Positions 1 to 64,000 of a stretch of 64,000 nucleotides of DNA are shown here, one piece after another. Each line of letters begins with the position of its first letter. Position 1 is the stretch's first letter. Source of the stretch: Ignavibacteriales bacterium (GTDB taxonomy: Bacteria > Bacteroidota > Ignavibacteria > UBA10030 > UBA6906). The notes beneath the pieces were generated by a model, which had not been told where the DNA came from, did not search any database, and was given only the letters and a program-made list of their open reading frames with translations. Location of the stretch: assembly GCA_037441705.1 (NCBI GenBank), contig JBBIRR010000025.1, positions 1 through 64,000 on the forward strand, in the 5' to 3' direction. Both the position numbers and the translations under genes were made by a program.

Positions 1-5
1 TCGGG

Positions 6-3000
6 ATGGTTGCGATGACGATAGAGCTGCACCGATACCTCGATGAGATCATCGGTGATGTTGCCTTTGGCGGCGAATTGCCGCGCCTCTGGATTGTCGA
101 CACGACTGCAAAAGCCCACTTTGCCTCCGATCATCCGGCGCTTCCTTCTTCTGGATCGAGGACGCCTCTCCGACCCTGCCAGGCTTGCCACAAGGGGTTG
201 AATGCTTTCGAACGGATTGTTCTGGCACGTGAAGGATCGCTCGAGTTTTTGTTAGAGAGCGGTTCCCACCGCATGGCAACGTTTGCTCCCATTCATCAGG
301 CCAATGCTGCATGGGTTCTGGTAGTCAGCGCCGACATCAAGAAGGTTACAGCACTCACCAGCAAGAGTCTGCGTCAAACAATGATGTTGCTCGGGTTGGT
401 TATTGTAGTGCTCGTCGGGGGATCGACGCTCCTCTACAGGAACAATCTCATTCGAGTGCGGGCAGAAGAAGAAGCCAGGCAGTTACGCGAAAAGCAAGCG
501 CTCAGAGACAAAGTACGCGAGAGCGAAGAACGCTACCGACACCTCGTCGAACTTTCTCCTGATGCTGTTGCCGTCCACTGCGACGGTCGTATTGTTTATG
601 TAAACGCGGCAGCAGTGAAGTTGTTAGGAGCTGAGCACCGTGAAGATCTGCTTGGCAAAGCCGCGGTCGATTTCGTCCATCCGGATTCTCAAGCTCTGGT
701 CAAAGAGCGCATCCGGGCAATGATGACCGACGGGAGAGAGGTGCCGCTCGTGGAGGAACGATTTGTACGGCTGGATGGAAGCGTGATCGAGGTCGAGGTC
801 GCTGCCGCCCCTGTAACCTTCGAGGGGAAGCCGTCGGTGTTGGTTGTGGTGCGGGATACGACTGCTCGCAAACAGGCGGAAGCCCAACTGCAACACAATC
901 TCTCACTGCTGACTGCAACGCTTGCCTCTACAGCGGATGGGATCTTGGTGGTAGATCGTAACGGCAAGATTGTAGGTTTCAATCAGAAGTTTCTTGAGCT
1001 CTGGCGTATTCCGCCGTCGATCATCGAGTCACGGGACGACAACCAGGCGTTGGCATTCGTCCTCGATCAGCTCAAAGAGCCCGAACAGTTTCTGAACAAT
1101 GTTCGAGAATTGTATGCAGCGCCGGAGAAGGAGAGCGTTGACGAGCTAGAGTTCAAAGACGGGCGCATCTTCGAGCGCTATTCACAACCGCAGCGGCTGG
1201 GTGACGAAATCGTCGGGCGGGTGTGGAGTTTCCGTGACGTCACGGAACGACGTTGGGCGGAGCAGGCACTGCGGGTCAGCGAAGCCCGGTTCCGTACAAT
1301 GTTCGAAAAGCACCACGCCGTCATGTTGCTCATCGAACCGACCTCCGGCGCAATCGTTGATGCCAATCCTGCTGCAGCAGCGTTCTACGGCTACACGCGA
1401 AACGAATTACGGATGATGAGGATCAGCGACATCAATCAACTTCCTCCTGAAAAGATTGCTGCCGAGCGTGAGCGTGCTGTACGCGAAGAGAGAAACTGTT
1501 TTGTCTTTCCTCATCGTCTGGCGAGCGGCGAGATACGTATCGTTGAAGTGCATTCGTCACCGGTCGAGTTCTTCGGACAAACACTGCTCTTCTCCATCAT
1601 TCATGACATTACCGAACGGCGGAAGGCTGAACAAGAACTGCAGCGCCAGCTCACCACTATTCAAGCTATCGCTCATCTCACCGGCGTCCTCAACAGCGCT
1701 TCCACGCTCGACGAGGTCTATCGTGCAGCGTTGGATTGCATCGTGCAGAGCATCCATGCAGATCGGGCTTCCATTCTGCTGTATGATCAGCATCAGGTCA
1801 TGCGCTTTGCAGCATGGCACGGCTTGTCGGAAGCCTACCGCAAGGCGGTGGAAGGGCACTCGCCCTGGTCACCCGACGAAAATGATCCAAAGCCTGTTCT
1901 CGTCCACAATATTGCTGATGAGACGAGTCTGAAACATCTGCGCGCTGTGATTGCCGCCGAGGGGATCCAGGCCATGGGCTTCATCCCATTGAAAATTCAC
2001 AGTCGGCTTATCGGCACGTTCATGGTCTATTTCAATACGCCACATGAATGGAGCAAGGAGGAGCAAGCGCTGTGTCTGTCCATCGCAGGACATGTCGCTC
2101 TCGCCATCGAGAGGAAACGACAGGAAGAACGAACGACAAAGACAGAACGGCAACTGCGCCTTGTGTGGGAAACCTCTGCCGAAGGGATGCGGTTGACAGA
2201 CAGCGAAGGAATGATCGTGATGGTGAATGAGGCGTTCTGCCGATTGGTGGGGATGCCCCGGTCTGCCCTCGAGGGAAAATCCCTTGCCGTAATCTACCTG
2301 CCGGAAACTCGTGACCACATCCTCAGGCAGTATCGTGAGCGTTTTCGTACGCAGGCCGTTCAGAAACACTTCGAGACTGAATTGGTGCTCTGGAATGGTA
2401 CGAACGTGTGGATGGAGACAACCAATTCTTTCCTCGAGAATCCCGACGGCTCACCACTGCTCTTATCGATCTTTCGCGACATTACGGAACGAAAGCGGGC
2501 TGACGAGCAGTTGCGCCAGAGCGAGTTGAGCTACCGCGGGTTGTTCAACAGCGTTTCTGATGCCATTTACATCCAAGACCAGGAGGGGCGCTTCCTGGAT
2601 GTGAACGATGGGGCAGTGAAGATGTACGGCTATGAGCGAGAGTATTTCATTGGCAAGACGCCGGAATTTCTCAGCGCTCCTGGAAAGAACGACTTCAACC
2701 ACGTTGGTGTCGCCATACAAAACGCATTCCAGGGCATGCCGCAACGTTTCGAGTTCTGGGGTCTGCGCAAGAACGGCGAGGTCTTCCCCAAAGAAGTACA
2801 CTTGTATCCCGGCAAGTATTTCGGCAAAGATGTCGTCATTGCCCTTGCGCAGGATATCACCGAACGGAAACGGGCAGAGGACGAAAGTGCCGTCAGCTTA
2901 CGATATGAGCGTGCGCTTGCATTGCTACTTCGCATTGGTCTCACGGACAAGCCGCTCGAAGACCTGTTGCCGGCAATGCTGGATCAGATACTTGAAATAC

Positions 3001-4919
3001 CCCTGGCAGGGCTGAACCCGCGCGGAGGTATTTTCCTGTACGATCCCGCATCGAAAGCGCTGGTGATGAAAGCGCATAAGAATCTGAACCCGGCGTCGGT
3101 GCGGCTATGCTCGCGGGTGATGCTGGGCGAGTGTTTGTGCGGCATGGCAGGCGCCACACAGCAAATCCAATTCGCCTCCTGTGTAGATGACCGACATAGC
3201 AGGCGCTACGATGGCATCACCGACCATGGGCATTACACCGTCCCCATCGTCAAGTCGGGGGAATTGCTCGGAGTGCTGCTCCTCTATCTTGATGTGGGAC
3301 ATCAACCAACTGACCGCGAGTGGAGCATACTCGAGGCTGTTGCAGACACGTTAGCGGGCATCATCCATCGTCGTAAGGTCGAACTTCAACACCAGCGCGC
3401 CGAGGAGAAGTATCGCAACATCTTCGAAAACGCAGTGGAAGGAATTTTCCAATCCACTCCCGACGGACGCTTTATCACGGTCAACCCGGCCCTGGCAAGA
3501 ATGTTCGGCTACGAGTCGCCGGAAGAAATGATCGCCTCCACAACGGATATCCAGCGTCAGCTCTACGTCAATTCGCAGCGCCGCCTGGAATTACTGCGCG
3601 AGGTCAAGACACATGGCGTCGTCACCGGCTTTGAGTCGCAGGCCTACCGCCGCGACGGCAGCATCATCTGGCTATCGGAGAACGTGCGAGCCGTGCGGGA
3701 CGAGAACGGCGAGTTGTTGTATCTCGAAGGGACGATCGAGAACATCACCCACCGTAAAGAAGTCGAGCGTCAGCTTCGCCAGGCGCAGAAACTCGACAGC
3801 CTTGGCACGCTTGCCAGCGGCGTAGCACACGACTTCAACAACATTCTTGCAATCATTCTGGGTCACGCAACGGCGATGGAACGCAGTGTACAGAATGCAC
3901 CAGAGCGGATTCCTCACCACGTTGCCGCGATCAGCAAAGCGTCTTTGCGCGGAGCCGCTGTTGTAAAGCAACTCCTGACATTCGCCCGGAAGACGGATGC
4001 GAAGCTCGAGCCGGTTTATCTGAATGCCGTTGTGGCCGAGATAGAAAAGATGGTGCAAGAAACATTTCCGCGCACAATCGTATTCTCTGTGTCGTGTCCG
4101 CCTGCAGTGCCTCCCGTATTGGGCGATGCGACACAGCTCTATCAGGTGCTGCTGAATCTGTGTGTCAATGCGCGCGACGCGATGCCCAGCGGGGGAGAAC
4201 TGTCCCTGGTCATAGCGGTCGTTGCCGGCACCGACGTGCGCCAGCGTTTCCCAAAAGCACAGTCCGATGAGTATGTAAAGCTGACCGTGACCGACACGGG
4301 CACAGGCATGGACGAGGCAACACTCCAGAAAATCTTCGAGCCGTTCTTCACCACCAAAGGTCCAGGCAAGGGTACGGGCTTGGGGTTAGCCGTTGTGTAC
4401 GGGATCATCGAAAACCACAACGGCTTCGTCGATGTGAGCAGCGCTGTGGGGAAAGGAACCACCTTCACCCTGTATCTCCCGGGCATGATCGAGGCAATGA
4501 GACGGACGGAGGGTGATCATCAGCTATCGCAAGAGATCGCCGGCGGAACGGAAACCGTCCTGCTCATCGAAGATGAAGAGATGTTGCGTGAGTTTCTGAA
4601 AGCGATCCTGATTTCGAAAGGGTACACGGTACTTACAGCAAGCGATGGTGAAGAGGGAGTGCGGCAATATCACGAGCATCACGAAACGATCGCTGCGGTG
4701 ATCTCGGACTTAGGCCTTCCGAAACTTGCGGGAGAGGAAGTGTTCAGAAGAATACGCTCCCTCAATCCCAACGTACGAATCATCCTTGTGAGCGGGTATA
4801 TCGACCCGGAAACCAAGGCCTCGCTCGAAGCAGACGGGGCACGACATTTCATTCCCAAACCGTACGCAGTGAACGAGATCCTCCAGACGCTGCGTCATGT
4901 GTTGGATGAGAAGGCGTAG
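6..4919 (+). CDS. Hybrid sensor histidine kinase/response regulator (extracytoplasmic region with CxxCH, TM, 6 PAS, 2 GAF, HisKA, HATPase, REC); probably 5'-truncated by the window edge
   Basis: Repeated PAS ends (RDITERK-like), H-box [11 protein letters not shown]-box [35 protein letters not shown]-terminal REC (LIEDE, ISDLGLP, PKP). The frame is open upstream of position 6. Confidence 0.93.
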
Positions 4920-4951
4920 CCCGCGTGTTGGTTCCTGCCGTGCGATGGCTG

Positions 4952-6124
4952 CTATGCTGCTCTCAACGCCGAGACAATATTCAGGCGTGCAGCACGCACT
5001 GCCGGAAGGAACCCGCCGACAAAGCCCATTACGAGAGCAAACATCAGGGACGAGATGATGATGGAGGGCGAAAGGGCAAACGCAAACTCGATTTCAGCAA
5101 ACGAATCGAAGTTGATCGTCGAGACCGTAAAGAACTGAAGGAATGACGCAAAGCCGAGACCGATGGCGCCGCCGATGAGCGCGATAACAAGGGATTCGAC
5201 GAGATAGGCACCGAGGACGGAGCGGCGCGCAAAGCCGATTGCCCGCAGCGTCCCGATTTCCACTGTCCGGTTGGCAACGGCGCCGTACATCGTGATCATC
5301 GCTCCGATAACCGCCCCCGCGCTAAAAATGACGGTGATGAAGATACCGAGCACACGGATGAACAGCGCCATCGTCTCGGACTGCTCTTCAAAAAACTTGC
5401 GTTCCGTTTTTGGCACGTATTGCTGCAAGCGTGGATCAGCCGCAAACTCTCGCATGAATGCGTCCATCTCCTGCGGCGAGGCAAGTCGGAGTGTGAGCGT
5501 AGAGTAAACGTTGCTGCGACCGAGGGCGTCGGTAATCTGCAACACGTCGCCCCATATCTCGGATTCAAATCCCGATCCCCCGGCTTCAAACATCCCCACC
5601 ACGGTCCATTCGCTTCCGCCGAACTTCAGCCGGCTACCAATCGCCGCTCCGAGAATTCTACGCGCCACCGCAGTTCCCACAATGATTTCTCTGGCCCCCC
5701 AGTTGAACATACGTCCCTCGACGATGCGTACCTTCGGTCGAAGGACAAAGGCTTCAGGCGATACACCCCGTACCGTAACATTCGTAATGCCGACGTGGTC
5801 GGTCTTGGGTAAATTGATCACCGTTGCCACGTCCTTCGTTGCCAGGGGTGTCCCCGATGCTGTGCGCGCGATATGACGCATCGAGAGAATGATGTTGATC
5901 GTTTCGCCGTCAAGGATCGAGGCAATCTCTCCGTTCGATGCTTTCCGACTGATGAGGATGTTCTCCTCGGAGCCGGTAGCCACCAGTGTCTTCTCGACGC
6001 CGTACGCCATCATAAGCACCGCTGCGAAGACGAAGACGACGAGCGTAATGCCCAGGACCGTCAGTGCAGTCGTCAATCGTCGCGTTTGCAGGTTACGCAG
6101 TGTGTATTTGAGCGGAATCTTCAT
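4952..6124 (-). CDS. ABC transporter permease, MacB/FtsX family
   Basis: RRLTTALTVLGI N-terminal TM; C-terminal EIGTLRAIGF and PAVRAARLNIVSALR FtsX signature. Start placed at MKIPLKY (cat at 6122-6124). Confidence 0.9.
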   Translation of the reverse strand: MKIPLKYTLRNLQTRRLTTALTVLGITLVVFVFAAVLMMAYGVEKTLVATGSEENILISRKASNGEIASILDGETINIILSMRHIARTASGTPLATKDVATVINLPKTDHVGITNVTVRGVSPEAFVLRPKVRIVEGRMFNWGAREIIVGTAVARRILGAAIGSRLKFGGSEWTVVGMFEAGGSGFESEIWGDVLQITDALGRSNVYSTLTLRLASPQEMDAFMREFAADPRLQQYVPKTERKFFEEQSETMALFIRVLGIFITVIFSAGAVIGAMITMYGAVANRTVEIGTLRAIGFARRSVLGAYLVESLVIALIGGAIGLGFASFLQFFTVSTINFDSFAEIEFAFALSPSIIISSLMFALVMGFVGGFLPAVRAARLNIVSALRAA

Positions 6125-6128
6125 TCGA

Positions 6129-7283
6129 CTATCCCACGAAGCGCAATCCATCAACAATGCGTGTGCGGAGAACACGTTGAACAGGGAATACAGCGGCAGC
6201 GATACCGACGAACAGCGCGGCACATACCGCGAGGATCACCGTAATTGGCTCGACGAAGAACACCGGGAAGAAACCCTTCGGCATAGAGGCCTGAAAGAAA
6301 TCCACCGAAGGGATGGTGACGAGCAAACCCAAGCCTCCGCCCATCATCGCGATCAAAAGAGATTCGGCTCCGATCATCACAATCAACTGGGATCCTGAGT
6401 ATCCGATTGCCTTCAGCACGGCATATTCCCGCGTCCGTTCGCGCGAGGACATGATCATCGTGTTGCCTAAGACCAGCATGATGATGCCGATGATGACGAA
6501 GGAAATGAAATTCATCGCTTCAATCACCGCGCTGAACGCGGCGATAAAGCCTTGCTGAAATTGCCGCTCGGTTTCTGTCTTGGTTTCGGCACGACTGTTG
6601 GCGAAGAGGTTGTCGATTGCCTGTGAGACCGCTGCCGTCTTGGCTGCGTCTTTGACGCGCACGATGTACCAGCCTACATAGCCGGCCCGCACCGGCGTTT
6701 CCTGCCGCAGCCGTTCATCAAGATAGTCCCAACGAAAGAGGAAGTTGGAGGGGTCGATTGCCGGTTCACGCGGCTTGTAGATGCCCCTCACCACAAACTC
6801 CCACCGGCCGGGATAGATGTCTCCTTCGATTTGCACCACATCGCCAATCTTGAACCCGTAGCGTTTGACAAGGTCTTCTCCCACAATGCAGGCGTTGCGT
6901 TCGCGCTTGAAGGCCTCAAGCTCGTCCCTCGATATTACAAACTCAGGATAGACATCGAAGAATGTTTCGGCATCTACGGCGAGTCGCGCGAAGAATTGCT
7001 TCTTGTCGATATACGTTCCGCCAAACCAGTTGGCGAACGAAACCTTTTCCACCCCCTCGACATTCGCAATCTGATCGCGATACGCGTAGGGAAGGGGAAA
7101 GATGAACGATACGGCCTGACGCGTAATCAGCCGGTTGGCGGCGGAGACTTCGATGCCCGAGTACCAGACGGTCACGACGGTGCGCAAAAGGCAGAACGCA
7201 ACGACGGCGATCGCGATTCCGAGCACCGTGAGGCCCGAGCGCAGTTTGTGCCGGAGGGCGTTTTTCAGGACGAGTCGCCACAT
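6129..7283 (-). CDS. ABC transporter permease, MacB/FtsX family
   Basis: KNALRHKLRSGLTVLGIAI; RERTREYAVLKAIGY; four predicted TM segments. Confidence 0.9.
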   Translation of the reverse strand: MWRLVLKNALRHKLRSGLTVLGIAIAVVAFCLLRTVVTVWYSGIEVSAANRLITRQAVSFIFPLPYAYRDQIANVEGVEKVSFANWFGGTYIDKKQFFARLAVDAETFFDVYPEFVISRDELEAFKRERNACIVGEDLVKRYGFKIGDVVQIEGDIYPGRWEFVVRGIYKPREPAIDPSNFLFRWDYLDERLRQETPVRAGYVGWYIVRVKDAAKTAAVSQAIDNLFANSRAETKTETERQFQQGFIAAFSAVIEAMNFISFVIIGIIMLVLGNTMIMSSRERTREYAVLKAIGYSGSQLIVMIGAESLLIAMMGGGLGLLVTIPSVDFFQASMPKGFFPVFFVEPITVILAVCAALFVGIAAAVFPVQRVLRTRIVDGLRFVG

Positions 7284-7284
7284 G

Positions 7285-7968
7285 TCAGGTCAACTCTCCC
7301 TTATCCAGATGTCGAACGGTATGGGCCTTTTCAGCCGCGCGCGGGTCGTGCGTTACCATCACGATCGTCTTGCCGTATTCCTTGTTCAGGCGATCCAACA
7401 GTTCCATGATTTCTGTTGCCGATCTCTTGTCGAGATCACCTGTCGGCTCGTCGGCAACGAGAACGGTCGGATCGGCGACGAGCGCTCGAGCAATGGCGAC
7501 ACGCTGCTCTTGCCCGCCGGAAAGCTGTCCCGGCTTGTTGTGCATGCGATCTTCCAGTCCCACCAACTTCAGAGCAAACTCGACGTGTTCTCTCCTCTCC
7601 TGTTTCGAGAGGTTGGTGAGAAGGAGGGGAAGCTCGACGTTTTCGTACGCCGTGAGGACGGGCAGCAGGTTGTAGAACTGAAAGATGAAGCCCACATGTC
7701 GCGCTCGCCATTTCGACAGCTCCGATTCGGAGAGCTTGGTAATTTCTGTGTCGGCAACCGTAATGCTGCCTTCATCCGGCTTGTCGAGTCCCGCAATCAA
7801 GTTCAGCAGCGTCGTCTTGCCTGACCCGGAGGGACCCATGAGCGCAAGAAACTCGCCTTTCGGGACTTCGAGAGAGATGTTCTGCAAGACCGGAATCTCC
7901 AGCGAATCCCGGTAGTACGATTTCTTGACACCGACGACTTTGATGATATTCTCGTTAGTAGAAGGCAT
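7285..7968 (-). CDS. ABC transporter ATP-binding protein (LolD/MacB-like)
   Basis: Walker A GPSGSGKT, signature LSGGQEQRV, Walker B VLVADEPTGDLD, H-loop VTHD. Confidence 0.95.
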   Translation of the reverse strand: MPSTNENIIKVVGVKKSYYRDSLEIPVLQNISLEVPKGEFLALMGPSGSGKTTLLNLIAGLDKPDEGSITVADTEITKLSESELSKWRARHVGFIFQFYNLLPVLTAYENVELPLLLTNLSKQERREHVEFALKLVGLEDRMHNKPGQLSGGQEQRVAIARALVADPTVLVADEPTGDLDKRSATEIMELLDRLNKEYGKTIVMVTHDPRAAEKAHTVRHLDKGELT

Positions 7969-8004
7969 GGTCGCTCTTTCCACAATCGTGAATCGAAAGC
8001 AATG

Positions 8005-9195
8005 CTATGGGGCCTTTTTGACTTTAGTGCCTGCCGTGATCGAAGGGTCCGGGCGGAGAATCACTTCGTCTCCTTGCACAAGTCCCTCTTCGATCACAAT
8101 GCGATCGCCGATCGTAATACCGATACGGACAGGCACTTCTGCGGCGACTCCCTCGTGCACCACGAACACAACATCGGTTCCGTGCCGTTGAACAACCGCG
8201 CTCGAAGGAACCGTCAGCAGAGGAGTGGAAGGCGTGTCCGTGAGGGAGGCCGTCTTCGCAAGGAACGTAACCTTTGCACTCATTTCCGGCAACACGCGCT
8301 CGTCCCGCTCTCGAAACCGTACCTTCGTCAACACTGTCGCTTTTGCCCTATCCGCCGTCGGGACAATCTTGTGTACGTAGCCTTGATACCGGCGGTCGGG
8401 GTACGCATCGAGCGTGATCTCGCACGGGGCACCGACCGAGACGCGGGTGATGTTGGCCTCAGAAACGTCCGCCTCGACTTCAAGCGAGTTCATATCGGCG
8501 ATGGTCACGACGGCGGCACGTGAACCTGCAGCGGCCGCGAAGGGGGCGACCACCTCACCGACGTTCGCGTTCTTGGTCAACACCGTACCATCGAATGGAG
8601 CTCTGATGCGCGTGTTTTCCAATGCCACCTCTGCTGCACGCACTGCCGCCTCCGCCGATTTAATGCTTGCTTCCACGCGCTTGTAGCGCGCCTCGGCAGC
8701 GTCAAGCTCAGCTTGCGATGTTGTGCCCGAGGAAAACATTGTTCGCTGGCGCTCCAGCCACTGACGTGCATCGTCAAGGTCTGCCCTCGCCAGTTCGTAG
8801 TTTGCCTTCGCCTGTGCAAGCGAGGCCAGCACATCCTGATCCTCGATGCGAGCGATCACTTCGTTCTTTCGTACACGATCACCCTCTTCGACGCCGAGAT
8901 ACACGAGTCGTCCCGTTGCTTTGGAGGCAATCGCTGCTTTCTGCTGCGCAACGACGTAGCCGCTTGCAGTGAGGACGGTGCTTGCGGCCGAGGGATAGGT
9001 GAGCGATGCGGTTGCAACCGTAACCTCTTGCGCTCCGGAAAACGTGCCGCTGAGCCACAAGAAGATCGCCGTGAGTGCAAGAACGCCGAATGCCGCGAGC
9101 ACGATGTATTTTGTTGATGATGGCCGCCGCGCTTCTCGCTTGTCACGCTCGATACGCAGCGTTGAAAGGTCAGCTTTTTCAGTCAGGTCGTTCAT
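8005..9195 (-). CDS. Efflux periplasmic adaptor (MFP/MacA-like)
   Basis: N-terminal TM, ASGYVVA, lipoyl halves VEEGDRV and IRAPFDGTV flanking a coiled hairpin; first gene of the ABC operon. Confidence 0.92.
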   Translation of the reverse strand: MNDLTEKADLSTLRIERDKREARRPSSTKYIVLAAFGVLALTAIFLWLSGTFSGAQEVTVATASLTYPSAASTVLTASGYVVAQQKAAIASKATGRLVYLGVEEGDRVRKNEVIARIEDQDVLASLAQAKANYELARADLDDARQWLERQRTMFSSGTTSQAELDAAEARYKRVEASIKSAEAAVRAAEVALENTRIRAPFDGTVLTKNANVGEVVAPFAAAAGSRAAVVTIADMNSLEVEADVSEANITRVSVGAPCEITLDAYPDRRYQGYVHKIVPTADRAKATVLTKVRFRERDERVLPEMSAKVTFLAKTASLTDTPSTPLLTVPSSAVVQRHGTDVVFVVHEGVAAEVPVRIGITIGDRIVIEEGLVQGDEVILRPDPSITAGTKVKKAP

Positions 9196-9230
9196 TGCGT
9201 AAGAAAGACGTTCCGTGTTCTGATCTCACC

Positions 9231-9261
9231 TACGCCTTATGAGGGGCGTAAGCGCTTGTCA
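9231..9261 (-). promoter_or_regulatory. Putative sigma70 promoter of the ABC exporter operon with an overlapping inverted repeat
   Basis: Minus strand TTGACA (9261-9256), 17 nt, then a weak -10 (TAAGGC); inverted repeat TACGCC-N8-GGCGTA at 9231-9250. Confidence 0.4.
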
Positions 9262-9419
9262 AGATACGAAAAAGAGGTTCATCACTCAAATCGGTCGTGG
9301 GCAATCTCCAGGTGTGACGGAACCGCTTCAGTTGTACGGAAGATTTGCGAAGATGTTCTGCCGTGAAGGCAGGAGAGAGCAAGGTCACAAATAGGTGGAA
9401 AAGTGATTGAAGCTGCTCG

Positions 9420-9995
9420 CTACCAATGAGCGTGCGCATCCTTCTTCCAGTACTCTGCTCGACGTGTCGAACGTGATTCGACGAGACGTTCCGAAGGATA
9501 CTTCCCCCAACAGTCAATATGTTCTTGAAAGATGGTTCGGAACTGCTTTTCGTACGCGAGCACATAATTCAAGGCGTCTTCCACACTGACGAAGGCCGCG
9601 GCATCGCGCAAATCAATGAGCCATTTGCCCTTATACGCCTTCACGTTTCGTTCGAGAGGTCGGCGCGCTCGCGTTTTCGGCATGCATAGCAGATCAACAA
9701 TGGAATAGATGTAAAACATCGGAGGTGTCGAGGTTGAATCTTTGATCAAACAGAAACTCTTTGGTGCCCGCAGCAGCATTTTACGGGCTGCAAGATCATC
9801 GAGAATGAAGAGGTGTTCGTGCGGCGTCGCTGTCCTCGGCCAATTCGTCCTTGAAAATGGCTGGAGCTTCTCCTTCACCTCAAGAAAAATCCTGAAGTCG
9901 GGCAATTCAAAATCAAGCTCATGATGACTGCGCGTATGGTCAGCAACGCTGATTCTCTTCTTCGTGAGATAGGATTTGACCTCTTGCTCTAACAT
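9420..9995 (-). CDS. Hypothetical protein, possible PD-(D/E)XK nuclease fold
   Basis: Start MLEQEVKSYL directly after the DUF423 gene; motif ELDFELPDFRIFLEVKEK (D...ExK). Confidence 0.6.
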   Translation of the reverse strand: MLEQEVKSYLTKKRISVADHTRSHHELDFELPDFRIFLEVKEKLQPFSRTNWPRTATPHEHLFILDDLAARKMLLRAPKSFCLIKDSTSTPPMFYIYSIVDLLCMPKTRARRPLERNVKAYKGKWLIDLRDAAAFVSVEDALNYVLAYEKQFRTIFQEHIDCWGKYPSERLVESRSTRRAEYWKKDAHAHW

Positions 9996-10000
9996 ACGTA

Positions 10001-10411
10001 TTACGGGCGTTGATGCTCTGACGATTGTGCGCGTCCGAAAGCCGACATGCCCATGAGGAGCCAGCCCACGAGGAACACCACCCCTCCGAACGGCGTGATT
10101 GCCCCGAGCCATCGCATACCTGAGAGAACAAGCGCGTAGAGACTGCCCGAGAAGAACAGCGTCCCCGCGACGAAACACCATCCTGCCGCTCTGACCAGAC
10201 GATGCGGTACATGCGCCCACAGCAGGCCCGCGGCGATCATTCCGAAGGCGTGATACATCTGATAGCGTACTGCGGTTTCGTACGTAGCAAGCAAATCGGG
10301 GGAGAGGGCGGCCTTGAGGCCGTGGGCTCCGAAAGCGCCTGCGCCCACGCCAAACGCGGCAGAAAGCGAGCCGAGAAGAAGAAACACTTTACCTGTGTCG
10401 AGTGAAGTCAT
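10001..10411 (-). CDS. DUF423 (YgdD/TMEM256) membrane protein
   Basis: GAFGAHGL, TAVRYQMYHA, FSGSLY, GAITPFGG family motifs. Confidence 0.92.
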   Translation of the reverse strand: MTSLDTGKVFLLLGSLSAAFGVGAGAFGAHGLKAALSPDLLATYETAVRYQMYHAFGMIAAGLLWAHVPHRLVRAAGWCFVAGTLFFSGSLYALVLSGMRWLGAITPFGGVVFLVGWLLMGMSAFGRAQSSEHQRP

Positions 10412-10415
10412 AATC

Positions 10416-12008
10416 CTACCTCAAGAGCATGAGCTTTTTCCGTTCCACGTACGAGCCTGCAGTGAGTTCCAATAGATAAACGCCCGTGGCCCCGGACATC
10501 TTTTCATCGGATGCATTCCATTGCACGGAATGCCAGCCCTGCGTACAAACGGCATCCACGAGTGTCGCAACACGCCTTCCTACAAGATCGAAGACCCGCA
10601 GCAGCACACTGCCCGGGCGACCGACGTAGAAATCAATCGTTGTCGTCGGATTGAACGGGTTGGGATAGTTCTGCAGGAGTTGAAAATTTGGCTGCGGCGC
10701 GTCGAGCGAAGCAACGTGCGTCATGCCTGTCGTGTCGTTGATGGGCGCCGTCCACACGCTCAGCGTTGTTCCGTCCATCCTCATCCAAATCGGATAGATT
10801 TTCCTGTTGAGCGCGGCGATGCCGGTGTAGTCTCCGAAAAAGACCGATGCTTGAGGAGAGAACGACGATTGACTGACCCGGAAGTTCTGAAACGTCTCGC
10901 CGCCGTCGGTCGAGCGAGCGACGTACACGTCGGTTTGTGTGGTCGCATAATTTCGGCGATCATAAAACACGCAGTACAGGAATCCTGTTGCCGGATCGAT
11001 GGCCATCCACGAAAAGAATTGATGTGTTGTTGTGAAATCGTCGTTGACGCGCTTGATGCTGCTCCATGTGGTGCCGCCGTCCGTTGACTTGATCAGAAAC
11101 ACGTCAGTGTTGTTCAGACCGTTTCGCTGGTCGCTCCAGTTGATGTAAATCGTGCCCCGATACGGCGAGCGGCCTGTATCGCAGAGCGTGACGGGCAGAC
11201 CGTTCGCACGATAGATCCCCGGCACATCATAGTCCCAGCCCCCGGGTTGATCCGTCACGAAACGATCGCTGCCGAACGTTGCGCCGCCATCGGTTGATTT
11301 GTCGAACATAATGCCGAAGGGACCCGACCAGCTCAGATACACCTCGCCGTTGGGTCCCACCGCAGGCACCGCTCCTTCCACGGTGCTGTCACTGTCAATG
11401 CAGTTGCCGCCTCGGTCACTCACACGCACCGGCGTTGACCACGTGATGCCTCCGTCAGTGGAACGCGAAAGCAGAATGCGTGTACTATCGGCGGGTGAGG
11501 TGCTGCCGTACGCGTCGAACTCCGTCCACGCCGCATACAGGTTGTTGCGATAAGGCGATGCGGTCATATCCGCGATCAGCCACTCCTTGTCCTGATTGCG
11601 GCGAGGTGGATTGTAGCCGATGCCCGCTCCAGCATTCCATGTCGCTCCGCCGTCGGTGGACTTCTGAACGACGATCCGATCAATCCAATACCCTGGACTC
11701 GGAGGATTGGAGAGGTGACCGTAATACGCGTTGCCGAGCGCATCGAACGTAACACACGGATCGCCGTACACACCGTATGTCGAAGTGAGCTGAGACTCGA
11801 TCCATGTCAGCCCGCCGTCGGTTGAGCGATACGCGTAGCGAAGATTGGCTCCGGCGACCAGATTCGTCGGAGTGATCGGATTGATTGCAATGGATACTTC
11901 CTCCGGCTGGTTTGCCGTCGGACTGCTTACTCGCACGTTCGGATATTGGGCCGAGACCCCGATGGGGATGATGAGCAAGCCGATGAGGAACACATATGAT
12001 TTCATCAT
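10416..12008 (-). CDS. Secreted BNR/Asp-box beta-propeller (sialidase-like) protein with T9SS C-terminal sorting domain
   Basis: Signal peptide; six STDGGxTW/F Asp-boxes; C-terminal LLQNYPNPFNPTTTI...GVYLLEL...KKLMLLR. Confidence 0.88.
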   Translation of the reverse strand: MMKSYVFLIGLLIIPIGVSAQYPNVRVSSPTANQPEEVSIAINPITPTNLVAGANLRYAYRSTDGGLTWIESQLTSTYGVYGDPCVTFDALGNAYYGHLSNPPSPGYWIDRIVVQKSTDGGATWNAGAGIGYNPPRRNQDKEWLIADMTASPYRNNLYAAWTEFDAYGSTSPADSTRILLSRSTDGGITWSTPVRVSDRGGNCIDSDSTVEGAVPAVGPNGEVYLSWSGPFGIMFDKSTDGGATFGSDRFVTDQPGGWDYDVPGIYRANGLPVTLCDTGRSPYRGTIYINWSDQRNGLNNTDVFLIKSTDGGTTWSSIKRVNDDFTTTHQFFSWMAIDPATGFLYCVFYDRRNYATTQTDVYVARSTDGGETFQNFRVSQSSFSPQASVFFGDYTGIAALNRKIYPIWMRMDGTTLSVWTAPINDTTGMTHVASLDAPQPNFQLLQNYPNPFNPTTTIDFYVGRPGSVLLRVFDLVGRRVATLVDAVCTQGWHSVQWNASDEKMSGATGVYLLELTAGSYVERKKLMLLR

Positions 12009-12046
12009 AGTCATTCTTTTCTCGTGTTCGATGACACGCGACGGCG

Positions 12047-13699
12047 TCATTCCGGAAGCGTAGGATGCTTCACATGAAAGCCCGTCGCATCCTGGTATGC
12101 TTTCGCAAATGCAAGCAGCGTTCCTTCTTCAAATAATTTCCCGATGAAGGTGATACTCGTCGGTGTGCCTTCCTTGTTGAATCCGTTCGGCACAACCACG
12201 CACGGATGTCCCGTGAGATTCGTCAGCAGAAGGTTGTTGCCTTCAAGTGACGGGGCAACGTAGAGGTCGACCTTCTTGAACAGTGCGGCCATTTCCTGGA
12301 CAAGCAGAAAGCGAATGCGGTTTGCCTGAATGTACTCCACCGCCGGAATGAATCGCGAGGCGCGAAAGACATTCGGCCACGCATTCTTGATCTGCCGGAC
12401 AAGAAAATCGTCCTTTCCCGATCGCGTCAGCTCGTCAAATGCTGCCGCAGCTTCAGCCGAAAGGATGAACGATAAATGCTGGATAGGCAGCTTCGGAAGT
12501 TCGATCGGAATGAGATTCACGCCCATTGCACGCAATCGGGAGAGCGTCGAGTCGTTCTGTTCCTTGTTGAATTTGGCGCTATCAAAATCGGCTTTGAGGT
12601 ACCCGACTCTGAGCTTCTGAAGATTGATGCGAGGCGAGTAGTTGAAGGGTACATCGTACACCGACGGATCCTTCCCGTCCGGCCCGTAGATGGCGTTGAA
12701 CACGATGGCGCAATCCTCAACGGTTCTGCAGATAGGCCCGATCTTGTCCATGGACCAGCTGAGCGCCATCGCGCCGGCACGGCTGACGCGCCCGTAGGTT
12801 GGACGCAGACCCGTCGTGCCGCATCGATTGGACGGCGAAACAATCGAGCCCCACGTTTCCGTACCGATGCTGAAGCCGACAAGTCCCGCTGCCGTCGCGG
12901 CGGCCGATCCCGCCGAGGATCCGCTGGATCCTTGTTCGAGATTCCAGGGATTGCGCGTCTTGCCGCCGAACCACACATCACCCCACGCAAGTTCTCCGAG
13001 TGTAAGTTTTGCCACCAACACGGCACCGGCTTGTTCGAGGCGTTGAATGACCGTGGCATCTTCGTCAATGACCTGATCTTTGAAAGGCACCGATCCCCAC
13101 GTCGTTTTGATGCCGCGGGTTGCAAGCAGGTCTTTCGCACCGTACGGGATGCCGTGCAGGAGCCCGCGATAGTTTCCTGCTGCGATCTCCGTGTCTGCGC
13201 GGCGTGCTTGAGCAAGCGCAAGCGATTCGGTAAGAGTGATGACGCACTCGAGCATCGGCCCGTATTTCTTCAACCGCGCGAGATACATGCGCGTCAGCTC
13301 CTCCGAGGTGACCTTCCGCGCTCTGATCAGCGCGGCAAGCTCACCAATGGATGCAAAGGCGAGATCGTCCAGACGTGCGGGGCGTGCTACGCCTTTGACG
13401 CGGCTAACGTCGAAGCGTGACCGCTGTGAAGGCAAGCGCACGTCTATCGGAATCGGATTAAACCCGAATGCCGGAGGGACGCTGTTCGGGAGAGCGATGG
13501 TCCTCAGCGCGAGATATGAGGCGAGCTGTTCATTCAAGTCATCTATCATCGAATCGCGTTTGACATCTGTGAACGTCAAACCAATCAGCGACTCGGCATG
13601 CGCCACCATCTCTTTCGTGATGGAGTAAGAGGGTGACGGGGTTTGGGCAGACCCGCCGAGGGGTAGAAGAACGATCAAGAGGGGAATGAATCGGTTCAT
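12047..13699 (-). CDS. Secreted amidase (amidase signature family)
   Basis: HGIPYGAKDL, GSSGSSAGSA, GTETWGSIVSPS catalytic motifs; signal peptide MNRFIPLLIVLL. Confidence 0.92.
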   Translation of the reverse strand: MNRFIPLLIVLLPLGGSAQTPSPSYSITKEMVAHAESLIGLTFTDVKRDSMIDDLNEQLASYLALRTIALPNSVPPAFGFNPIPIDVRLPSQRSRFDVSRVKGVARPARLDDLAFASIGELAALIRARKVTSEELTRMYLARLKKYGPMLECVITLTESLALAQARRADTEIAAGNYRGLLHGIPYGAKDLLATRGIKTTWGSVPFKDQVIDEDATVIQRLEQAGAVLVAKLTLGELAWGDVWFGGKTRNPWNLEQGSSGSSAGSAAATAAGLVGFSIGTETWGSIVSPSNRCGTTGLRPTYGRVSRAGAMALSWSMDKIGPICRTVEDCAIVFNAIYGPDGKDPSVYDVPFNYSPRINLQKLRVGYLKADFDSAKFNKEQNDSTLSRLRAMGVNLIPIELPKLPIQHLSFILSAEAAAAFDELTRSGKDDFLVRQIKNAWPNVFRASRFIPAVEYIQANRIRFLLVQEMAALFKKVDLYVAPSLEGNNLLLTNLTGHPCVVVPNGFNKEGTPTSITFIGKLFEEGTLLAFAKAYQDATGFHVKHPTLPE

Positions 13700-13746
13700 A
13701 TTGCTTTCTTTCACTTGTTCCGTTGGTGGTGATGAAACAGTTTCGC

Positions 13747-14340
13747 TCAGGCGAAGAAAGTCAAACTGAAAACGAAAGCTGCGCCGATGGAAGCGCCGAG
13801 AACGCCGCCCAGGAGGACCTCCATTACGGTATGCCTGCCGAGTGCGACGCGGGACCAGCCGACGAGCATGGCAAGAAGCAGAACAGCGCCGCCAAGAGTC
13901 GGTTTGAAAAAGAACAACGTTTCCGCCGCAAAGACGGCAAAACCGGTGTGCAGCGATACCTTGACCCGCGTGTTGAGTACAAACGCCGCACCAACGAGTG
14001 CAATGATGGAGACAGCGCCGAGCGGAATTGCACGCGGCACGTCGGCGGCCCACGAAAGAAGAGCAACGATCAGCAGAAGAGGAAAAAGGATTGCGTAGAA
14101 TTGATTCCGCTGCCGCTGGTCGGAAACATCGAGGTCGCCCCATGTTCCGCGCTGCACGCGCAGAATGGTGTACACGCTTGCCGGAATAATGACCACGCCA
14201 AGAGCGGTAAGCTCTACCAGCATCGCCTCCCGCGGCGGCAGAAGGTGAAAGGCTACAATGCCCGTCAACAACGGCATGAGCAGAAACGGATGGCCGATGA
14301 TCGAGATAAGGCGCGCGGCTTTTACGTGCGAAGCATTCAT
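13747..14340 (-). CDS. PAP2-like membrane phosphatase family protein
   Basis: Multi-TM protein with KVSLH and WSRVALGRHTxxE motifs. Confidence 0.75.
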   Translation of the reverse strand: MNASHVKAARLISIIGHPFLLMPLLTGIVAFHLLPPREAMLVELTALGVVIIPASVYTILRVQRGTWGDLDVSDQRQRNQFYAILFPLLLIVALLSWAADVPRAIPLGAVSIIALVGAAFVLNTRVKVSLHTGFAVFAAETLFFFKPTLGGAVLLLAMLVGWSRVALGRHTVMEVLLGGVLGASIGAAFVFSLTFFA

Positions 14341-14355
14341 CAGTCACTCAGGCTG

Positions 14356-14811
14356 CTATGCACCGGCCGCCGCCGATTCGCCGCCCCGTTGTTCCACGTA
14401 ACCCTCTCTCATCCACCGTCCGATGTCTTCGTGACGCAGGTAGGCGGTCTTCAGCTTATGGAAACCGAGTCTTCTGTAAAACTCTTCGTGTGCCGGCACA
14501 CTCACCAGAAGCACGGAACGCTTTGGGAGCCGTTGCAGAAGATATTGCATAATCGTACTCCCGATGCCGCGACGCTGATACTCGGGCAGGACCACAACGT
14601 CGAAGATCGCGGAGTTTGTCACGCCGTCGGAGATGGCTCTGCCCGCGCCCACCAGCGTTCCATCCATCTCGGCAAAACAACAGAGATAACTGCTGGAGAA
14701 TGCGGCGCGTACCACCTCGGTATCGCGCCTGCCCAGCGGCGCGCGCTCGATAACGGTTCGCAGCTCCTCCCAGTTGACCCGGGAGATGTCACTATGATAC
14801 GTGACCGTCAT
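14356..14811 (-). CDS. GNAT family N-acetyltransferase
   Basis: DVVVLPEYQRRGIGS acetyl-CoA motif A; FYRRLGF. Confidence 0.9.
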   Translation of the reverse strand: MTVTYHSDISRVNWEELRTVIERAPLGRRDTEVVRAAFSSSYLCCFAEMDGTLVGAGRAISDGVTNSAIFDVVVLPEYQRRGIGSTIMQYLLQRLPKRSVLLVSVPAHEEFYRRLGFHKLKTAYLRHEDIGRWMREGYVEQRGGESAAAGA

Positions 14812-14872
14812 TTCCCCTCCGAACATCCACAAACCATCGCAACAGCCCGCTCACAATTCCGATCGTTGATCC

Positions 14873-15199
14873 TCACACAGGATTGCCGAATTCATCCTTC
14901 AACTGTCCCGTTTTCATCAAGCGAACCGTATCCCGATCGATCAGATAGTGACCTTTGGCATCTGTGTCGCGCGTACCCACAATGAGCAAGATCGTGTCGA
15001 TCAACGCCCATATCCCACATCCTCCAAGCGTCAGAAGCTTGACAATGCCAAGACCGATATCACCGAGATAGAACCGATCTGCGCCGAATGCGCCGAGCCA
15101 CATGGCAAGCAGGATGGCCGTGCTCTTGCTCTTGGACGAAGCAATAGGTCCCGTCGGAGCAGTTGGCCCGACTTGAGCTGGTGTGGGAACGTCTGTCAT
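14873..15199 (-). CDS. TM2 domain-containing membrane protein
   Basis: [24 protein letters not shown]...[14 protein letters not shown]. Confidence 0.92.
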
Positions 15200-15238
15200 A
15201 CGAACCTCCGCAGATTAGTGAGATGGATTGAGGATGAT

Positions 15239-15652
15239 TTACAACGCGCCGAGTTTGGCAAGCCACGTCGCACAAACGGCTGCGGTCGCAAGACCTATAA
15301 GAATTCTTGTAGTGATCTTATCAGGAGAAAGTTGGTAATCCACGCTCGTTGCCAGAAGAATGCACAGCCTGAGGAATTGGAGGAGAAGCAACAGGGTCAC
15401 CGGAAACACCAGCGGATTCATTTTCGCAGCGTGTGCAATCTGTCCGTGCGCGAGATAGATGCACGCCCTTGTCAGTCCGCAGGCGGCGCACGGCAACCCC
15501 GTTACGTTGTTGAACAGACACAGTGAAAATGATGTGCGCTCGAATGGATCAACCGTTAGACAGACGAGCAATGCCAGCATGAGTACCGTAATGCCGGCAA
15601 ACGTCGCAGGATGTCGGGCATCGGCTGGTGGTCTTTTGGTTCTGCTGATCAT
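15239..15652 (-). CDS. DUF2752 domain membrane protein
   Basis: CLFNNVTGLPCAACGLTRA...A..MNPL motif; adjacent to a TM2 gene. Start is uncertain. Confidence 0.8.
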   Translation of the reverse strand: MISRTKRPPADARHPATFAGITVLMLALLVCLTVDPFERTSFSLCLFNNVTGLPCAACGLTRACIYLAHGQIAHAAKMNPLVFPVTLLLLLQFLRLCILLATSVDYQLSPDKITTRILIGLATAAVCATWLAKLGAL

Positions 15653-15914
15653 GCTCGAGGTTGCCACCTGATAGCAGCGGCTGGAAAGACAATGGTACGA
15701 CGCAGGTCGTCTCCGTCTCACAGGTTGGTCAGCTCGTGTTCGGTCTTGCACAAACCTGCTCGAAAGCTCCGATGAGACGCAACACGATACGAAATTACAA
15801 CCGCATGCAAAATACCGATGATGCATGACAAAAGCAAAACTCTACACCCATGCATTGCGGCTTCATCGAGAAAGACTTTCTGCCAGCGAAGGAGGTTCAG
15901 TTTCTGATCTTACC

Positions 15915-15943
15915 TTGAAATTAGAGAGCGTAATTGCTATATT
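15915..15943 (+). promoter_or_regulatory. sigma70-type promoter of tRNA-Asp
   Basis: TTGAAA-N17-TATATT with extended -10 TGn, 18 nt upstream of the tRNA. Confidence 0.65.
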
Positions 15944-15960
15944 GCTCTGCGCAAAGTTAC

Positions 15961-16035
15961 GGGGTAGTAGCTCAGTTTGGTTAGAGCGCCTGCCTGTCAC
16001 GCAGGAGGTCGCGGGTTCGAGTCCCGTCTGCCCCG
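15961..16035 (+). tRNA. tRNA-Asp(GUC); CCA not encoded
   Basis: Acceptor stem GGGGTAG/CTGCCCC, D arm GCTC..GAGC, anticodon stem CCTGC-CTGTCAC-GCAGG, T loop TTCGAGT, discriminator G. Confidence 0.97.
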
Positions 16036-16051
16036 CATGCAACTCAAACAC

Positions 16052-16080
16052 GAAGCCTGGCATCAACAGGCTTTTTTTAT
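16052..16080 (+). terminator. Intrinsic terminator after tRNA-Asp
   Basis: AAGCCTG-loop-CAGGCTT followed by a T run. Confidence 0.8.
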
Positions 16081-16106
16081 GTCCTGACACAATATGAAAG
16101 GCTACG

Positions 16107-16478
16107 ATGACCTATCCCGGCGAAGTGACGGATCACGAAGTGCAGTCGACCGAAACAGGCTTACGATATATCGACATGAGAGTTGGTACTGGCGCGCGGC
16201 CCACGGCTGGCAACAAAGTGACGGTACATTACACCGGATATCTTCTCGATGGCAGGAAGTTCGACAGTTCCATTGATCGTCAAGAGCCGTTCACGTTTGT
16301 TCTGGGGCACGGTCACGTGATCCGAGGATGGGACGAAGGAGTGGGCTCGATGAACAAAGGCGGGAAGCGCAAGCTGATTATCCCGTCGGAACTTGCCTAT
16401 GGGAAGCGGGGGATTGGCTCCGTCATTCCCCCGAACGCCGAGTTGGTGTTCGATGTTGAACTGCTTGACGTAAGCTAA
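16107..16478 (+). CDS. FKBP-type peptidyl-prolyl cis-trans isomerase
   Basis: VHYTGYL.DG.KFDSS.DR, VIRGWDEG, LAYG, IPPNAELVFDVELL. Confidence 0.96.
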   Translation: MTYPGEVTDHEVQSTETGLRYIDMRVGTGARPTAGNKVTVHYTGYLLDGRKFDSSIDRQEPFTFVLGHGHVIRGWDEGVGSMNKGGKRKLIIPSELAYGKRGIGSVIPPNAELVFDVELLDVS

Positions 16479-16501
16479 CACAGAACAGAGGAGGGAGACT
16501 T

Positions 16502-16957
16502 ATGCGACATCGTTCGTTGTTAGTTGCTGCCTTGTTAGCCTGCAGTAGTGTTCCTGTCCTATCTCAGCAGAGGGGATTTGGGCTTGGCGTTATTCTCGGC
16601 GAACCAACGGGCATCAGCGCCAAAGGATGGGTTTCCGGTGCCAATGCTGTTGATGTTGGGCTGGCGTGGTCGTTTCGGCGTCGAGGCCACGTTCACATTC
16701 ACGCAGATTACCTCTGGCACTTCACCAACGTGTTCAAGACGACCGAACGGTTTGTTCTGTACACGGGGTTGGGCGGACGCTTAGCTGCCGGCCGCGGCGA
16801 CGGGATCTTCGGCATGCGGATCGTGGGCGGTTTTGCCTGGTGGGGTCGCAGCGTCCCGCTTGAGGTGTTTGTCGAACTGGCACCCATTCTCGATCTCGTT
16901 CCCGCAACGGAACTGAGCGCCAACGGCGGGATCGGCATCCGTTACTACTTTCCATAA
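16502..16957 (+). CDS. Small outer-membrane beta-barrel protein (DUF3996-like)
   Basis: Signal peptide; FGLGVILGEPTGISAK; HADYLWH; C-terminal GIGIRYYF beta-signal. Confidence 0.7.
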   Translation: MRHRSLLVAALLACSSVPVLSQQRGFGLGVILGEPTGISAKGWVSGANAVDVGLAWSFRRRGHVHIHADYLWHFTNVFKTTERFVLYTGLGGRLAAGRGDGIFGMRIVGGFAWWGRSVPLEVFVELAPILDLVPATELSANGGIGIRYYFP

Positions 16958-16976
16958 TCATCACACAGACAAAACC

Positions 16977-18401
16977 GTGAAAATACAATCTTACTTTCTC
17001 TGCCTCGTTACGTGCATTGCTGTTGCGGCCCATGGACAGGTTTCGTACGAGCGCTTTTTCGAGACGAAAACACTTCGGGTCGATTTTTTCCACAGCGGAA
17101 CGAAAGGAGAGGAGAGCTTCAGTCTCGATGAGTTGATCGAGGAAGGGGAGTGGCCCGGAAGCCGCAACAATCTGATTGACACGCTGAACCTGGGCGAGTA
17201 TCTTGCTCGGGTCTATGACCTGCAAACCAACATGCTGGTGTTCTCCCGTGGATACTCGACAATCTTCGGCGAGTGGCAAACGACCGATGAAGCATCACGA
17301 GGAATGGCACGGACTTTTTCCGAGACGATTCGACTTCCGTATCCGAAAAGGCCGTTTCAGCTTGCCATCGCCCGCCGCGACAAGCGCATGCAGTTTCACG
17401 AGTTGTGGTCAATCACCATCGATCCGCGTGACCCGATGCAGGTCAACAAAGCGCCGACACGGTTTGCGTTCAAGACTTCTTTGCTCATGGGGAATGGCGC
17501 ACCTCAGCAAAAGGTTGATATCGCCATCATCGGGGACGGGTACACAACGTCGGAGATGCAAAAGCTCCGTGCCGATGCAAAGCATTTCAACGAGGCAATG
17601 TTTGCCACCGAACCGTTCAAGAGCTACAAAGCAGCCTTTAATGTCTGGTTGGTCGAGGCTGTATCCGAAGAAGCGGGCATAGACATTCCGGACCGGAACG
17701 TATGGAAACGGAACATACTCGGATGTCGCTACAACACGTTCGGTTTGCCCCGATATGTTCTGACGACGGAAAACAAAACGCTGCGCGACGTTGCCGCGGC
17801 CGTGCCGTATGACTTTGTCTGCATTTTGGTCAACGACAGCCGATACGGCGGCGGCGGTATCTACAACCTCTATGCTACCACCTACACGAATGAAAAAGTG
17901 AAGGGGCAGGAGTGGCAAATGGAGTACGTCTATGTTCACGAGTTCGGCCATTCCTTCGGCGGACTGGGCGATGAGTACTACGGCTCGACCGTCGCGTATA
18001 CCGATTTCTACGCGCCCGGCGTGGAACCGTGGGAGCCGAACATTACCGCGCTTGTGAGCAAGGAGACCCTGAAGTGGAAGCAACTTGTCGAAGAGGGTAC
18101 GCCACTTCCAACGCCATGGGAGAAAGCGCAGTTCGACAGTCTCGAGGCCGAGAGAGCAAAACTTGATCGCCTGGCTCCCGATTACTATGAGAAGCGTGAG
18201 CCGATCCTGAAGGCGCAAACAAGTTTACTTCGCCGGTCAGCATACGCGGGAAAGGTGGGCGCGTTCGAGGGAGCCGGCTATGCAAGCAAGGGATTGTATA
18301 GGCCGGCAGTTGATTGTCGGATGTTTACGCTGAGTTTGGTAGACTTCGATCCTGTGTGCCGTGCCGCAATTCGCAGGGTGATCGAGTTCCATACAAAATA
18401 A
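16977..18401 (+). CDS. Peptidase M64 (IgA peptidase) family, secreted
   Basis: DIAIIGDGYT, YGGGG, zinc motif HEFGHSFGGLGDEY, GAFEGAGY...YRP..DCRM. Confidence 0.92.
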   Translation: MKIQSYFLCLVTCIAVAAHGQVSYERFFETKTLRVDFFHSGTKGEESFSLDELIEEGEWPGSRNNLIDTLNLGEYLARVYDLQTNMLVFSRGYSTIFGEWQTTDEASRGMARTFSETIRLPYPKRPFQLAIARRDKRMQFHELWSITIDPRDPMQVNKAPTRFAFKTSLLMGNGAPQQKVDIAIIGDGYTTSEMQKLRADAKHFNEAMFATEPFKSYKAAFNVWLVEAVSEEAGIDIPDRNVWKRNILGCRYNTFGLPRYVLTTENKTLRDVAAAVPYDFVCILVNDSRYGGGGIYNLYATTYTNEKVKGQEWQMEYVYVHEFGHSFGGLGDEYYGSTVAYTDFYAPGVEPWEPNITALVSKETLKWKQLVEEGTPLPTPWEKAQFDSLEAERAKLDRLAPDYYEKREPILKAQTSLLRRSAYAGKVGAFEGAGYASKGLYRPAVDCRMFTLSLVDFDPVCRAAIRRVIEFHTK

Positions 18402-18436
18402 CAACGTGACCGCCGTTGTGTCCGACGGTCACGTTG
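18402..18436. terminator. Hairpin terminator between convergent genes
   Basis: CAACGTGACCG...CGGTCACGTTG 11-bp inverted repeat; T-rich tail on the minus strand. Confidence 0.65.
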
Positions 18437-18479
18437 CATGAACTGCGTGCGATGGGGGAGTTCGCACGCACCACGAGCG

Positions 18480-19748
18480 TTATGCGTTTGGCTTGGCTGC
18501 AACCGGTTCCTGATTCTGCGCCGGTTTCGGTTTCCGGGTCAGGAACCACCACCCCACCAGAATCACCGCAATGACGTTGGCAATCCAAAACACGATCTGC
18601 CAGTTGAAGCGCTCCTTGTGAAGCTGACTCACGAGGCGGTCGAGCGAGGCGTATTCGAGTTTTCCTAACATGCTTTCACTTTCCAACGCGCCCCTCCAAT
18701 CCTTGTCAATCCGTTGAATCCAGATTTCGTCAACAAAGATCTTGGTGTTGTCATCCGAGTTCTGTTTGGCGGATTCGACATAGGATCGGATACTCGCCGC
18801 AAAACTCTTCCCATCGTTGAACGGCTGGACAGCAATGTTCCGGGAGCTGAATTCGTTCATCAGGCCTGCCCAGAAGGACGCGTCAAGTTTTGTGCGCCAC
18901 TCGACGAGGGCAGCGTCCACCTGTTCGGCTTCATTGGTCTGTGGAACCGCCTGCTTTCCCTTTGCCCGCGTTGTGCCTGGCGTGCTCGCCGCAACCGCAG
19001 CGCTGAGTTTCTCCTTCAATCCCGACCAGCGATTCTTGAACTGCTCGTACTGGTTCACGAGGACGGCGTAATCTTTTGCTTCAAGTTTCGTTGAGCCGAG
19101 AAATGTGATGTTGTCCTGTGCGATGTCAGCAATGCGTGCAAGGATGTTTGCCTTTTCTAAGCGCTGAGCAAGAGCTTCCTTCTGTACTTCGGAGAGTTGG
19201 TCCAGGTTCTTCCCGAAAGGTAAGAAGATCGAATCCACGAGTGCGCTGACCAGACGATCCTTGGCGTTGAGGTTGTCGCGCAGGCGTTTCACCAGTTCGC
19301 GCTGCTCTGCGAGGGACGTCTGTGCAGATTTTAGCTGAGCAATGAGCATTTCGCGCTCGGCGTTCAGTCCTTCGATCTGCGTGTTCAGGATCGCGATTTG
19401 ATTCTCGAGCGCAGCGATCTTATCGCTCTGCTCCTGAATCGTCGTGTTCTTGTACTGCGCCAGGGTGTACTGATCGCGCAGTTCGTCAATCATGCTTTCC
19501 AGCGTCTTGGGATGGAAGGCGCCGGCAATCAGTTTGCTGTGCTCGGCAAACTCTTGCTCGAGTGCGCCGATGCGGCTCGAAAGCAGTGCCATCTGATCCC
19601 GAGTACGGGCAGAATCAATGTCACGCTTCAGCGTTTCATACGTTTGCCGAAAACGCTCTTTGATCTCGTAATCGGATTCTTGCGCCAGAGAGAATCCGAT
19701 GAAAACAAGAAGTGCAAGCGCTGTCGAGAGTAATTGTTGGAAGTTCAT
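18480..19748 (-). CDS. Hypothetical exported coiled-coil protein with C-terminal TM anchor
   Basis: Signal peptide (..FSLA-QE), long heptad-rich region, C-terminal hydrophobic helix followed by a basic tail. Confidence 0.75.
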   Translation of the reverse strand: MNFQQLLSTALALLVFIGFSLAQESDYEIKERFRQTYETLKRDIDSARTRDQMALLSSRIGALEQEFAEHSKLIAGAFHPKTLESMIDELRDQYTLAQYKNTTIQEQSDKIAALENQIAILNTQIEGLNAEREMLIAQLKSAQTSLAEQRELVKRLRDNLNAKDRLVSALVDSIFLPFGKNLDQLSEVQKEALAQRLEKANILARIADIAQDNITFLGSTKLEAKDYAVLVNQYEQFKNRWSGLKEKLSAAVAASTPGTTRAKGKQAVPQTNEAEQVDAALVEWRTKLDASFWAGLMNEFSSRNIAVQPFNDGKSFAASIRSYVESAKQNSDDNTKIFVDEIWIQRIDKDWRGALESESMLGKLEYASLDRLVSQLHKERFNWQIVFWIANVIAVILVGWWFLTRKPKPAQNQEPVAAKPNA

Positions 19749-20242
19749 CAGCGTCCCTCCGCTCGTAGTTCTTGTGGTTCGAAAATGTCATCTCCGGTGA
19801 GGAGCAGCCGTACAGACGTGCCGTCGAGAACTTCCACGTATGGGCTGCGTTGATTGAGGGCCGGCTTCCGCAGTCCCTGTTGCGAGACTTCGAGTCGGTT
19901 GTGAAGCGCAAGTTGACCGGCTTGAGGACTCATCACGTACACATGCTTGAATTGGGCAGCGGTGATGAAGTAATAGCCTTCGGTATTGCGAAGAAGGCGA
20001 ATCTCTTTCCCCTTGAGGGCGTTCGGGTTGTGAAATTCCTGCTCTGCGAGGGGAGCGACGTTGAACGTGAGAGCATGTCGTCCTTCAAAGACAGTGTTGT
20101 TCTCTTGCACGGTGAGCACACTCTCGACGGGCCAGGCATAATCAACCTGCTCAAGGATGAGCGACGAGCAGGCGGGAAGCAACAACGCTACGCTGACAAT
20201 CAAGGCCACGAACCCTGTTTGCCGCGCTCCGTTACGTGTCAT
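19748..20242 (-). CDS. Hypothetical lipoprotein
   Basis: GGAGG RBS; lipobox LLPAC; stop overlaps the start of the next gene. Confidence 0.7.
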   Translation of the reverse strand: MTRNGARQTGFVALIVSVALLLPACSSLILEQVDYAWPVESVLTVQENNTVFEGRHALTFNVAPLAEQEFHNPNALKGKEIRLLRNTEGYYFITAAQFKHVYVMSPQAGQLALHNRLEVSQQGLRKPALNQRSPYVEVLDGTSVRLLLTGDDIFEPQELRAEGR

Positions 20243-20679
20243 CTCGTACCTCCAACTGTTAAGGGGAAAAATATCAAACAAAAAATACGAACTACAGCAC
20301 AGATGGGCAAGTTAATTGTTCTTAATAGCTGTTGGGCTCGATAGCTGCAAGAATGGGAAGAACGGGAAGCACTCGTTGGCTCTTTGCAGAGGCCATCCGT
20401 CGCCTGCAAATTATGCTCGCTCGTATGGGTCGAGCCACCTTCAACAGCGTGTTCGGACCTCGTTCAGTTCCGAATCTGTTTGCTTCGGCAATCGGGCGGA
20501 CTGTTGGACGTGGTAAGCAGTACTTCGAACAGAAAATGACTGCCGGCGCCATGAAACCACCAACTTGGGTCTCTTGCAAGAGAGTGTGAAAATGTTGCGG
20601 AATGAGTTGCTTTCCAAGCGAGATTGATGTACCTTTGACTCGTCGCCCTTACCTTAGTCCTTACCAACTTTCCCAAGAC

Positions 20680-21117
20680 ATGCCAGGAGCAGCCAAGACA
20701 GCCGACAGGAAGTCGGTTCTTATTGTCGAAGACAGCGCCGATTTTTCCAATCTTCTCAAATACATCATCGAAGATATGGGCTTTGAAGGCGTGCAGTTTC
20801 CTCTGGATAAGGAAGACATTGTTGAATGGTCCAGAACCCACAAGCCGGAGGCTGTGCTGATGGATCTTCAGCTTCGACGGAAGAATGGCATGCAGTACAT
20901 TCAGGAACTCAAGTCGGATTCGTCTACGAAGAACATCCCGATAATCATTATCACCGGCAGAGACCTAACGCAGCGTGAGATTCTCGACCTTCAGATCAAA
21001 GGCGTCAAGTATCTCAGAAAAGGAAGAATTGAGATGGATGAACTGAAGAAGGTCATCGGCGAGACGCTGCGCGGCCAACACAATGGCGGAGAGAAGTCCA
21101 AGAAAGTCAGCCACTGA
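20680..21117 (+). CDS. Single-domain response regulator (REC)
   Basis: VLIVEDS, AVLMDLQL (phospho-Asp), IIIITGR, YLRK; no output domain. Confidence 0.88.
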   Translation: MPGAAKTADRKSVLIVEDSADFSNLLKYIIEDMGFEGVQFPLDKEDIVEWSRTHKPEAVLMDLQLRRKNGMQYIQELKSDSSTKNIPIIIITGRDLTQREILDLQIKGVKYLRKGRIEMDELKKVIGETLRGQHNGGEKSKKVSH

Positions 21118-21149
21118 CGCATCCCTTATCGGCTTCCACTCACCGCTGC

Positions 21150-22397
21150 TTACACCCACCCCCTGAGCTTGCAAGCTTCAGCGACGCGAGCGACGGCAAC
21201 TACCATAGCGCCAAGCCTCGGATGCACGTTCTTCTCCTTCACGGCTTCAAGCACCGTGTGGTATGCTTTGGTCAGCGTTCGGTCCAGGCGTTGATGCACC
21301 AAGGCTTCATCCCAGAAGAAGGAGTAGCTATCCTGCACCATTTCAAAATATGAAACCGTGACACCTCCCGCGCTGGCAAGCACATCTGGAATGACGTGGA
21401 CACCTTTTTCGTAGAGGATGAGATCGGCTTCAGGCGTGGTGGGCCCGTTCGCCAATTCGCAAACGATCTTGGCCTTCACAGCATCCGCATTCGTTTCGTT
21501 GATAGCATTTTCCAGAGCGGCGGGATAGAGGATTTCCACATCCAGGCCGAGGACTGCGTCGCGCTCGATTTCGACACCGCCGGGAAATCCGCGGACAGAC
21601 CCGGTCTTGAGTTTGTGCGTCACAAGTTCTTTGGGGTTCAAGCCTTTCTCATTGTAGATTCCGGCGCGGGAATCGCAAACGGCGATCAGTTTTCCGCCAC
21701 CCAGTATCTCCTGATGCAGCAGCGCGGCACGCTGTCCCGCGTTGCCGAATCCCTGAATGGCATACCGTCCGTGTGGGTTCACGCCCAGAAGTTTGCATGC
21801 CTCACGCACGGTAATGACGCCGCCGCGCGCCGTCGCGTCGCGGCGCCCCTCCGTACCTCCGATCTGCATCGGTTTATCGGTAAGCACGCCGGGTTGGTGA
21901 CGCTGTACGATTGTTTCATACTCATCCATCATCCACGCCATCGTCTGGGGGTTCGTGTACACATCTGGTGCAGGAATGTCCTTGTCGATCCCAATATAGG
22001 CCGCTACGGCACGCACGTAGGCGCGTGAGAGGTTCTCCAATTCGCGAGGCGACATGGTCTTCGGATCACACACCACGCCCCCTTTCCCACCGCCCAGCGG
22101 CAAATCAACAACCGCCGTCTTCCACGTCATCCATCCTGCGAGGGCACGAATCGTATCGGCGGTCTCATCGGGATGGAAGCGGATGCCTCCCTTTGCAGGA
22201 CCCCGCGCAAAGTTGTGTTGAATGCGATACCCGTGAAAGATACGTACTTCACCGTTGTCCATCCGCGCCGGCAGGGTGAACTTAAATTCCCGCTGCGGCC
22301 ACAACAACAGCTCCACGGTGGCGCTATCCAGATTGAGGAGACGAGCAGCTTCGCGTACTTGCTGTTGCTCCACTTCGAACGAGTTATAGGACTTCAT
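21150..22397 (-). CDS. gdh: Glu/Leu/Phe/Val dehydrogenase, family-II glutamate dehydrogenase
   Basis: RGPAKGGIRF, MTWK, GGGKGG, DIPAPDV, QGFGNAG, ELANGP, GGVTVSYFE. Confidence 0.9.
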   Translation of the reverse strand: MKSYNSFEVEQQQVREAARLLNLDSATVELLLWPQREFKFTLPARMDNGEVRIFHGYRIQHNFARGPAKGGIRFHPDETADTIRALAGWMTWKTAVVDLPLGGGKGGVVCDPKTMSPRELENLSRAYVRAVAAYIGIDKDIPAPDVYTNPQTMAWMMDEYETIVQRHQPGVLTDKPMQIGGTEGRRDATARGGVITVREACKLLGVNPHGRYAIQGFGNAGQRAALLHQEILGGGKLIAVCDSRAGIYNEKGLNPKELVTHKLKTGSVRGFPGGVEIERDAVLGLDVEILYPAALENAINETNADAVKAKIVCELANGPTTPEADLILYEKGVHVIPDVLASAGGVTVSYFEMVQDSYSFFWDEALVHQRLDRTLTKAYHTVLEAVKEKNVHPRLGAMVVAVARVAEACKLRGWV

Positions 22398-22430
22398 ACT
22401 GGTCTGCCTTTCGCTAACGCCGTGTTGCAA

Positions 22431-22628
22431 TCACTCAGGTTTTTTCTGGTCGGGTTCTTGGGTCGTCGGCCCTTGAAATCGGTCGAGCAAAATGCGATAC
22501 CAGCAGTGCCGACACATGAGGGCGCGATCCACACTCAGGAGGACTTTCTCCCACGGGCTAAGCTCGTGGCCGCAATGCGGGCACGCATCGTAGACGTTCG
22601 GTTTCTGCTGCTGAGATTTCATCACCAT
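22431..22628 (-). CDS. Small Zn-ribbon-like hypothetical protein
   Basis: CPHC...CRHC; packed within a few nt between the dikinase-like gene and gdh. Confidence 0.65.
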   Translation of the reverse strand: MVMKSQQQKPNVYDACPHCGHELSPWEKVLLSVDRALMCRHCWYRILLDRFQGPTTQEPDQKKPE

Positions 22629-22635
22629 GCCTTAT

Positions 22636-25635
22636 CTACTGAGGCCGAAGGATGACTCCTTTGTTACGATGACCGTTGATCTTGATGAGAAGCGGTTTCT
22701 CGAAGCGAATCAGTCGTGTAAAGGCTTTGCGTTCAGCCGGCTCCTGGCGCAAGAGCCAGTCCCAATCCAGATGTCCACGTCGGTCGTGAGCATCCACGGT
22801 GAAATATCCCACCATAAATGCCGTAATGTTCTGAAAGAAATGCGACCCTTGCGAAGGCGTCACGGGCATGTCCTTGAAACTCGTCTCGACGATCGTTTTC
22901 GCGCCGGCAATTTGCTCCCACGTCACCGGAATGCCTAACCACGGATCGAGCGATCCCCAGCGGCCGACGCCGATCAGCAGATAGGGCCGATGCTCGGCAA
23001 GCAGCCGAGCGTTGAAACTGCTCACCTCCGCAGCAACCTCGCGGCTTTTCGCGCGCTCGAATTCATGATAATCAACCAAAACGATATCGCGAATATCCTC
23101 GATGACCCCATTGCCCAGCACCTGATCGCTCTGACAGATGAGCGCCGCGGGATCGAAGTCCTCCACGTTCAACTCTTCCGTTTCGCGATGAACCACAAGC
23201 GGCCGCATCTGCAGCAAGCCGAATTCTTTCAATCGATCGCGCCTCCCCGACATGTTGACGGCAAACTCAATCTCCACCGGCGTTCCCATCCCCCACGTTC
23301 CCATATCGCACAGCAGTTCAAGAATCTGCGGAAGCGGGAACGATCTGTTGCGCAGAAGGGGGGCGAAGGTGACGACGCGGATGCCGCTGCGGGCAAGGCC
23401 GTCCGTGATCGTATCGTTTTCAGGCGAGTAGGTCGAGCCAACGTAGTGCAGCGTGCCGTCCCGTTCGGCAACATCCAGCGTGTATTGCTTCAGCAGAAGG
23501 TCGTGCGTCGCATAGCCGAAGTCCGTGGGCGCATCGAGCTGAAGTGCGTAGAAAAGACGCTGAGAACTGTTGAGCGTCTCTTCCGGTGTGTAGAACTGAA
23601 TCAAGTCCGTCGGATACTTCGGGCAGAAGCGAACAGCATTCCCGCCGTCAACGACCGTTTTGCCGAGACCGAGCGCCACCGACACGATCCCATCCGAGTT
23701 CCTCGCAGGAGGGAGGGGATAGAAATTATACGAGCGCGCAACCCCTGCAAAATCGGGATAGAAGCGATTCTCGTGTGCAAGGCCCACCATCTTTTGCACG
23801 ATCACCGCCATCTTTTCTTCTTCCAATCTGTACGATGTAACTTTGATGTAGTCCTTCGCCGTTTGGTAGAATGTCGAGGCATACACCCGCTTGATGCTGT
23901 TCAGAAGGTCGTTGAGTCTCACCAACGGATTGGGATGATTGTTCGGAAGCATGTACGTTTCATACACGCCGGCGAACGGACTGTACTGTGAGTCTTCCAA
24001 CAAGCTCGACGATCGGACCGCAAGCGGTGCATGCATGATGTCGAGGAAGGCAGCCAGCTCACCCAGGACGTCTTCAGGAAATCGGGAGGCTTCGAGAAAA
24101 CGCCGTGTGATTTCTCGATCGTCCGTACAGTTGATGGCAAACTGCTTGAGGTTGTTCTGCTCGAGAAATTCATCGAACACATCCGTGCCGAGGACGACGG
24201 CCGGCGGAACGGTGATCAGCACGCCCTCGAACTGGTTCGCAACGTTGTAATCGTTGATGAGGGTGTTGACGAAACCCAAGCCTCGTGCCTTTCCCCCGAG
24301 CGAGCCGCTGCCGATGCGCGCGAAGCTGCTTTCTGGATCGAATGTCTCCTTGGAGAAGTCGGTGATGATGCCGCGCTGGCGCGCAATGCCGTAATTATGC
24401 AGCGCATCAATTAGATCCTTTCGCAGAAGATCAACCGAGGGATAGTCGGTTACCTTGCGTGGCCGCAATTGGTGCGCAAGCCAGAATTCGGTTCGTGCTT
24501 TCAACCAGTTCGAAAAATGGTTTCGCTCACCGTGATAGAGTATGCTTTCATCCGGGACGACATGCAGCTGTTCTTCCAGACTCTTCAGGTCGCTCGCCCG
24601 CGCAATCTCCATCCCATCCGGGGTACGAAAGATGAAATCCCCGAAGCTGAAGTATTGCACCATGAATTGCCGAAGTTCCGTCAGAAGAAACGGCGAGTCC
24701 TTCAGGACGAACGACGCTCCTGCGGCGTGTGCAGCGGCCTCGTTGTCCGGCGTTTGCGAAAGGAGCAGGATGGGGAGGTCGGGTTGCTCCGCTTTCACAG
24801 CATTGGCAAAGTGCAGACCCGCCACGGGGTCCTGAACACCGCCGCGGGGGAAATCCACATCCGAGATTATTCCCAGCATGTACTCCTTATACTTCTGATA
24901 ATACTCCCACGCTTCCTCGTATGTCGAGCAAAGCAAAATCTTCGGTCGTGCTCGCATTCTCAGGAATTTATGCGTGAGGTTGATACCTTCCGAAATAAGG
25001 CGCTGGGACTGCTTGAGGATTTCCGTGTAGATGATCGGAAGAAAGGACGAATAGTACTTGACGCTGTCTTCGATAACGATGATGGTCTGTACGCCGACGA
25101 CACGCGTATCGTGCTCGACGTTCATCTGGTCTTCAAGGTATTTCACGATGGCAATGATGATGCGGAAATCGCCTTGCCAGATGAAGACCTTGTCGAACGC
25201 GGACACATCCTGGCGGAGAAGGAGATAGTGTAATTCGCGATTGTCGTGGGCCAGCAGGACTATCGGGATTCCGAGTTGCTCTTCCTTCACGAGGCGTGCA
25301 AAATTGAGGGGATGCATGTCGTCAATGTGCAGCGTCGTGATGATCAGATCGAAGCGGCGTTCCTCCTTTGCGAGACTGATTGCATCCCGACCGCTGGAGA
25401 CGCGTGTCAATTCCGGCGAGTGACTGAGATTGAAGCCCTGATACTCGTTCCGAATCAGTTCGTACAGGCGGCCGTCTTCTTCGAACAGGTGGAGATCGTA
25501 CAGACTCGATACCAGAAGAATGTCTCGGATGCGGCGTCGCATGAGGTTCTGAAAGCCCTGAAAGCGATTGCCGTACCCATGCTCTACCCACAACGGGTCG
25601 AGTGTCGTCATCCGTGCATCGAGTTTGGGTTTCAT
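22636..25635 (-). CDS. Receiver-domain/PPDK_N (PEP-synthase-like ATP-grasp) fusion protein, paralogue 2
   Basis: Two REC-like domains, then GSLGGKARGL, LAVRSSSLLEDS..FAGVYET, MAVIVQKMV, LGLGKTVVDG, VEIEFA, LQMRP; C-terminal SQGSHFFQN; no pyruvate TIM barrel. Confidence 0.85.
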   Translation of the reverse strand: MKPKLDARMTTLDPLWVEHGYGNRFQGFQNLMRRRIRDILLVSSLYDLHLFEEDGRLYELIRNEYQGFNLSHSPELTRVSSGRDAISLAKEERRFDLIITTLHIDDMHPLNFARLVKEEQLGIPIVLLAHDNRELHYLLLRQDVSAFDKVFIWQGDFRIIIAIVKYLEDQMNVEHDTRVVGVQTIIVIEDSVKYYSSFLPIIYTEILKQSQRLISEGINLTHKFLRMRARPKILLCSTYEEAWEYYQKYKEYMLGIISDVDFPRGGVQDPVAGLHFANAVKAEQPDLPILLLSQTPDNEAAAHAAGASFVLKDSPFLLTELRQFMVQYFSFGDFIFRTPDGMEIARASDLKSLEEQLHVVPDESILYHGERNHFSNWLKARTEFWLAHQLRPRKVTDYPSVDLLRKDLIDALHNYGIARQRGIITDFSKETFDPESSFARIGSGSLGGKARGLGFVNTLINDYNVANQFEGVLITVPPAVVLGTDVFDEFLEQNNLKQFAINCTDDREITRRFLEASRFPEDVLGELAAFLDIMHAPLAVRSSSLLEDSQYSPFAGVYETYMLPNNHPNPLVRLNDLLNSIKRVYASTFYQTAKDYIKVTSYRLEEEKMAVIVQKMVGLAHENRFYPDFAGVARSYNFYPLPPARNSDGIVSVALGLGKTVVDGGNAVRFCPKYPTDLIQFYTPEETLNSSQRLFYALQLDAPTDFGYATHDLLLKQYTLDVAERDGTLHYVGSTYSPENDTITDGLARSGIRVVTFAPLLRNRSFPLPQILELLCDMGTWGMGTPVEIEFAVNMSGRRDRLKEFGLLQMRPLVVHRETEELNVEDFDPAALICQSDQVLGNGVIEDIRDIVLVDYHEFERAKSREVAAEVSSFNARLLAEHRPYLLIGVGRWGSLDPWLGIPVTWEQIAGAKTIVETSFKDMPVTPSQGSHFFQNITAFMVGYFTVDAHDRRGHLDWDWLLRQEPAERKAFTRLIRFEKPLLIKINGHRNKGVILRPQ

Positions 25636-25658
25636 TTCTGATCACCGAAGGAGTTGCT

Positions 25659-25815
25659 TGGAGGCTGATCAAAAAGTAGTGCTACGTCATTCTGAGCCTC
25701 GTTTCCCAGAGGCGAAGAATCCAGAACCGAGCCATTTGCTGGATTCTTCACCCCGCTTCCCCGAGCGAAGCCGAAGGGTTCAGAATGACGCTGGTTTCTT
25801 TTCGTTCAGCCTCCA
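25659..25815. mobile_element. Putative MITE/REP-like palindromic element
   Basis: Outer IR TGGAGGCTGA/TCAGCCTCCA, extending imperfectly to ..AAAA; inner IRs CGTCATTCTGA/TCAGAATGACG and GAAGAATCCAG/CTGGATTCTTC; non-coding. Confidence 0.65.
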
Positions 25816-25827
25816 GAAGCATCCCAC

Positions 25828-27201
<1,374 letters not shown>

Positions 27202-27251
27202 TTATGTATGGTAGTGGTCGTTGTTGGTAGTTACGACCGGCATGCAGCCGG

Positions 27252-30233
27252 TCACTTTCCGGGTTTGAGAATAATCCCCTTGTTCTTCCGTCCGTTGATC
27301 TTCACCGTGATAGGTTCGTTGAATCGGAGGTGCGCCGTGTATTGCAATTGCTCCACAGGTTCCTGCGAAAGCAGCCAATCCCAATCAATGAACCCGAGAT
27401 TGACAAAGGAGTTGACGGTGAAATACCCGACACGGAACGATGTGATGTTTTGGAAGAAGTGAGAGCCTTGCGAGGGCGTCACGTTCAAATCTTTGAATCC
27501 CGATTCCACGATCGCCGCCGCGCCGGCAATCTGATCCCAGGTGACCGGAATGCCCAACCAGTGATCGAGGCTTCCCCACCGGCCGACGCCGATGAGAATG
27601 TACGGCCGCTGTTCTGCCATCAGCTTCGAGTTGAGGGTGCTGACTTCCCGCGCAGCGTCGCGGCTTTTGCCGCGGTCGAATTTGTGGATGTCGACAACGA
27701 CGATGTCGTAGATATTCGTTACCACGCCGTTGCCCAACACCTGCGTGCTGTGGCAGATCAAGTCTTCCTGACTCACTTTTTCGACATCGAGTTCTTCCAA
27801 CTCGTAGCTTAAGACGAGAGGCCGTATCTGCAAGAACGCAAACTCCTTCAAGCGATCCGGCGGCACCGAAAGGTTCACCGCAAATTCAATCTCGACAGGC
27901 GTGCCCATGCCCCATGTGCCCATATCGAGAACCAATTCAAGAATCTCCGGCAGGGGAAAGGTACGATGCTTGAGGATGGGGGCAAACGTAACGACGCGCC
28001 TGCCACTGCGCGAAACGCCATCGTGTACGGTGTCGTCATCCGGCGAGTACGTGGAGCCAACATGATACAACGTTTGGTCTTCTTCCGCTTTGGTCAGATC
28101 GTAGAGCTGCACAAACTCTGCGGGGTCCATTGTCCCATCGCTGTTGAGGCCGCTCTCCAGGTCGAGCGCATAGAAACTCTGCTGCGCGTTCTTCAGCGTC
28201 TCCTTCGTCGAGAAGAATTGAAGGAGATGTCGTGGAAACTTCGGGCAGAAGCGCACCGTATTGCCGCCGTCCACAACCGTCTTACCGAGGCCGAGCGCAA
28301 CATCTACAATGCCGTCGTTCGAGGATTGCGGCGGAACGGGATAGAAGTTGTAGGACTTGCCGACCCCGGCGAAGTCCGGGTAAAACCTGCCGTCATGCTT
28401 CGCCCCAACCATCCGCTGAATGATGACGGCCATCTTTTCCTCTTCCAAGCGATACGCGGTCGCTTTCATGTAATCGCGCGCTTTGCGTGCGAAGGTCGAC
28501 GCATACACGCACTTGATGGTCGTGAGCAGTTGCTGCAAACGGACCGCTGCATCGGAGTGGTCGTTCGGAATCATGTACGTTTGATAGACGCCCGCGAACG
28601 GCTGATATTGAGAGTCCTCTAACAAACTCGAAGATCGTACTGCCAGCGGTTCGTGTGTAATGTCGAGAAACTCCGACAGCTTCGTCACAATGTCGGCAGG
28701 GAAGTGCTGTGCCTCCTTGAAGCGACGGTACAATTCTTCATCCGGGGGCGGATCGAGCAACACATGTTCGAGATGGTTCATTTCGAGGAACTTATCGAAC
28801 ACGTCTGTTGCAACCACGACGGCCGAGGGGACATAGATTTCGATTCCTTCGAATCTGTGCCTGATGTCGTAGCTGTTGAGTAATGTATTGATGAAACCGA
28901 GGCCGCGAGCCTTGCCGCCGAGAGAACCGCTGCCGATGCGTGCAAAACTGTTTTGTGGATCGAACGACTCCTTGCTGAATTCGGTGATGACGCCGCGCTG
29001 TCGAATTTCACGATACATCCGCAGCGAGTTGATCAGCTCGTTGCGCAGGTCGGTAACCGATGGAAACTCCTCCACCGTGCGGGGGCGCAGCCGCTGCGCC
29101 AGCCAGAACTCCGTGCGCGCCTTGAGCCAATTGGAGAAGTGATTCCGCTTGGCATGATAGACGATGCTCTCATCCGGGACGACGCGCAGCTGCTCTTCCA
29201 ACGTCTTCAGGTTATGGGCGCGCCCCACTTCACGTCCGTCGGGCGTGCGGAACACGAAATCGCCGAAGCCGAAGTTGGACAGGATAAAGGCACGGAGCTC
29301 GTGCAGCAGGCGCGGCGATGTCTTGAGGAGGAATGATGCTCCGATGCTGCGCGCCTGATCGGCGAAGGCGGGATTGCTGGACTGCAGCAGGATGGGGATA
29401 TCCTCGTGTGCTGCACGCACCTGCTTGGCGAAATCGAATCCGGCCTCAGGGTCTTTCACGCCGTTCCGTTTGAAATTGATATCCGAAATAATGCCGAGAA
29501 TAAACTCTTCATACTTCTCGTAGTACGCCCAGGCTTCCTCGTATGACGTGCAAAGCAGAATCTTCGGCCGCGCCCGCATCCGCAACAACCGGTGGGTGAG
29601 ATTGACACCCTCGGCGATGAGCTGCTGCGAGTGATGAAGCACTTCGGTGTAGAGGATGGGAAGATAGGACGAGTAGAAGCGCACATCATCCTCGACCAGC
29701 AAGATTGACTGGACACCGACAGTGAGTGTGTCGTTCTCGACGTTGCGCCGATCCTCCACGTCCTTGATGATCGCAATAATCAGCCGATAGTCCCCCTGCC
29801 AGATGAAGATGCGGTCGAACACCGACGTGTCGTACATCGTCACCAACTCTTTCCGCTCGCGGTTATCGTAGGCAAGCAACACGATTGGGGTGGTGATGCC
29901 CGCTTCCCGCAGCTTCTGCACAAACTTGATGACGTGCATGTCCTCGATGTGCAGGGTGGTGATGATCAGGTCGAACGGGTTGGGACCGGAAGCAAGGTCG
30001 ATTGCCTCTGCTGCACTGGTGACATGGGTGATTTCCGGAGCGTGGCTCAAGTTCAGCGCTTGCGCCTCGTGCCGGATCAGCTCATATAATCGTCCGTCCT
30101 CCTCGAACAAGTAATTGTCGTACATGCTGGACACGAGGAGGATATCCCGGACCTTGAAGCGCATCAGCTTCTGGAACGTCTTGATGCGGCTGCCGGAGAT
30201 GTCTTCTATGTTCAGATGATCGATCTTACTCAT
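27252..30233 (-). CDS. Receiver-domain/PPDK_N (PEP-synthase-like ATP-grasp) fusion protein, paralogue 1
   Basis: Same architecture and motifs as 22636-25635 (GSLGGKARGL, LAVRSSSLLEDS, MAVIIQRMV, VEIEFA, LQIRP, SQGSHFFQN). Confidence 0.85.
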   Translation of the reverse strand: MSKIDHLNIEDISGSRIKTFQKLMRFKVRDILLVSSMYDNYLFEEDGRLYELIRHEAQALNLSHAPEITHVTSAAEAIDLASGPNPFDLIITTLHIEDMHVIKFVQKLREAGITTPIVLLAYDNRERKELVTMYDTSVFDRIFIWQGDYRLIIAIIKDVEDRRNVENDTLTVGVQSILLVEDDVRFYSSYLPILYTEVLHHSQQLIAEGVNLTHRLLRMRARPKILLCTSYEEAWAYYEKYEEFILGIISDINFKRNGVKDPEAGFDFAKQVRAAHEDIPILLQSSNPAFADQARSIGASFLLKTSPRLLHELRAFILSNFGFGDFVFRTPDGREVGRAHNLKTLEEQLRVVPDESIVYHAKRNHFSNWLKARTEFWLAQRLRPRTVEEFPSVTDLRNELINSLRMYREIRQRGVITEFSKESFDPQNSFARIGSGSLGGKARGLGFINTLLNSYDIRHRFEGIEIYVPSAVVVATDVFDKFLEMNHLEHVLLDPPPDEELYRRFKEAQHFPADIVTKLSEFLDITHEPLAVRSSSLLEDSQYQPFAGVYQTYMIPNDHSDAAVRLQQLLTTIKCVYASTFARKARDYMKATAYRLEEEKMAVIIQRMVGAKHDGRFYPDFAGVGKSYNFYPVPPQSSNDGIVDVALGLGKTVVDGGNTVRFCPKFPRHLLQFFSTKETLKNAQQSFYALDLESGLNSDGTMDPAEFVQLYDLTKAEEDQTLYHVGSTYSPDDDTVHDGVSRSGRRVVTFAPILKHRTFPLPEILELVLDMGTWGMGTPVEIEFAVNLSVPPDRLKEFAFLQIRPLVLSYELEELDVEKVSQEDLICHSTQVLGNGVVTNIYDIVVVDIHKFDRGKSRDAAREVSTLNSKLMAEQRPYILIGVGRWGSLDHWLGIPVTWDQIAGAAAIVESGFKDLNVTPSQGSHFFQNITSFRVGYFTVNSFVNLGFIDWDWLLSQEPVEQLQYTAHLRFNEPITVKINGRKNKGIILKPGK

Positions 30234-30481
30234 GGAGTACAGACTGCCGCCTGATGGTAGTGAAGTCTGTGCAAGGAGGGAGACGCGCAGCGCGGCGCTC
30301 TCACCTTCGCTTCATCACTATGTGGAAGAACAGCTTACCGTACAGATGGGGAGAGGTGATGAACGCGACTCTGCTTATGCGCGAACCAGGATCCGACAAC
30401 AATCTATGAAAACTCGCCGGTAAACACAAAGCCCGGGAGTACCTCTGCTGCATCTGAGAGTGTGGGGGATCGGTGTGAGCA

Positions 30482-30883
30482 TCAGCTGATAAATGCCCGG
30501 ATCTGCTCGTTGCGCAAGACGCGCTCGCCGGTATCAACCAGGAAGGCGTCGAGAAATGCACCGAAGCTTTTCTTGTCGTACGTTCCGAGAAAAAGCCCAT
30601 CCATCCGGATGTGAGGGTCGTCGGACGGGCCTGCAACGTATGTGGTAAGATGTGCTGATGAGTTCAGCATGTTGAGCGCCTCCAGAAATCCCGCTCGATC
30701 CGTCTTCACCGTGTCGTTCACGCGGAAATACTGCTGCAGCAACACGCCTCCCAAGTATGCCTTGACAAATACACTGCCGTGCATAGCGTGACGCGCAAGG
30801 ACAGAGTTTTCGGTTTCCCGCGGCACGATCTCGAAGCCGAAGAATTCCAGATGGTTTACAACGTTCTGCAGTGCTGTGTCCAT
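30482..30883 (-). CDS. Hypothetical protein, possibly YbjN/T3SS-chaperone-like fold
   Basis: GGAGG RBS before MDTALQNVV; about 133 aa with an alpha/beta pattern including LEALNMLN. The fold call is tentative. Confidence 0.6.
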   Translation of the reverse strand: MDTALQNVVNHLEFFGFEIVPRETENSVLARHAMHGSVFVKAYLGGVLLQQYFRVNDTVKTDRAGFLEALNMLNSSAHLTTYVAGPSDDPHIRMDGLFLGTYDKKSFGAFLDAFLVDTGERVLRNEQIRAFIS

Positions 30884-30951
30884 GGTATCCCTCCTGTTTG
30901 ATAGTGGCGTTTCGTCACTGCTGATCCGGCCCACGCATTTCCAATCGCCTT

Positions 30952-32292
30952 TTACACTAACCCTTGATCCATCATGGCGTTGGCCACCTTGAGAAAGCCT
31001 GCAATGTTGGCACCGACAAGATAGTTGCCGGGCGCGCCGTACTTCTCGGCAGTCTCAAGACACGTCTGGTGGATGTTCTTCATAATCTGGTGGAGCCGCG
31101 TGTCAACTTCTTCCTTGGGCCAGGGCAGACGCATGCTGTTCTGCGCCATCTCCAGGCCTGAGGTGGCAACGCCGCCTGCGTTGGAGGCTTTGCCGGGCGA
31201 GAAGAGAATCTTCGCATCATGGAAAATCTTGATCGCTCCGAGCGTGCTGGGCATGTTCGCCCCTTCGCAAACACATACGCACCCGTTCTTCACCAACTCG
31301 CGGGCATCGTTCTCGTCCAATTCGTTCTGCGTCGCACACGGCATGGCGACATCCACGGGCACACTCCACGGTCGTTTCCCTTCGAAGAAGGGAACCTTGA
31401 ACTTCTCGGCGTAGGGTTTGACTGCATCCTGCGCGCTCGCGCGCATCGTCAGCATGTAGTCGATCTTCTCGCCCGAGACGCCATCTTCATCGAGAACAAA
31501 CCCATCGGGTCCCGAAAGCGTCACCACCTTGCCGCCCAGTTGCGTCACCTTCAGCGCGGCTCCCCACGCTACGTTGCCGAATCCCGAGAGCGCGACGCGC
31601 TTACCTTCGATACTCATCCCGCGCGTCTTCAGCATCTCCTCGGCGAAGTACACCACTCCGTAACCCGTGGCTTCGGGACGAATGAGCGAACCGCCCCAGT
31701 TCAAGCCCTTGCCCGTCAGAACGCCGTTGAACTCGCGCGTCAATCGTTTCCACTGCCCGAACAGGAATCCGATTTCCCTTCCGCCGACGCCGATGTCGCC
31801 TGCAGGGACATCAACATCGGGACCAATATGGCGGAACAGTTCGGTCATGAAGCTCTGGCAAAAGCGCATCACTTCGCTGTCGCTCTTTCCCTTCGGATCG
31901 AAGTCGGAACCCCCTTTGCCGCCTCCCATCGGAAGGGACGTGAGGCTGTTCTTGAAGACTTGCTCGAACGCGAGAAACTTCAAGATGCCCAGCGTAACGG
32001 AAGGGTGGAAGCGCAATCCACCTTTGTACGGACCGATCGCGCTGTTCATTTGAATGCGATAACCCCGGTTGATGTGGTAGTTTCCCTGATCGTCCTGCCA
32101 TGGCACGCGGAAGATCACGACGCGTTCGGGCTCCACCATCCGCTCCAGGATTTTCGCCGACCGATACTCGGGGTGGCGTTCTAACACAAGTTCTAATGAT
32201 TCCGTAACCTCCTGAACTGCCTGGTGGAACTCAGGCTCTGCAGGGTTTTTTGCTTTGACCTGGGCAATCAGGTTCTTGACATATTCAGACAT
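30952..32292 (-). CDS. gdhA: Glutamate dehydrogenase, family I (Clostridium symbiosum/Bacteroides-like coenzyme loop)
   Basis: [43 protein letters not shown]. Confidence 0.95.
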   Translation of the reverse strand: MSEYVKNLIAQVKAKNPAEPEFHQAVQEVTESLELVLERHPEYRSAKILERMVEPERVVIFRVPWQDDQGNYHINRGYRIQMNSAIGPYKGGLRFHPSVTLGILKFLAFEQVFKNSLTSLPMGGGKGGSDFDPKGKSDSEVMRFCQSFMTELFRHIGPDVDVPAGDIGVGGREIGFLFGQWKRLTREFNGVLTGKGLNWGGSLIRPEATGYGVVYFAEEMLKTRGMSIEGKRVALSGFGNVAWGAALKVTQLGGKVVTLSGPDGFVLDEDGVSGEKIDYMLTMRASAQDAVKPYAEKFKVPFFEGKRPWSVPVDVAMPCATQNELDENDARELVKNGCVCVCEGANMPSTLGAIKIFHDAKILFSPGKASNAGGVATSGLEMAQNSMRLPWPKEEVDTRLHQIMKNIHQTCLETAEKYGAPGNYLVGANIAGFLKVANAMMDQGLV

Positions 32293-32479
32293 AGGATCCT
32301 CTTCTTGTTAGGTAAAACGATTTTGGATGCAGGCACCTCACGCAGGCGGGTGTCTCCGCTGCAGTTTCCTTCCGCGTTGTGCCGAGAGTTGATCTTTTCA
32401 TGAGGAAAAGAACGGTGAGAACAGTGCGCCATCAAAGTAGGAAAGTCCGGCTGCATTATCAAGGCGTTGATTCGCATGG

Positions 32480-32504
32480 GGAACTCTTCTACCTTTCAGG
32501 CGTC
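32480..32504 (+). promoter_or_regulatory. Putative ECF-sigma autoregulatory promoter
   Basis: GGAAC-N16-CGTC immediately upstream of the ECF sigma gene. Confidence 0.6.
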
Positions 32505-32516
32505 AGATAAGTAGCT

Positions 32517-33173
32517 ATGAACATCCCCACCACCACAACTATGTTCGACGAACGGACGGTGCAGAAAACAGTCGTTCTGCCGCTGCTGGACGACCTTTAT
32601 CGTGTTGCGCTGCGCCTGACCCATTCGAACGTAGAGGCTGAAGAATTAGTGGCAGAAACGGTGGCACGGGCGTGCGAGAATATCACCACCTTACGCGACC
32701 TGACACGCGCAAAACAGTGGCTTATGCGCATTCTTACCAACGTGTTTCTCAGCTCCTGCCGTTCAAAGAAACGACGGCAGGAGATACCGTACGTCGAGGT
32801 AGATGATGATGACGATACTGCATCGTTCTCGCTGTTCGAAGCACTGATGCAGTACGGGGCGGACGAAGGCAATCCCGAACGTATCGTCATCACCAAACTG
32901 TTGGATGAGGAGATTCAAAGCGCAATCGCAGCACTCCCCGAAGAGTATCGCGCAGCCGTCGTCTTGTGTGATGTTGAGGGATATGCCTATCAGGAAATTG
33001 CAGCGATCCTTGATGTGCCCGTAGGGACTGTACGCTCCCGTCTCTCTCGCGGGCGCTCACTGTTGCAAAAGAAACTTTATCACTATGCGAAAGAACACGG
33101 ATGGACTTCTTCGGCCAACCTATCGCGAAAAGGAAAGACCAACAATGGATCATGCCAGTGTGAACAAGATTAG
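32517..33173 (+). CDS. ECF RNA polymerase sigma factor (SigH/SigR-like)
   Basis: Region 2 LYRVALRLT..AEELV..WLMRILTN; region 4 LPEEYRAAVVLCDVEGYAYQEIA..PVGTVRSRLSRGR. Confidence 0.93.
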   Translation: MNIPTTTTMFDERTVQKTVVLPLLDDLYRVALRLTHSNVEAEELVAETVARACENITTLRDLTRAKQWLMRILTNVFLSSCRSKKRRQEIPYVEVDDDDDTASFSLFEALMQYGADEGNPERIVITKLLDEEIQSAIAALPEEYRAAVVLCDVEGYAYQEIAAILDVPVGTVRSRLSRGRSLLQKKLYHYAKEHGWTSSANLSRKGKTNNGSCQCEQD

Positions 33174-33390
33174 CTGCCGACAGGCACTCGCGCTGGTCGC
33201 GGAATACCTCGACAAAGAGCTTGGGCAGCTTGAACGTGCGCAAATCGAGCAGCACCTCGAACTGTGCCGGCAATGCTTTGATCGCTTCGAGTTCGAGCGT
33301 CTTCTCAAAGCCCGTCTAACACAACTGCAGAGAGTGGAGCCATCCGAACCCCTTCGCAAGCGAGTCGAATTGATTCTTGAACAGTTCTGA
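33145..33390 (+). CDS. Zinc-binding anti-sigma factor (ZAS, zf-HC2)
   Basis: C...YLD.EL...HLELCRQC (HxxxCxxC); overlaps the end of the sigma gene. Confidence 0.9.
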   Translation: MDHASVNKISCRQALALVAEYLDKELGQLERAQIEQHLELCRQCFDRFEFERLLKARLTQLQRVEPSEPLRKRVELILEQF

Positions 33391-33393
33391 GGC

Positions 33394-33921
33394 GTGAACA
33401 TGACTGCTAACGCGTGCAACGAGCTTTGCTGGGTCAGAACCGTACGTTGCGAAACCGAAATCCAGCGATCATCTGACGATCTCTTCAACATCATCTCAAC
33501 TCCGCTGAACGACAGTCGCTGGATGTTTGGACTGACGGCAACCCATCTGTTGACGCAAGGCACGATGCAGCAGGGGACAAGAATGGTCTGCAAGTTCGGG
33601 CTCGGATCGCTTGTTTTCATGAAGGCGCACGCCGTTATCGATGAGTTCGAGCCAGGGCGACGCTTCGTTCGAAGAAGAGTAGGAGGGAAGCTGGCGATGA
33701 CGGGAGAGTTTCTTGTCGAGCCGGCAGGGAACGCATCGCGCTTGAGATGGACGATGCATGTGGGGCTGGACGTTTTTCTTCTGGACTTTTTCCTCAATCC
33801 CTTGATCGCTCAATGGATGAAGATGAGTATAGCACTCTCGCTCAGGAAGCTGAAAGCCCTCGCCGAGAGCGCGCATGGTTCGACTGTGATGGTGAATCAA
33901 CATGCTTCACACGCTTCTTAG
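33394..33921 (+). CDS. SRPBCC/polyketide cyclase-like family protein
   Basis: EIQRSSDDLF...N..RW, EFEPGRR, C-terminal LRKLKALAE helix. Confidence 0.7.
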   Translation: MNMTANACNELCWVRTVRCETEIQRSSDDLFNIISTPLNDSRWMFGLTATHLLTQGTMQQGTRMVCKFGLGSLVFMKAHAVIDEFEPGRRFVRRRVGGKLAMTGEFLVEPAGNASRLRWTMHVGLDVFLLDFFLNPLIAQWMKMSIALSLRKLKALAESAHGSTVMVNQHASHAS

Positions 33922-34696
33922 TCAGTGGCAGCCCTTTCTTGCGCTGTTTGTTCTGCTGCTGTTCCTAGTGTGGGAGAGCGTTGCCCCATTCTTCCCACGG
34001 CAGAAGCGGCTCCGTCATACAAGCAGGAATCTTGCCATCGCCCTTTTGAATGCAATTCTTCTCGCATTCGTCTTTGCCGGTCTCACTGTGCTCACGGCCG
34101 ATTACGCGCAAGAGCATCGGTTAGGCGTGCTGCGATGGATCGGGCTTTCGGATCTTGCCCTTGGTATCGTGGCGTTCCTTCTGTTCGATATGTGGATGTA
34201 CTGGTGGCATCGGCTGAATCACCTCGTTCCGTTCCTCTGGCGTTTTCATCGCATGCATCACAGCGACCCGGAGATGGACGTCACTACGGCGACCCGTTTC
34301 CATCTCGGCGAGATCGTTATGTCGTCACTGCTCCGGCTTCTGCTGATTCCGCTCATCGGCATTCCGATCGAGGTGCTGGTTGTGTTCGACTTCGTCCAAC
34401 TGCCGATCATCAGCTTTCATCATGCGAACATCAGCCTCCCCGGAACTGTCGACAGGGCGCTGATGTGGCTTATCGTTACGCCGTTCATGCACAAGGTTCA
34501 TCACTCACGGCTCAAGCCTGAAACCGATTCCAATTTCTCGAGTCTCCTCTCGGTGTGGGATCGTCTCTTCGGCAGTCTTGTCCAGAAGGAACGATACAAC
34601 GAGCTACGCTTTGGGCTTGATGAGTTCGACCGAGAAGAAAAGCAATCTCTCAAGGGTCTTATTCTTACTCCGTTTTTCCGTTCGTCAGCTTCATGA
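33902..34696 (+). CDS. Sterol desaturase/fatty acid hydroxylase family membrane protein
   Basis: His boxes YWWHRLNH, FHRMHHS, FHHAN, HKVHHS. Confidence 0.92.
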   Translation: MLHTLLSQWQPFLALFVLLLFLVWESVAPFFPRQKRLRHTSRNLAIALLNAILLAFVFAGLTVLTADYAQEHRLGVLRWIGLSDLALGIVAFLLFDMWMYWWHRLNHLVPFLWRFHRMHHSDPEMDVTTATRFHLGEIVMSSLLRLLLIPLIGIPIEVLVVFDFVQLPIISFHHANISLPGTVDRALMWLIVTPFMHKVHHSRLKPETDSNFSSLLSVWDRLFGSLVQKERYNELRFGLDEFDREEKQSLKGLILTPFFRSSAS

Positions 34697-35418
34697 GGTT
34701 CTCTGTCATCATTCCGACATTGAATGAGCAAGACCACATCCGTTCGTGCATCCGTTTCGTATATGGGAGTGAACCCGATGCTGAGGTTATTGTTGTTGAT
34801 GGCGGAAGCGAGGACCTCACGACAGAGATTGCGGTGAGCGAAGGAGCGGCGGTCCTTCACGCACGATGCGGCAGAGGGAACCAGATGAACGCCGGTGCTG
34901 CTTCAACACGCGGTGACGTTCTCCTGTTTCTCCATGCCGACTCACGACTCTCATCAGATGCATTTCAGGTTCTGCGGCGAAGCTTCGAGCGGCCGACGGT
35001 GCAGGTCGGAACGTGCCGACTTCGGTTCGACCGTTCGCATCCGCTTTTGCGTTTCTACGCATTGTGTGCCCGCATGGAGTCTGTGTTAAGTACATTCGGA
35101 GATCAGTGTATTGTTGTCAGGCGGGCGTTTTTTAGACTGCTCGGCGGATTTCCCGATTGGCCGTTGTTCGAGGATGTGGCTTTCCTGCAGGCAGCCAGGA
35201 GGCATACACGCATTCACAAGTTTCCAACGACTGTCGTGACCTCGGCGCGGAAGTTTCTCAAAAACGGAATCATTCGTCAACAACTTCGGAATGCGCAGTT
35301 AATGGCAGGGTATCTTTCCGGCTTCCCGATTGAACAGCTTGCGGCAAGCTACTACCAATCATCTATCCATCAACCAAAAGAACGGAGTGGTGTACTATGC
35401 GAAGACCGCATCGGATAG
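34693..35418 (+). CDS. GT2 glycosyltransferase, TIGR04283-like
   Basis: SVIIPTLNE, VVDGGSED, QMNAGA, LFLHAD, FGDQ, FPDWPLFED, TSARK. Confidence 0.85.
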   Translation: MRFSVIIPTLNEQDHIRSCIRFVYGSEPDAEVIVVDGGSEDLTTEIAVSEGAAVLHARCGRGNQMNAGAASTRGDVLLFLHADSRLSSDAFQVLRRSFERPTVQVGTCRLRFDRSHPLLRFYALCARMESVLSTFGDQCIVVRRAFFRLLGGFPDWPLFEDVAFLQAARRHTRIHKFPTTVVTSARKFLKNGIIRQQLRNAQLMAGYLSGFPIEQLAASYYQSSIHQPKERSGVLCEDRIG

Positions 35419-35849
35419 CCTCTGTTGCTCTGGCAACAGCGTTTGTGCTCGGAGCGACAACCCTGCTCGCGCAGGACAGACTCGGCGGCGTGTATGCAAT
35501 TGCAACCGTGGTTGATGACTTCATCGACCGCGTTGTGGACAATGCTATCCTTAATGCGAACCCGGCAATCAAGGAAGCCCGCGACCGCGTGCCGCGAGCC
35601 GGTTTGAAGTATCGCGTCACTGAGATGGTGTGCCAGGCAACAGGGGGACCGTGCAAGTACACGGGGCGTTCCATGAAGGAAGCGCACGCACATCTCAATA
35701 TCACTCAGAAGGAATGGGATGCGCTGGTGGTGGATTTCAAGGCCTCACTCGCGAAATTCAACGTACCTGCCAAGGAGCAGGAAGAACTGCTGGCGATCGT
35801 GAATTCCACGAAGAAGGACATTGTCGTTCCCAGCAAGACCGGCAAGTAG
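35397..35849 (+). CDS. Group I truncated (2/2) hemoglobin with N-terminal signal peptide
   Basis: RLGG..AI..VVDDF, ATGGP..YTGRSM..AH (proximal His), LNIT..EW. Confidence 0.88.
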   Translation: MRRPHRIASVALATAFVLGATTLLAQDRLGGVYAIATVVDDFIDRVVDNAILNANPAIKEARDRVPRAGLKYRVTEMVCQATGGPCKYTGRSMKEAHAHLNITQKEWDALVVDFKASLAKFNVPAKEQEELLAIVNSTKKDIVVPSKTGK

Positions 35850-35869
35850 CGGAAACACGCCGAGGAGCG

Positions 35870-35897
35870 AAAGGCGATCCACGTGGATCGCCTTTTT
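35870..35897 (+). terminator. Intrinsic terminator ending the ECF operon
   Basis: AAAGGCGATCCACGTGGATCGCCTTT palindrome with a T tail. Confidence 0.8.
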
Positions 35898-36095
35898 CTC
35901 TGATTGTGCCCGTTATCGTCGGCATTCCGTACGCCGTTGAAAACCGACCTCTTTCCCCATATTATTGTTTCGGCTCTGATAGGGTCGATCATTTCGCCGA
36001 AGTACGAGCCTGCGTGCTTGCCTCCCACACACGGGATGTATGCCAATGCTTCCACGATAAACTCATCAGGTCATTCATCACGATAAGAATCACGA

Positions 36096-36746
36096 ATGGG
36101 TCTCAACGGTATATTGCATACACTTCTCCCGAAGGACGATAAGTTCTTCGGCCACTTCGAGCGTGCAGTGGAAAATCTTCTCAACGCTGCTCGAATTTTC
36201 AAAGAACTCATGACCAATTCAATCTCGCCACAGGAACGAGCGCAGAAGATTCGAAAGATCGAAGAATTAGAACACAAGGGGGACGAGGTCACACACCAGA
36301 TCTACAATGATCTCAGTTCGACTTTTGTGACGCCGCTCGATCGTGAAGACATTCACCAGATCGCCTCGAAGTTAGACGACGTGCTCGACTACATACACGG
36401 CGCCGCTACGCGTATCGTCCTCTACCGCGTGGAAACCATCTCTCCCGACCTCGAGCGCCTTGCCACTATGATCTATCAGGCTGTTGAAGAACTGCACAGG
36501 GCAATTCCTCAATTGCGCGATCTGAGGGAAGTATCTTCGATTCGCGATGCTCTCGTCAAAGTAAACAGCATCGAAAACGAGGCAGACGATCTCTTCGAGC
36601 GTTCCATCGCTAATCTGTTCGAGACGTGCAGGGATCCAATTCTGTTGATCAAGACGAAGGAACTTCTGGTCAGTCTCGAAACGGCAACCGACAAGTGTGA
36701 GGATGTCGCAAACGCAATCGAAAGCATTATCGTCAAGAACGCGTAG
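36096..36746 (+). CDS. DUF47/PhoU-like phosphate transport regulator
   Basis: EHKGD, TFVTPLDREDI, ENEAD, ATDKCEDVAN; directly upstream of pit. Confidence 0.92.
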   Translation: MGLNGILHTLLPKDDKFFGHFERAVENLLNAARIFKELMTNSISPQERAQKIRKIEELEHKGDEVTHQIYNDLSSTFVTPLDREDIHQIASKLDDVLDYIHGAATRIVLYRVETISPDLERLATMIYQAVEELHRAIPQLRDLREVSSIRDALVKVNSIENEADDLFERSIANLFETCRDPILLIKTKELLVSLETATDKCEDVANAIESIIVKNA

Positions 36747-36793
36747 CGGTCGTCCGAATTATCACAGCTTATATCCCACGTTTTCGCTCAGCC

Positions 36794-37801
36794 ATGCTCA
36801 CCCTCGTTATCATCATCATCGCTCTGGCATTATTGTTCGACTTCCTGAATGGCATGAATGATGCCGCCAATTCGATTGCCACCATCGTGTCCACGCAAGT
36901 GTTAAGCCCGTGAGTGGCTGTACTGTGGGCGGCGTTTTTCAACTTCGTCGCGGCGTTCGGATTTGGCGTTCACGTCGCCAGTACGATCGGGAAGGGGATT
37001 GTGAACGTGAGTGTGGTAAACGAGGCGACGGTTCTTGCAGCTTTGGTGGGCGCAATCATCTGGACGCATTTGTGCACAGAAATCGGCCTTCCCATCAGCG
37101 TTTCGCACGCACTCATTGGCGGGCTTGCCGGGGCCGGTGTTGCCAGAGGCGGCTTCGCGGCACTCGTTCCCGCGGGTTTGTCCAAGGTCGTGTTGTTCAT
37201 ATTCCTTTCACCGGTCCTTGGCATGCTGCTGGCGTTCATCTTCATGGTAGCCGTCACGTGGCTTGTGCGCCGTTCTTCACCCTACAAAGTCGATCGCGTC
37301 TTTCGCATCGGGCAACTCATTTCGTCCGCTGCCTATAGTCTTGGACACGGAACGAATGATGCACAAAAAACCATGGGCATCATTGCACTGGCTCTCTTCT
37401 CTTCAGGCTACCTGGGGGAAACCTTTTACGTGCCGACGTGGGTCATTCTTTCTGCCCACGCCGCCATTGGATTGGGAACGTACTTAGGCGGTTGGCGTGT
37501 GGTACGCACGATGGGGATGCGCTTAACTCATCTCCGTCCGATCGGGGGATTCTGTGCGGAAACTGCCGGAGCCTCGTTGCTGTTCGGGACTGCGCTTGCC
37601 GGTATTCCCGTGAGTACGACGCATACGATCGCTGGAGCGATCATGGGTGTAGGCTCTACACGGCGCCTCTCAGCAGTCCGATGGGGAATTGCCGGTCGCA
37701 TCGTGTGGGCGTGGGTTCTTACCATTCCCGCTACGGCCCTGGTGTCGGCAATCTCGTTCTGGTTCATCGACTTGCTGTTCTCGCTGCTGGGAATCTCGTG
37801 A
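36794..37801 (+). pseudogene. pit: Inorganic phosphate transporter (PiT family) interrupted by an in-frame TGA at codon 40
   Basis: ATG at 36794 reads MLTLVIIIIALALLFDFLNGMNDAANSIATIVSTQVLSP, then TGA (36911-36913), then continues in frame VAVLWAAFFNF...HGTNDAQKTMG...PVSTTH. Confidence 0.8.
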
Positions 37802-37846
37802 GCCGTTCGTGCGGATGCTTCTGAACCGCCCGATGGTTGGGGCGAC

Positions 37847-37877
37847 TTGATTTCGGTGTGAAACAGTTCTATCTTTG
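37847..37877 (+). promoter_or_regulatory. Putative housekeeping promoter upstream of the sulfurtransferase
   Basis: TTGATT-N17-TATCTTTG; the latter also matches the Bacteroidota TAnnTTTG element. Confidence 0.45.
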
Positions 37878-38067
37878 TCCTGTGTTGCTCACGGCCCTGG
37901 CATGACGTCAAGGTGCGGATACATCCTTCACGGCCGCTGTTCTTTGCAAGATCGCCCGCAGTGTGTTTCGGAAGTGGAGCTGGGATAGTTTCGATGAGAA
38001 TGAAATTGATCGGCTGCACCGTTTCAACTACTTCATCACTCATCAATCAACAAGGAGGGCATACGCC

Positions 38068-38916
38068 ATGAGGACCTATGCGAATCCCCAGGCACTCGTA
38101 TCCACCGAGTGGGTGGCAGAACACCTGCGCGATCCGAACTTAGCGATTGCCGAAGTTGACGTGGATACAGCGGCCTACCAAGAGGGCCACATTCCCGGAG
38201 CCGTCGGCTGGAACTGGCAAACGCAGCTCTGCGATACAGTCCAGCGTGACATCATCAGCAAAGCCGCGCTCGAGAATCTCCTCAGCTCCAGCGGCATCTC
38301 CAACAACACAACAATCATCCTCTACGGCGACAATAACAACTGGTTCGCCGCGTGGGCGTACTGGCAACTCAAGATGTATGGCCACAAAGATGTCCGCATC
38401 ATGAACGGCGGACGAAAGAAGTGGCTTGCCGAAGGACGGGAGCTGACACGAGATGTCCCCACGCCGAAGAAGGCGACGTACACCGTGACAGGGTTCAACG
38501 AACGATATCGCGCAATGTTGAATCAGGTGCGCAAGGCGATGGAACAGAAAAACGTGATCCTGGTGGACGTACGATCGAATGACGAATACACGGGCAAGAT
38601 TCTTTCGCCGCCCGGCTTGCCGGAGACGTGCCAGCGCGGAGGACACATCCCCGGTGCGAAGAATATTCCCTGGGCGCAAGCGTGCAACGAAGATGGAACG
38701 TTCAAGAGTCCCGACGAGCTTGAGGCACTCTATACAAGCAAAGGCGTCACGCGAGACAAGCCCGTGATCGCCTACTGCCGCATCGGCGAGCGTTCGAGCC
38801 ACACATGGTTTGTGTTGAATGAACTCTTGGGTTATCCCAACGTGGCGAACTATGATGGTTCGTGGACGGAATGGGGTAACCTTGTGGGCGCGCCTGTGGA
38901 AAAGGAGGCATCGTGA
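38068..38916 (+). CDS. Thiosulfate/3-mercaptopyruvate sulfurtransferase (tandem rhodanese)
   Basis: LVSTEW, GHIPGA twice, active site YCRIGERS, YDGSWTEW; AGGAGG RBS. Confidence 0.95.
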   Translation: MRTYANPQALVSTEWVAEHLRDPNLAIAEVDVDTAAYQEGHIPGAVGWNWQTQLCDTVQRDIISKAALENLLSSSGISNNTTIILYGDNNNWFAAWAYWQLKMYGHKDVRIMNGGRKKWLAEGRELTRDVPTPKKATYTVTGFNERYRAMLNQVRKAMEQKNVILVDVRSNDEYTGKILSPPGLPETCQRGGHIPGAKNIPWAQACNEDGTFKSPDELEALYTSKGVTRDKPVIAYCRIGERSSHTWFVLNELLGYPNVANYDGSWTEWGNLVGAPVEKEAS

Positions 38917-39113
38917 AAGCCGAGGAGTATCACTCGGAGATACAACAGCTGGAAGGCGTGAAAGTCGAAGTGCGTTCGTATCGCATCGAGCAAACATACT
39001 TTTGTCACGTCGCCAACACGGACGCGGGTGCTACGATTGCAAGAGCTTCTGGAGCGACACGTGAAGAGGCCGTGCAGGCTGCGACGGAACGCGCTCGACA
39101 GCGCCTGCGGTGA
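38913..39113 (+). CDS. Small hypothetical protein coupled to the sulfurtransferase
   Basis: GTGA overlap, AGGAGG RBS; GATIARASGATREEA. Confidence 0.7.
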   Translation: MKAEEYHSEIQQLEGVKVEVRSYRIEQTYFCHVANTDAGATIARASGATREEAVQAATERARQRLR

Positions 39114-39264
39114 CTGATTGATACTGAGAAGAAAAACTTCGCTCTGCGCCCCGTGGGTTGAGGCAGTTGGGGTAAGAGAATCTCCACCAAGTGCTTCAAC
39201 CCTGAGACGCTACGCAAGAGATTACAGCTCATCTGCCAGAGTCGGCTTAACCAAATAAGAGGTA

Positions 39265-41532
39265 TTATGTCATCTTATACCCGTCGCGCTCGATTCTCAT
39301 TTCGAGAGAGTCGTACGCATCCTTCAAGGCTCTAACATCTGCCCTCAACTCTCCCCCGATCGACAGCACGGCACCTCCAACAGTTCCCAATACATGAGCT
39401 GCAATCCTCATGTGCTCCGCGAGCGACACAAGTTCTTCAACGTTACTTGCTTCCAGCGAGACAACAATGCGCGATTGATCCTCCCCAAACAAAAGAAAGT
39501 CGCTGCGCGCATTTCCTAATCCGCCAAGCTCAACTGATGCGCCAAGCTGCTTCGCGGACAGGACGCAGCATTCGGCAAGCGCAACAGCAAGACCGCCCTC
39601 GGAACAATCGTGAGCAGACTTCAAGAGACCCAGCTTATTTGCTTGCAGCACAAGCGAAAGCAATCGCTTCTCATAATCTAAGTCTATCTGTGGCGCGTCA
39701 CCGGCAACATGTCCGTGCACACTCGCCAGGTACTCACTGCCACCAATTTCACCGGCAGTCTCTCCAAGCAGGACGATCACGTCGCCTTCGTCTTTGAATG
39801 GCGCCGTCAATACGTCTTGCGGGTCATCAATCAACCCAAGCATGCCGATGACAGGCGTTGGATAGACGGATGACGACGGACTTTCGTTGTAGAAGCTGAC
39901 ATTGCCTCCGGTGACGGGCGTGCCGAGTGCTCTGCACGCCTCGCCAATTCCTGCAACCGCTTCCTTGAACTGCCAGTACGTCTCCGGCTTATACGGGTTG
40001 CCGAAGTTCAGACAATTCGTGATCGCAACAGGCGTAGCGCCGGTGCAGACAACGTTTCGGGCAGACTCAGCGACAGCGATCATTCCGCCGCGGCGAGGAT
40101 TCAGATACACATAACGACTATTGCAGTCAGTTTTGAGCGAGAGGCACTTATCTATTTCTTTGATAAGAACTACAGCCGCGTCGGATGAACTCAGTACTAC
40201 GTTATTTGTCCTCACCATGCTGTCATACTGCTCGTACACCCAACGCTTACTTGCGATTGTTGGCGAGCTTAGAAGGCACAACAGCACTTCTGCGAGGTCC
40301 GCAGGCATTGGGACCGAGTTTGGATCGAACGAGCGCGTTGTCCTGAGGTACTCAGGCTCACGTGCTTCGCGAATGTAGACCGGAGCACCGCCTCCCAGAA
40401 CGAGCGACGAAGCGGGGACATCCGCAACGAGATTCCCGCGATACGAGACGATCAGCCGATCCCTGTCAATTACCTCGCCAATGGTTTCCGCCTGCAGGTC
40501 CCACTTTGCAAAAATCCTCTTCACCTCATCTTCACATCCTTTCTTGACGACGACGAGCATACGTTCTTGCGATTCCGAGAGCATGAGTTCGTATGCCGTC
40601 ATGCCCGATTCGCGCGCGGGAACGTTATCGAGGTTGATGCGCATCCCCGAATTTCCTCTTGCACTCATCTCTGAGGTGGAACATGTGATGCCGGCAGCTC
40701 CCATATCCTGAATGCCGACCAGGTACCCCGAACGAATGGCTTCGAGGGAGGCTTCAAGGAGAAGTTTTTCTGTGAAGGGATCGCCGACTTGAACCGATGG
40801 TCGCTTGGACTCGGATTTCTCCGAGAGTTCCTCGGAAGCGAATGTGGCACCGTGGATGCCGTCACGTCCCGTTGCCGATCCGACGATCATGACGGGATTG
40901 CCTGCTCCTTTCGCGACGGCGCTTGCCCACTGTCCATGCTTGACAATGCCGACCGCCATGGCATTGACGAGCGGATTATCCTGATAGCACGGGTCGAAAT
41001 AGACTTCGCCAGCGACAGTCGGTACGCCGAAGCTGTTGCCGTAATCGCCGATTCCCTTCACGACTCCTTTCAGCAGGTAGCGTGTCCTCTCGTTGTCGAG
41101 CGCACCGAACCGCAGCGAATTCAGCGCCGCAATTGGCCGGGCACCCATCGTGAAGATGTCGCGCATGATACCGCCGACGCCGGTGGCGGCGCCCTGGTAC
41201 GGCTCCACTGCCGAGGGATGGTTGTGACTCTCGATCTTGAAGGCCACGGCAAAGCCATCGCCGATGTCCACAAGACCTGCATTCTCCTCGCCGGCTGCCA
41301 CAAGCAATCTACCGCCGCTGCGCGGCAGGGTCTTCAGCACGGCTATCGAATTCTTGTAGCTGCAGTGCTCGCTCCACATGACGCTGTAGATTCCCAATTC
41401 CGTGTACGTTGGCGTGCGACCGAGGATCTCGAGCACACGCCGATACTCCTCTTCGGTCAGGCCGTGAGCAAGAGCCAGCGCGAGAGTGACCTGGGGCTCG
41501 CTTCGTTCGGTGAGTGTTTCCTGCATGCTCAT
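39265..41532 (-). CDS. purL: Phosphoribosylformylglycinamidine synthase subunit PurL
   Basis: [50 protein letters not shown]. Confidence 0.97.
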
Positions 41533-42023
41533 TCCAATCGCAGTAAGAGTTCGCCCTTCTCTACGGCCTTCCCCTTCGTGACAAAAATCTCCTTCACCTT
41601 TCCTTCCGTATGTGCCCTGATCTCATTTTCCATCTTCATCGCTTCGAGAATGATCAAGCCTTGACCCGGTTTCACTTCATCACCAACGTCCACCTCGAGT
41701 TTCACCACCAGTGCAGGCATCGGGGCGTGAATGTCCGTGCGCGCATGGCCGACATGACTCGAGGCGTTCAACCTTTTCACCAGCCGCTCTCGTTCCGACT
41801 CGACGGAAGCCTCTACCCTTCTGCCGTTCACCAGAAGATGATATCCCTCTGCCGTTTTTTCTACAACAACACGCATCGAGCGCCCATCCATCATCACCGA
41901 GAATGTTCGTTCATCAAGCTGCTGCATGTCGTAGGAAACCGCCGTTCCGTTCAGCGTGACTGCTCCGTTCTGGAACGTCATTACGTACTCTTTATTCCCG
42001 ATCGTTACGAAATAGGAAGCCAC
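41529..42023 (-). CDS. Biotin carboxyl carrier protein of an acyl-CoA carboxylase
   Basis: APMPA..., biotinylation motif LEAMKMENE. Confidence 0.93.
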
Positions 42024-42027
42024 AGGC

Positions 42028-43551
<1,524 letters not shown>

Positions 43552-45918
43552 CTATTGCTCGAAGAGTTCTACAACCGTTGCACCGGCTCCGCCCTCGTTC
43601 CACTCGCCCAACCGATAAGACTTGACCTGAGGATGTTTGGACAAAAAGTCTGCAATCTTCTTCCGCAGCGCACCTGTGCCCTTGCCATGAATGATGTCAA
43701 CACGATGGAGTCCAGCCAGCACTGCCGAGTCGATGAACTTATCAACAAGAGGGATGGCCTCGTCGCCCGTCATGCCGCGCAGGTCGAGGTCTCGCGCTAC
43801 AGGCTCGCGCTTCTCCTCACCTATCGCGCTGGTCGTGCGACGCAATGCAGAACGAGGCGCCGAGACTAAGTCCCTCGTGGCGACTTTCATTTTTACATTA
43901 CCAAACAGAACCAAGGCACTCTTCTGATCGGGACTTATCGCAACGACCTCACCGGTTTCAGAGCCTTGAATCAGACGGACAAGTGCACCCGGCGTAATTT
44001 CCCGCGAGTCGGCTGGCGCTTCAACGGAGAGCACTTCGCTTGCGCGGTCGTCAATCTGTTTCCGGAGATTCTCGATGCTTTGCCGAGCCTCCTTGACAGC
44101 CTGCTTGTCCGCAGAAGACTCCCGAATCTCTCGGATGCTCCGCTCGATCGCGGCATTTGCGCTTTCAACGAGGTCCCTCGCCTCTTCCACGGCCTTTCGT
44201 TTGAGTTCCCGTAGCTCTGCAGCCTGCGAGGATAATTTCCGCTCGTACTCACGGACCAGCGCATCAAGCCGCGCCTTTTCCGCTTTCACGGCGTCAAGTT
44301 CGCGCCGATATTCGTGCACCGAGGCTTCCAGCTCTGCGATCAAATGCTGAAGCTTCGCTCCTTCATCTCCGAGGAATTCACGTGAACGCTGTATGAGAGA
44401 TTCTTGAATACCAAGGCGTTCAGCCATTTCAAGTGCATAACTACTTCCGGGTATTCCTGCCCTGAACCTGTACGTTGGGCGAAGACTATCCTGATCGAAC
44501 TCCATGGCACCATTTTCCACTCCCGGCGCGTTGTGTCCAAACACCTTCAGCGCTCCGTGATGTGTTGTAGCGATCGTTAAGGTACCACGCTGTGTGAGCC
44601 GCTCGAGAAGTGCCGCCGCAATGGCACTCCCTTCCGTCGGGTCCGTGCCGGAGCCGATCTCATCAATCAGCACAAGGCTATCGGCATCTGCATGTTCCTC
44701 GATGTGCTTCAAGTGGGAGAGATGCGAGCTGAACGTACTCAGGTCGTTCTCGATTGACTGCTCATCGCCGATCTCGACAAACATCTGGCGAAACACCCGG
44801 AGCACAGACGCTTCAGAAGCTGGAATGTGCATTCCCGCTTGCGCCATCAGCGTCAAAAGGCCCACACACTTCATCGCTACGCTCTTTCCACCGGCGTTCG
44901 GGCCGCTGATGATGAGTGTGTTGTACTCCCTGCCCAACTCGATGTCCAGCGGAACAGTTCCGTCTCTGCCATGACTCAGCATGAGCAGCGGGTGGCGGGC
45001 TTGTACCAACTTCAGGTAGCCTGATTCAGACAGTTGAGGCTCAACGCCAAGAATTTCTATCGAGTATTTAGCTTTTGCAGCAAGAGCGTCCAACTCAGCC
45101 AACGTACGTAAATTAGAGAGCAACGCTTCATAAGATTCTCCTATCTGTTGAGTCAGCTCGCGGAGGATTCTCTGAACCTCTTGCCCCTCTTGAAATTGAA
45201 GTGTGCGAATCTCGTTATTGAGGTCAAGCGTTTCCGTAGGCTCGATAAACACCGTTGCGCCGCTCGCTGACGCGCTGTGAATGAAACCAGGCACGCGGTG
45301 TTTGTGCTCCGCCTTCACCGGAATGACCATACGACCTTCCCGCGTTGTGATGATCTCATCCTGCGTCAGTCCTTGTGCTGTTGCCTCTTTGAGAATCACC
45401 TCAAGCTTCTTCCGCAGCTGATCATGCTTCTCCGCAATTGCACGTCGGACCCCTTGCAGTTCCTTAGACGCATTGGCGCGGACGTTCCCTGATTCATCTA
45501 CGGCGCGCTCGATGTTGAATTCGAGAACCTTATCGACGTACAGCGGCTCTGCTAATCTCCATAGCAACGGGTACTGCTCTTTCCTTTTCGAGAGAAACTG
45601 CTTTACGGTCCGGGCGGCTTTCAGCGTTGAGAGAATCTGAGCTATCTCTTTGCTTGGCAGGACTGTTCCTTCGATCGCCGCTTTCCTGACAGCGTCGCGA
45701 ACTGGAAAAATTCCGTCGAGCGGAATGCTTCCTTCTTCCTCAAGCAGTCTCTTTAACTCGCTGACCTGTCGAAGATGCAGGCGAATTTCTTCAAGCGAAA
45801 TAGAGATTGATGTACTTTGAAGAAACTCCTTTCCGGGGACCGAAGCTGCATAGCGCATGACGCGCTGCCGCACCTTCTCGAACTCCAACTTCTCGATGGC
45901 ACTCGCCCAACTATTCAT
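43552..45918 (-). CDS. mutS2: Endonuclease MutS2
   Basis: SGPNAGGKS, LSTFSSH, DEIGSGTDP; C-terminal Smr domain LDLRG...IIHGKGTGAL. Confidence 0.96.
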   Translation of the reverse strand: MNSWASAIEKLEFEKVRQRVMRYAASVPGKEFLQSTSISISLEEIRLHLRQVSELKRLLEEEGSIPLDGIFPVRDAVRKAAIEGTVLPSKEIAQILSTLKAARTVKQFLSKRKEQYPLLWRLAEPLYVDKVLEFNIERAVDESGNVRANASKELQGVRRAIAEKHDQLRKKLEVILKEATAQGLTQDEIITTREGRMVIPVKAEHKHRVPGFIHSASASGATVFIEPTETLDLNNEIRTLQFQEGQEVQRILRELTQQIGESYEALLSNLRTLAELDALAAKAKYSIEILGVEPQLSESGYLKLVQARHPLLMLSHGRDGTVPLDIELGREYNTLIISGPNAGGKSVAMKCVGLLTLMAQAGMHIPASEASVLRVFRQMFVEIGDEQSIENDLSTFSSHLSHLKHIEEHADADSLVLIDEIGSGTDPTEGSAIAAALLERLTQRGTLTIATTHHGALKVFGHNAPGVENGAMEFDQDSLRPTYRFRAGIPGSSYALEMAERLGIQESLIQRSREFLGDEGAKLQHLIAELEASVHEYRRELDAVKAEKARLDALVREYERKLSSQAAELRELKRKAVEEARDLVESANAAIERSIREIRESSADKQAVKEARQSIENLRKQIDDRASEVLSVEAPADSREITPGALVRLIQGSETGEVVAISPDQKSALVLFGNVKMKVATRDLVSAPRSALRRTTSAIGEEKREPVARDLDLRGMTGDEAIPLVDKFIDSAVLAGLHRVDIIHGKGTGALRKKIADFLSKHPQVKSYRLGEWNEGGAGATVVELFEQ

Positions 45919-45924
45919 GTGCTG

Positions 45925-46380
45925 CTATGCCCCTAAACGCTGCTTTACCAACTCCTGCACGAGTTTTCCATCCGCCTTCCCCTTGAGCTGTTTCATCACC
46001 TGAGGCATCACCTTGCCGAAATCCTTCGGAGAGGATGCTCCCACGGCAATCACGATCTCTTCGATGACGCGACGGATTTCCTCTTCGCTCAACTGCTTGG
46101 GCATGTATTCCTGGATGATGCCGAGTTCGGCGGTCTCCTGTTCAGCCAGGTCCATGCGCCCGCCGGCTCTGAATTGTTCGATGGATTCCCTTCGCTTCTT
46201 GGCAGCAGAAGCCAGCGTAGCCGCTTCGTCTTCGGGGGTCATTTTCTTGCCGCTTCCCCGAAGCTCGATTTCCTTTTCCATCAGAACTGCGCGCAAGGTG
46301 CGAAGAGTTTCGAGACGAAGTCTATCGCCGCTCTTCATCGCCGCCTTCATGTCCTCCGCAATTCGCTCCATCAATGCCAT
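45925..46380 (-). CDS. yqeY: GatB/YqeY domain protein
   Basis: DMKAAMKS, KKRRESIEQF..GGR.DLA, DFGKVM, GKADG. Confidence 0.93.
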   Translation of the reverse strand: MALMERIAEDMKAAMKSGDRLRLETLRTLRAVLMEKEIELRGSGKKMTPEDEAATLASAAKKRRESIEQFRAGGRMDLAEQETAELGIIQEYMPKQLSEEEIRRVIEEIVIAVGASSPKDFGKVMPQVMKQLKGKADGKLVQELVKQRLGA

Positions 46381-46402
46381 GTGTGTTCCTTCCGAAAATA
46401 CA

Positions 46403-46436
46403 GAAGGCAGGTACACGCTTGTGCGGCCCTGCCTTC
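46403..46436 (-). terminator. Hairpin/terminator-like structure upstream of yqeY
   Basis: GAAGGCAGG...CCTGCCTTC followed by TGTATTTT on the minus strand. Confidence 0.5.
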
Positions 46437-46539
46437 AGTGTGCTACGTCGTGATACAAGATGATGTTCGGTTCACGAAAGTGGTGGAAAGTCTTACCAAT
46501 CCATACGCAAATTACCGCATTTAGTTTTCAAATGCAATC

Positions 46540-47082
46540 TCACCTGAGGCGCTTGCGCATAACGTAGTCGTTCATCCAGTACCCTTGTCCAATGTCGATG
46601 TCTTCCTCGCGAATGATCTCGAATCCCAGTCGCTCGTAGAAAAACCTGGCCGGGTTATGTCGATTCACGTTCAGATCAAGCGCGACGCCCCCCTTCTCCC
46701 GGATTGCGCGAAGAATATGCTCTACCATGAAGCGGCCCACCCCTTTCCCCTGCCGTTCAGGAAGGATGTAGATTTTATGGAGCTTGAACACATTCTCTCC
46801 GACATGGCTGAATGATGCGAAGCCAATCGGCTCGTCAGCATCGTGGCAGAGAATGAACTCGTGCTCTTCCATCTGCTTCAGCAGCGACGTGCTGCTGTAC
46901 ATCAACTCTAACATATAGGCGATCTGATCCGCGCTAAGAATGGCGCCGTACGCGACCGGCCAGATGACTCGACTGAGGTGCTGAATCGTTGGGATGTCCG
47001 TTGGCGTCGCGCGCCGAATCGTGAGTGCAGAAGTGCGCGCCTCCGTGTGATCCATCCTCGCCACCGAATTACAATCCTCCAA
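46540..47082 (-). CDS. GNAT family N-acetyltransferase
   Basis: KLHKIYILPERQGKGVG; LNVNRHNPARFFYERLGF. Confidence 0.9.
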   Translation of the reverse strand: MEDCNSVARMDHTEARTSALTIRRATPTDIPTIQHLSRVIWPVAYGAILSADQIAYMLELMYSSTSLLKQMEEHEFILCHDADEPIGFASFSHVGENVFKLHKIYILPERQGKGVGRFMVEHILRAIREKGGVALDLNVNRHNPARFFYERLGFEIIREEDIDIGQGYWMNDYVMRKRLR

Positions 47083-47779
47083 ACATCTTTACTGTCGTGC
47101 CGTTGATCGAGCGAGCTTGTTCGGAGCAAAGAAAGAGGATGGCATCGGCAATGTCTTGAGGAGGGGTCCATTTGCTGGTGTCCGCGTCCGGCATCGAAGA
47201 GATGTTTTCCTGCGTCAGGATAATGCCCGGCACGATGACATTTGCCGTTACGCCCGTGCCGCGTACTTCATCGGCAATGATTTCGGTGAGTGCAATAACG
47301 CCGCGCTTGGCGAGTGCATACGGCCCCTTGTTTGCGCCTGAGCGCAGCGCAGGCATTGCCGCCATGCTCACGATGCGTCCGAAGCGTTGCTGAAGCATCG
47401 GTTTGAGAACGGCGCGCGACATGAGAACTGCCGTACGCAGGTTTATGTTCATCATTGTCTCAAACTCCTCCAGCGAGACGTCGGAAATGGGTTTGCCCCC
47501 TGCATACCCTCCGGCAATGTTCGCAAGAACGTCCACGCGCGTGAATCTCGCCAGTGCCTCATGCACGACGCGCAGTGCATCAGCCTCGACAGTCAAGTCC
47601 GCTTGAAGAGCGAGAACTCGTGAAGAGCTTTCGAGGCGTTCGTACAGGCTGCGAACAGAGGAAGCCGCGCGAACCGGAAGCACAAGGTTCGCACCTTCAG
47701 CAAAGAACCGCTGAGCAACGACCGACCCAAGTCCGCCCGCGGCACCGGTGATGATGACCGTTCTGTTTTCGAATGTCAT
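47069..47779 (-). CDS. Short-chain dehydrogenase/reductase
   Basis: TGAAGGLG, catalytic YALAK. Confidence 0.92.
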   Translation of the reverse strand: MTFENRTVIITGAAGGLGSVVAQRFFAEGANLVLPVRAASSVRSLYERLESSSRVLALQADLTVEADALRVVHEALARFTRVDVLANIAGGYAGGKPISDVSLEEFETMMNINLRTAVLMSRAVLKPMLQQRFGRIVSMAAMPALRSGANKGPYALAKRGVIALTEIIADEVRGTGVTANVIVPGIILTQENISSMPDADTSKWTPPQDIADAILFLCSEQARSINGTTVKMFGGL

Positions 47780-47837
47780 GTCGCTTCTCGTCGCATGTTG
47801 CTCGGAATATATCCACGACTAGAACGAATTGCAACGG

Positions 47838-47866
47838 TTGCATTTTCGCGAGAGTTCAGGTACATT
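47838..47866 (+). promoter_or_regulatory. Putative sigma70 promoter of the peroxiredoxin-rof-PD40-M28 genes
   Basis: TTGCAT-N17-TACATT; palindrome TGCAAC-G-GTTGCA overlaps the -35. Confidence 0.5.
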
Positions 47867-47904
47867 AGAACGAGTTCGATTTGTGGATTTGTTCAAGGTG
47901 TTTC

Positions 47905-48444
47905 ATGAAGATGACTTCATGCGTGCTTGCGGTGCTGTTCGGAGCGTTCGTCGCCTGTTCGCTCTACGCCGGCGATCTCCGCCCCGGCACTCCGGCCCCG
48001 GATTTCACGCTCTCCTATGCAACCAAAGATACGATTGTGTTCAACGGCTTCACGCTCAGTTCTCATATCGGCAAGAGTGCCATCATCCTCGCCTTCTATC
48101 CCGCCGATTGGAGCGGCGGCTGCACGAAGGAAATGTGCACGATACGCGATGAATTCAGCGATCTCACGACTCTGGGAGCAACTGTGTACGCCATCAGCGG
48201 TGATTACGTGTACTCGCATCGTGCGTGGGCGAGGGAGTTGAATTTGCCGTTCGTACTGCTCAGCGATCACAAGCATGACGTTGCCCGACTCTACCAGAGT
48301 TACAACGAGGAGACCGGTTTTAACAGGCGCACGGTGTTTGTCATCGACAAGCAGGGACGGATCGCCTATATGGATCTTCAGTACAGCGTCGCAACGCCGG
48401 ACTCCTTCAACAAACTGAAGGCTGCGCTTGCGCACGTGCAGTAA
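47905..48444 (+). CDS. Exported peroxiredoxin/redoxin (AhpC/BCP-like)
   Basis: Signal peptide; APDFTL, FYPADWSGGCTKEMC, RTVFVID. Confidence 0.85.
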   Translation: MKMTSCVLAVLFGAFVACSLYAGDLRPGTPAPDFTLSYATKDTIVFNGFTLSSHIGKSAIILAFYPADWSGGCTKEMCTIRDEFSDLTTLGATVYAISGDYVYSHRAWARELNLPFVLLSDHKHDVARLYQSYNEETGFNRRTVFVIDKQGRIAYMDLQYSVATPDSFNKLKAALAHVQ

Positions 48445-48457
48445 GGCGTCAGGGCGC

Positions 48458-48766
48458 ATGGCTCATCCAGCTGCGTACACTCCCATCTCCTGCTCGGCCT
48501 ACGATGTTCTCGAAGCTGCTGCGGTACAGCACTCCCGTTTGCGGTTGACGACCTCATCAGCCGGCGGGAAGGTTACTCGGGAGGTCTACGTTCTGGACCT
48601 CTTCGCGCGGGAGAATGTCGAATACGCATCGCTCCGGGACGCGGCAACGCGTGAGGAATTCGTACTCCGCCTGGATGAGATCGAGCTTATCACCGATCCT
48701 AAGACCAATGTCGTCTATGCTCCTCAATCCTGTCCTCCACATTCCAGACATGAAAACGATCTATGA
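48458..48766 (+). CDS. rof: Rho-binding antiterminator Rof (YaeO)-like protein
   Basis: YTPISCSAYDVLE.A...LRL, DL..RE.VEY, LRLDEI resemble the Rof family. Confidence 0.65.
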   Translation: MAHPAAYTPISCSAYDVLEAAAVQHSRLRLTTSSAGGKVTREVYVLDLFARENVEYASLRDAATREEFVLRLDEIELITDPKTNVVYAPQSCPPHSRHENDL

Positions 48767-49806
48767 CAAAACTCAATGCTCTTGTAACCGTCGCAGTTGC
48801 ACTCAGCTCTTCGCTCGCGCAGGAGCCTGACAACACACTTGCTTTTCCTCAGGAGAAGCATCTTGCCAACATCCGGCAGCTCACCTTCGGCGGACAGAAT
48901 GCCGAAGGGTACTTCTCGTTCGATGAAACCATGATCACGTTTCAATCGACGCGAGACTCCTTTCAATGCGATCAGCAGTTTATTATGGAACTTGCGACCG
49001 GAAAGACAACCCTGATCAGCACCGGCAAAGGAAGGACCACCTGCGGCTACTTCCTTCCGGGCGACAAGGAAGTCCTGTTTTCATCAACCCATCATTTGAA
49101 TGAGAACTGCCCTCCTCCGCCGGATTACTCGCGCGGCTACGTGTGGCAGGTATCTCCCGAGTATGACATTTTCATCGTGCGTCGCGATGGTTCCAACTTA
49201 CGACAACTCACCACCACTCCACGCTACGATGCCGAGGCAACCGTTTCTCCGCTTGGAGACAGGATCGTCTTCACATCGCTTCGCAACGGCGATCTCGATC
49301 TCTACAGCATGAACTTAGATGGCTCGGACGTTCGCCAGCTGACGAATGAGTTGGGCTATGACGGGGGTGCCTTCTATTCGTGGGATGGAAAGCGGATCGT
49401 GTACCGCGCCTGGCATTATACGGACTCGGCCGAAATACGCGAGTACAAGGAAATCCTTGCCCAGGATCTCGTTCGCCCAACGCGGATGGAAATCATGATC
49501 ATGAATGCAGATGGAAGCGGCAAGCGGCAAATCACCAACAACGGAGCAGCCAACTTCGCCCCGTTCTTCCATCCGGATAACAAGCGCATCATTTTCGCGT
49601 CGAACATGAAGAATCCTCGCGGACGCAACTTCGATCTTTTCATGATCAATGACGACGGCACGGGACTGGAGCAGATAACCTTCAATCCCACATTCGACAG
49701 CTTCCCGATGTTTTCTAGAGACGGCAAGAAGCTCATTTTCGCCTCGAATCGAAACGGCAAGGTGCCCGGCGAGACGAATCTCTTCATTGCCGATTGGATT
49801 GAATGA
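48763..49806 (+). CDS. PD40/TolB-like beta-propeller protein, exported
   Basis: Repeated RQLT...SPxG..IVFxS.RNG units; signal peptide. Confidence 0.85.
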   Translation: MTKLNALVTVAVALSSSLAQEPDNTLAFPQEKHLANIRQLTFGGQNAEGYFSFDETMITFQSTRDSFQCDQQFIMELATGKTTLISTGKGRTTCGYFLPGDKEVLFSSTHHLNENCPPPPDYSRGYVWQVSPEYDIFIVRRDGSNLRQLTTTPRYDAEATVSPLGDRIVFTSLRNGDLDLYSMNLDGSDVRQLTNELGYDGGAFYSWDGKRIVYRAWHYTDSAEIREYKEILAQDLVRPTRMEIMIMNADGSGKRQITNNGAANFAPFFHPDNKRIIFASNMKNPRGRNFDLFMINDDGTGLEQITFNPTFDSFPMFSRDGKKLIFASNRNGKVPGETNLFIADWIE

Positions 49807-49863
49807 TCAGCGGTTTGAAAGTCAAGTGATGCACACGTTGCGATACGAAACAAGGAAAGCTTT

Positions 49864-51681
49864 GTGAAAGGACACGTCATGCGGACGTTGCGAACTCTGT
49901 GTCTTCTCCTATGGGTGCCGACCCTTGGAGTACTCGCCCAGCAATCTTCTCCGGAGATCACGGCCGGCGAACTTCAAGCACACGTGAAGTACCTTGCCTC
50001 CGACGAGCTTGAAGGGCGAGGCTCAGGCTCCGAGGGAAACAGAAAGGCGGCCCAGTACATTGCGAAAGCGTTTGCCGAGTACGGCCTGAAGCCTGCAGGA
50101 ACAAACGGGACGTATTTTCAGGAATTCGAATTTGTCTCCTCTGTGAAGCTTGGTTCGGCAAACTCGGTTACGATTGCGCGCGCGGGGAAGGCACCGTTGC
50201 GCCTCAAGGTTGATGAAGACTTCCGGCCTTTTGGCTTTTCGTCCAACAGCAGCGTGAGCGCGCCGGCGGTGTTTGCAGGCTACGGCATTACCGCGCCGGT
50301 CCTGAAGTACGACGACTACGAAGGACTGGACGTCAGCGGGAAGGTGGTTATCGCGTTGCGCTACGGGCCTGACGGCAACGATATGCACAGCGAGTTCTAC
50401 CGTTTCACTTCGCTGCGCAATAAAGCCCGGTACGCACGTGAGAAGGGCGCCGCCGCGCTGATCATCGTTGACGCTCACCATGATGAGCTTCCCAAACTTA
50501 CCTACGACCAATCGCATGCAAGTTCAGGTATCCCGTGCGTTGCGCTGCGCAGCGGCGTGCTCGAACAATTGCTTCCAGCCAAACAATCGCTTGCCGCTAT
50601 CAAAGATAGCATCAAGGCTTCTCGACGAACGATCGGTTTTCCGCTGCCCGGGGTGACGATCTCGCTTGAGACCGACATTGTCAAAGTGATGGACCGAACG
50701 GCCAACGTCCTCGGCTATCTCGAAGGAAGCGACCCGGTGTTAAAGAAGGAAGTCGTCATCATCGGCGCGCATTTCGATCACCTGGGATATGGTGGAGAAG
50801 GCAGCGGTTCTCTCGTTCCCCATCTTCACGAGATTCATAACGGCGCAGACGATAATGCCTCGGGCACCGCGGGATTGTTGGAGCTTGCTCAGCGTTTCGC
50901 CGCCAATGCTTCCCGTTCGCGGACGCTGCTCTTCATCGGTTTCTCCGCAGAAGAAATTGGCACGATCGGCTCACAGTATTACGTGAACAATCCCTACTTC
51001 CCGATCGAAAAAACCGTGGCCATGATCAACATGGATGAGATCGGCCGTCTCAATGAGAATGCGCTCACGGTGTACGGGACCGGCACGTCTCCGGAGTGGA
51101 TTCCGATGCTGAAGAAGTACAACGCACGTGCCGCGTCGGATTCGTTTGCGCTGAAACTCATCCCCGATGGTTTTGGTCCCAGCGATCATGCGCAGTTCTA
51201 CGCCAAAGATATCCCCGTCCTCTTCTTCTTCACCGGCACGCACAACGATTATCACAAACCGTCGGATGATTGGGAGAAGATCAACTACGCGGGGCAGGAG
51301 CGCATCGTGCGATTCATTTACGATGTCGCGAACGACATCCAGAGCGCCACCCCGAAACCGCAATTCACACGAGCGCAATCAACGACGGGCATGGGAAGCG
51401 GCGGCGACTCCCCAGGCTTTGCCGTGACGCTTGGTGTCATTCCCGATTACGGTGAAAGTACAGAAGGAATGAAAATCGGCGGGACGCGACCCAACGGGCC
51501 TGCAGATAAGGCCGGTCTGAAAGCAGGCGACATCATTGTCACTCTTGCGGGCAAGAAGGTCATGAACATTTACGACTACATGGGGATTTTGGGAGAACTC
51601 AAAGCAGGCCAAACCGTGGAGGTGGAGGTGGTTCGTGACGGAAAACCGATGAAGTTCTCCGCCACGATGCAGAAGCGTTGA
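49864..51681 (+). CDS. M28 family peptidase with PA and C-terminal PDZ domains
   Basis: GAHFDHLG, NGADDNASG, FSAEE, NMDEIG, SDH, YHKPSD; PDZ LGVIPD...PADKAGLKAGDII. Confidence 0.93.
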   Translation: MKGHVMRTLRTLCLLLWVPTLGVLAQQSSPEITAGELQAHVKYLASDELEGRGSGSEGNRKAAQYIAKAFAEYGLKPAGTNGTYFQEFEFVSSVKLGSANSVTIARAGKAPLRLKVDEDFRPFGFSSNSSVSAPAVFAGYGITAPVLKYDDYEGLDVSGKVVIALRYGPDGNDMHSEFYRFTSLRNKARYAREKGAAALIIVDAHHDELPKLTYDQSHASSGIPCVALRSGVLEQLLPAKQSLAAIKDSIKASRRTIGFPLPGVTISLETDIVKVMDRTANVLGYLEGSDPVLKKEVVIIGAHFDHLGYGGEGSGSLVPHLHEIHNGADDNASGTAGLLELAQRFAANASRSRTLLFIGFSAEEIGTIGSQYYVNNPYFPIEKTVAMINMDEIGRLNENALTVYGTGTSPEWIPMLKKYNARAASDSFALKLIPDGFGPSDHAQFYAKDIPVLFFFTGTHNDYHKPSDDWEKINYAGQERIVRFIYDVANDIQSATPKPQFTRAQSTTGMGSGGDSPGFAVTLGVIPDYGESTEGMKIGGTRPNGPADKAGLKAGDIIVTLAGKKVMNIYDYMGILGELKAGQTVEVEVVRDGKPMKFSATMQKR

Positions 51682-51683
51682 GC

Positions 51684-52712
51684 CTACGGATAGTACGTTA
51701 CCGTATATCGAATGAGGCGAATCGGCTCCCCGAGCCTTCCCATCTCCGCCTCTTCGATGAGCGTGCCGCGCCGATCGTACTTGTAGGCATATTTTGTCAG
51801 CAGTTTGTCTTCGTCGTCGAAGACCTCACGCTCGATCGGGCTTTTCTTGCCATCGTACTTGAACCGCTCGCGCGATTGAAGTTCATCATCGGACTTGAAG
51901 CGCGCCACTTCCGTTTTGTTGCCGGAAGCATCGTACTTGTAGGCGACGCGAGCAGCAACCGACCCGTCGCTTTCGTACTGGACTTCTTCCGTTAAATTTC
52001 CCGCACCGTCGTACTTGTACGCCTTTTTCGACTCCGGTTCGCCGTCTTTGTTTACGAGCGCTTCTTCGACCTTCCTGCCCTTGTTGTCGTACGCATAGGT
52101 TACACGCGAAACAATATCGCCGCTGCCGTTGAACTCAACGCTTTGCACGCGTCTGCCCGCCTGATCGTACTCGTACTTCACCTTCTTCTCAACCGCTCCA
52201 TCCGGTTCGTACTCTGTTACTTCCACCTCCCTGCCGCCGTCGTCGTAACGGTAAACGACTTTGCGGCGAAGCTCGCCGTCAGCATCGTACACATCTTTTT
52301 CGGTCAGCCTTCCAGTCGCGTCGTACTTGTATGCTGTCCGTTCAACAAGCGTGCTGTCGTCGTCGAAGCGCAATTCCTCGGTGAGATTTCCGGCGTTATC
52401 GTAGCGACTGATGAAAAGCTCACGCATCTCTCCATTCTCGTAGATGCGATACAGGGATTTCTTTCCGGCGCGTGTAAATTCGGTGTACTCTTCCGGCGTT
52501 CCCGGCTCGACGGGCGAGCCGAATTTGACGAGGAAACTCGCTTTCAGGATGGACTGGATTGCAGGAGCTTTAGGCTCGGGTTTGCGGGTCGTTTGTTCCG
52601 GTGTCGGTGCCTCGGTGCGCTTGCCCTTCTTGGGCTGTGCTTCTGCAGAAGGCGGACCAACGAGAACAAGAAGCAGAGCGCACGCGCTCAGGTATCGCAG
52701 CCACGATTTCAT
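51684..52712 (-). CDS. Secreted YD/RHS-like repeat protein
   Basis: Signal peptide; about nine 26-aa repeats of pattern YxYDxxGxxxExxxY/FxxDG. Confidence 0.8.
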   Translation of the reverse strand: MKSWLRYLSACALLLVLVGPPSAEAQPKKGKRTEAPTPEQTTRKPEPKAPAIQSILKASFLVKFGSPVEPGTPEEYTEFTRAGKKSLYRIYENGEMRELFISRYDNAGNLTEELRFDDDSTLVERTAYKYDATGRLTEKDVYDADGELRRKVVYRYDDGGREVEVTEYEPDGAVEKKVKYEYDQAGRRVQSVEFNGSGDIVSRVTYAYDNKGRKVEEALVNKDGEPESKKAYKYDGAGNLTEEVQYESDGSVAARVAYKYDASGNKTEVARFKSDDELQSRERFKYDGKKSPIEREVFDDEDKLLTKYAYKYDRRGTLIEEAEMGRLGEPIRLIRYTVTYYP

Positions 52713-52724
52713 GTCATGTCCCTC

Positions 52725-52931
52725 TCAACTTTTTGCTGTTACGTGGGTTTTCTTCTTCCGAACGAGGTCTCGAACTTCGGCTATGAATTCGCGCACGATG
52801 CGCAATCGAGCTTCCTCGCTTCGTGCAGCAAACAGTTCGTTGCGCTGCTCTTTGATGTATCCATCCAACAACATTCTATCCTCGTCCGGCAGTGAGGCCA
52901 AAAACTGCTCGAATGCATCTACGGCTGCCAT
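52725..52931 (-). CDS. Small hypothetical helical protein
   Basis: AGGAGG RBS; co-directional within a tightly packed gene run. Confidence 0.65.
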   Translation of the reverse strand: MAAVDAFEQFLASLPDEDRMLLDGYIKEQRNELFAARSEEARLRIVREFIAEVRDLVRKKKTHVTAKS

Positions 52932-52969
52932 AAACGTCTGTGAACCTCCTTTTCGTCATCGGTTGTATG

Positions 52970-53440
52970 TTACCGGCTGTACCGCAAACCGCTTTCGCGG
53001 AGTGTAAGAATGGGTAGATCGGAATGCGAGAAGCCGTCCAGAATCTCTCCAATGTACAGAATGTGATCGCCGGTGCGCGTGCTGTTCACCAGCTTGCATT
53101 CCAACACGTCGCTGGCCTGCTTCAGCACCGGCAGTCCGCGCGGCGAGATGGCGAACTCCGTCGTTCTCGTTTCCCGAAGCGTCCGGAGAAGCGACTTAGC
53201 AAGCGTTGCGGATCCTGCCGGCAGCATGTTCACGGAAAATACCTGTGCGTTGTCAATAAGATGACGCATGGCGGAATCAAATTCAATAGCAATCGCCAGC
53301 AGCGGCGGGTCGAACGACACCTGCGTCACCCAGGTGGCGATGATCGCACCGGACCTCTGCGGCGTCGCGGATGCGATGACAAACAGGCCGTAGGGAATCT
53401 TGGTCAACACTTTCTTGCGCAGCGCTCTGTCCATCCGCAT
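52970..53440 (-). CDS. Flavin reductase-like family protein
   Basis: IPYGLFVI, QVSFDPPL, GDHILYIGE. Confidence 0.9.
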   Translation of the reverse strand: MRMDRALRKKVLTKIPYGLFVIASATPQRSGAIIATWVTQVSFDPPLLAIAIEFDSAMRHLIDNAQVFSVNMLPAGSATLAKSLLRTLRETRTTEFAISPRGLPVLKQASDVLECKLVNSTRTGDHILYIGEILDGFSHSDLPILTLRESGLRYSR

Positions 53441-53443
53441 TCT

Positions 53444-53785
53444 TCATTCTGGATTCTGGCGCGCAGCCACGCATGCATCGCATTCACAGAGCGACCGAAG
53501 ATACTCCCAGTGATAGATACCCGTGTCGTGCCCGTCGCCCCAGGTAAGTTTCAGCGCGTAGTTTCCAATCGGCTCAGCCTTCGTCAGCTTGTATCGCCCG
53601 GGCACACGTGTATCCTGCGGAGGCGGCGTGTACGTCCGGAACAGCACGGTCTCCCCTTTGCATCCGGCGCACGGACACGAGTCCCGAAGCGTTGCCAGGC
53701 GTATGCGACTCTGATGCCCGTCGCTCCACGTGAGAGAAAGCTCCGTCGGACTGGTTTGCTTGATTGCTGTCGGTTGAAGCGTCAT
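53444..53785 (-). CDS. DUF971 (gamma-butyrobetaine hydroxylase N-terminal-like) Zn-binding protein
   Basis: WSDGH, LRDSCPCAGC, GNYAL..W.DGHDTGIY.W.YL. Confidence 0.9.
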   Translation of the reverse strand: MTLQPTAIKQTSPTELSLTWSDGHQSRIRLATLRDSCPCAGCKGETVLFRTYTPPPQDTRVPGRYKLTKAEPIGNYALKLTWGDGHDTGIYHWEYLRSLCECDACVAARQNPE

Positions 53786-54570
53786 CACTTCTTCTTGAGT
53801 TTGGCATCGAGAAATGCGAAGATGCGCTGCCACGCTTCCGCCGCTGCCGCGGAGTCATAGCCGGCCTTGTTATTCGGGTTCGTGAATGCGTGGCCGACCT
53901 TCGGATAGATTGTCGTACGAACCTGCTTATCGAGCTTCTGGGCTTCACGCTCAAATGCTTTGACACTCGCCGCCGGGATACCTCGGTCCGCCTCACCGAA
54001 GATTCCCAGGACGGGGCAAGTGATCTTCTTGATTTCTTCGACCTCAGAGACGAGTCTTCCATAACAGATCACTGCCGCGGCAAGTTCGGGGATGGTGAGT
54101 GCCGCTGTGAGCGAATACCCTCCACCCATACACCATCCGATGGAACCGACTCGTTCCACATCGCTGCGCGCGGAGAGGTAGGCAAACGCGGAGCGTAAAT
54201 CCTTTGCCGCGCGATCCTCCGGCAGCCCGCGCATCAATTCGTGCGCTTCATCGGATGAGGCAGCAACACGACCTCGGTACAAATCTATTGCTAAGGCAAC
54301 ATACCCACGCCGGGCGAACTCCTCGGCATTCTCCCTTATCCAATCATTCAATCCCCACCATTCGTGAATCACGATAAGAGCCGGGAATGGTCCTTCACTG
54401 CGCGGAGTCGCAAGATACGCCTGCACGGTATCCTCTCCGCTCAGGTACTGAACCCATTGGGTTGAGATTTCTTCTTGAGCGTGTGCATTGGCGATCAAGA
54501 GAGGGGCGATGAAAAACATACGAAGAAATCGAGCAACCGCTTTAGCAATCATGATGTTATCTCCTTTCAT
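53785..54570 (-). CDS. Dienelactone hydrolase family protein
   Basis: HEWWGLN, nucleophile GWCMGG, GHAF. Confidence 0.93.
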   Translation of the reverse strand: MKGDNIMIAKAVARFLRMFFIAPLLIANAHAQEEISTQWVQYLSGEDTVQAYLATPRSEGPFPALIVIHEWWGLNDWIRENAEEFARRGYVALAIDLYRGRVAASSDEAHELMRGLPEDRAAKDLRSAFAYLSARSDVERVGSIGWCMGGGYSLTAALTIPELAAAVICYGRLVSEVEEIKKITCPVLGIFGEADRGIPAASVKAFEREAQKLDKQVRTTIYPKVGHAFTNPNNKAGYDSAAAAEAWQRIFAFLDAKLKKK

Positions 54571-54590
54571 CTCCTAACAATCTTAGCATC

Positions 54591-55730
54591 TCAAACGAGA
54601 TACTTCCCATGGCGAATTATCGTTTCCTGCGTTTCGTCCTCATACACGAACGTCACTTCATCCACCGAGATCATGGGCTGAACGGATGGGACATAGACGC
54701 GATCGATATGAACAACGTTCTTTGGATTGCGAAATGAACCTGGAGACGTGACGCCGCCAAAATGCTCACTTCTCCCAAAGGCGATATGAAGGCCTAATTT
54801 CTCATCAAGCAGGGTGCTCCCAACAGCCTGCACGCCCCACTCTCCAAGGACGCCAATCCCAACCTCAGCGATATTGCCGTACGCCGGTTCCTCTTCGAGC
54901 ATCGCTCGTTCTTTGCGCGACTGCTCGCCGTTTGTCATCACCTCGACTGCCCGGTTGTTCTCGAGGCGATAGACGACAATTTCCTTTCCGAACTGGACAG
55001 GAAGAAAACCCGCGGTGCGGCTCTTGACGCCTTCCTTCTCGCCTTCGTACGGCGTGATGTAGGCCTCCCCGGACGGCAGGTTGGCAACGACACCCTCCTC
55101 CCGCATCAAGCCCCCGCTTGCATGCGCGGTACGGTAGCGCAGATCGAATACCGATTCGTATGTCTTCCCTGCCGCAGAGAGAACAACGCGCACAGCCTCG
55201 GCACGCTCAAGGCGATCCTTGAACTGCACGACGCGATCGTGGACCTTCTCGTAATCGAGTGAGAGCGTCGGAATCATGACCCGGAGAAATCCGGGCATCG
55301 ACGCGCCGCGAAACTGGAATTTCCGGGCGAGCATCTTCAGCGGGGCTGTTGCCGACAACTCCGTCAGCGCAATCGCAACGCTCGACGACGCAAGCACCTC
55401 ATCCAGCGACACTAACATCCCCGCGCCGAGCGACGCGTCTCCCAGATATTCTCGAATTTTCTTGACGAACGGAGGAAGATCGTTGTTGTTGCTGCCGACA
55501 TTCTTGTACGTGCAAAGATTGACCTCGCTGAACGGGGTGCGAAGGGCATTCTCCGTGAGGGCATTGTACCACTCCCCGGCAATTTGTCTTCGGTCGAACC
55601 AGCCGTCGTTATCGGGGACTTTTTCATCCGGCAAGTCAACAAGGATTGTCAGCTCGCCTTCTCGAACCTTGAGGGCAAAGACCGACCTGAGAAGCTGCAT
55701 GAGTTCATCGAATGTAAGATTCTTGATCAT
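54591..55730 (-). CDS. Putative aminopeptidase, thermophilic metalloprotease M29-like
   Basis: NLPSGEAY, NIAEVGIG, LLDEK, HIAFG, HID metal-ligand pattern. Confidence 0.65.
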   Translation of the reverse strand: MIKNLTFDELMQLLRSVFALKVREGELTILVDLPDEKVPDNDGWFDRRQIAGEWYNALTENALRTPFSEVNLCTYKNVGSNNNDLPPFVKKIREYLGDASLGAGMLVSLDEVLASSSVAIALTELSATAPLKMLARKFQFRGASMPGFLRVMIPTLSLDYEKVHDRVVQFKDRLERAEAVRVVLSAAGKTYESVFDLRYRTAHASGGLMREEGVVANLPSGEAYITPYEGEKEGVKSRTAGFLPVQFGKEIVVYRLENNRAVEVMTNGEQSRKERAMLEEEPAYGNIAEVGIGVLGEWGVQAVGSTLLDEKLGLHIAFGRSEHFGGVTSPGSFRNPKNVVHIDRVYVPSVQPMISVDEVTFVYEDETQETIIRHGKYLV

Positions 55731-55890
55731 GGAAGGATTGGCGATACGCAATGACGACAACGTGTTTCTGGAGAACTGCACAGCGCAGACAACGAGGGAC
55801 TATCCACGAGCAGGCCGAGGCCTTCTCGGCGGCACGAGCAGAATGCCATTGAGCGACGATGACCGCTATCCGTGCGCGTCCGATTCCTCT

Positions 55891-56376
55891 TCATACCATG
55901 CGGCGGGCAACTTCCCTGAGGGCGTCCTTTGTTAGAAACTTCTGAACAAGGGGAAACAGAATGTGGTTTTCTTTATGAATATGATTTACGAACAGGGCCA
56001 CAATATGCTTGGCAATCGCATACAACTCCCTGCCCGCGCGTTTATCGTTGTGCTTCTTTTCAATCGCTTTGACTGCCCGCCGCAAGCGCACGAACTCCCT
56101 TTTCAGGTCCTTGTGTTCTTGCCGCATGAGTTCGGTCGGTCCCTCGACGTAGCGTTCGAGCACCGGGAAAAGCGCTTCCTCCTCGCTTTTGTTGTGGACG
56201 GTGACCTCCTCGTTAATAAACTCCATCGCAACCTTGAGCTTCGCGTAGGCGTCCTCCGAAAAGCCGTTCTCGGCAATCGAGCGCGTTGCTTTGTTCAGCA
56301 ACGAAAGCTTCATGAGGGCATGGTCGTGCTCCTGCATGAGCCGTGCAATCGGATCAATCTGCTGCTTATCGTACAT
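55891..56376 (-). CDS. Hemerythrin (HHE) domain protein
   Basis: LMQEH, HNKSEE..LFP, MRQEH, HIHKEN.ILFP. Confidence 0.9.
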   Translation of the reverse strand: MYDKQQIDPIARLMQEHDHALMKLSLLNKATRSIAENGFSEDAYAKLKVAMEFINEEVTVHNKSEEEALFPVLERYVEGPTELMRQEHKDLKREFVRLRRAVKAIEKKHNDKRAGRELYAIAKHIVALFVNHIHKENHILFPLVQKFLTKDALREVARRMV

Positions 56377-56428
56377 GTCCAAAACGCTTTGCTGAGAAAG
56401 AACAAATGACGTCGGATGCACTACGTGG

Positions 56429-56728
56429 TTACGTCAGTTCGGTAAAGGTTGCATACTTCTTTCCGCTGCTGTCGATGCAGCTTTCGAGTTTGCTCAGCAG
56501 GTCCTGCGTTCGTTCGTCCTGGTTGTCATCCAGAGAATCGAACTCTTCTTCACTCTGAAAGAAGTACACTTCGGTGTACTGGTTTCTCTTCCCCTTCGCC
56601 TCGAACACCGCATAGTTCTTTCCGGCAACGGTCGTCATATGATTTTTCAGTTCGCTGATCAATCCTAAGTATGTTTCCCGCTGTTCCGGTTTGACAGTGT
56701 AAGAAATCGTGAACATGATTCGTGGCAT
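56429..56728 (-). CDS. Hypothetical protein, dimeric alpha-beta barrel (ABM-like)
   Basis: N-terminal strand ..YTVKPEQRE.Y pattern; fold is tentative. Confidence 0.6.
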   Translation of the reverse strand: MPRIMFTISYTVKPEQRETYLGLISELKNHMTTVAGKNYAVFEAKGKRNQYTEVYFFQSEEEFDSLDDNQDERTQDLLSKLESCIDSSGKKYATFTELT

Positions 56729-56806
56729 GGAGCGGAATCCTTTCTTGAATAAGAGAAACCAACGATGGTGGCTGATGGGGATGCCGTCTGGGACAGCATC
56801 GGTTGA

Positions 56807-57184
56807 TCAATATCCTGCGGCACGAACTTCTTCTTCGTCCATGCCGTAATAGTGTGCGATTTCATGAATCAGAACGTCACGGATGCGAGCCTGCAGCTCT
56901 TCGCGTGTACGGGCATCGCGTTCGATATTCCTCTTGTACAGAGAAATCCTGTCCGGCACGGCGGGATACATCCCGTAGCCCGTTCCCCGTTTGTTCAACG
57001 GTATGCCCTCATACAAGCCGAGCAACTCCTCGCGCGAGCGAATGCCCATCCTGGCGAGTGTTTCTCGCGCAGGTTCATCCTCTACGGTGATGCTGACGTT
57101 CTCCATGTTCTGCTGAAATCGGGCCGGCAGCTCGTCGAACGCCTGCTGGACAAGGTCTTCGAATTCTTCCCGCGTCAACGTCAT
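56807..57184 (-). CDS. Minimal zincin-like metallopeptidase (Zincin_1)
   Basis: LLGLYEG.P, PDRI.LY, HEIAHYYG. Confidence 0.9.
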   Translation of the reverse strand: MTLTREEFEDLVQQAFDELPARFQQNMENVSITVEDEPARETLARMGIRSREELLGLYEGIPLNKRGTGYGMYPAVPDRISLYKRNIERDARTREELQARIRDVLIHEIAHYYGMDEEEVRAAGY

Positions 57185-57882
57185 CGCAGCGTGATGAAAT
57201 GCATTGTCGATGCGCAGGCCCCCACGATCGCAACCACACTCACAAGCACGGGCAGCCTTCTCACCCCCGCAAATCCGTTCGCGGCCATGGTGGCCTCCAC
57301 CAGAAGGAACAAGGCATAAAGCGCTGCAACCGCCTTCAGGACGAGCAGGGTGGTGTACTCGACCGGCTTGATCACCATGGGCGGAGGATTTGCGCCAAAG
57401 AAATCTAACCCGAAGATCGCAATCTCCACCGGCACCACAAAGACGAGAACGACCACAAACGGAAAAAGCGCGTACGCGGTTGCAGCGAAAAGATTCCGAA
57501 GCGTAGCAGTTCCGCCGATCAGTTTGGTTACTCGCTGAAGCAGAACACTGAGCACAACTACACTCAACATCCCCAGAAACGGACCGGCGATAAGCGCGAT
57601 GCTCACAAGGCTCGTAAGACTTCCGAACCGTTCAGCAAGACTCTTGTACCACGCGATGTCAAGCACAAGTCCTACGCCGAAGAGCGCGCTGAGCAGAAAC
57701 GCATAGTTCTTGTGTCGCGCCAGAACGATCCGCTTCATGGTACGCCGGGGTGATTCCAGCAGACCCCACAGCGTCTCGAACAGGTTCAGTGCGTCCACCC
57801 TGCTTTGGAGAAAACTACCGCATCCATCACAGTTGGTACGCACCTCGTCATTGGCTCTACCACAAACGGGGCAGACTATCAT
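57181..57882 (-). CDS. Yip1-like membrane protein with N-terminal zinc ribbon
   Basis: CPVC...CDGC followed by about five TM helices (IGG.AT...AYA..P). Confidence 0.7.
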   Translation of the reverse strand: MIVCPVCGRANDEVRTNCDGCGSFLQSRVDALNLFETLWGLLESPRRTMKRIVLARHKNYAFLLSALFGVGLVLDIAWYKSLAERFGSLTSLVSIALIAGPFLGMLSVVVLSVLLQRVTKLIGGTATLRNLFAATAYALFPFVVVLVFVVPVEIAIFGLDFFGANPPPMVIKPVEYTTLLVLKAVAALYALFLLVEATMAANGFAGVRRLPVLVSVVAIVGACASTMHFITLR

Positions 57883-57994
57883 AACATCAAGTAGATCAAG
57901 CGGTTAAAAATTACCGAATTTGGCGTACTTTAGCAATGAAATAGTTGAGGTGTGTGCAGACGGGATGGCGACGCTGTGCGGATGACTCAAACCG

Positions 57995-59374
57995 CTACGG
58001 ACGCGAAAGCGGCTCGAATTTCGCCGTGAAGTGTCGCAGCATCGGCGCTTCTTCGATGATGCGAAAGCCGCTCAACTCGTTGCGATGCTCGTACGTCTCC
58101 ACGACGACCTCGATCACATAGTCGATATGGCTCTGCGTGTACACGCGGCGTGGAATCGCCAGACGCACCAACTCCATGCGCGCCGGGATGAGCCTGTGCT
58201 GCTCATCGTACTTGCCGAACATGACGCTGCCGATTTCTACCGATCGGATGCCGCCGCGGCGATACAACTCGACAACCAGCGACTGACCCGGATATTGTTC
58301 GACGGGGATGTGAGGAAGGAACTTCTTTGCATTCAGGTAAATCGCGTGCCCGCCCGGAGGTTGAAGGATCGGAACGCCGGCCTGCGCGAGCTTCTCGCCG
58401 AGATACTCCACCGAGCGAATACGATATTGGAGATAGTGTTCGTCAAGCACTTCATCAAGTCCCTGGGCTATTGCTTCGAGGTCTCGGCCGGCCAAACCGC
58501 CATACGTTGGAAAGCCCTCTGTTACGATCAGTAAGTTGCGCGCCTGCATAGCAAGGGCATCATCGTTGAGGGCAAGGAAACCGCCCATGTTGACGATGGC
58601 ATCCTTCTTCGCGCTCATCGTTGCGCCGTCGGCATACGAGAACATTTCTTGCACAATGTCTTTGACCGAGGCGTGTTCGTATCCTTTTTCTCGTCGTTTG
58701 ATGAAGTAGGCGTTCTCTGCGAAGCGGCAGGCGTCAAGAAACAGCGGGATTCCATACTGCGCGCAGACGCGCTTGGTCTCGCGGATGTTCTGCATGGACA
58801 CCGGCTGCCCGCCGCCCGAATTGTTTGTCACAGTGATCATACACAGAGGAATACTCTTCGGACCCACACGTTTGATGAAGTCCTCCAACGCCTGCACATC
58901 CATGTTGCCCTTGAAGTCCGCGATCAGGTCGGGATCTTTCCCCTCTGCCGTCGGGAAGTCCAGAGCCTCGGCCCCGCTGAATTCGACGTTGGCGCGTGTG
59001 GTATCGAAATGGGAGTTGTTGGGAATATACTTTCCCTTCCCACCCACAATCGTGAAGAGAATCTTCTCGGCTGCGCGGCCCTGGTGTGTTGGGATGATGT
59101 GTTTGAAGCCTGTCAGCTGCCGCACTTTTCGTTCGAACCGGTAGAAACTCCTCGCGCCGGCGTAGGCTTCGTCGCCTTCCATGATGCCCGCCCATTGCTT
59201 GGCACTCATGGCCGCTGTGCCGCTATCGGTGAGCAGGTCAATCAGGACCTCTTCGGCCGGAAGAAGGAACACGTTGTAGTATGCGCGCCGCAGATACTCT
59301 TCACGCTCGCGTACCGTCGTGAAGTTGATCGGTTCAACGCTCTTGATTTTGAACGGTTCGATGATGGTCTTCAT
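57995..59374 (-). CDS. tnaA: Tryptophanase (PLP beta-eliminating lyase)
   Basis: EPFKIKSVE, IDLLTDSGT, HQGRAAE, PLP lysine MSAKKD, RLAIPRR; LRHFTA has His, which favours tryptophanase over tyrosine phenol-lyase (LRFFTA). Confidence 0.88.
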   Translation of the reverse strand: MKTIIEPFKIKSVEPINFTTVREREEYLRRAYYNVFLLPAEEVLIDLLTDSGTAAMSAKQWAGIMEGDEAYAGARSFYRFERKVRQLTGFKHIIPTHQGRAAEKILFTIVGGKGKYIPNNSHFDTTRANVEFSGAEALDFPTAEGKDPDLIADFKGNMDVQALEDFIKRVGPKSIPLCMITVTNNSGGGQPVSMQNIRETKRVCAQYGIPLFLDACRFAENAYFIKRREKGYEHASVKDIVQEMFSYADGATMSAKKDAIVNMGGFLALNDDALAMQARNLLIVTEGFPTYGGLAGRDLEAIAQGLDEVLDEHYLQYRIRSVEYLGEKLAQAGVPILQPPGGHAIYLNAKKFLPHIPVEQYPGQSLVVELYRRGGIRSVEIGSVMFGKYDEQHRLIPARMELVRLAIPRRVYTQSHIDYVIEVVVETYEHRNELSGFRIIEEAPMLRHFTAKFEPLSRP

Positions 59375-59422
59375 CGGATCACCCTTGTGTGTGAATACAC
59401 GTCACGGTATCGTGGCTGAGAA

Positions 59423-60037
59423 GTGATGTTGCTCCTTTTGCCTTACGCGGAAATGTCCTATCTTGCCCTCGGTATACTGGATCAAACCACTGTGAATTTT
59501 TTTAAGAAGAATCTTCTACCTTCCGAACTCGGCGCCCACATTTACGAGTCCCTGCGTCGCGCCCTGCAGTCCGACAGCGATCTTTCCATGCAGCGATTGC
59601 TTGCGAGCCTGGAGCTTGTCCCCGAGGAATTGCACAGCCAGCACGTCGGCGAAGTGATGATCGGGCTGATGTTCGGAGCAACACTGGCCATCGAAAGCGC
59701 GGCAACTCCGCGAACCGCCAATCAGATCGTCTCCGCACTCAAAGCGGAGTTCCTGAACCACCTGGAAGAGCAGGGCGCCACGGCCCTCCAGCGTGCGGAA
59801 TGGGAAGCCGTCCTTGCGGGCCGGTTCCTTTCTTACCGCGCAACGCTTGAAGGCTATACCGGCTTCGAGCCGCCGTGGAAACTCGGCAGGGCACTCTTTT
59901 GGAACATCATCGACAGCGAGGTGCACATCGCTATGTGTGTGAAGATCTGCACGCTGTACATGATGGCCGCACGCGACATGTGCCTCGCGATCCTCAAGGA
60001 ATACGGTCCGCGCCTGCACATGCAGCCCCAACCCTGA
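59423..60037 (+). CDS. Hypothetical helical protein (true start possibly GTG at 59492)
   Basis: Only long ORF filling the gap between tnaA and bcp; no recognisable motif. Confidence 0.6.
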   Translation: MMLLLLPYAEMSYLALGILDQTTVNFFKKNLLPSELGAHIYESLRRALQSDSDLSMQRLLASLELVPEELHSQHVGEVMIGLMFGATLAIESAATPRTANQIVSALKAEFLNHLEEQGATALQRAEWEAVLAGRFLSYRATLEGYTGFEPPWKLGRALFWNIIDSEVHIAMCVKICTLYMMAARDMCLAILKEYGPRLHMQPQP

Positions 60038-60047
60038 CGCATCAGCG

Positions 60048-60518
60048 CTATTCAAGCTGCTGCAGTGTTTCGACAACGCCGGCGGTATGGCGGCCAACGA
60101 GGATCTCGTGATGAAGAACTCGCCGAATGATGCCCTGCTTGTCAATGACGAATGTGACCCGTTTGGCGCCCGGCAGGATGCCGCCGAGCCGCGCATCAAC
60201 ACCGTATGCCCGGGCAATTGCTCGATCATGATCGCTGATGAGCGGAAATGGGAGACGATGTTTTCGAATGAACGCCTGGTGCGTTGCCTCGTCATCATAA
60301 CTAACCCCGACGAGGAACGCGTCGTGTTTCGTCATCTCCTCGTACCGGTCACGGAACGAGCACACTTCCGCCGTACAGCCCGGCGTGAAATCTTTCGGGT
60401 AGAAGAACACGACAATGTTGCGTTTTCCTCGCATGCTCGAAAGCGTAACCGACTCGCCATTGGCGAGACGGATTTCGAAATCCGGTGCCGGGTCTCCTTC
60501 TTTCAGAATCCTGTGCAT
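60048..60518 (-). CDS. bcp: Peroxiredoxin BCP/PrxQ
   Basis: FFYPKDFTPGCTAEVC, RVTFVIDK. Confidence 0.92.
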   Translation of the reverse strand: MHRILKEGDPAPDFEIRLANGESVTLSSMRGKRNIVVFFYPKDFTPGCTAEVCSFRDRYEEMTKHDAFLVGVSYDDEATHQAFIRKHRLPFPLISDHDRAIARAYGVDARLGGILPGAKRVTFVIDKQGIIRRVLHHEILVGRHTAGVVETLQQLE

Positions 60519-60548
60519 AGGCCCATGCGAACGCTACGGAAATCCTGC

Positions 60549-63500
60549 CTACTCAACTTGCTGCGCGACCTCTCCCGTCGCTGCTGCGGGTCGTTTGAAC
60601 ATCCGCATCAGCCTTACCTTCAGCGCAGCGTTCCATTCCTCAAGAAGCGAGTAGAACGTTGGAATAATGACCAACGTCAGGAAGGTCGAGACCGACAGGC
60701 CAAAGATGATGGCAACACCGAGCGGACGCCAGAAATCGGCACTCTCCGCTCCGACCACAAAACGGAATCCTCTCCAATCGAAATCCACTCCCGTCGCCAG
60801 CGGCAGAATGCCAAGTACGGTAGTCGCTGCCGTCAGCACCACCGGGCGAAGCCGCGTCCTGCCTGCTTCGATCAATGACTCGTCCAACGTCATTCCCTCC
60901 TCTCGAAGATGTTTTGTGAAGTCGAGCAAAACGATGGCGTTCTTTACGACAATGCCCGCCAACGCCACGATGCCCACGCCGGTCATTATAACACTAAAAG
61001 GAGTGAATGTCACCAACAGACCGATGAACACGCCGATGAGGGAAAGAGGAATCGAAAGCATGATCACCAGCGGCACTTTGACGGAATTGAATTCCGTTAC
61101 CACCACAAAAAACACTAACAGCAGCGTAATGAAGAATGCATCGCGCAGGAACGCCTCTGCCTTTGCTCGCTCCTCATCCTCGCCCGAATAGCTGATCGTG
61201 TAGCCCGAGGGAAGTTCGAGCGATGCGAGCGCCTGCTTCACGTCGTTCAGCACGTCGGCTGCGAGCCTGCCTTGTGCATCTGCCGTAATGGTGATGACAC
61301 GCTTCTGGTCCTTTCGGTAGATGTCGGCAATGCCCGACGTCTGCCGGATGGTGGCTACGGCCACCAGAGGAACAGAAAGAAGTTTCCCCTGCTTGTTCAT
61401 GAAGGTGACGTGGAGATTCTCGAGGTCGGAAATGCTGGAACGTTGGTCCTCGCGCAAGCGCACGCGAATCTTGTACTCGTCCTCTCCGACGCGATACTTC
61501 GACGCTTCGGCCCCGTTGATGGCCGAGCGCACCGTGCCGGCGATCTGCCCCGTATTCATCCACAACAGCGCGGCCCTTTCTCGGTCAACCTCGATGTTGA
61601 CTTCAGGTTTGCCGGGATTGTAGTTGTCCTTCATATCCACAAGCCCGGGTATGGTTTTCAGGCGCTGCTGGATGCGTTGTGAAAGGGCGACGAGCGTCGG
61701 GTAATCTGTTCCGGCGATTTCGATACTCACCGGTGCACCGACCGGAGGCCCCATCGCCTGGCGCGTGACTTTGAGTTTGGTGTCCGGAATGCCGGTCGCC
61801 TGCGAACGCACTTCCTCCAACGTCACAACGCTGCTTTGAGAGCGCTTCGCTTTCTCATAAAAATTGATCGCGATCTGTCCCTTGTTGGACGTTCCCTGCC
61901 CGCCAAAATCGAAGATGTTATCGGATGTCCCGATCGTCGTTACAACAAACTCCATGTCCCGCGCGCCGCGCACCTGCGCGAATCGCCGTTCGAGGATCTC
62001 GGCAATGCCGTTGGTAACCTCGAGCGACGTACCCGCAGGTGCCTCGATGTTGACGCGAATCTGGTTGGGCTGTGTGTCGGGAAAGAACGCGATCCCTTTG
62101 TTCAGAAGGATGTAAACGACTGTTACCAGAACGAGAAAGCCGAACGCGGCCGCAACCGTCAGGCGTTTGTGCTGCAAAGTCCACGTCAACGTTTTGACAT
62201 AGCGCGCCACGGCGGCGGGGAAAAATCGCTCATCCACTTTGTGGTAGATGATGGTAATAGGATTGTATCGCCTGTACCAGCGCGGATGTTCAAGGCTTTC
62301 TTTCGCTTTCTTGATTTCTTTCCTGTAATCGATCCAGCGGGCGCCTTGCACAGGACTGATGACAAACGCGACCAGCAGCGAGCTGCCCAGCGTGATGATA
62401 AGTGTCAAAGGCAGATACTTCATGAAGTCGCCCACAATGCCGGGCCAGAACATGAGAGGAATGAACGCCGATACCGTGGTTGCAGTTGAGGTGAGGACGG
62501 GGATTGCCACTTGCGCTGTCGCCCGCTTTGCTGCAACGTCCGGAGGCTCGCTGTAGACCTGCTGATGACGGTAGATATTCTCCACCACGACGATGGCATC
62601 ATCAACGAGAATCCCCAGCACGAGGACCAGCGAGAAGAGCACGACAATGTTCAGCGTGATTCCGTACAGGGAAAGAATCGTGAAACCGATAAGCATCGAG
62701 AGCGGGATGGCGGTGGAAATCAACAACGAGTTCTTGAAGCCGAAAAACATGAACAGGCACACCACCACCAGAAACATCCCCGTCATGATGCTGTTTTCCA
62801 GCTCGAACACCATCCGATTGATGAAAACGGATTGATCATTCGTAATCTCAATTTTCAGATTCGGGGGAAGGTGTTCTTGTTCTCGGCTGACGATGTCTTT
62901 GACCTCGCGGGCAATGCGTACCAGGTTCTCGCCGGCACGTTTGCGTACTGCAAGCGTGACCACTTCATGCCCGTTCAAGCGGGAGTAGGTCTTGCGATCT
63001 TCGAACGACGCATACACCTGCGCCACATCTCGAACATAGATAGGCTTGCCGCCCTGCAGCTTGATGACGATGTCCTCAATCGGCTTGACATCCTTGTACT
63101 CGCCCGGGACGCGGACGGAGTAGGCGATCTCCTTCGTATCAATGGAGCCGCCGGGAATGGAGACATTCTCGTTCTTGATGGCGTTGACGACATCGTCGAA
63201 GCCGATGCGGTATTCGTTCAGGAGATTCACGTCGCAGTTGACCTGAATTTCCGGCTCGAGGCCGCCCGTGAGATCGGCACGGAGCACGCCCTGAACCGAC
63301 TCGATCTTTTTCTTGAGGTCGTCGGCAATCGTCTTGAGGCGCGCAACGCCATACGGGCCGCCGATGTTCACGTACATGATCGGAAACTCGCTGATATTGA
63401 TCTCGCTCACCACCGGATCGAGAATATCGGCAGGAAGCTCGTTGCGCGTCGAGTTCACCTTGTCGCGCACACGGCGCAGTGCCTCGTCAATGTCCACGCC

Positions 63501-63791
63501 GACCTCAAACTCAACGCTGACCGTTGAAAGCCCTTCCTTGGAGACAGAGGTGATATGTTTGATGTCTTTGAGCGATTTGATTGCGCGCTCCAACGGCTGG
63601 GTAACAAGTCCTTCGACATCCGTCGGCGCTACGCCGATGTAGGGAACGGAGATGATGATGTAGGGGATGCGTACATCCGGTGAGGCTTCACGCGGAAGTC
63701 CGACGTACGAATTCCATCCTACCACAATTACCAGCAGAATGAAAATGTAGACTGCAACTTTGTTGTCAACTGCTGCATTCCAGGGACGCAT
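60549..63791 (-). CDS. RND efflux transporter permease (AcrB/AcrD/AcrF family)
   Basis: GILVDDAIVVVENIYR, GIVVKNAIVL, RLRPVVLT; two large periplasmic loops. Confidence 0.95.
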   Translation of the reverse strand: MRPWNAAVDNKVAVYIFILLVIVVGWNSYVGLPREASPDVRIPYIIISVPYIGVAPTDVEGLVTQPLERAIKSLKDIKHITSVSKEGLSTVSVEFEVGVDIDEALRRVRDKVNSTRNELPADILDPVVSEINISEFPIMYVNIGGPYGVARLKTIADDLKKKIESVQGVLRADLTGGLEPEIQVNCDVNLLNEYRIGFDDVVNAIKNENVSIPGGSIDTKEIAYSVRVPGEYKDVKPIEDIVIKLQGGKPIYVRDVAQVYASFEDRKTYSRLNGHEVVTLAVRKRAGENLVRIAREVKDIVSREQEHLPPNLKIEITNDQSVFINRMVFELENSIMTGMFLVVVCLFMFFGFKNSLLISTAIPLSMLIGFTILSLYGITLNIVVLFSLVLVLGILVDDAIVVVENIYRHQQVYSEPPDVAAKRATAQVAIPVLTSTATTVSAFIPLMFWPGIVGDFMKYLPLTLIITLGSSLLVAFVISPVQGARWIDYRKEIKKAKESLEHPRWYRRYNPITIIYHKVDERFFPAAVARYVKTLTWTLQHKRLTVAAAFGFLVLVTVVYILLNKGIAFFPDTQPNQIRVNIEAPAGTSLEVTNGIAEILERRFAQVRGARDMEFVVTTIGTSDNIFDFGGQGTSNKGQIAINFYEKAKRSQSSVVTLEEVRSQATGIPDTKLKVTRQAMGPPVGAPVSIEIAGTDYPTLVALSQRIQQRLKTIPGLVDMKDNYNPGKPEVNIEVDRERAALLWMNTGQIAGTVRSAINGAEASKYRVGEDEYKIRVRLREDQRSSISDLENLHVTFMNKQGKLLSVPLVAVATIRQTSGIADIYRKDQKRVITITADAQGRLAADVLNDVKQALASLELPSGYTISYSGEDEERAKAEAFLRDAFFITLLLVFFVVVTEFNSVKVPLVIMLSIPLSLIGVFIGLLVTFTPFSVIMTGVGIVALAGIVVKNAIVLLDFTKHLREEGMTLDESLIEAGRTRLRPVVLTAATTVLGILPLATGVDFDWRGFRFVVGAESADFWRPLGVAIIFGLSVSTFLTLVIIPTFYSLLEEWNAALKVRLMRMFKRPAAATGEVAQQVE

Positions 63792-63820
63792 GGGACATTT
63801 CTTCGTGCTTGTGAGAATGA

Positions 63821-64000
63821 TCAGCGGACGGGTCGTGAGTGCTTCTCATCGTCCGCCGGCATAACCATCACCGGTTGTTCGGCAGAGACATCTCTGAATC
63901 CGCGCGTAATCACCCGATCTCCTGCTTTCAGGCCCGAAAGGATTTGCACAAGGTTCCCTTGCCTGCCGCCGAGCTGCACGAGTCGTTCTTGTGCCTTCCC
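63821..64000 (-). CDS. C-terminal part of an RND periplasmic adaptor (partial; runs off the window)
   Basis: Translation GKAQERLVQLGGRQGNLVQILSGLKAGDRVITRG...* is a typical MFP C-terminus, upstream of the RND gene. Confidence 0.8.
   Translation of the reverse strand, partial: GKAQERLVQLGGRQGNLVQILSGLKAGDRVITRGFRDVSAEQPVMVMPADDEKHSRPVR

Follow-up and report, generated by a model that had tools for sequence, protein, structure and literature searches.

Large receiver/ATP-grasp fusion proteins recurrently encoded beside glutamate dehydrogenase genes: a possible new form of control over a key enzyme of nitrogen metabolism

Why should one bacterial locus alternate three glutamate dehydrogenase (GDH) genes with two genes for large proteins that combine receiver domains with a dikinase-type ATP-grasp module? 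We addressed this question in a stretch of 64,000 nucleotides from an Ignavibacteriales bacterium (hereafter the window), in which a sequence-only reading had described a co-directional run of gdh and receiver-dikinase genes and had suggested that the large proteins control GDH, or phosphorylate a related target, rather than make phosphoenolpyruvate (PEP). The run was confirmed: all seven genes are present on the minus strand at positions 21150-32292, their coordinates proved right on re-checking, and they follow one another along that strand as listed below, together with the gap that precedes fusA.

gdhA, 30952..32292, minus strand: family-I GDH of 446 aa with the dinucleotide-fold motif GFGNVAW (ELFV_dehydrog E 1.3e-88).
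133-aa ORF, 30482..30883, minus strand: resembles YbjN only in its language-model features; an insert specific to this lineage.
Untranslated gap 5' of fusA, 30234..30481, minus strand: 248 nt.
fusA, 27252..30233, minus strand: large protein of 993 aa (PPDK_N E 7.9e-37, Response_reg 31.3 bits, DUF5752 20.6 bits).
gdhB, 25828..27189, minus strand: family-I GDH of 453 aa with the motif GSGNVAQ (Pfam E 2.9e-87).
fusB, 22636..25635, minus strand: 999-aa paralogue of fusA (PPDK_N E 8.2e-38, Response_reg 36.4 bits).
Zinc-ribbon gene, 22431..22628, minus strand: 65 aa, separated by 7 nt from the preceding fusB and by 33 nt from the ATG of gdhC.
gdhC, 21150..22397, minus strand: 415 aa, GDH of the second (archaeal/Gram-positive-like) type with GFGNAGQ (Pfam E 1.3e-67).

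The three GDHs all contain the Pfam domains ELFV_dehydrog and ELFV_dehydrog_N and a catalytic GGGKGG motif, and the dinucleotide-fold motifs that had been read for gdhA and gdhB were borne out. The gdhA and gdhB proteins are 70% identical and both exceed the cut-off of 536 for NCBIfam PRK09414 (745.7 and 762.4 bits, respectively), whereas gdhC is about 30% identical to either and has GdhA_Arch as its best NCBIfam model (545.9 bits, under the equivalog cut-off of 750). Its start is most likely the ATG at 22397 and not the TTG at 22430, which would give a 426-aa ORF; most of 37 orthologues have this shorter length. The cluster accounts for all the strong GDH matches (three) and all the copies of the large protein (two) in the whole 3.83-Mb genome.

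The fusA and fusB proteins (63% identical) have the same layout: a pseudo-receiver, a true receiver, a DUF5752-like linker, a PPDK_N ATP-grasp and, at the C-terminus, a domain peculiar to the family that bears a near-invariant His. The full-length AlphaFold2 model of fusB (pLDDT 91.7, pTM 0.86) was used alongside residue conservation among 112 family members of 34-78% identity, and its domains are as follows.

Receiver-like domain 1, 25111..25533, minus strand: residues ~35-175, with the Response_reg stretch at 75-132.
Receiver domain 2, 24652..25089, minus strand: residues ~183-328, with a canonical acidic pocket.
Linker, 24316..24648, minus strand: residues ~330-440, DUF5752-like.
PPDK_N-type ATP-grasp, 23158..24315, minus strand: residues ~441-826, nucleotide-binding domain (Pfam, Foldseek).
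C-terminal alpha/beta domain, 22639..23157, minus strand: residues 827-999, with His932 in PSQG[ST]HFFQN.

Domain 1 was assigned from the Pfam stretch, the alignment columns and the strand/helix pattern of the AlphaFold2 model; T101 occupies the alignment column where the phospho-acceptor Asp is expected, and by our own reading of the alignment this domain would be a pseudo-receiver devoid of that Asp. In receiver 2, at least 90% of the 112 members share each of E189, D259, S293 and K312. The two proteins score 36.4 (fusB) and 31.3 (fusA) bits with PF00072, above the cut-off of 30.2. The linker, scanned alone, scores 25.0 bits with PF19027 (cut-off 23). Within the ATP-grasp, G447, K449, R541, S542, S543 and Q809 are invariant in the same set and E788 and E790 reach a conservation of 90% or more; the domain looks catalytically intact across the family. 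Its Foldseek matches include rifampin phosphotransferase (RPH; 5hv1, E 4e-12) and PEP synthase (2ols, E 4e-9), and against the isolated RPH ATP domain (5hv6) the TM score is 0.66-0.68 of the target.

In the C-terminal domain, His932 sits at the N-terminus of a helix (domain model, pLDDT 92.2), is invariant in 63 sequences and is at least 90% conserved in the 112 members. Scanned alone, the domain had no Pfam match at E<=10, PF00391 (GGxTSHAA) included, nothing better than E 0.5 in a PDB profile search and no Foldseek match at E<=1e-3; weak Foldseek matches at E 0.007-0.2 were to LD-carboxypeptidase, RraA, the PPDK central domain (E 0.04-0.2) and RPH (5fbs, E 0.16, prob 0.54). Aligned by hhalign, 63 of these domains gave a probability of 1.2% against 16 canonical PEP-utilizers domains.

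Could fusA and fusB nonetheless be ordinary PEP synthases or pyruvate phosphate dikinases (PPDK), supplying PEP during growth on amino acids? The PPDK_N domain is there (PF01326, E 8e-38 and 8e-37), and many database records annotate the proteins in this way, those of Bacteroides members reading 'phosphoenolpyruvate synthase'. However, neither PF02896 (the PEP/pyruvate-binding TIM-barrel) nor PF00391 was detected in the two proteins, and the NCBIfam PEP-synthase and RPH models reach 16-66 bits against cut-offs of 501-1700 (for PEP_synth TIGR01418, 50.7 bits against 739.75). The same genome encodes elsewhere a canonical 929-aa PPDK with all three Pfam domains, as well as PTS enzyme I, PF02896 being present in both, and the existence of this complete PPDK argues that fusA and fusB are not PEP synthases. 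Judged by domain content, the family thus belongs neither to the PEP synthases nor to the PPDKs, and we regard the PEP-supply explanation as extremely improbable; the suggestion that these proteins do something other than make PEP is supported by the missing PEP-utilizers_C and the lack of a recognisable PEP-utilizers domain.

The best NCBIfam partial matches to fusA and fusB are RPH (5HV1, 5HV6, 5FBS) and the PRK06241/PigC/RedH group, with which they have in common the PPDK_N ATP-grasp fold and the gross order, in which a small C-terminal domain with a conserved His comes after the ATP-grasp. The scores are far from those of a full-length match (RIF_Ptrans_rph 39.7 against a cut-off of 999, PRK06241.2-2 61.7 against 883 and PigC 59-66 against 1300 bits). 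Unlike RPH, the fus proteins have no rifampin-binding domain, carry two receivers and a DUF5752-like linker in front, and end in a domain that is not detectable as PF00391; unlike the RPH/PigC group as a whole, they have GDH as genomic partner instead of an antibiotic or pigment pathway. With PpsA/PpdK they share the ATP-grasp nucleotide-binding domain (PF01326; Foldseek 2ols, 1kbl) but neither the PEP/pyruvate TIM-barrel nor a recognisable swivel domain. The tandem receivers resemble those of PleD (Foldseek E ~1e-7), with one true receiver and one adaptor-like pseudo-receiver, but the order is reversed, the pseudo-receiver coming first, and the output is an ATP-grasp/His module where the PleD type has GGDEF. 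HpeI (9goj), the fifth Foldseek match (E 3e-10), is like fus an ATP-grasp phosphotransferase outside central PEP metabolism. The HpeHI/phenylphosphate-synthase-type dikinases are multi-subunit enzymes of aromatic catabolism and, unlike fus, are not known to have receiver domains or a linkage to GDH.

Another explanation is that fusA and fusB serve the glutamate/2-oxoglutarate node as dikinases or phosphotransferases for small molecules, encoded beside gdh through a common pathway and leaving GDH unmodified. Gated by the receiver, such an enzyme would add phosphate to a metabolite or produce a signalling compound. Indeed, the characterised ATP-grasp relatives (RPH, PigC/RedH, HpeHI) all act on small molecules or glucans, RPH, HpeI and PEP synthase head the Foldseek matches, PigC, RedH, RPH and PEP synthase provide the best NCBIfam models, and a ligand site could be made up of the linker and the C-terminal domain; genes for M24 and S9 peptidases that recur nearby would also suggest an amino-acid catabolic context. 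We consider it rather unlikely all the same, since no acceptor- or substrate-binding domain is recognisable in fusA/fusB, every characterised family scores far under its cut-off, no second metabolic enzyme recurs adjacent besides GDH, and receiver gating is commoner in regulatory outputs than in pathway enzymes.

How closely, then, are these proteins tied to GDH outside the window? A survey of the fraction of homologues lying beside gdh strongly favours a functional module of gdh and the large protein. A GDH gene lies within 1 kb of the large protein in 80/80 close loci, although such counts among close relatives overstate the evidence because kin are not independent. For distant homologues of full length (34-42% identity) the figure is 5 of 10. 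Nine of ten copies of a short form without receivers are directly beside GDH, the tenth being cut by a contig end. Diverse metagenome loci have GDH in the fetched flank in 35 of 80 cases, 28 of them at 500 nt or less. In a phylum sample of 401 genomes, GDH was found within 5.5 kb in 51 of the 65 genomes that carry the long form (by hand comparison of coordinates), and in a second order adjacency was seen in 10 of 40 genomes, including a close relative of the Bacteroides protein. By our own rough arithmetic, based on 566 GDH matches in the 401 genomes, about 0.6% would be expected by chance. The next commonest neighbour family occurs in only 5/80 and 6/40 loci, and GDH is the sole recurrent gene neighbour of the fusA/fusB family, a very large and widespread family of uncharacterised response-regulator enzymes. 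M24 peptidase genes were noted near 29 loci and S9 peptidase genes near 12.

Adjacency is absent from 45/80 metagenome loci (many with short flanks), from 14/65 genomes of the phylum sample and from 30/40 of the second order, and the GDH link is therefore not obligatory at the gene level. The many lineages without adjacency, and the inflation of close-relative counts by shared ancestry, speak for mere proximity, in which a common nitrogen/amino-acid regulon or block inheritance would keep the genes together and the target of the large proteins would have nothing to do with GDH. This we hold to be distinctly unlikely: adjacency is scattered over most major clades of the family tree (at least 19-22 label changes) and takes at least five different gene arrangements and spans deep family branches, the separately evolving short form is also GDH-linked, and conservation extends to no neighbour besides GDH. 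Each of these arrangements tracks a GDH clade. The trees (FastTree only) do not cleanly mirror a duplication of gdh and dikinase as one unit, the fus tree giving (fusA, fusB) where the GDH tree gives gdhA, (gdhB, others).

The link extends to Bacteroides, for which the earlier reading had mentioned a 'PEP synthase' gene beside gdh: the proteins recorded there as 'phosphoenolpyruvate synthase' are 87-97% identical to a gut-metagenome member of the family. Their distance from a GDH gene is 94-317 nt or about 2 kb. One genome has a protein 88% identical to the Bacteroides type; there the gene of the family is 94 nt downstream of GDH, in convergent orientation. Work from 1987 reportedly found Bacteroides GDH to be reversibly inactivated in vivo. 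In the literature searched, the fusA/fusB domain fusion was found only as a mention in a census. A paper of 1996 reports, to go by its title, trans-acting gene(s) that lie downstream of the Bacteroides gdhA. Taken as a whole, the pairing of gdh and fus suggests that a key enzyme of nitrogen metabolism is under a form of control not described before.

As to the form of this control, we give an even chance to the view that fusA and fusB are receiver-gated enzymes of His-mediated ATP phosphotransfer that work with GDH. A histidine kinase, unlinked in this genome, would phosphorylate Asp259 of the true receiver, and this would turn the ATP-grasp on. Some related loci have a PAS-HisKA_3 kinase and a REC-GerE regulator directly after fusA, and a kinase encoded within the cluster in this way is a candidate for the input; the best match to it in the present genome is 40% identical and lies on a different contig. 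Much as in dikinases and rifampin phosphotransferase, the C-terminal His would then receive a phosphoryl (or pyrophosphoryl) group from the ATP-grasp, and this group may pass on to GDH or to a small GDH-bound partner. Such a transfer could toggle single GDH isoenzymes and so keep the assimilatory and catabolic enzymes from running a futile cycle.

More tentatively, and with doubts that outweigh our confidence, the family may be a dikinase-type GDH protein kinase, which on a two-component signal would use ATP, by way of a phospho-His on an undescribed carrier domain, for a covalent, reversible modification of GDH and would lie behind both the trans-acting gene(s) of the 1996 title and the inactivation reportedly found in 1987. 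If so, no earlier member of the PEP-synthase superfamily would have had a protein as its target, and Bacteroidota, human-gut Bacteroides included, would possess in it a general switch of nitrogen control.

Control of bacterial GDH by dedicated partner proteins is an idea that fus would have in common with GarA/OdhI of actinobacteria, the APRT-like subunit of Thermus and RocG-GltC of Bacillus. To our knowledge none of these has a receiver or an ATP-grasp dikinase-type module, and the searches made here gave no sequence relation between them and fus. Known GDH regulators work by binding, and fusA and fusB might likewise be non-covalent regulators that bind GDH and tune it allosterically according to ATP and receiver phosphorylation, or else run an internal phosphorelay in which the ATP-grasp and His domain feed their own receiver Asp in the manner of an unorthodox histidine kinase; the His and the receiver Asp, both conserved, are found in one chain, and some database records call family members 'histidine kinase'. 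Either variant appears very unlikely to us. The short form is GDH-linked in 9/10 loci without having receivers, which implies for the catalytic half a role tied to GDH that needs none of them, and the fully conserved catalytic residues of the ATP-grasp suggest turnover over sensing.

The remaining genes of the cluster differ in their ties to this module. The 133-aa ORF, formerly noted as a small unknown gene, has an ATG with AGGAGG just before it and no Pfam match, PF10722 included; in the ESM Atlas its first match scores 0.94, with 211 features in common, and PF10722 YbjN is carried by 13-66% of the members of the clusters concerned. Among 12 genomes of the genus only 2 have it, the second copy being 85% identical and in the same position, and tblastn on 180 related loci found no match; judging from this distribution, it is not a conserved part of the module. 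The 248-nt gap that separates it from fusA (30234-30481) contains only ORFs of at most 63 aa, besides a 111-aa ORF that overlaps the 133-aa gene, and gave no Rfam match at E<=1 and promoter and terminator signals at chance level only.

The zinc-ribbon gene, by comparison of orthologues, is found in 76 of 80 close loci. Its product scores 17.6 bits with the best Pfam model (cut-off 27), and the four Cys of its CxxC...CxxC pattern are invariant in 38 orthologues, among 15 invariant columns with the core CPHCGxxLSPWxxVLLxVDRxxxCxxCWYRI. The ribbon is fused in frame to fusB in one of the 76 loci (L061), and another locus (L079) keeps the zinc-ribbon gene while gdhC is missing. We propose that in this lineage the fusB-gdhC pair has gained the protein as an accessory that is closely coupled to it.

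The seven co-directional genes described in the sequence-only reading are all present, on the minus strand between 21150 and 32292. We call the two large PPDK_N fusion genes fusA and fusB and the three glutamate dehydrogenase (GDH) genes gdhA, gdhB and gdhC; in transcription order, the cluster reads:

30952-32292, minus strand, gdhA, 446 aa
30482-30883, minus strand, ORF of 133 aa
27252-30233, minus strand, fusA, 993 aa
25828-27189, minus strand, gdhB, 453 aa
22636-25635, minus strand, fusB, 999 aa
22431-22628, minus strand, zinc-ribbon gene, 65 aa
21150-22397, minus strand, gdhC, 415 aa

All three GDH assignments are supported by Pfam and NCBIfam, and the GFGNVAW and GSGNVAQ motifs that had been read by eye were both found in GDHs of the window. 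The gdhA and gdhB products are family-I enzymes, both over the NCBIfam PRK09414 cut-off and sharing 70% identity, and gdhC encodes a second, archaeal/Gram-positive-like type (about 30% identity to gdhA and gdhB); the catalytic GGGKGG motif is common to the three. The start of gdhC is most likely the ATG at 22397 (415 aa), since most of its 37 orthologues start alike, and the gaps are therefore 7 nt between fusB and the zinc-ribbon gene and 33 nt between the latter and gdhC. The two fus genes and three strong GDH matches of the 3.83-Mb genome all lie in this cluster. No Rfam match was obtained between 20500 and 33000 at E<=1, and promoter and terminator scans remained at chance level (7 versus 5.6 expected and 9 versus 11.3 expected, respectively). 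A gene for an ECF-type sigma-70 factor (Sigma70_r2, r4; 32517-33173, plus strand), divergent from gdhA and located 224 nt upstream of the cluster, could be a transcriptional regulator of it.

Pfam detects PPDK_N, Response_reg and a weak DUF5752 match in fusA and fusB, with neither a PEP-utilizers nor a PEP-utilizers_C domain. The AlphaFold2 model of fusB, built from an alignment of 112 family members (34-78% identity to fusB), is confident (pLDDT 91.7, pTM 0.86). At the N-terminus, where Foldseek against the PDB matches PleD's tandem receivers at E about 1e-7, a first receiver-like domain (about 35-175) aligns Thr101 with the phospho-acceptor Asp position, and we read it as a putative pseudo-receiver. 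The second receiver domain (about 183-328) keeps E189, D259, S293 and K312 in at least 90% of the 112 sequences. Residues about 330-440, scanned alone, match DUF5752 with 25 bits for a cut-off of 23. They are followed by an ATP-grasp (about 441-826) whose best structural neighbours are rifampin phosphotransferase (RPH; 5hv1, E 4e-12), HpeI (9goj) and PEP synthase (2ols). This ATP-grasp looks catalytically competent because its key residues are conserved: G447, K449, R541, S542, S543 and Q809 are invariant among the 112 sequences, and E788 and E790 are kept in at least 90% of them.

The large proteins are not members of the PEP synthase/pyruvate phosphate dikinase (PPDK) family. The view that they do not make PEP, already expressed from the sequence, is supported: the PEP/pyruvate-binding barrel is absent, the NCBIfam models for PEP synthase, RPH and PigC give 16-66 bits against cut-offs of 501-1700, and elsewhere the genome encodes a full PPDK of 929 aa, with each of its three Pfam domains, as well as a PTS enzyme I.

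The best-conserved part of the family is the C-terminal region (residues 827-999 of fusB), which contains GRWG, D897, E917 and PSQG[ST]HFFQN. Its His932 is invariant among 63 sequences and is placed at a helix N-terminus in the model of this domain (pLDDT 92.2). Known domains were not recovered from it: Pfam gave no match at E<=10, a profile of the 63 domains found nothing better than E 0.5 among PDB sequences, and hhalign against 16 canonical PEP-utilizers domains, drawn from the source genome and its relatives, gave a probability of 1.2%. The ESM Atlas returned same-family fragments alone (scores below 0.9), and Foldseek gave no match at E<=1e-3. The weaker Foldseek matches comprise LD-carboxypeptidase, RraA, RPH (5fbs) and a number of PPDK entries, among them 2fm4, the phosphoryl-carrier domain on its own. 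The swivelling beta/beta/alpha fold is common to all of these, and in RPH a small His domain follows the ATP-grasp, in the same order as in the fus proteins. From this fold class, the position of the His and the analogy with RPH, we infer that the C-terminal domain may be a phosphohistidine carrier.

The survey of homologues next to gdh that the sequence-only reading had proposed was carried out, and GDH is the one recurrent neighbour, to a degree that is lineage-dependent between close kin, the phylum sample and one further order. Among close relatives (the best 80 loci of a species-dereplicated genome collection, 68-92% identical, from Ignavibacteria/Bacteroidota MAGs and one Calditrichaceae), a GDH lies within 1 kb of the fusB-type gene in 80/80, a count that mainly shows an old and stable array because these loci are kin. 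The zinc ribbon is present in 76 of them, a gdhC-type gene downstream in 76 (locus ends account for two of the four absences), a gdhB-type gene upstream in 71, a second fus paralogue in 39 and a gdhA-type gene in 29. The long form (with receivers) is carried by 65 of the 401 genomes of the phylum sample. When coordinates were compared by hand and doubtful loci retrieved, 51 of these 65 had a GDH within 5.5 kb and 14 did not, eight of the latter having solitary fusA-type genes. In the second order, a homologue (E<=1e-100) occurs in 134/151 genomes and 133/149 genera, and among the first 40 genomes in listing order a GDH is adjacent (within 730 nt) in 10.

Adjacency also extends to remote members of the family. 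Of ten distant full-length homologues (34-42% identity), five lie within 1 kb of a GDH. The receiver-less short form (about 580 aa), composed of the ATP-grasp and the C-terminal domain, stands directly beside a gdhC-type GDH in 9/10 loci, the tenth being cut by a contig end. A metagenome scan that started from an alignment of the family's remotest members provided 80 loci (39-63% identical to fusA/fusB): the retrieved flank contains a GDH in 35, within 500 nt in 28 of these, and of the 32 loci retrieved with flanks of 5 kb or more on each side, 15 have a GDH within 5 kb. As a control, the next commonest neighbour family in the same flanks reaches 5/80 metagenome and 6/40 second-order loci. With 566 PF00208 matches (E<=1e-40) in the 401 genomes, about 1.4 per genome, a random gene is expected within 5.5 kb of a GDH in about 0.6% of cases by our own arithmetic. 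The association between fus and GDH genes is real, non-random and biologically meaningful.

A FastTree phylogeny of 119 family members distributes GDH adjacency over most major clades, with at least 19-22 label changes, and in the GDH tree the fus-gdh arrangement tracks GDH clades. The GDH gene may be upstream and co-directional, upstream and divergent, downstream and co-directional, downstream and convergent, or a type-II gene coupled through the zinc ribbon. Proximity is thus kept or re-created in several configurations, which favours a functional link over the inheritance of one operon. The proposed duplication of the gdh-dikinase pairing is not cleanly reflected in the trees: fusA and fusB are sisters in the fus tree, but gdhA falls outside a group of gdhB and others in the GDH tree, and because the two trees disagree a clean tandem co-duplication of the unit is not supported.

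We hypothesise, giving the idea about an even chance, that the fus proteins are receiver-gated ATP/His phosphotransfer enzymes that set GDH isoenzyme activity. Phosphorylation of the receiver would gate the ATP-grasp, the ATP-grasp would load the C-terminal His, and the phosphoryl group would pass to GDH or to a GDH-bound partner, setting the activity of individual isoenzymes. Such control would make sense in a genome whose three GDHs of two classes could otherwise cycle NAD(P)H and ammonia futilely. The main rival, a small-molecule phosphotransferase of the glutamate/2-oxoglutarate node, draws on the characterised relatives, which all act on small molecules, and on the fus proteins themselves, in which no acceptor domain is identifiable; we consider it rather improbable. 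The proposed control of GDH is directly testable in Bacteroides. GDH is a junction of carbon and nitrogen metabolism, and to our knowledge its post-translational control in Bacteroidota, including the dominant human-gut Bacteroides, is hardly described.

The 'PEP synthase'-annotated gene beside Bacteroides gdh, mentioned in the sequence-only reading, is borne out by both names and GDH neighbours in the clade of L172, a locus on a contig labelled human gut metagenome. Its product is 87-97% identical to Bacteroides proteins named 'phosphoenolpyruvate synthase [Bacteroides fragilis]', the same '[Bacteroides sp.]' and 'PEP/pyruvate-binding domain-containing protein [Bacteroides sp. 51]'. In the related loci L152, L154 and L173, a gdhA-type GDH lies 1.8-2.5 kb upstream, divergent, with a peptidase gene between. 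Locus L177 carries two GDHs, the nearer convergent and 317 nt downstream, the other 5 kb upstream, and in genome G540 the fus gene (88% identical to L172) has a convergent GDH 94 nt from its end and a second GDH at 2.4 kb. The title of Baggio & Morrison (1996, J Bacteriol 178:7212) reports trans-acting gene(s) downstream of Bacteroides gdhA, and the gdh-convergent arrangement in G540 and L177 makes a family member an obvious candidate for this factor. B. fragilis is described, in a passage of a paper citing work of 1987-1998, as having two GDHs and an NAD(P)H GDH inhibited at high organic nitrogen. A position of B. thetaiotaomicron BT1971/BT1972 between two gdh genes was not confirmed, BT1971 being called a catalase in two papers, and nothing was found in the literature on BT1970 and BT1973.

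The family is very widespread and unstudied, with GDH as the one conserved neighbour: a search of 1.84 billion cluster representatives gave 5121 matches at E<=1e-3 (1327 when the threshold was E<=1e-30), and we know of no characterised member. In many database records the proteins carry the misleading labels PEP synthase, CheY-like protein or histidine kinase. A full-text literature search found no paper on the function of the family or its link to GDH. The C-terminal domain and the GDH coupling are without description in the literature searched; the domain types themselves are known, and the text of PMC5847659 cites a Table S3 of response regulators with pyruvate phosphate dikinase domains. 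If the family controls GDH, two-component signalling would gain a new class of output, a new carrier domain would be defined, and observations made decades ago on how Bacteroides GDH is regulated would have an answer open to direct test. At minimum, the label 'phosphoenolpyruvate synthase' should be dropped for family genes.

Regarding signal input, the cluster of the window contains no histidine kinase; a stand-alone receiver gene (20602-21117, plus strand, 171 aa, Response_reg E 1.4e-15) is convergent to gdhC. A kinase family is found in 15/80 close loci, mostly as a PAS-HisKA_3-HATPase kinase with a REC-GerE (LuxR-type) regulator directly after fusA and before gdhB (L013, L033, L038, L041, L042, L046, L048, L050 and L061; before gdhB in L034 and L053). 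The pair otherwise lies after gdhC (L028, L057 and L080) or upstream (L049); the kinase ORF of L013 overlaps the fusA end. For the receiver in the large proteins, this embedded kinase offers a candidate cognate partner, which fits a true phospho-receiver there. No clear orthologue was found in the window, and the best match in the source genome (40% identical) is on another contig. A long frame of the window (about 500-5000, plus strand, ~1638 aa) has repeated PAS-like matches to the embedded kinase of relatives (33% identity over residues 15-279) and is probably a multi-PAS sensor protein.

The zinc-ribbon protein, with a conserved 30-residue core (15 invariant columns in 38 sequences), is restricted to the fusB-gdhC clade and goes with fusB, being kept without gdhC in locus L079. 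In one of 76 loci (L061:9959-13165), a single 1069-aa ORF joins fusB and the zinc ribbon in frame, either as a natural fusion or through a lost stop or sequencing error. A search for longer proteins starting from the zinc ribbon found no fusion, which is weak evidence, and no GDH domain occurs in N-terminally extended family members (1132-1557 aa). Complex prediction of gdhC, the fusB C-terminal domain, the zinc ribbon and Zn, in which the zinc ribbon was the partner, gave a score of 0.00 twice, in runs without controls, and is evidence neither way. The 133-aa ORF, YbjN-like by language-model features only (0.94), was rejected as a conserved part of the module: it has no match in related loci and, being present in 2/12 genomes of the genus, is a local insertion.

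Other forms of the family were encountered. Many second-order genomes have an additional copy whose N-terminus is extended by about 150-590 residues, among them the open frames of 1150-1310 aa in genomes G481, G502, G488 and others. Proteins P0177 (1557 aa; its cluster includes a member labelled Bacteroidales) and P0226 (1524 aa) show the extension, which contains no Pfam domain. Loci L091-L100, L101, L131, L147 and L182 contain two further paralogue types. One is the short form of roughly 580 aa, adjacent to a gdhC-type GDH; the other, about 1 kb onward, is a more remote PPDK_N protein with 28-31% identity (in L092, an ORF of 720 aa). In 10 loci a calcineurin-like phosphoesterase gene lies between or beside the two. 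A single in-frame stop (TAA, TAG or TGA) inside otherwise full-length members occurs in five genomes, where these may be pseudogenes, sequencing errors or read-through:

G305:C2:181502-184489, member with in-frame stop
G241:C11:13886-16876, member with in-frame stop
G073:C4:398416-401389, member with in-frame stop
G473:C2:355832-358756, member with in-frame stop
G428:C6:9876-12800, member with in-frame stop

Finally, peptidase genes recur at the module, with an M64 peptidase in the window (16977-18401, plus strand), M24 in 29 loci, prolyl oligopeptidase S9 in 12 and an M43 gene at one locus of the Bacteroides clade (examples at related loci are L003:522-1712, L005:18709-20910, L154:4745-6856, L177:3038-5152 and L152:6481-7815), which suggests a peptide/amino-acid catabolic neighbourhood.

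Follow-up and report, generated by a model that had tools for sequence, protein, structure and literature searches.

Two genes in the window (the whole 64,000-nucleotide stretch of Ignavibacteriales DNA analyzed here) encode paralogous proteins in which tandem receiver domains precede a dikinase-type ATP-grasp domain and a C-terminal domain with an invariant histidine, and each has a glutamate dehydrogenase (GDH) gene upstream. Given this domain anatomy, its conservation, the similarity of the fold, the linkage to GDH genes, and the co-occurrence with GdhA, we put at about even the chance that the family consists of dikinase-type kinases that are gated by their receivers, autophosphorylate on His, and act in trans on GdhA. 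GDH links carbon with nitrogen metabolism, and the bacterial enzyme is generally regarded as being under transcriptional and allosteric control. The genome linkage points to a possible control of this central nitrogen enzyme by the family, and a receiver-gated phosphohistidine enzyme acting on GDH would, if real, constitute a new layer of nitrogen control.

Paralogue 1 (positions 22636-25635, an open reading frame [ORF] of 999 aa) and paralogue 2 (27252-30233, 993 aa) lie on the reverse strand, as do all the features described below, and are identical at 622 of 991 positions (63%) with one gap. From the N to the C terminus, both contain a pseudo-receiver, a true receiver, a DUF5752-like linker, a PPDK_N ATP-grasp domain, and a tail of ∼170 aa. 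The AF2 model of paralogue 1 is compact (mean pLDDT of 87.7, pTM of 0.80). The pseudo-receiver of paralogue 1 (residues ∼30 to 175, 25111..25548) lacks the phospho-acceptor Asp (DLIITT); among 47 sequences, its positions 100 and 101 are occupied by T/I/S/V/A and M/T/F, with Asp outside the five commonest residues. Receiver 2 (residues ∼180 to 330, 24646..25098) carries E189, D190, D259, S293, and K312, which we read from the sequence as a probable receiver active site, comprising the acidic pocket, the phospho-acceptor Asp, the S/T, and the Lys. These residues are kept in 45, 37, 41, 41, and 42 of the 47 sequences, respectively, and the codon of the putative phospho-acceptor, Asp259, lies at 24859..24861 within the motif GIISDVDFPRGG. 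Scanned alone, the pseudo-receiver and receiver 2 scored 22.5 bits (under the cut-off) and 21.5 bits against Response_reg; scanned together, the two receivers reached 36.4 and 31.3 bits in the two proteins, for a cut-off of 30.2. The DUF5752-like domain (PF19027; residues ∼335 to 430, 24346..24633) scored 25.1 bits when residues 330 to 440 were scanned alone (cut-off of 23), with only positions 18 to 102 of 208 matched, and stayed under the cut-off in the whole proteins (17.1 and 20.6 bits). Neither paralogue had a Pfam match to HisKA/HisKA_3 or HATPase_c at an E value of ≤0.1.

In PleD, the phosphorylated receiver comes first. The N-terminal half of the window model matches the tandem receivers of PleD (E value of 1e-7), both having one Asp-less and one Asp-bearing receiver ahead of an enzyme module, but in the window proteins the Asp-less receiver is the first one and the output is an ATP-grasp and His module instead of GGDEF.

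The PPDK_N domain covers residues 445 to 826 of paralogue 1 (23158..24303; PF01326, E value of 8e-38, model positions 3 to 322 of 328) and residues 437 to 817 of paralogue 2 (27783-28925; E value of 8e-37, almost the whole model). The nucleotide-binding motifs of the PPDK/PEP synthase type that the earlier note had seen in both paralogues were all found; in paralogue 1 these are GGKA (447 to 450), AVRSSSLLEDSQYSPFAG (539 to 556), MAVIVQ (609 to 614), GLGKTVVDG (656 to 664), IEFA (789 to 792), and LQMRP (808 to 812). K449, R541, S542, S543, G556, M609, E790, and Q809 are invariant in the 47 sequences, and E547, D548, E788, and R811 are kept in 45 to 46 of them; all of the nucleotide and Mg motifs of the dikinase ATP-grasp are present. 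By Foldseek, the best match of the whole paralogue 1 model was rifampin phosphotransferase (RPH; 5hv3, E value of 1e-12), and the closest structures were RPH, HpeI, PEP synthase (PEPS), and PPDK; RPH was also the best match in a search of PDB sequences with the ATP-grasp domain. NCBIfam matches of this domain to PigC, RedH, PEPS, and RPH (E values of 1e-10 to 1e-18) all fell far under their cut-offs, which range from 883 to 1350, the best scores being 61.7 bits (cut-off of 883) and 65.8 bits (cut-off of 1300). The earlier note had allowed ∼150 aa after the ATP-grasp domain, with no room for a PEP/pyruvate TIM barrel. The absence of the barrel was borne out, with no Pfam match to PEP-utilizers_C in the whole proteins at an E value of ≤0.1, but the chains end ∼170 aa past the ATP-grasp domain and not ∼150.

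The tail spans 22639..23148 in paralogue 1, where it has a predicted swivel-type fold, a GxGRWGS loop, and a G[ST]HFF motif, and 27258-27770 in paralogue 2; in neither protein does it match a Pfam family, and the second copy is 64% identical to the first. The stretch TPSQGSHFFQNIT, with its histidine (His932 of paralogue 1, codon 22840..22842, and its equivalent His925 of paralogue 2, codon 27459..27461), is letter-for-letter the same in both proteins, as had been noted earlier, although the identity of a 13-mer between paralogues that are 63% identical by itself says little. Conservation of the histidine across homologues, which the earlier note had named beforehand as a test of its reading, is complete: all 47 of a diverse set of full-length representatives, 35 to 63% identical to the query, have H932, and so do all 45 rows of a second alignment, in which the two window tails are joined by 43 shorter proteins of the representative search, most of them fragments. 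A subfamily with only 29% identity also keeps H932, the GRWGS loop, and all of the ATP-grasp motifs. Invariant in the 47 representatives as well are G889, R892, W893, G894, G901, P903, E917, S928, F933, and F934, with D897 kept in 46; we know of no canonical carrier domain with these extra invariant residues.

In the model of the tail (pLDDT of 94.9), the helix spanning residues 112 to 120 starts one residue ahead of His113, which corresponds to H932, and G-[ST]-H thus sits at a helix N terminus, following a strand that ends in IVE and preceding a G-x-x-hydrophobic strand. This modeled arrangement is like that of the PPDK, Enzyme I (EI), and RPH carrier domains. Compared with 48,161 PDB chains (VIA), the tail model found phosphohistidine carrier domains of PPDK, rifampin phosphotransferase, Enzyme I, and pyruvate kinase at ranks 1, 2, 4, 5, 6, 7, and 15, at middling Z scores of 5.1 to 7.0, a range that, by the alignment tool's own account, is often reached by models that have no real match. 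The top match was the phosphoryl carrier domain of PPDK (2fm4; Z of 7.0, rmsd of 3.6, 115 of 128 residues aligned), and the others were 2e28 (Z of 6.8), 1vbg residues 383 to 512 (6.7), 5hv1 residues 756 to 867 (6.5), 2wqd (5.8), 5woy (5.7), and 5t12 (5.1). A second structural pass over Foldseek's top 1000 chains placed phosphohistidine domains at all of ranks 1 to 7.

The Foldseek comparison of the tail with the PDB that the earlier note had proposed returned nothing at an E value of ≤0.001, the weak rows being RraA, LD-carboxypeptidase, chaperonin apical, and PA domains. PF00391 (PEP-utilizers) had no match in the whole proteins at an E value of ≤0.1, and no Pfam family matched the tail alone at ≤1. 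A profile search of PDB sequences with the tail gave a sole, unrelated match (E value of 1.5), and hhalign against a local mobile-domain alignment, built from the PPDK and EI of the source genome and 20 relatives, indicated no homology (probability of 0.45% over 9 columns). Pairwise global alignment with a carrier domain, which carries no statistics, gave no link. The motif itself reads SQG[ST]HFFQN in the tail, against the canonical GG.TSHAA of PF00391. The swivel domain suggested earlier is partly supported, with carrier domains as the best structural matches at middling scores and no sign of mobile-domain homology in sequence profiles; we take the tail to have a predicted swivel-type fold whose nearest neighbors are phosphohistidine carriers.

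The family is very large and tied to GdhA in many phyla, with 7,801 of 8,000 scored candidate 90%-identity clusters passing an E value of ≤0.001 in the tail search and 1,505 clusters at 50% identity in the representative search. Databases label its members "PEP synthase," "CheY-like," or "histidine kinase," and its ESM Atlas clusters carried no name but "PEP synthase family." Censuses include the REC-PPDK combination (PMC5847659, PMC4395418); the supplement of the former does no more than list REC-PPDK proteins of Heimdallarchaeota. Apart from these two census mentions, our literature search found no functional or other experimental study of the family.

Both paralogues lie among GDH genes. 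GDH-A (30952..32292, 446 aa; ELFV_dehydrog E value of 1e-88, ELFV_dehydrog_N E value of 3e-51) is upstream of paralogue 2 and GDH-B (25828..27189, 453 aa; ELFV_dehydrog E value of 3e-87) is upstream of paralogue 1, both being of the GdhA type, and a second GDH type, GDH-C (21150..22430, about 415 to 426 aa; ELFV_dehydrog E value of 1e-67), is downstream of paralogue 1. Across 79 loci from many phyla, a GDH gene lies within 600 bp of the family gene for 47 of 75 full-length genes, the upstream side accounting for 43 (same strand in 41) and the downstream side for 11; 10 more have one within 8 kb, and 18 have none within that distance. GDH is the sole widely recurring neighbor cluster, present in 53 of 79 loci against 9 or fewer for any other. 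The GDH-C type occurs downstream of the family gene on the same strand in 9 of 75 cases, and relatives of GDH-B, 73 to 89% identical, are upstream of family genes in other phyla. The pairing also follows the type of regulator: where the upstream gene is of the GDH-A type, the family gene resembles paralogue 2 more in 6 of 7 cases, and where it is of the GDH-B type, paralogue 1 is the nearer one in 22 of 25, with two ties and one reversal.

Among 201 genomes of the phylum, a strong family match was accompanied by a GdhA-type GDH (best E value of ≤1e-150) in 35 of 35 genomes; within the window's own class, such a GDH was found in 31 of 31 genomes with the family and in 0 of 18 without a strong match, these related genomes not being independent samples. 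GdhA can do without the family, since 31 sampled genomes have a GdhA-type GDH alone.

In the mechanism that we favor, the PPDK_N domain would bind Mg-ATP and phosphorylate H932 or H925, at the helix N terminus on the C-terminal swivel-type domain, probably using the beta-phosphate and yielding AMP by analogy with PPDK, PEPS, and RPH. Because the chain has no acceptor barrel, the phosphohistidine form would act in trans, and genome context suggests the neighboring GdhA-type GDH as its target; a GDH acceptor in trans, one of two possibilities raised in the earlier note, fits the conserved GDH neighborhood and the co-occurrence with GdhA. The action on GDH could be phosphotransfer or phosphorylation-dependent binding, as proposed for VadK (see below) and its metabolic partners. 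A separate histidine kinase would phosphorylate receiver 2 at D259 and so gate the activity, with receiver 1 possibly serving as an adaptor that lacks the Asp, of the PleD kind. The chemistry throughout, the acceptor, and whether GDH would be activated or inhibited are inferred. A prediction of the complex between the paralogue 1 core (residues 438 to 999) and GDH-B (residues 17 to 453), with separate alignments and without controls, gave ipSAE values of 0.02 and 0.04 (mark of 0.32), which speak neither for nor against binding.

Gene linkage fits the GDH protein as the target and a metabolite of the GDH reaction alike and cannot tell them apart. The family could be a small-molecule dikinase like RPH, PigC/RedH, or HpeHI, whose phosphohistidine passes its phosphate to a metabolite held by the GxGRWGS/E917/S928 surface of the tail or by the DUF5752-like domain; candidates would come from the glutamate/2-oxoglutarate/ammonia node, with GDH linked as maker, user, or regulated target. 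By sequence and by structure, the proteins closest to the ATP-grasp domain (PigC, RedH, PEPS, RPH, and HpeI) are indeed small-molecule enzymes, the extra invariant tail residues from G889 to S928 could form a binding site, and pairs of GltD-like oxidoreductases occur near the family gene in 6 loci. We nevertheless regard this as unlikely: only a linker of ∼15 residues separates the ATP-grasp and His domains, with no substrate-binding domain between them, unlike in RPH; the constant company of a GdhA-type GDH in the sampled genomes speaks against it; and proteins that specifically recognize each other would account for the co-duplication, with its stable pairing of regulator type and GDH type, more easily than a metabolite in common. 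It is rather less probable still that the tail is no phospho-carrier and that its histidine is structural or serves other chemistry, as in an ATP-grasp ligase, an adenylyl-type reaction, or an ATP-sensing scaffold binding GDH noncovalently. Such a role would agree with the lack of sequence homology to known carrier domains, with the other swivelling beta/beta/alpha domains (DRTGG, aconitase X, chaperonin apical, PA domain, and RraA) matched at similar Z scores of 5 to 6.8, a fold common to many noncarrier domains, and with one double-core relative (P0153) that ends in a nucleotidyltransferase domain. The placement of G-[ST]-H at the helix N terminus and the retention of all ATP and Mg residues argue against it, as does the finding that the tail is preceded by PPDK_N in 23 of 23 variant architectures and occurs in no other fusion context.

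The other acceptor raised in the earlier note, the protein's own receiver Asp, would make the family a self-contained phosphorelay, an ATP-to-AMP hybrid histidine kinase in which His932 passes its phosphate to Asp259 and the receiver is the output. The invariant His domain does share one chain with a receiver whose acidic pocket, S/T, and Lys are all present, and that chain is modeled as compact. This relay is disfavored, and we consider it very improbable, because receiver-less forms keep both the histidine and the GDH neighbor: core-only members of ∼550 to 625 aa consist of PPDK_N and the tail, and in two loci such a gene directly follows a GDH gene. Double-core proteins of 1,500 to 1,650 aa likewise have no receiver match, D259 is replaced in 6 of the 47 full-length members and the histidine in none, and a relay ending at the receiver would have no output domain. 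The PAS histidine kinase that lies with a NarL-type regulator within the cassette in some loci (5 and 9 loci for the two clusters) could moreover act as the receiver's kinase. A histidine kinase in the window's own cassette was rejected, the only one being a multi-PAS/GAF hybrid kinase 17 kb away.

RPH-Lm (5HV1, 5HV3, and 5FBS) and the PRK06241-type proteins PigC and RedH share with the window proteins an ATP-grasp domain placed first in the catalytic part, a His domain at the extreme C terminus, and no PEP/pyruvate barrel, and it is the RPH His domain (residues 756 to 867) that matches the window tail at the Z score of 6.5. In RPH, however, the two are separated by a large rifampin-binding domain, whereas in the window proteins PPDK_N ends at 826 and the tail fold starts at ∼832. 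The window tail also differs in failing PF00391, in about 60 extra residues, and in the GxGRWGS loop, and the proteins differ in that their ATP-grasp domain is preceded by two receivers and a DUF5752-like domain and in having GDH instead of an antibiotic context as genomic partner. With PPDK and PEP synthase the family shares PPDK_N with all its motifs, and the PPDK carrier domain tops the structural matches of the tail, but the PEP-utilizers_C barrel and a PF00391 match are lacking. The genome encodes canonical PPDK (open frame of 945 aa, longest start-codon ORF of 929 aa) and Enzyme I (open frame of 611 aa, ORF of 591 aa) elsewhere, with the motifs GGMTSHAA and GGLTSHAA.

A works-like precedent for an ATP-grasp and His domain without a barrel is VadK (Rv1127c) of Mycobacterium tuberculosis, set beside the family here by description only. 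As described in 2026, VadK is a barrel-less PPDK relative with ATP-binding and phospho-transfer His domains that autophosphorylates on one histidine, His422, in an Mg-ATP-dependent manner, pulls down the synthase and dehydratase of the methylcitrate cycle, and is proposed to tune the pathway by interaction (PMC13400623). It differs from the window proteins in being described there as a truncated PPDK of about 50 kDa with a canonical His domain, in having no receivers, and in its partners, methylcitrate synthase and dehydratase. If our favored reading of a His-phosphorylated kinase acting on GdhA is right, the family would join VadK as a second, independent case in which dikinase modules have become kinases that regulate metabolic enzymes, and its tail would be a new branch of the phosphohistidine carriers, hidden at the sequence level and overlooked by current annotation.

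More tentatively, and in our view doubtfully, the family may be a dedicated signal-gated posttranslational switch for GdhA-type GDH, working by phosphorylation or by phospho-dependent clamping. Such a switch would do for ammonia assimilation through GDH what GlnE does for glutamine synthetase, and would span many bacterial phyla and some Asgard archaea. A 1996 paper by Baggio and Morrison, going by its title, reportedly describes "trans-acting gene(s) downstream of gdhA" that affect GDH activity in Bacteroides thetaiotaomicron, and the family might be these genes. BT1970-1973 was rejected as the gdhA neighborhood of that species, BT1971 being a catalase.

An ORF of 65 aa with a zinc-ribbon pattern (CxxC...CxxC; 22431..22628) lies between paralogue 1 and GDH-C. 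Its matches to zinc-ribbon Pfam families are weak, and in 13 of the 79 loci tblastn places it immediately behind the family gene.

The two receiver-dikinase genes sit in a block of six co-directional minus-strand genes, transcribed in the order GDH-A (30952-32292), paralogue 2 (993 aa; 27252-30233), GDH-B (25828-27189), paralogue 1 (999 aa; 22636-25635), a zinc-ribbon ORF (65 aa; 22431-22628) and GDH-C (21150-22430), where GDH-A and GDH-B are GdhA-type glutamate dehydrogenases (GDHs) and GDH-C is of a second type. The paralogues align across 991 columns at 63% identity with a single gap and hold the only two copies, in the 3.83-Mb assembly, of a C-terminal tail domain of ~170 aa. Our translations confirmed all the motifs that an earlier note had quoted, along with its positions for the two His codons. 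The zinc-ribbon ORF, with two CxxC pairs (CPHCG...CRHCWY), fills the space that separates paralogue 1 from GDH-C, and since its stop codon lies directly against the TTG at which GDH-C was called to begin, a later ATG (MKSYNS...) may be the true GDH-C start. GDH-A and paralogue 2 are 720 bp apart, and a 150-aa ORF without a Pfam match, possibly a gene, lies between them (30482-30934, minus strand). Just past GDH-C, on the opposite strand, lies a stand-alone receiver protein of 171 aa (20602-21117, plus strand; Response_reg E 1e-15), which may take part in the signalling of the cassette. The sole histidine kinase among the window ORFs scanned, ~17 kb from the cassette, is a 1,637-aa hybrid kinase (6-4919, plus strand) with many PAS and GAF domains, HisKA, HATPase_c and a C-terminal receiver.

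When paralogue 1 was compared with Pfam, the PPDK_N ATP-grasp domain matched nearly full-length (residues 445-826, E 8e-38); in the whole-protein scans Response_reg passed its cut-off marginally and PEP-utilizers and PEP-utilizers_C gave no match. Scanned as separate pieces, receiver 1 (residues 1-175) and receiver 2 (residues 178-335) scored 22.5 and 21.5 bits for Response_reg, both under the cut-off, residues 330-440 scored 25.1 bits for the first half only of the DUF5752 model (cut-off 23), and the last 180 residues, which include the tail, matched no Pfam family at E≤1. The AF2 model of the whole protein is confident (pLDDT 87.7, pTM 0.80); its best Foldseek matches in the PDB were, in the ATP-grasp domain, rifampin phosphotransferase (RPH; E 1e-12), HpeI, PEP synthase and PPDK and, in the tandem receivers, PleD.

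An alignment of 47 full-length representatives, 35 to 63% identical to paralogue 1, separates the two receivers. The acceptor position of receiver 1 is most often Thr, Ile, Ser, Val or Ala, followed by Met, Thr or Phe, with Asp absent among the commonest residues, and receiver 2 keeps Glu189 (45/47), Asp190 (37/47), Asp259 (41/47), Ser293 (41/47, plus three Thr) and Lys312 (42/47, plus three Arg). Lys449, Arg541, Ser542, Ser543, Gly556, Met609, Glu790 and Gln809 of the ATP-grasp domain are invariant, and Glu547, Asp548, Glu788 and Arg811 are present in 45 to 46 of the 47. In the tail, Gly889, Arg892, Trp893, Gly894, Gly901, Pro903, Glu917, Ser928, His932 (His925 in paralogue 2), Phe933 and Phe934 are invariant.

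The earlier note had proposed that the tail is a swivelling phosphohistidine domain, a claim favoured by structure and not by sequence. Besides the Pfam result, a tail profile found nothing relevant among all PDB sequences, and hhalign against canonical PPDK and Enzyme I mobile domains, in an alignment of low diversity (source genome plus 20 relatives, Neff 2.6), returned a probability of 0.45% over nine columns in the final I-x-I-[DN]-G strand. Modelled alone, the tail reached a pLDDT of 94.9. Foldseek retrieved nothing from the PDB at E≤0.001; its weak rows (RraA, LD-carboxypeptidase, chaperonin apical and PA domains) are members of the SCOP swivelling beta/beta/alpha fold. A Foldseek-independent alignment of the model against 48,161 chains placed phosphohistidine carrier domains at ranks 1, 2, 4, 5, 6, 7 and 15, namely, the isolated PPDK phosphoryl carrier domain (2fm4, Z 7.0, rmsd 3.6, 115 of 128 residues aligned), the carrier-like C-terminal domain of Bacillus stearothermophilus pyruvate kinase (2e28, Z 6.8), maize PPDK residues 383-512 (1vbg, Z 6.7), RPH residues 756-867 (5hv1, Z 6.5), Enzyme I (2wqd, Z 5.8), the Enzyme I N-terminal domain (5woy, Z 5.7) and Enzyme I-Ntr (5t12, Z 5.1), where Z 5.1 to 7.0 is the tool's own range of typical best scores for models without a true match. 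Rank 3 was a DRTGG domain, which is not a carrier (2ioj, Z 6.8), and non-carrier swivel-fold domains scored within 1 to 2 Z units of the carriers. Realignment of the tail to Foldseek's top 1000 chains put carrier domains of PPDK, RPH or Enzyme I-Ntr at ranks 1 to 7.

The invariant His occupies position 2 of helix 112-120 in the model of the tail, after a strand ending in ...IVE(T) and a loop and before a Gly and a hydrophobic strand, a layout like that around the catalytic His in the carrier domains of PPDK, RPH and Enzyme I. The tail is ~60 residues longer than the carrier domains, with a unique GxGRWGS...D..LGIPV loop. Judged from the models, it probably has the swivel fold, most like that of the carrier domains, and may be either a carrier domain that has diverged very far or one that arose by convergence.

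Both paralogues are members of an uncharacterised and very large family that shares the ATP-grasp domain and the tail. A tail search found 1,505 proteins at E≤0.001 in a library of 50%-identity representatives, and among 90%-identity clusters 7,801 of the 8,000 candidates scored passed. In all 23 proteins checked whose length departs from ~1,000 aa, PPDK_N lies directly N-terminal to the tail; the module is old and, in all of these, two-part. The variants include core-only forms of ~550 to 625 aa, forms whose core is preceded by the DUF5752-like part alone and double-core forms of 1,500 to 1,650 aa. A subfamily at 29% identity keeps GGK, VRSSSLLED, IEFA, LQxR, GPGRWGS and G-T-H-F-F. One double-core protein (P0153, 1,654 aa) carries, after its two modules, a C-terminal NTP_transf_2 nucleotidyltransferase domain, recalling the nucleotidyltransferases that modify nitrogen-regulatory proteins. 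A trio also recurs, in which a ~590-aa core-only form and, immediately after it, a ~1,065- to 1,110-aa divergent form (29% identical) adjoin a GDH-C-type gene, with the ~1,000-aa receiver form nearby or elsewhere (locus L035, 9425-14387, minus strand; also, e.g., G121:C7, G137:C4 and G199:C4).

Scanning one genome per species gave at least 628 matching stretches, and the best 79 loci came from Ignavibacteria, Acidobacteriota, Eisenbacteria, Calditrichia, Zixibacteria, Bdellovibrionota, Planctomycetota, Actinomycetota, Gemmatimonadota and others. Clustering of 853 neighbouring ORFs left GDH as the sole widely recurrent neighbour (53 of these 79 loci). Next came a NarL-type regulator in nine loci, a GltD-like oxidoreductase in six, its FeS partner likewise in six, and a PAS-HisKA_3 kinase in five; peptidases and transporters appeared in a few related loci only. 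By tblastn, with 14 partial genes left out, 47 of the 75 full-length family genes had a GDH within 600 bp on either side, 43 upstream (41 on the same strand) and 11 downstream (9 on the same strand), some being flanked on both sides; another 10 had one elsewhere within 8 kb, and 18 had flanks without GDH. Zinc-ribbon homologues lie directly 3' of the family gene in 13 of the 79 loci, mostly with a GDH-C-type gene next, and in two acidobacterial loci a receiver-less 592-aa core immediately follows a GDH-C-type gene.

Pairing is type specific in the 32 pairs scorable with the ORF caller: downstream of a GDH-A-type gene, paralogue 2 was the nearer relative in 6 of 7 family genes, and downstream of a GDH-B-type gene, paralogue 1 was nearer in 22 of 25, with two ties and one reversal. 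This implies that a two-gene module of GDH and family gene was duplicated as a unit and stayed paired, which fits protein-protein specificity and could also be plain inheritance of synteny. The GltD-like genes (Fer4_20 plus Pyr_redox_2; clusters c3 and c6; loci L030, L040, L042, L049, L050 and L018) occur mainly in Acidobacteriota, at a distance of a few genes from the family member, and are commonly accompanied by a DHODB-type FeS/FAD partner; they are a further tie to glutamate metabolism. In several Ignavibacteria-like loci (L005, L022, L026 and L029), unlike in the window, a PAS-HisKA_3-HATPase kinase gene and one for a NarL-type regulator (clusters c7 and c2) separate a family gene from the GDH that comes next. 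Upstream GdhA-type GDHs at loci L005 to L083 are 73 to 89% identical to GDH-B across phyla, compared to 53 to 69% for GdhA of same-phylum genomes without the family, and may be a subgroup apart, unusually well conserved or spread by horizontal transfer.

We counted co-occurrence in 201 genomes sampled evenly across the phylum of the window, which are related and not independent, taking a best match at E≤1e-150 as a GdhA-type GDH. The tail was found in 41 genomes, 35 of them with a strong family match. GdhA was present in all 31 strong-match genomes of the window's own class and in none of its other 18 (12 without a match and 6 with the divergent subfamily only), and elsewhere in the phylum in all 4 genomes with the family and in 31 of the 148 without it. 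By these counts (31/31 and 4/4), the strong-match family was never seen without GdhA; GdhA often occurs without the family, the pattern expected for an accessory or regulator. In the six divergent-subfamily genomes, the best GDH is at most 33 to 37% identical, and in the three checked by coordinates this GDH adjoins the family gene.

The most economical reading, to which we give an even chance, is a receiver-gated, His-phosphorylating enzyme of the dikinase type that works in trans, with the adjacent GdhA as its target. The intact ATP-grasp domain would bind ATP, the phosphate would pass to the invariant His of the swivel-type tail, the phospho-form would target GdhA and the Asp-bearing receiver would gate the reaction. 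The earlier note had also offered the protein's own receiver as acceptor, a relay that we consider quite improbable because receiver-less forms retain both the His and the GDH link, because the Asp is missing from 6 of the 47 full-length members and the His from none, and because a relay would hardly be expected to end at a receiver.

Transfer of the His phosphate to a small molecule has a modest chance and stays a serious rival to action on GdhA, since the characterised close relatives of the ATP-grasp domain are all small-molecule enzymes. That the tail has a role other than that of a carrier is rather unlikely, and structural scores of Z 5.1 to 7.0 would be compatible with it.

Two censuses list the REC-PPDK combination without a function (PMC5847659 and PMC4395418), and the second of them reports Asp-less receivers as enriched with PPDK outputs. 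The nearest precedent in mode of action is VadK of Mycobacterium tuberculosis, a barrel-less PPDK relative for which autophosphorylation, at VadK's own His422, is described and which is proposed to regulate methylcitrate-cycle enzymes through binding (PMC13400623). Our literature search found no study of the family or of a GDH-dikinase link. The observation behind the earlier note is real, and its interpretation is partly supported; the family is best described as dikinase-type proteins in which a receiver-gated ATP-grasp is joined to a cryptic domain resembling a His carrier, with GdhA as partner and with putative chemistry and acceptor. A 1996 title reportedly refers to trans-acting gene(s) downstream of gdhA with an effect on GDH activity in Bacteroides thetaiotaomicron, and these genes might belong to the family. 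In Bacteroides fragilis, GDH is said, in reports from the 1980s, to be reversibly inactivated in vivo.
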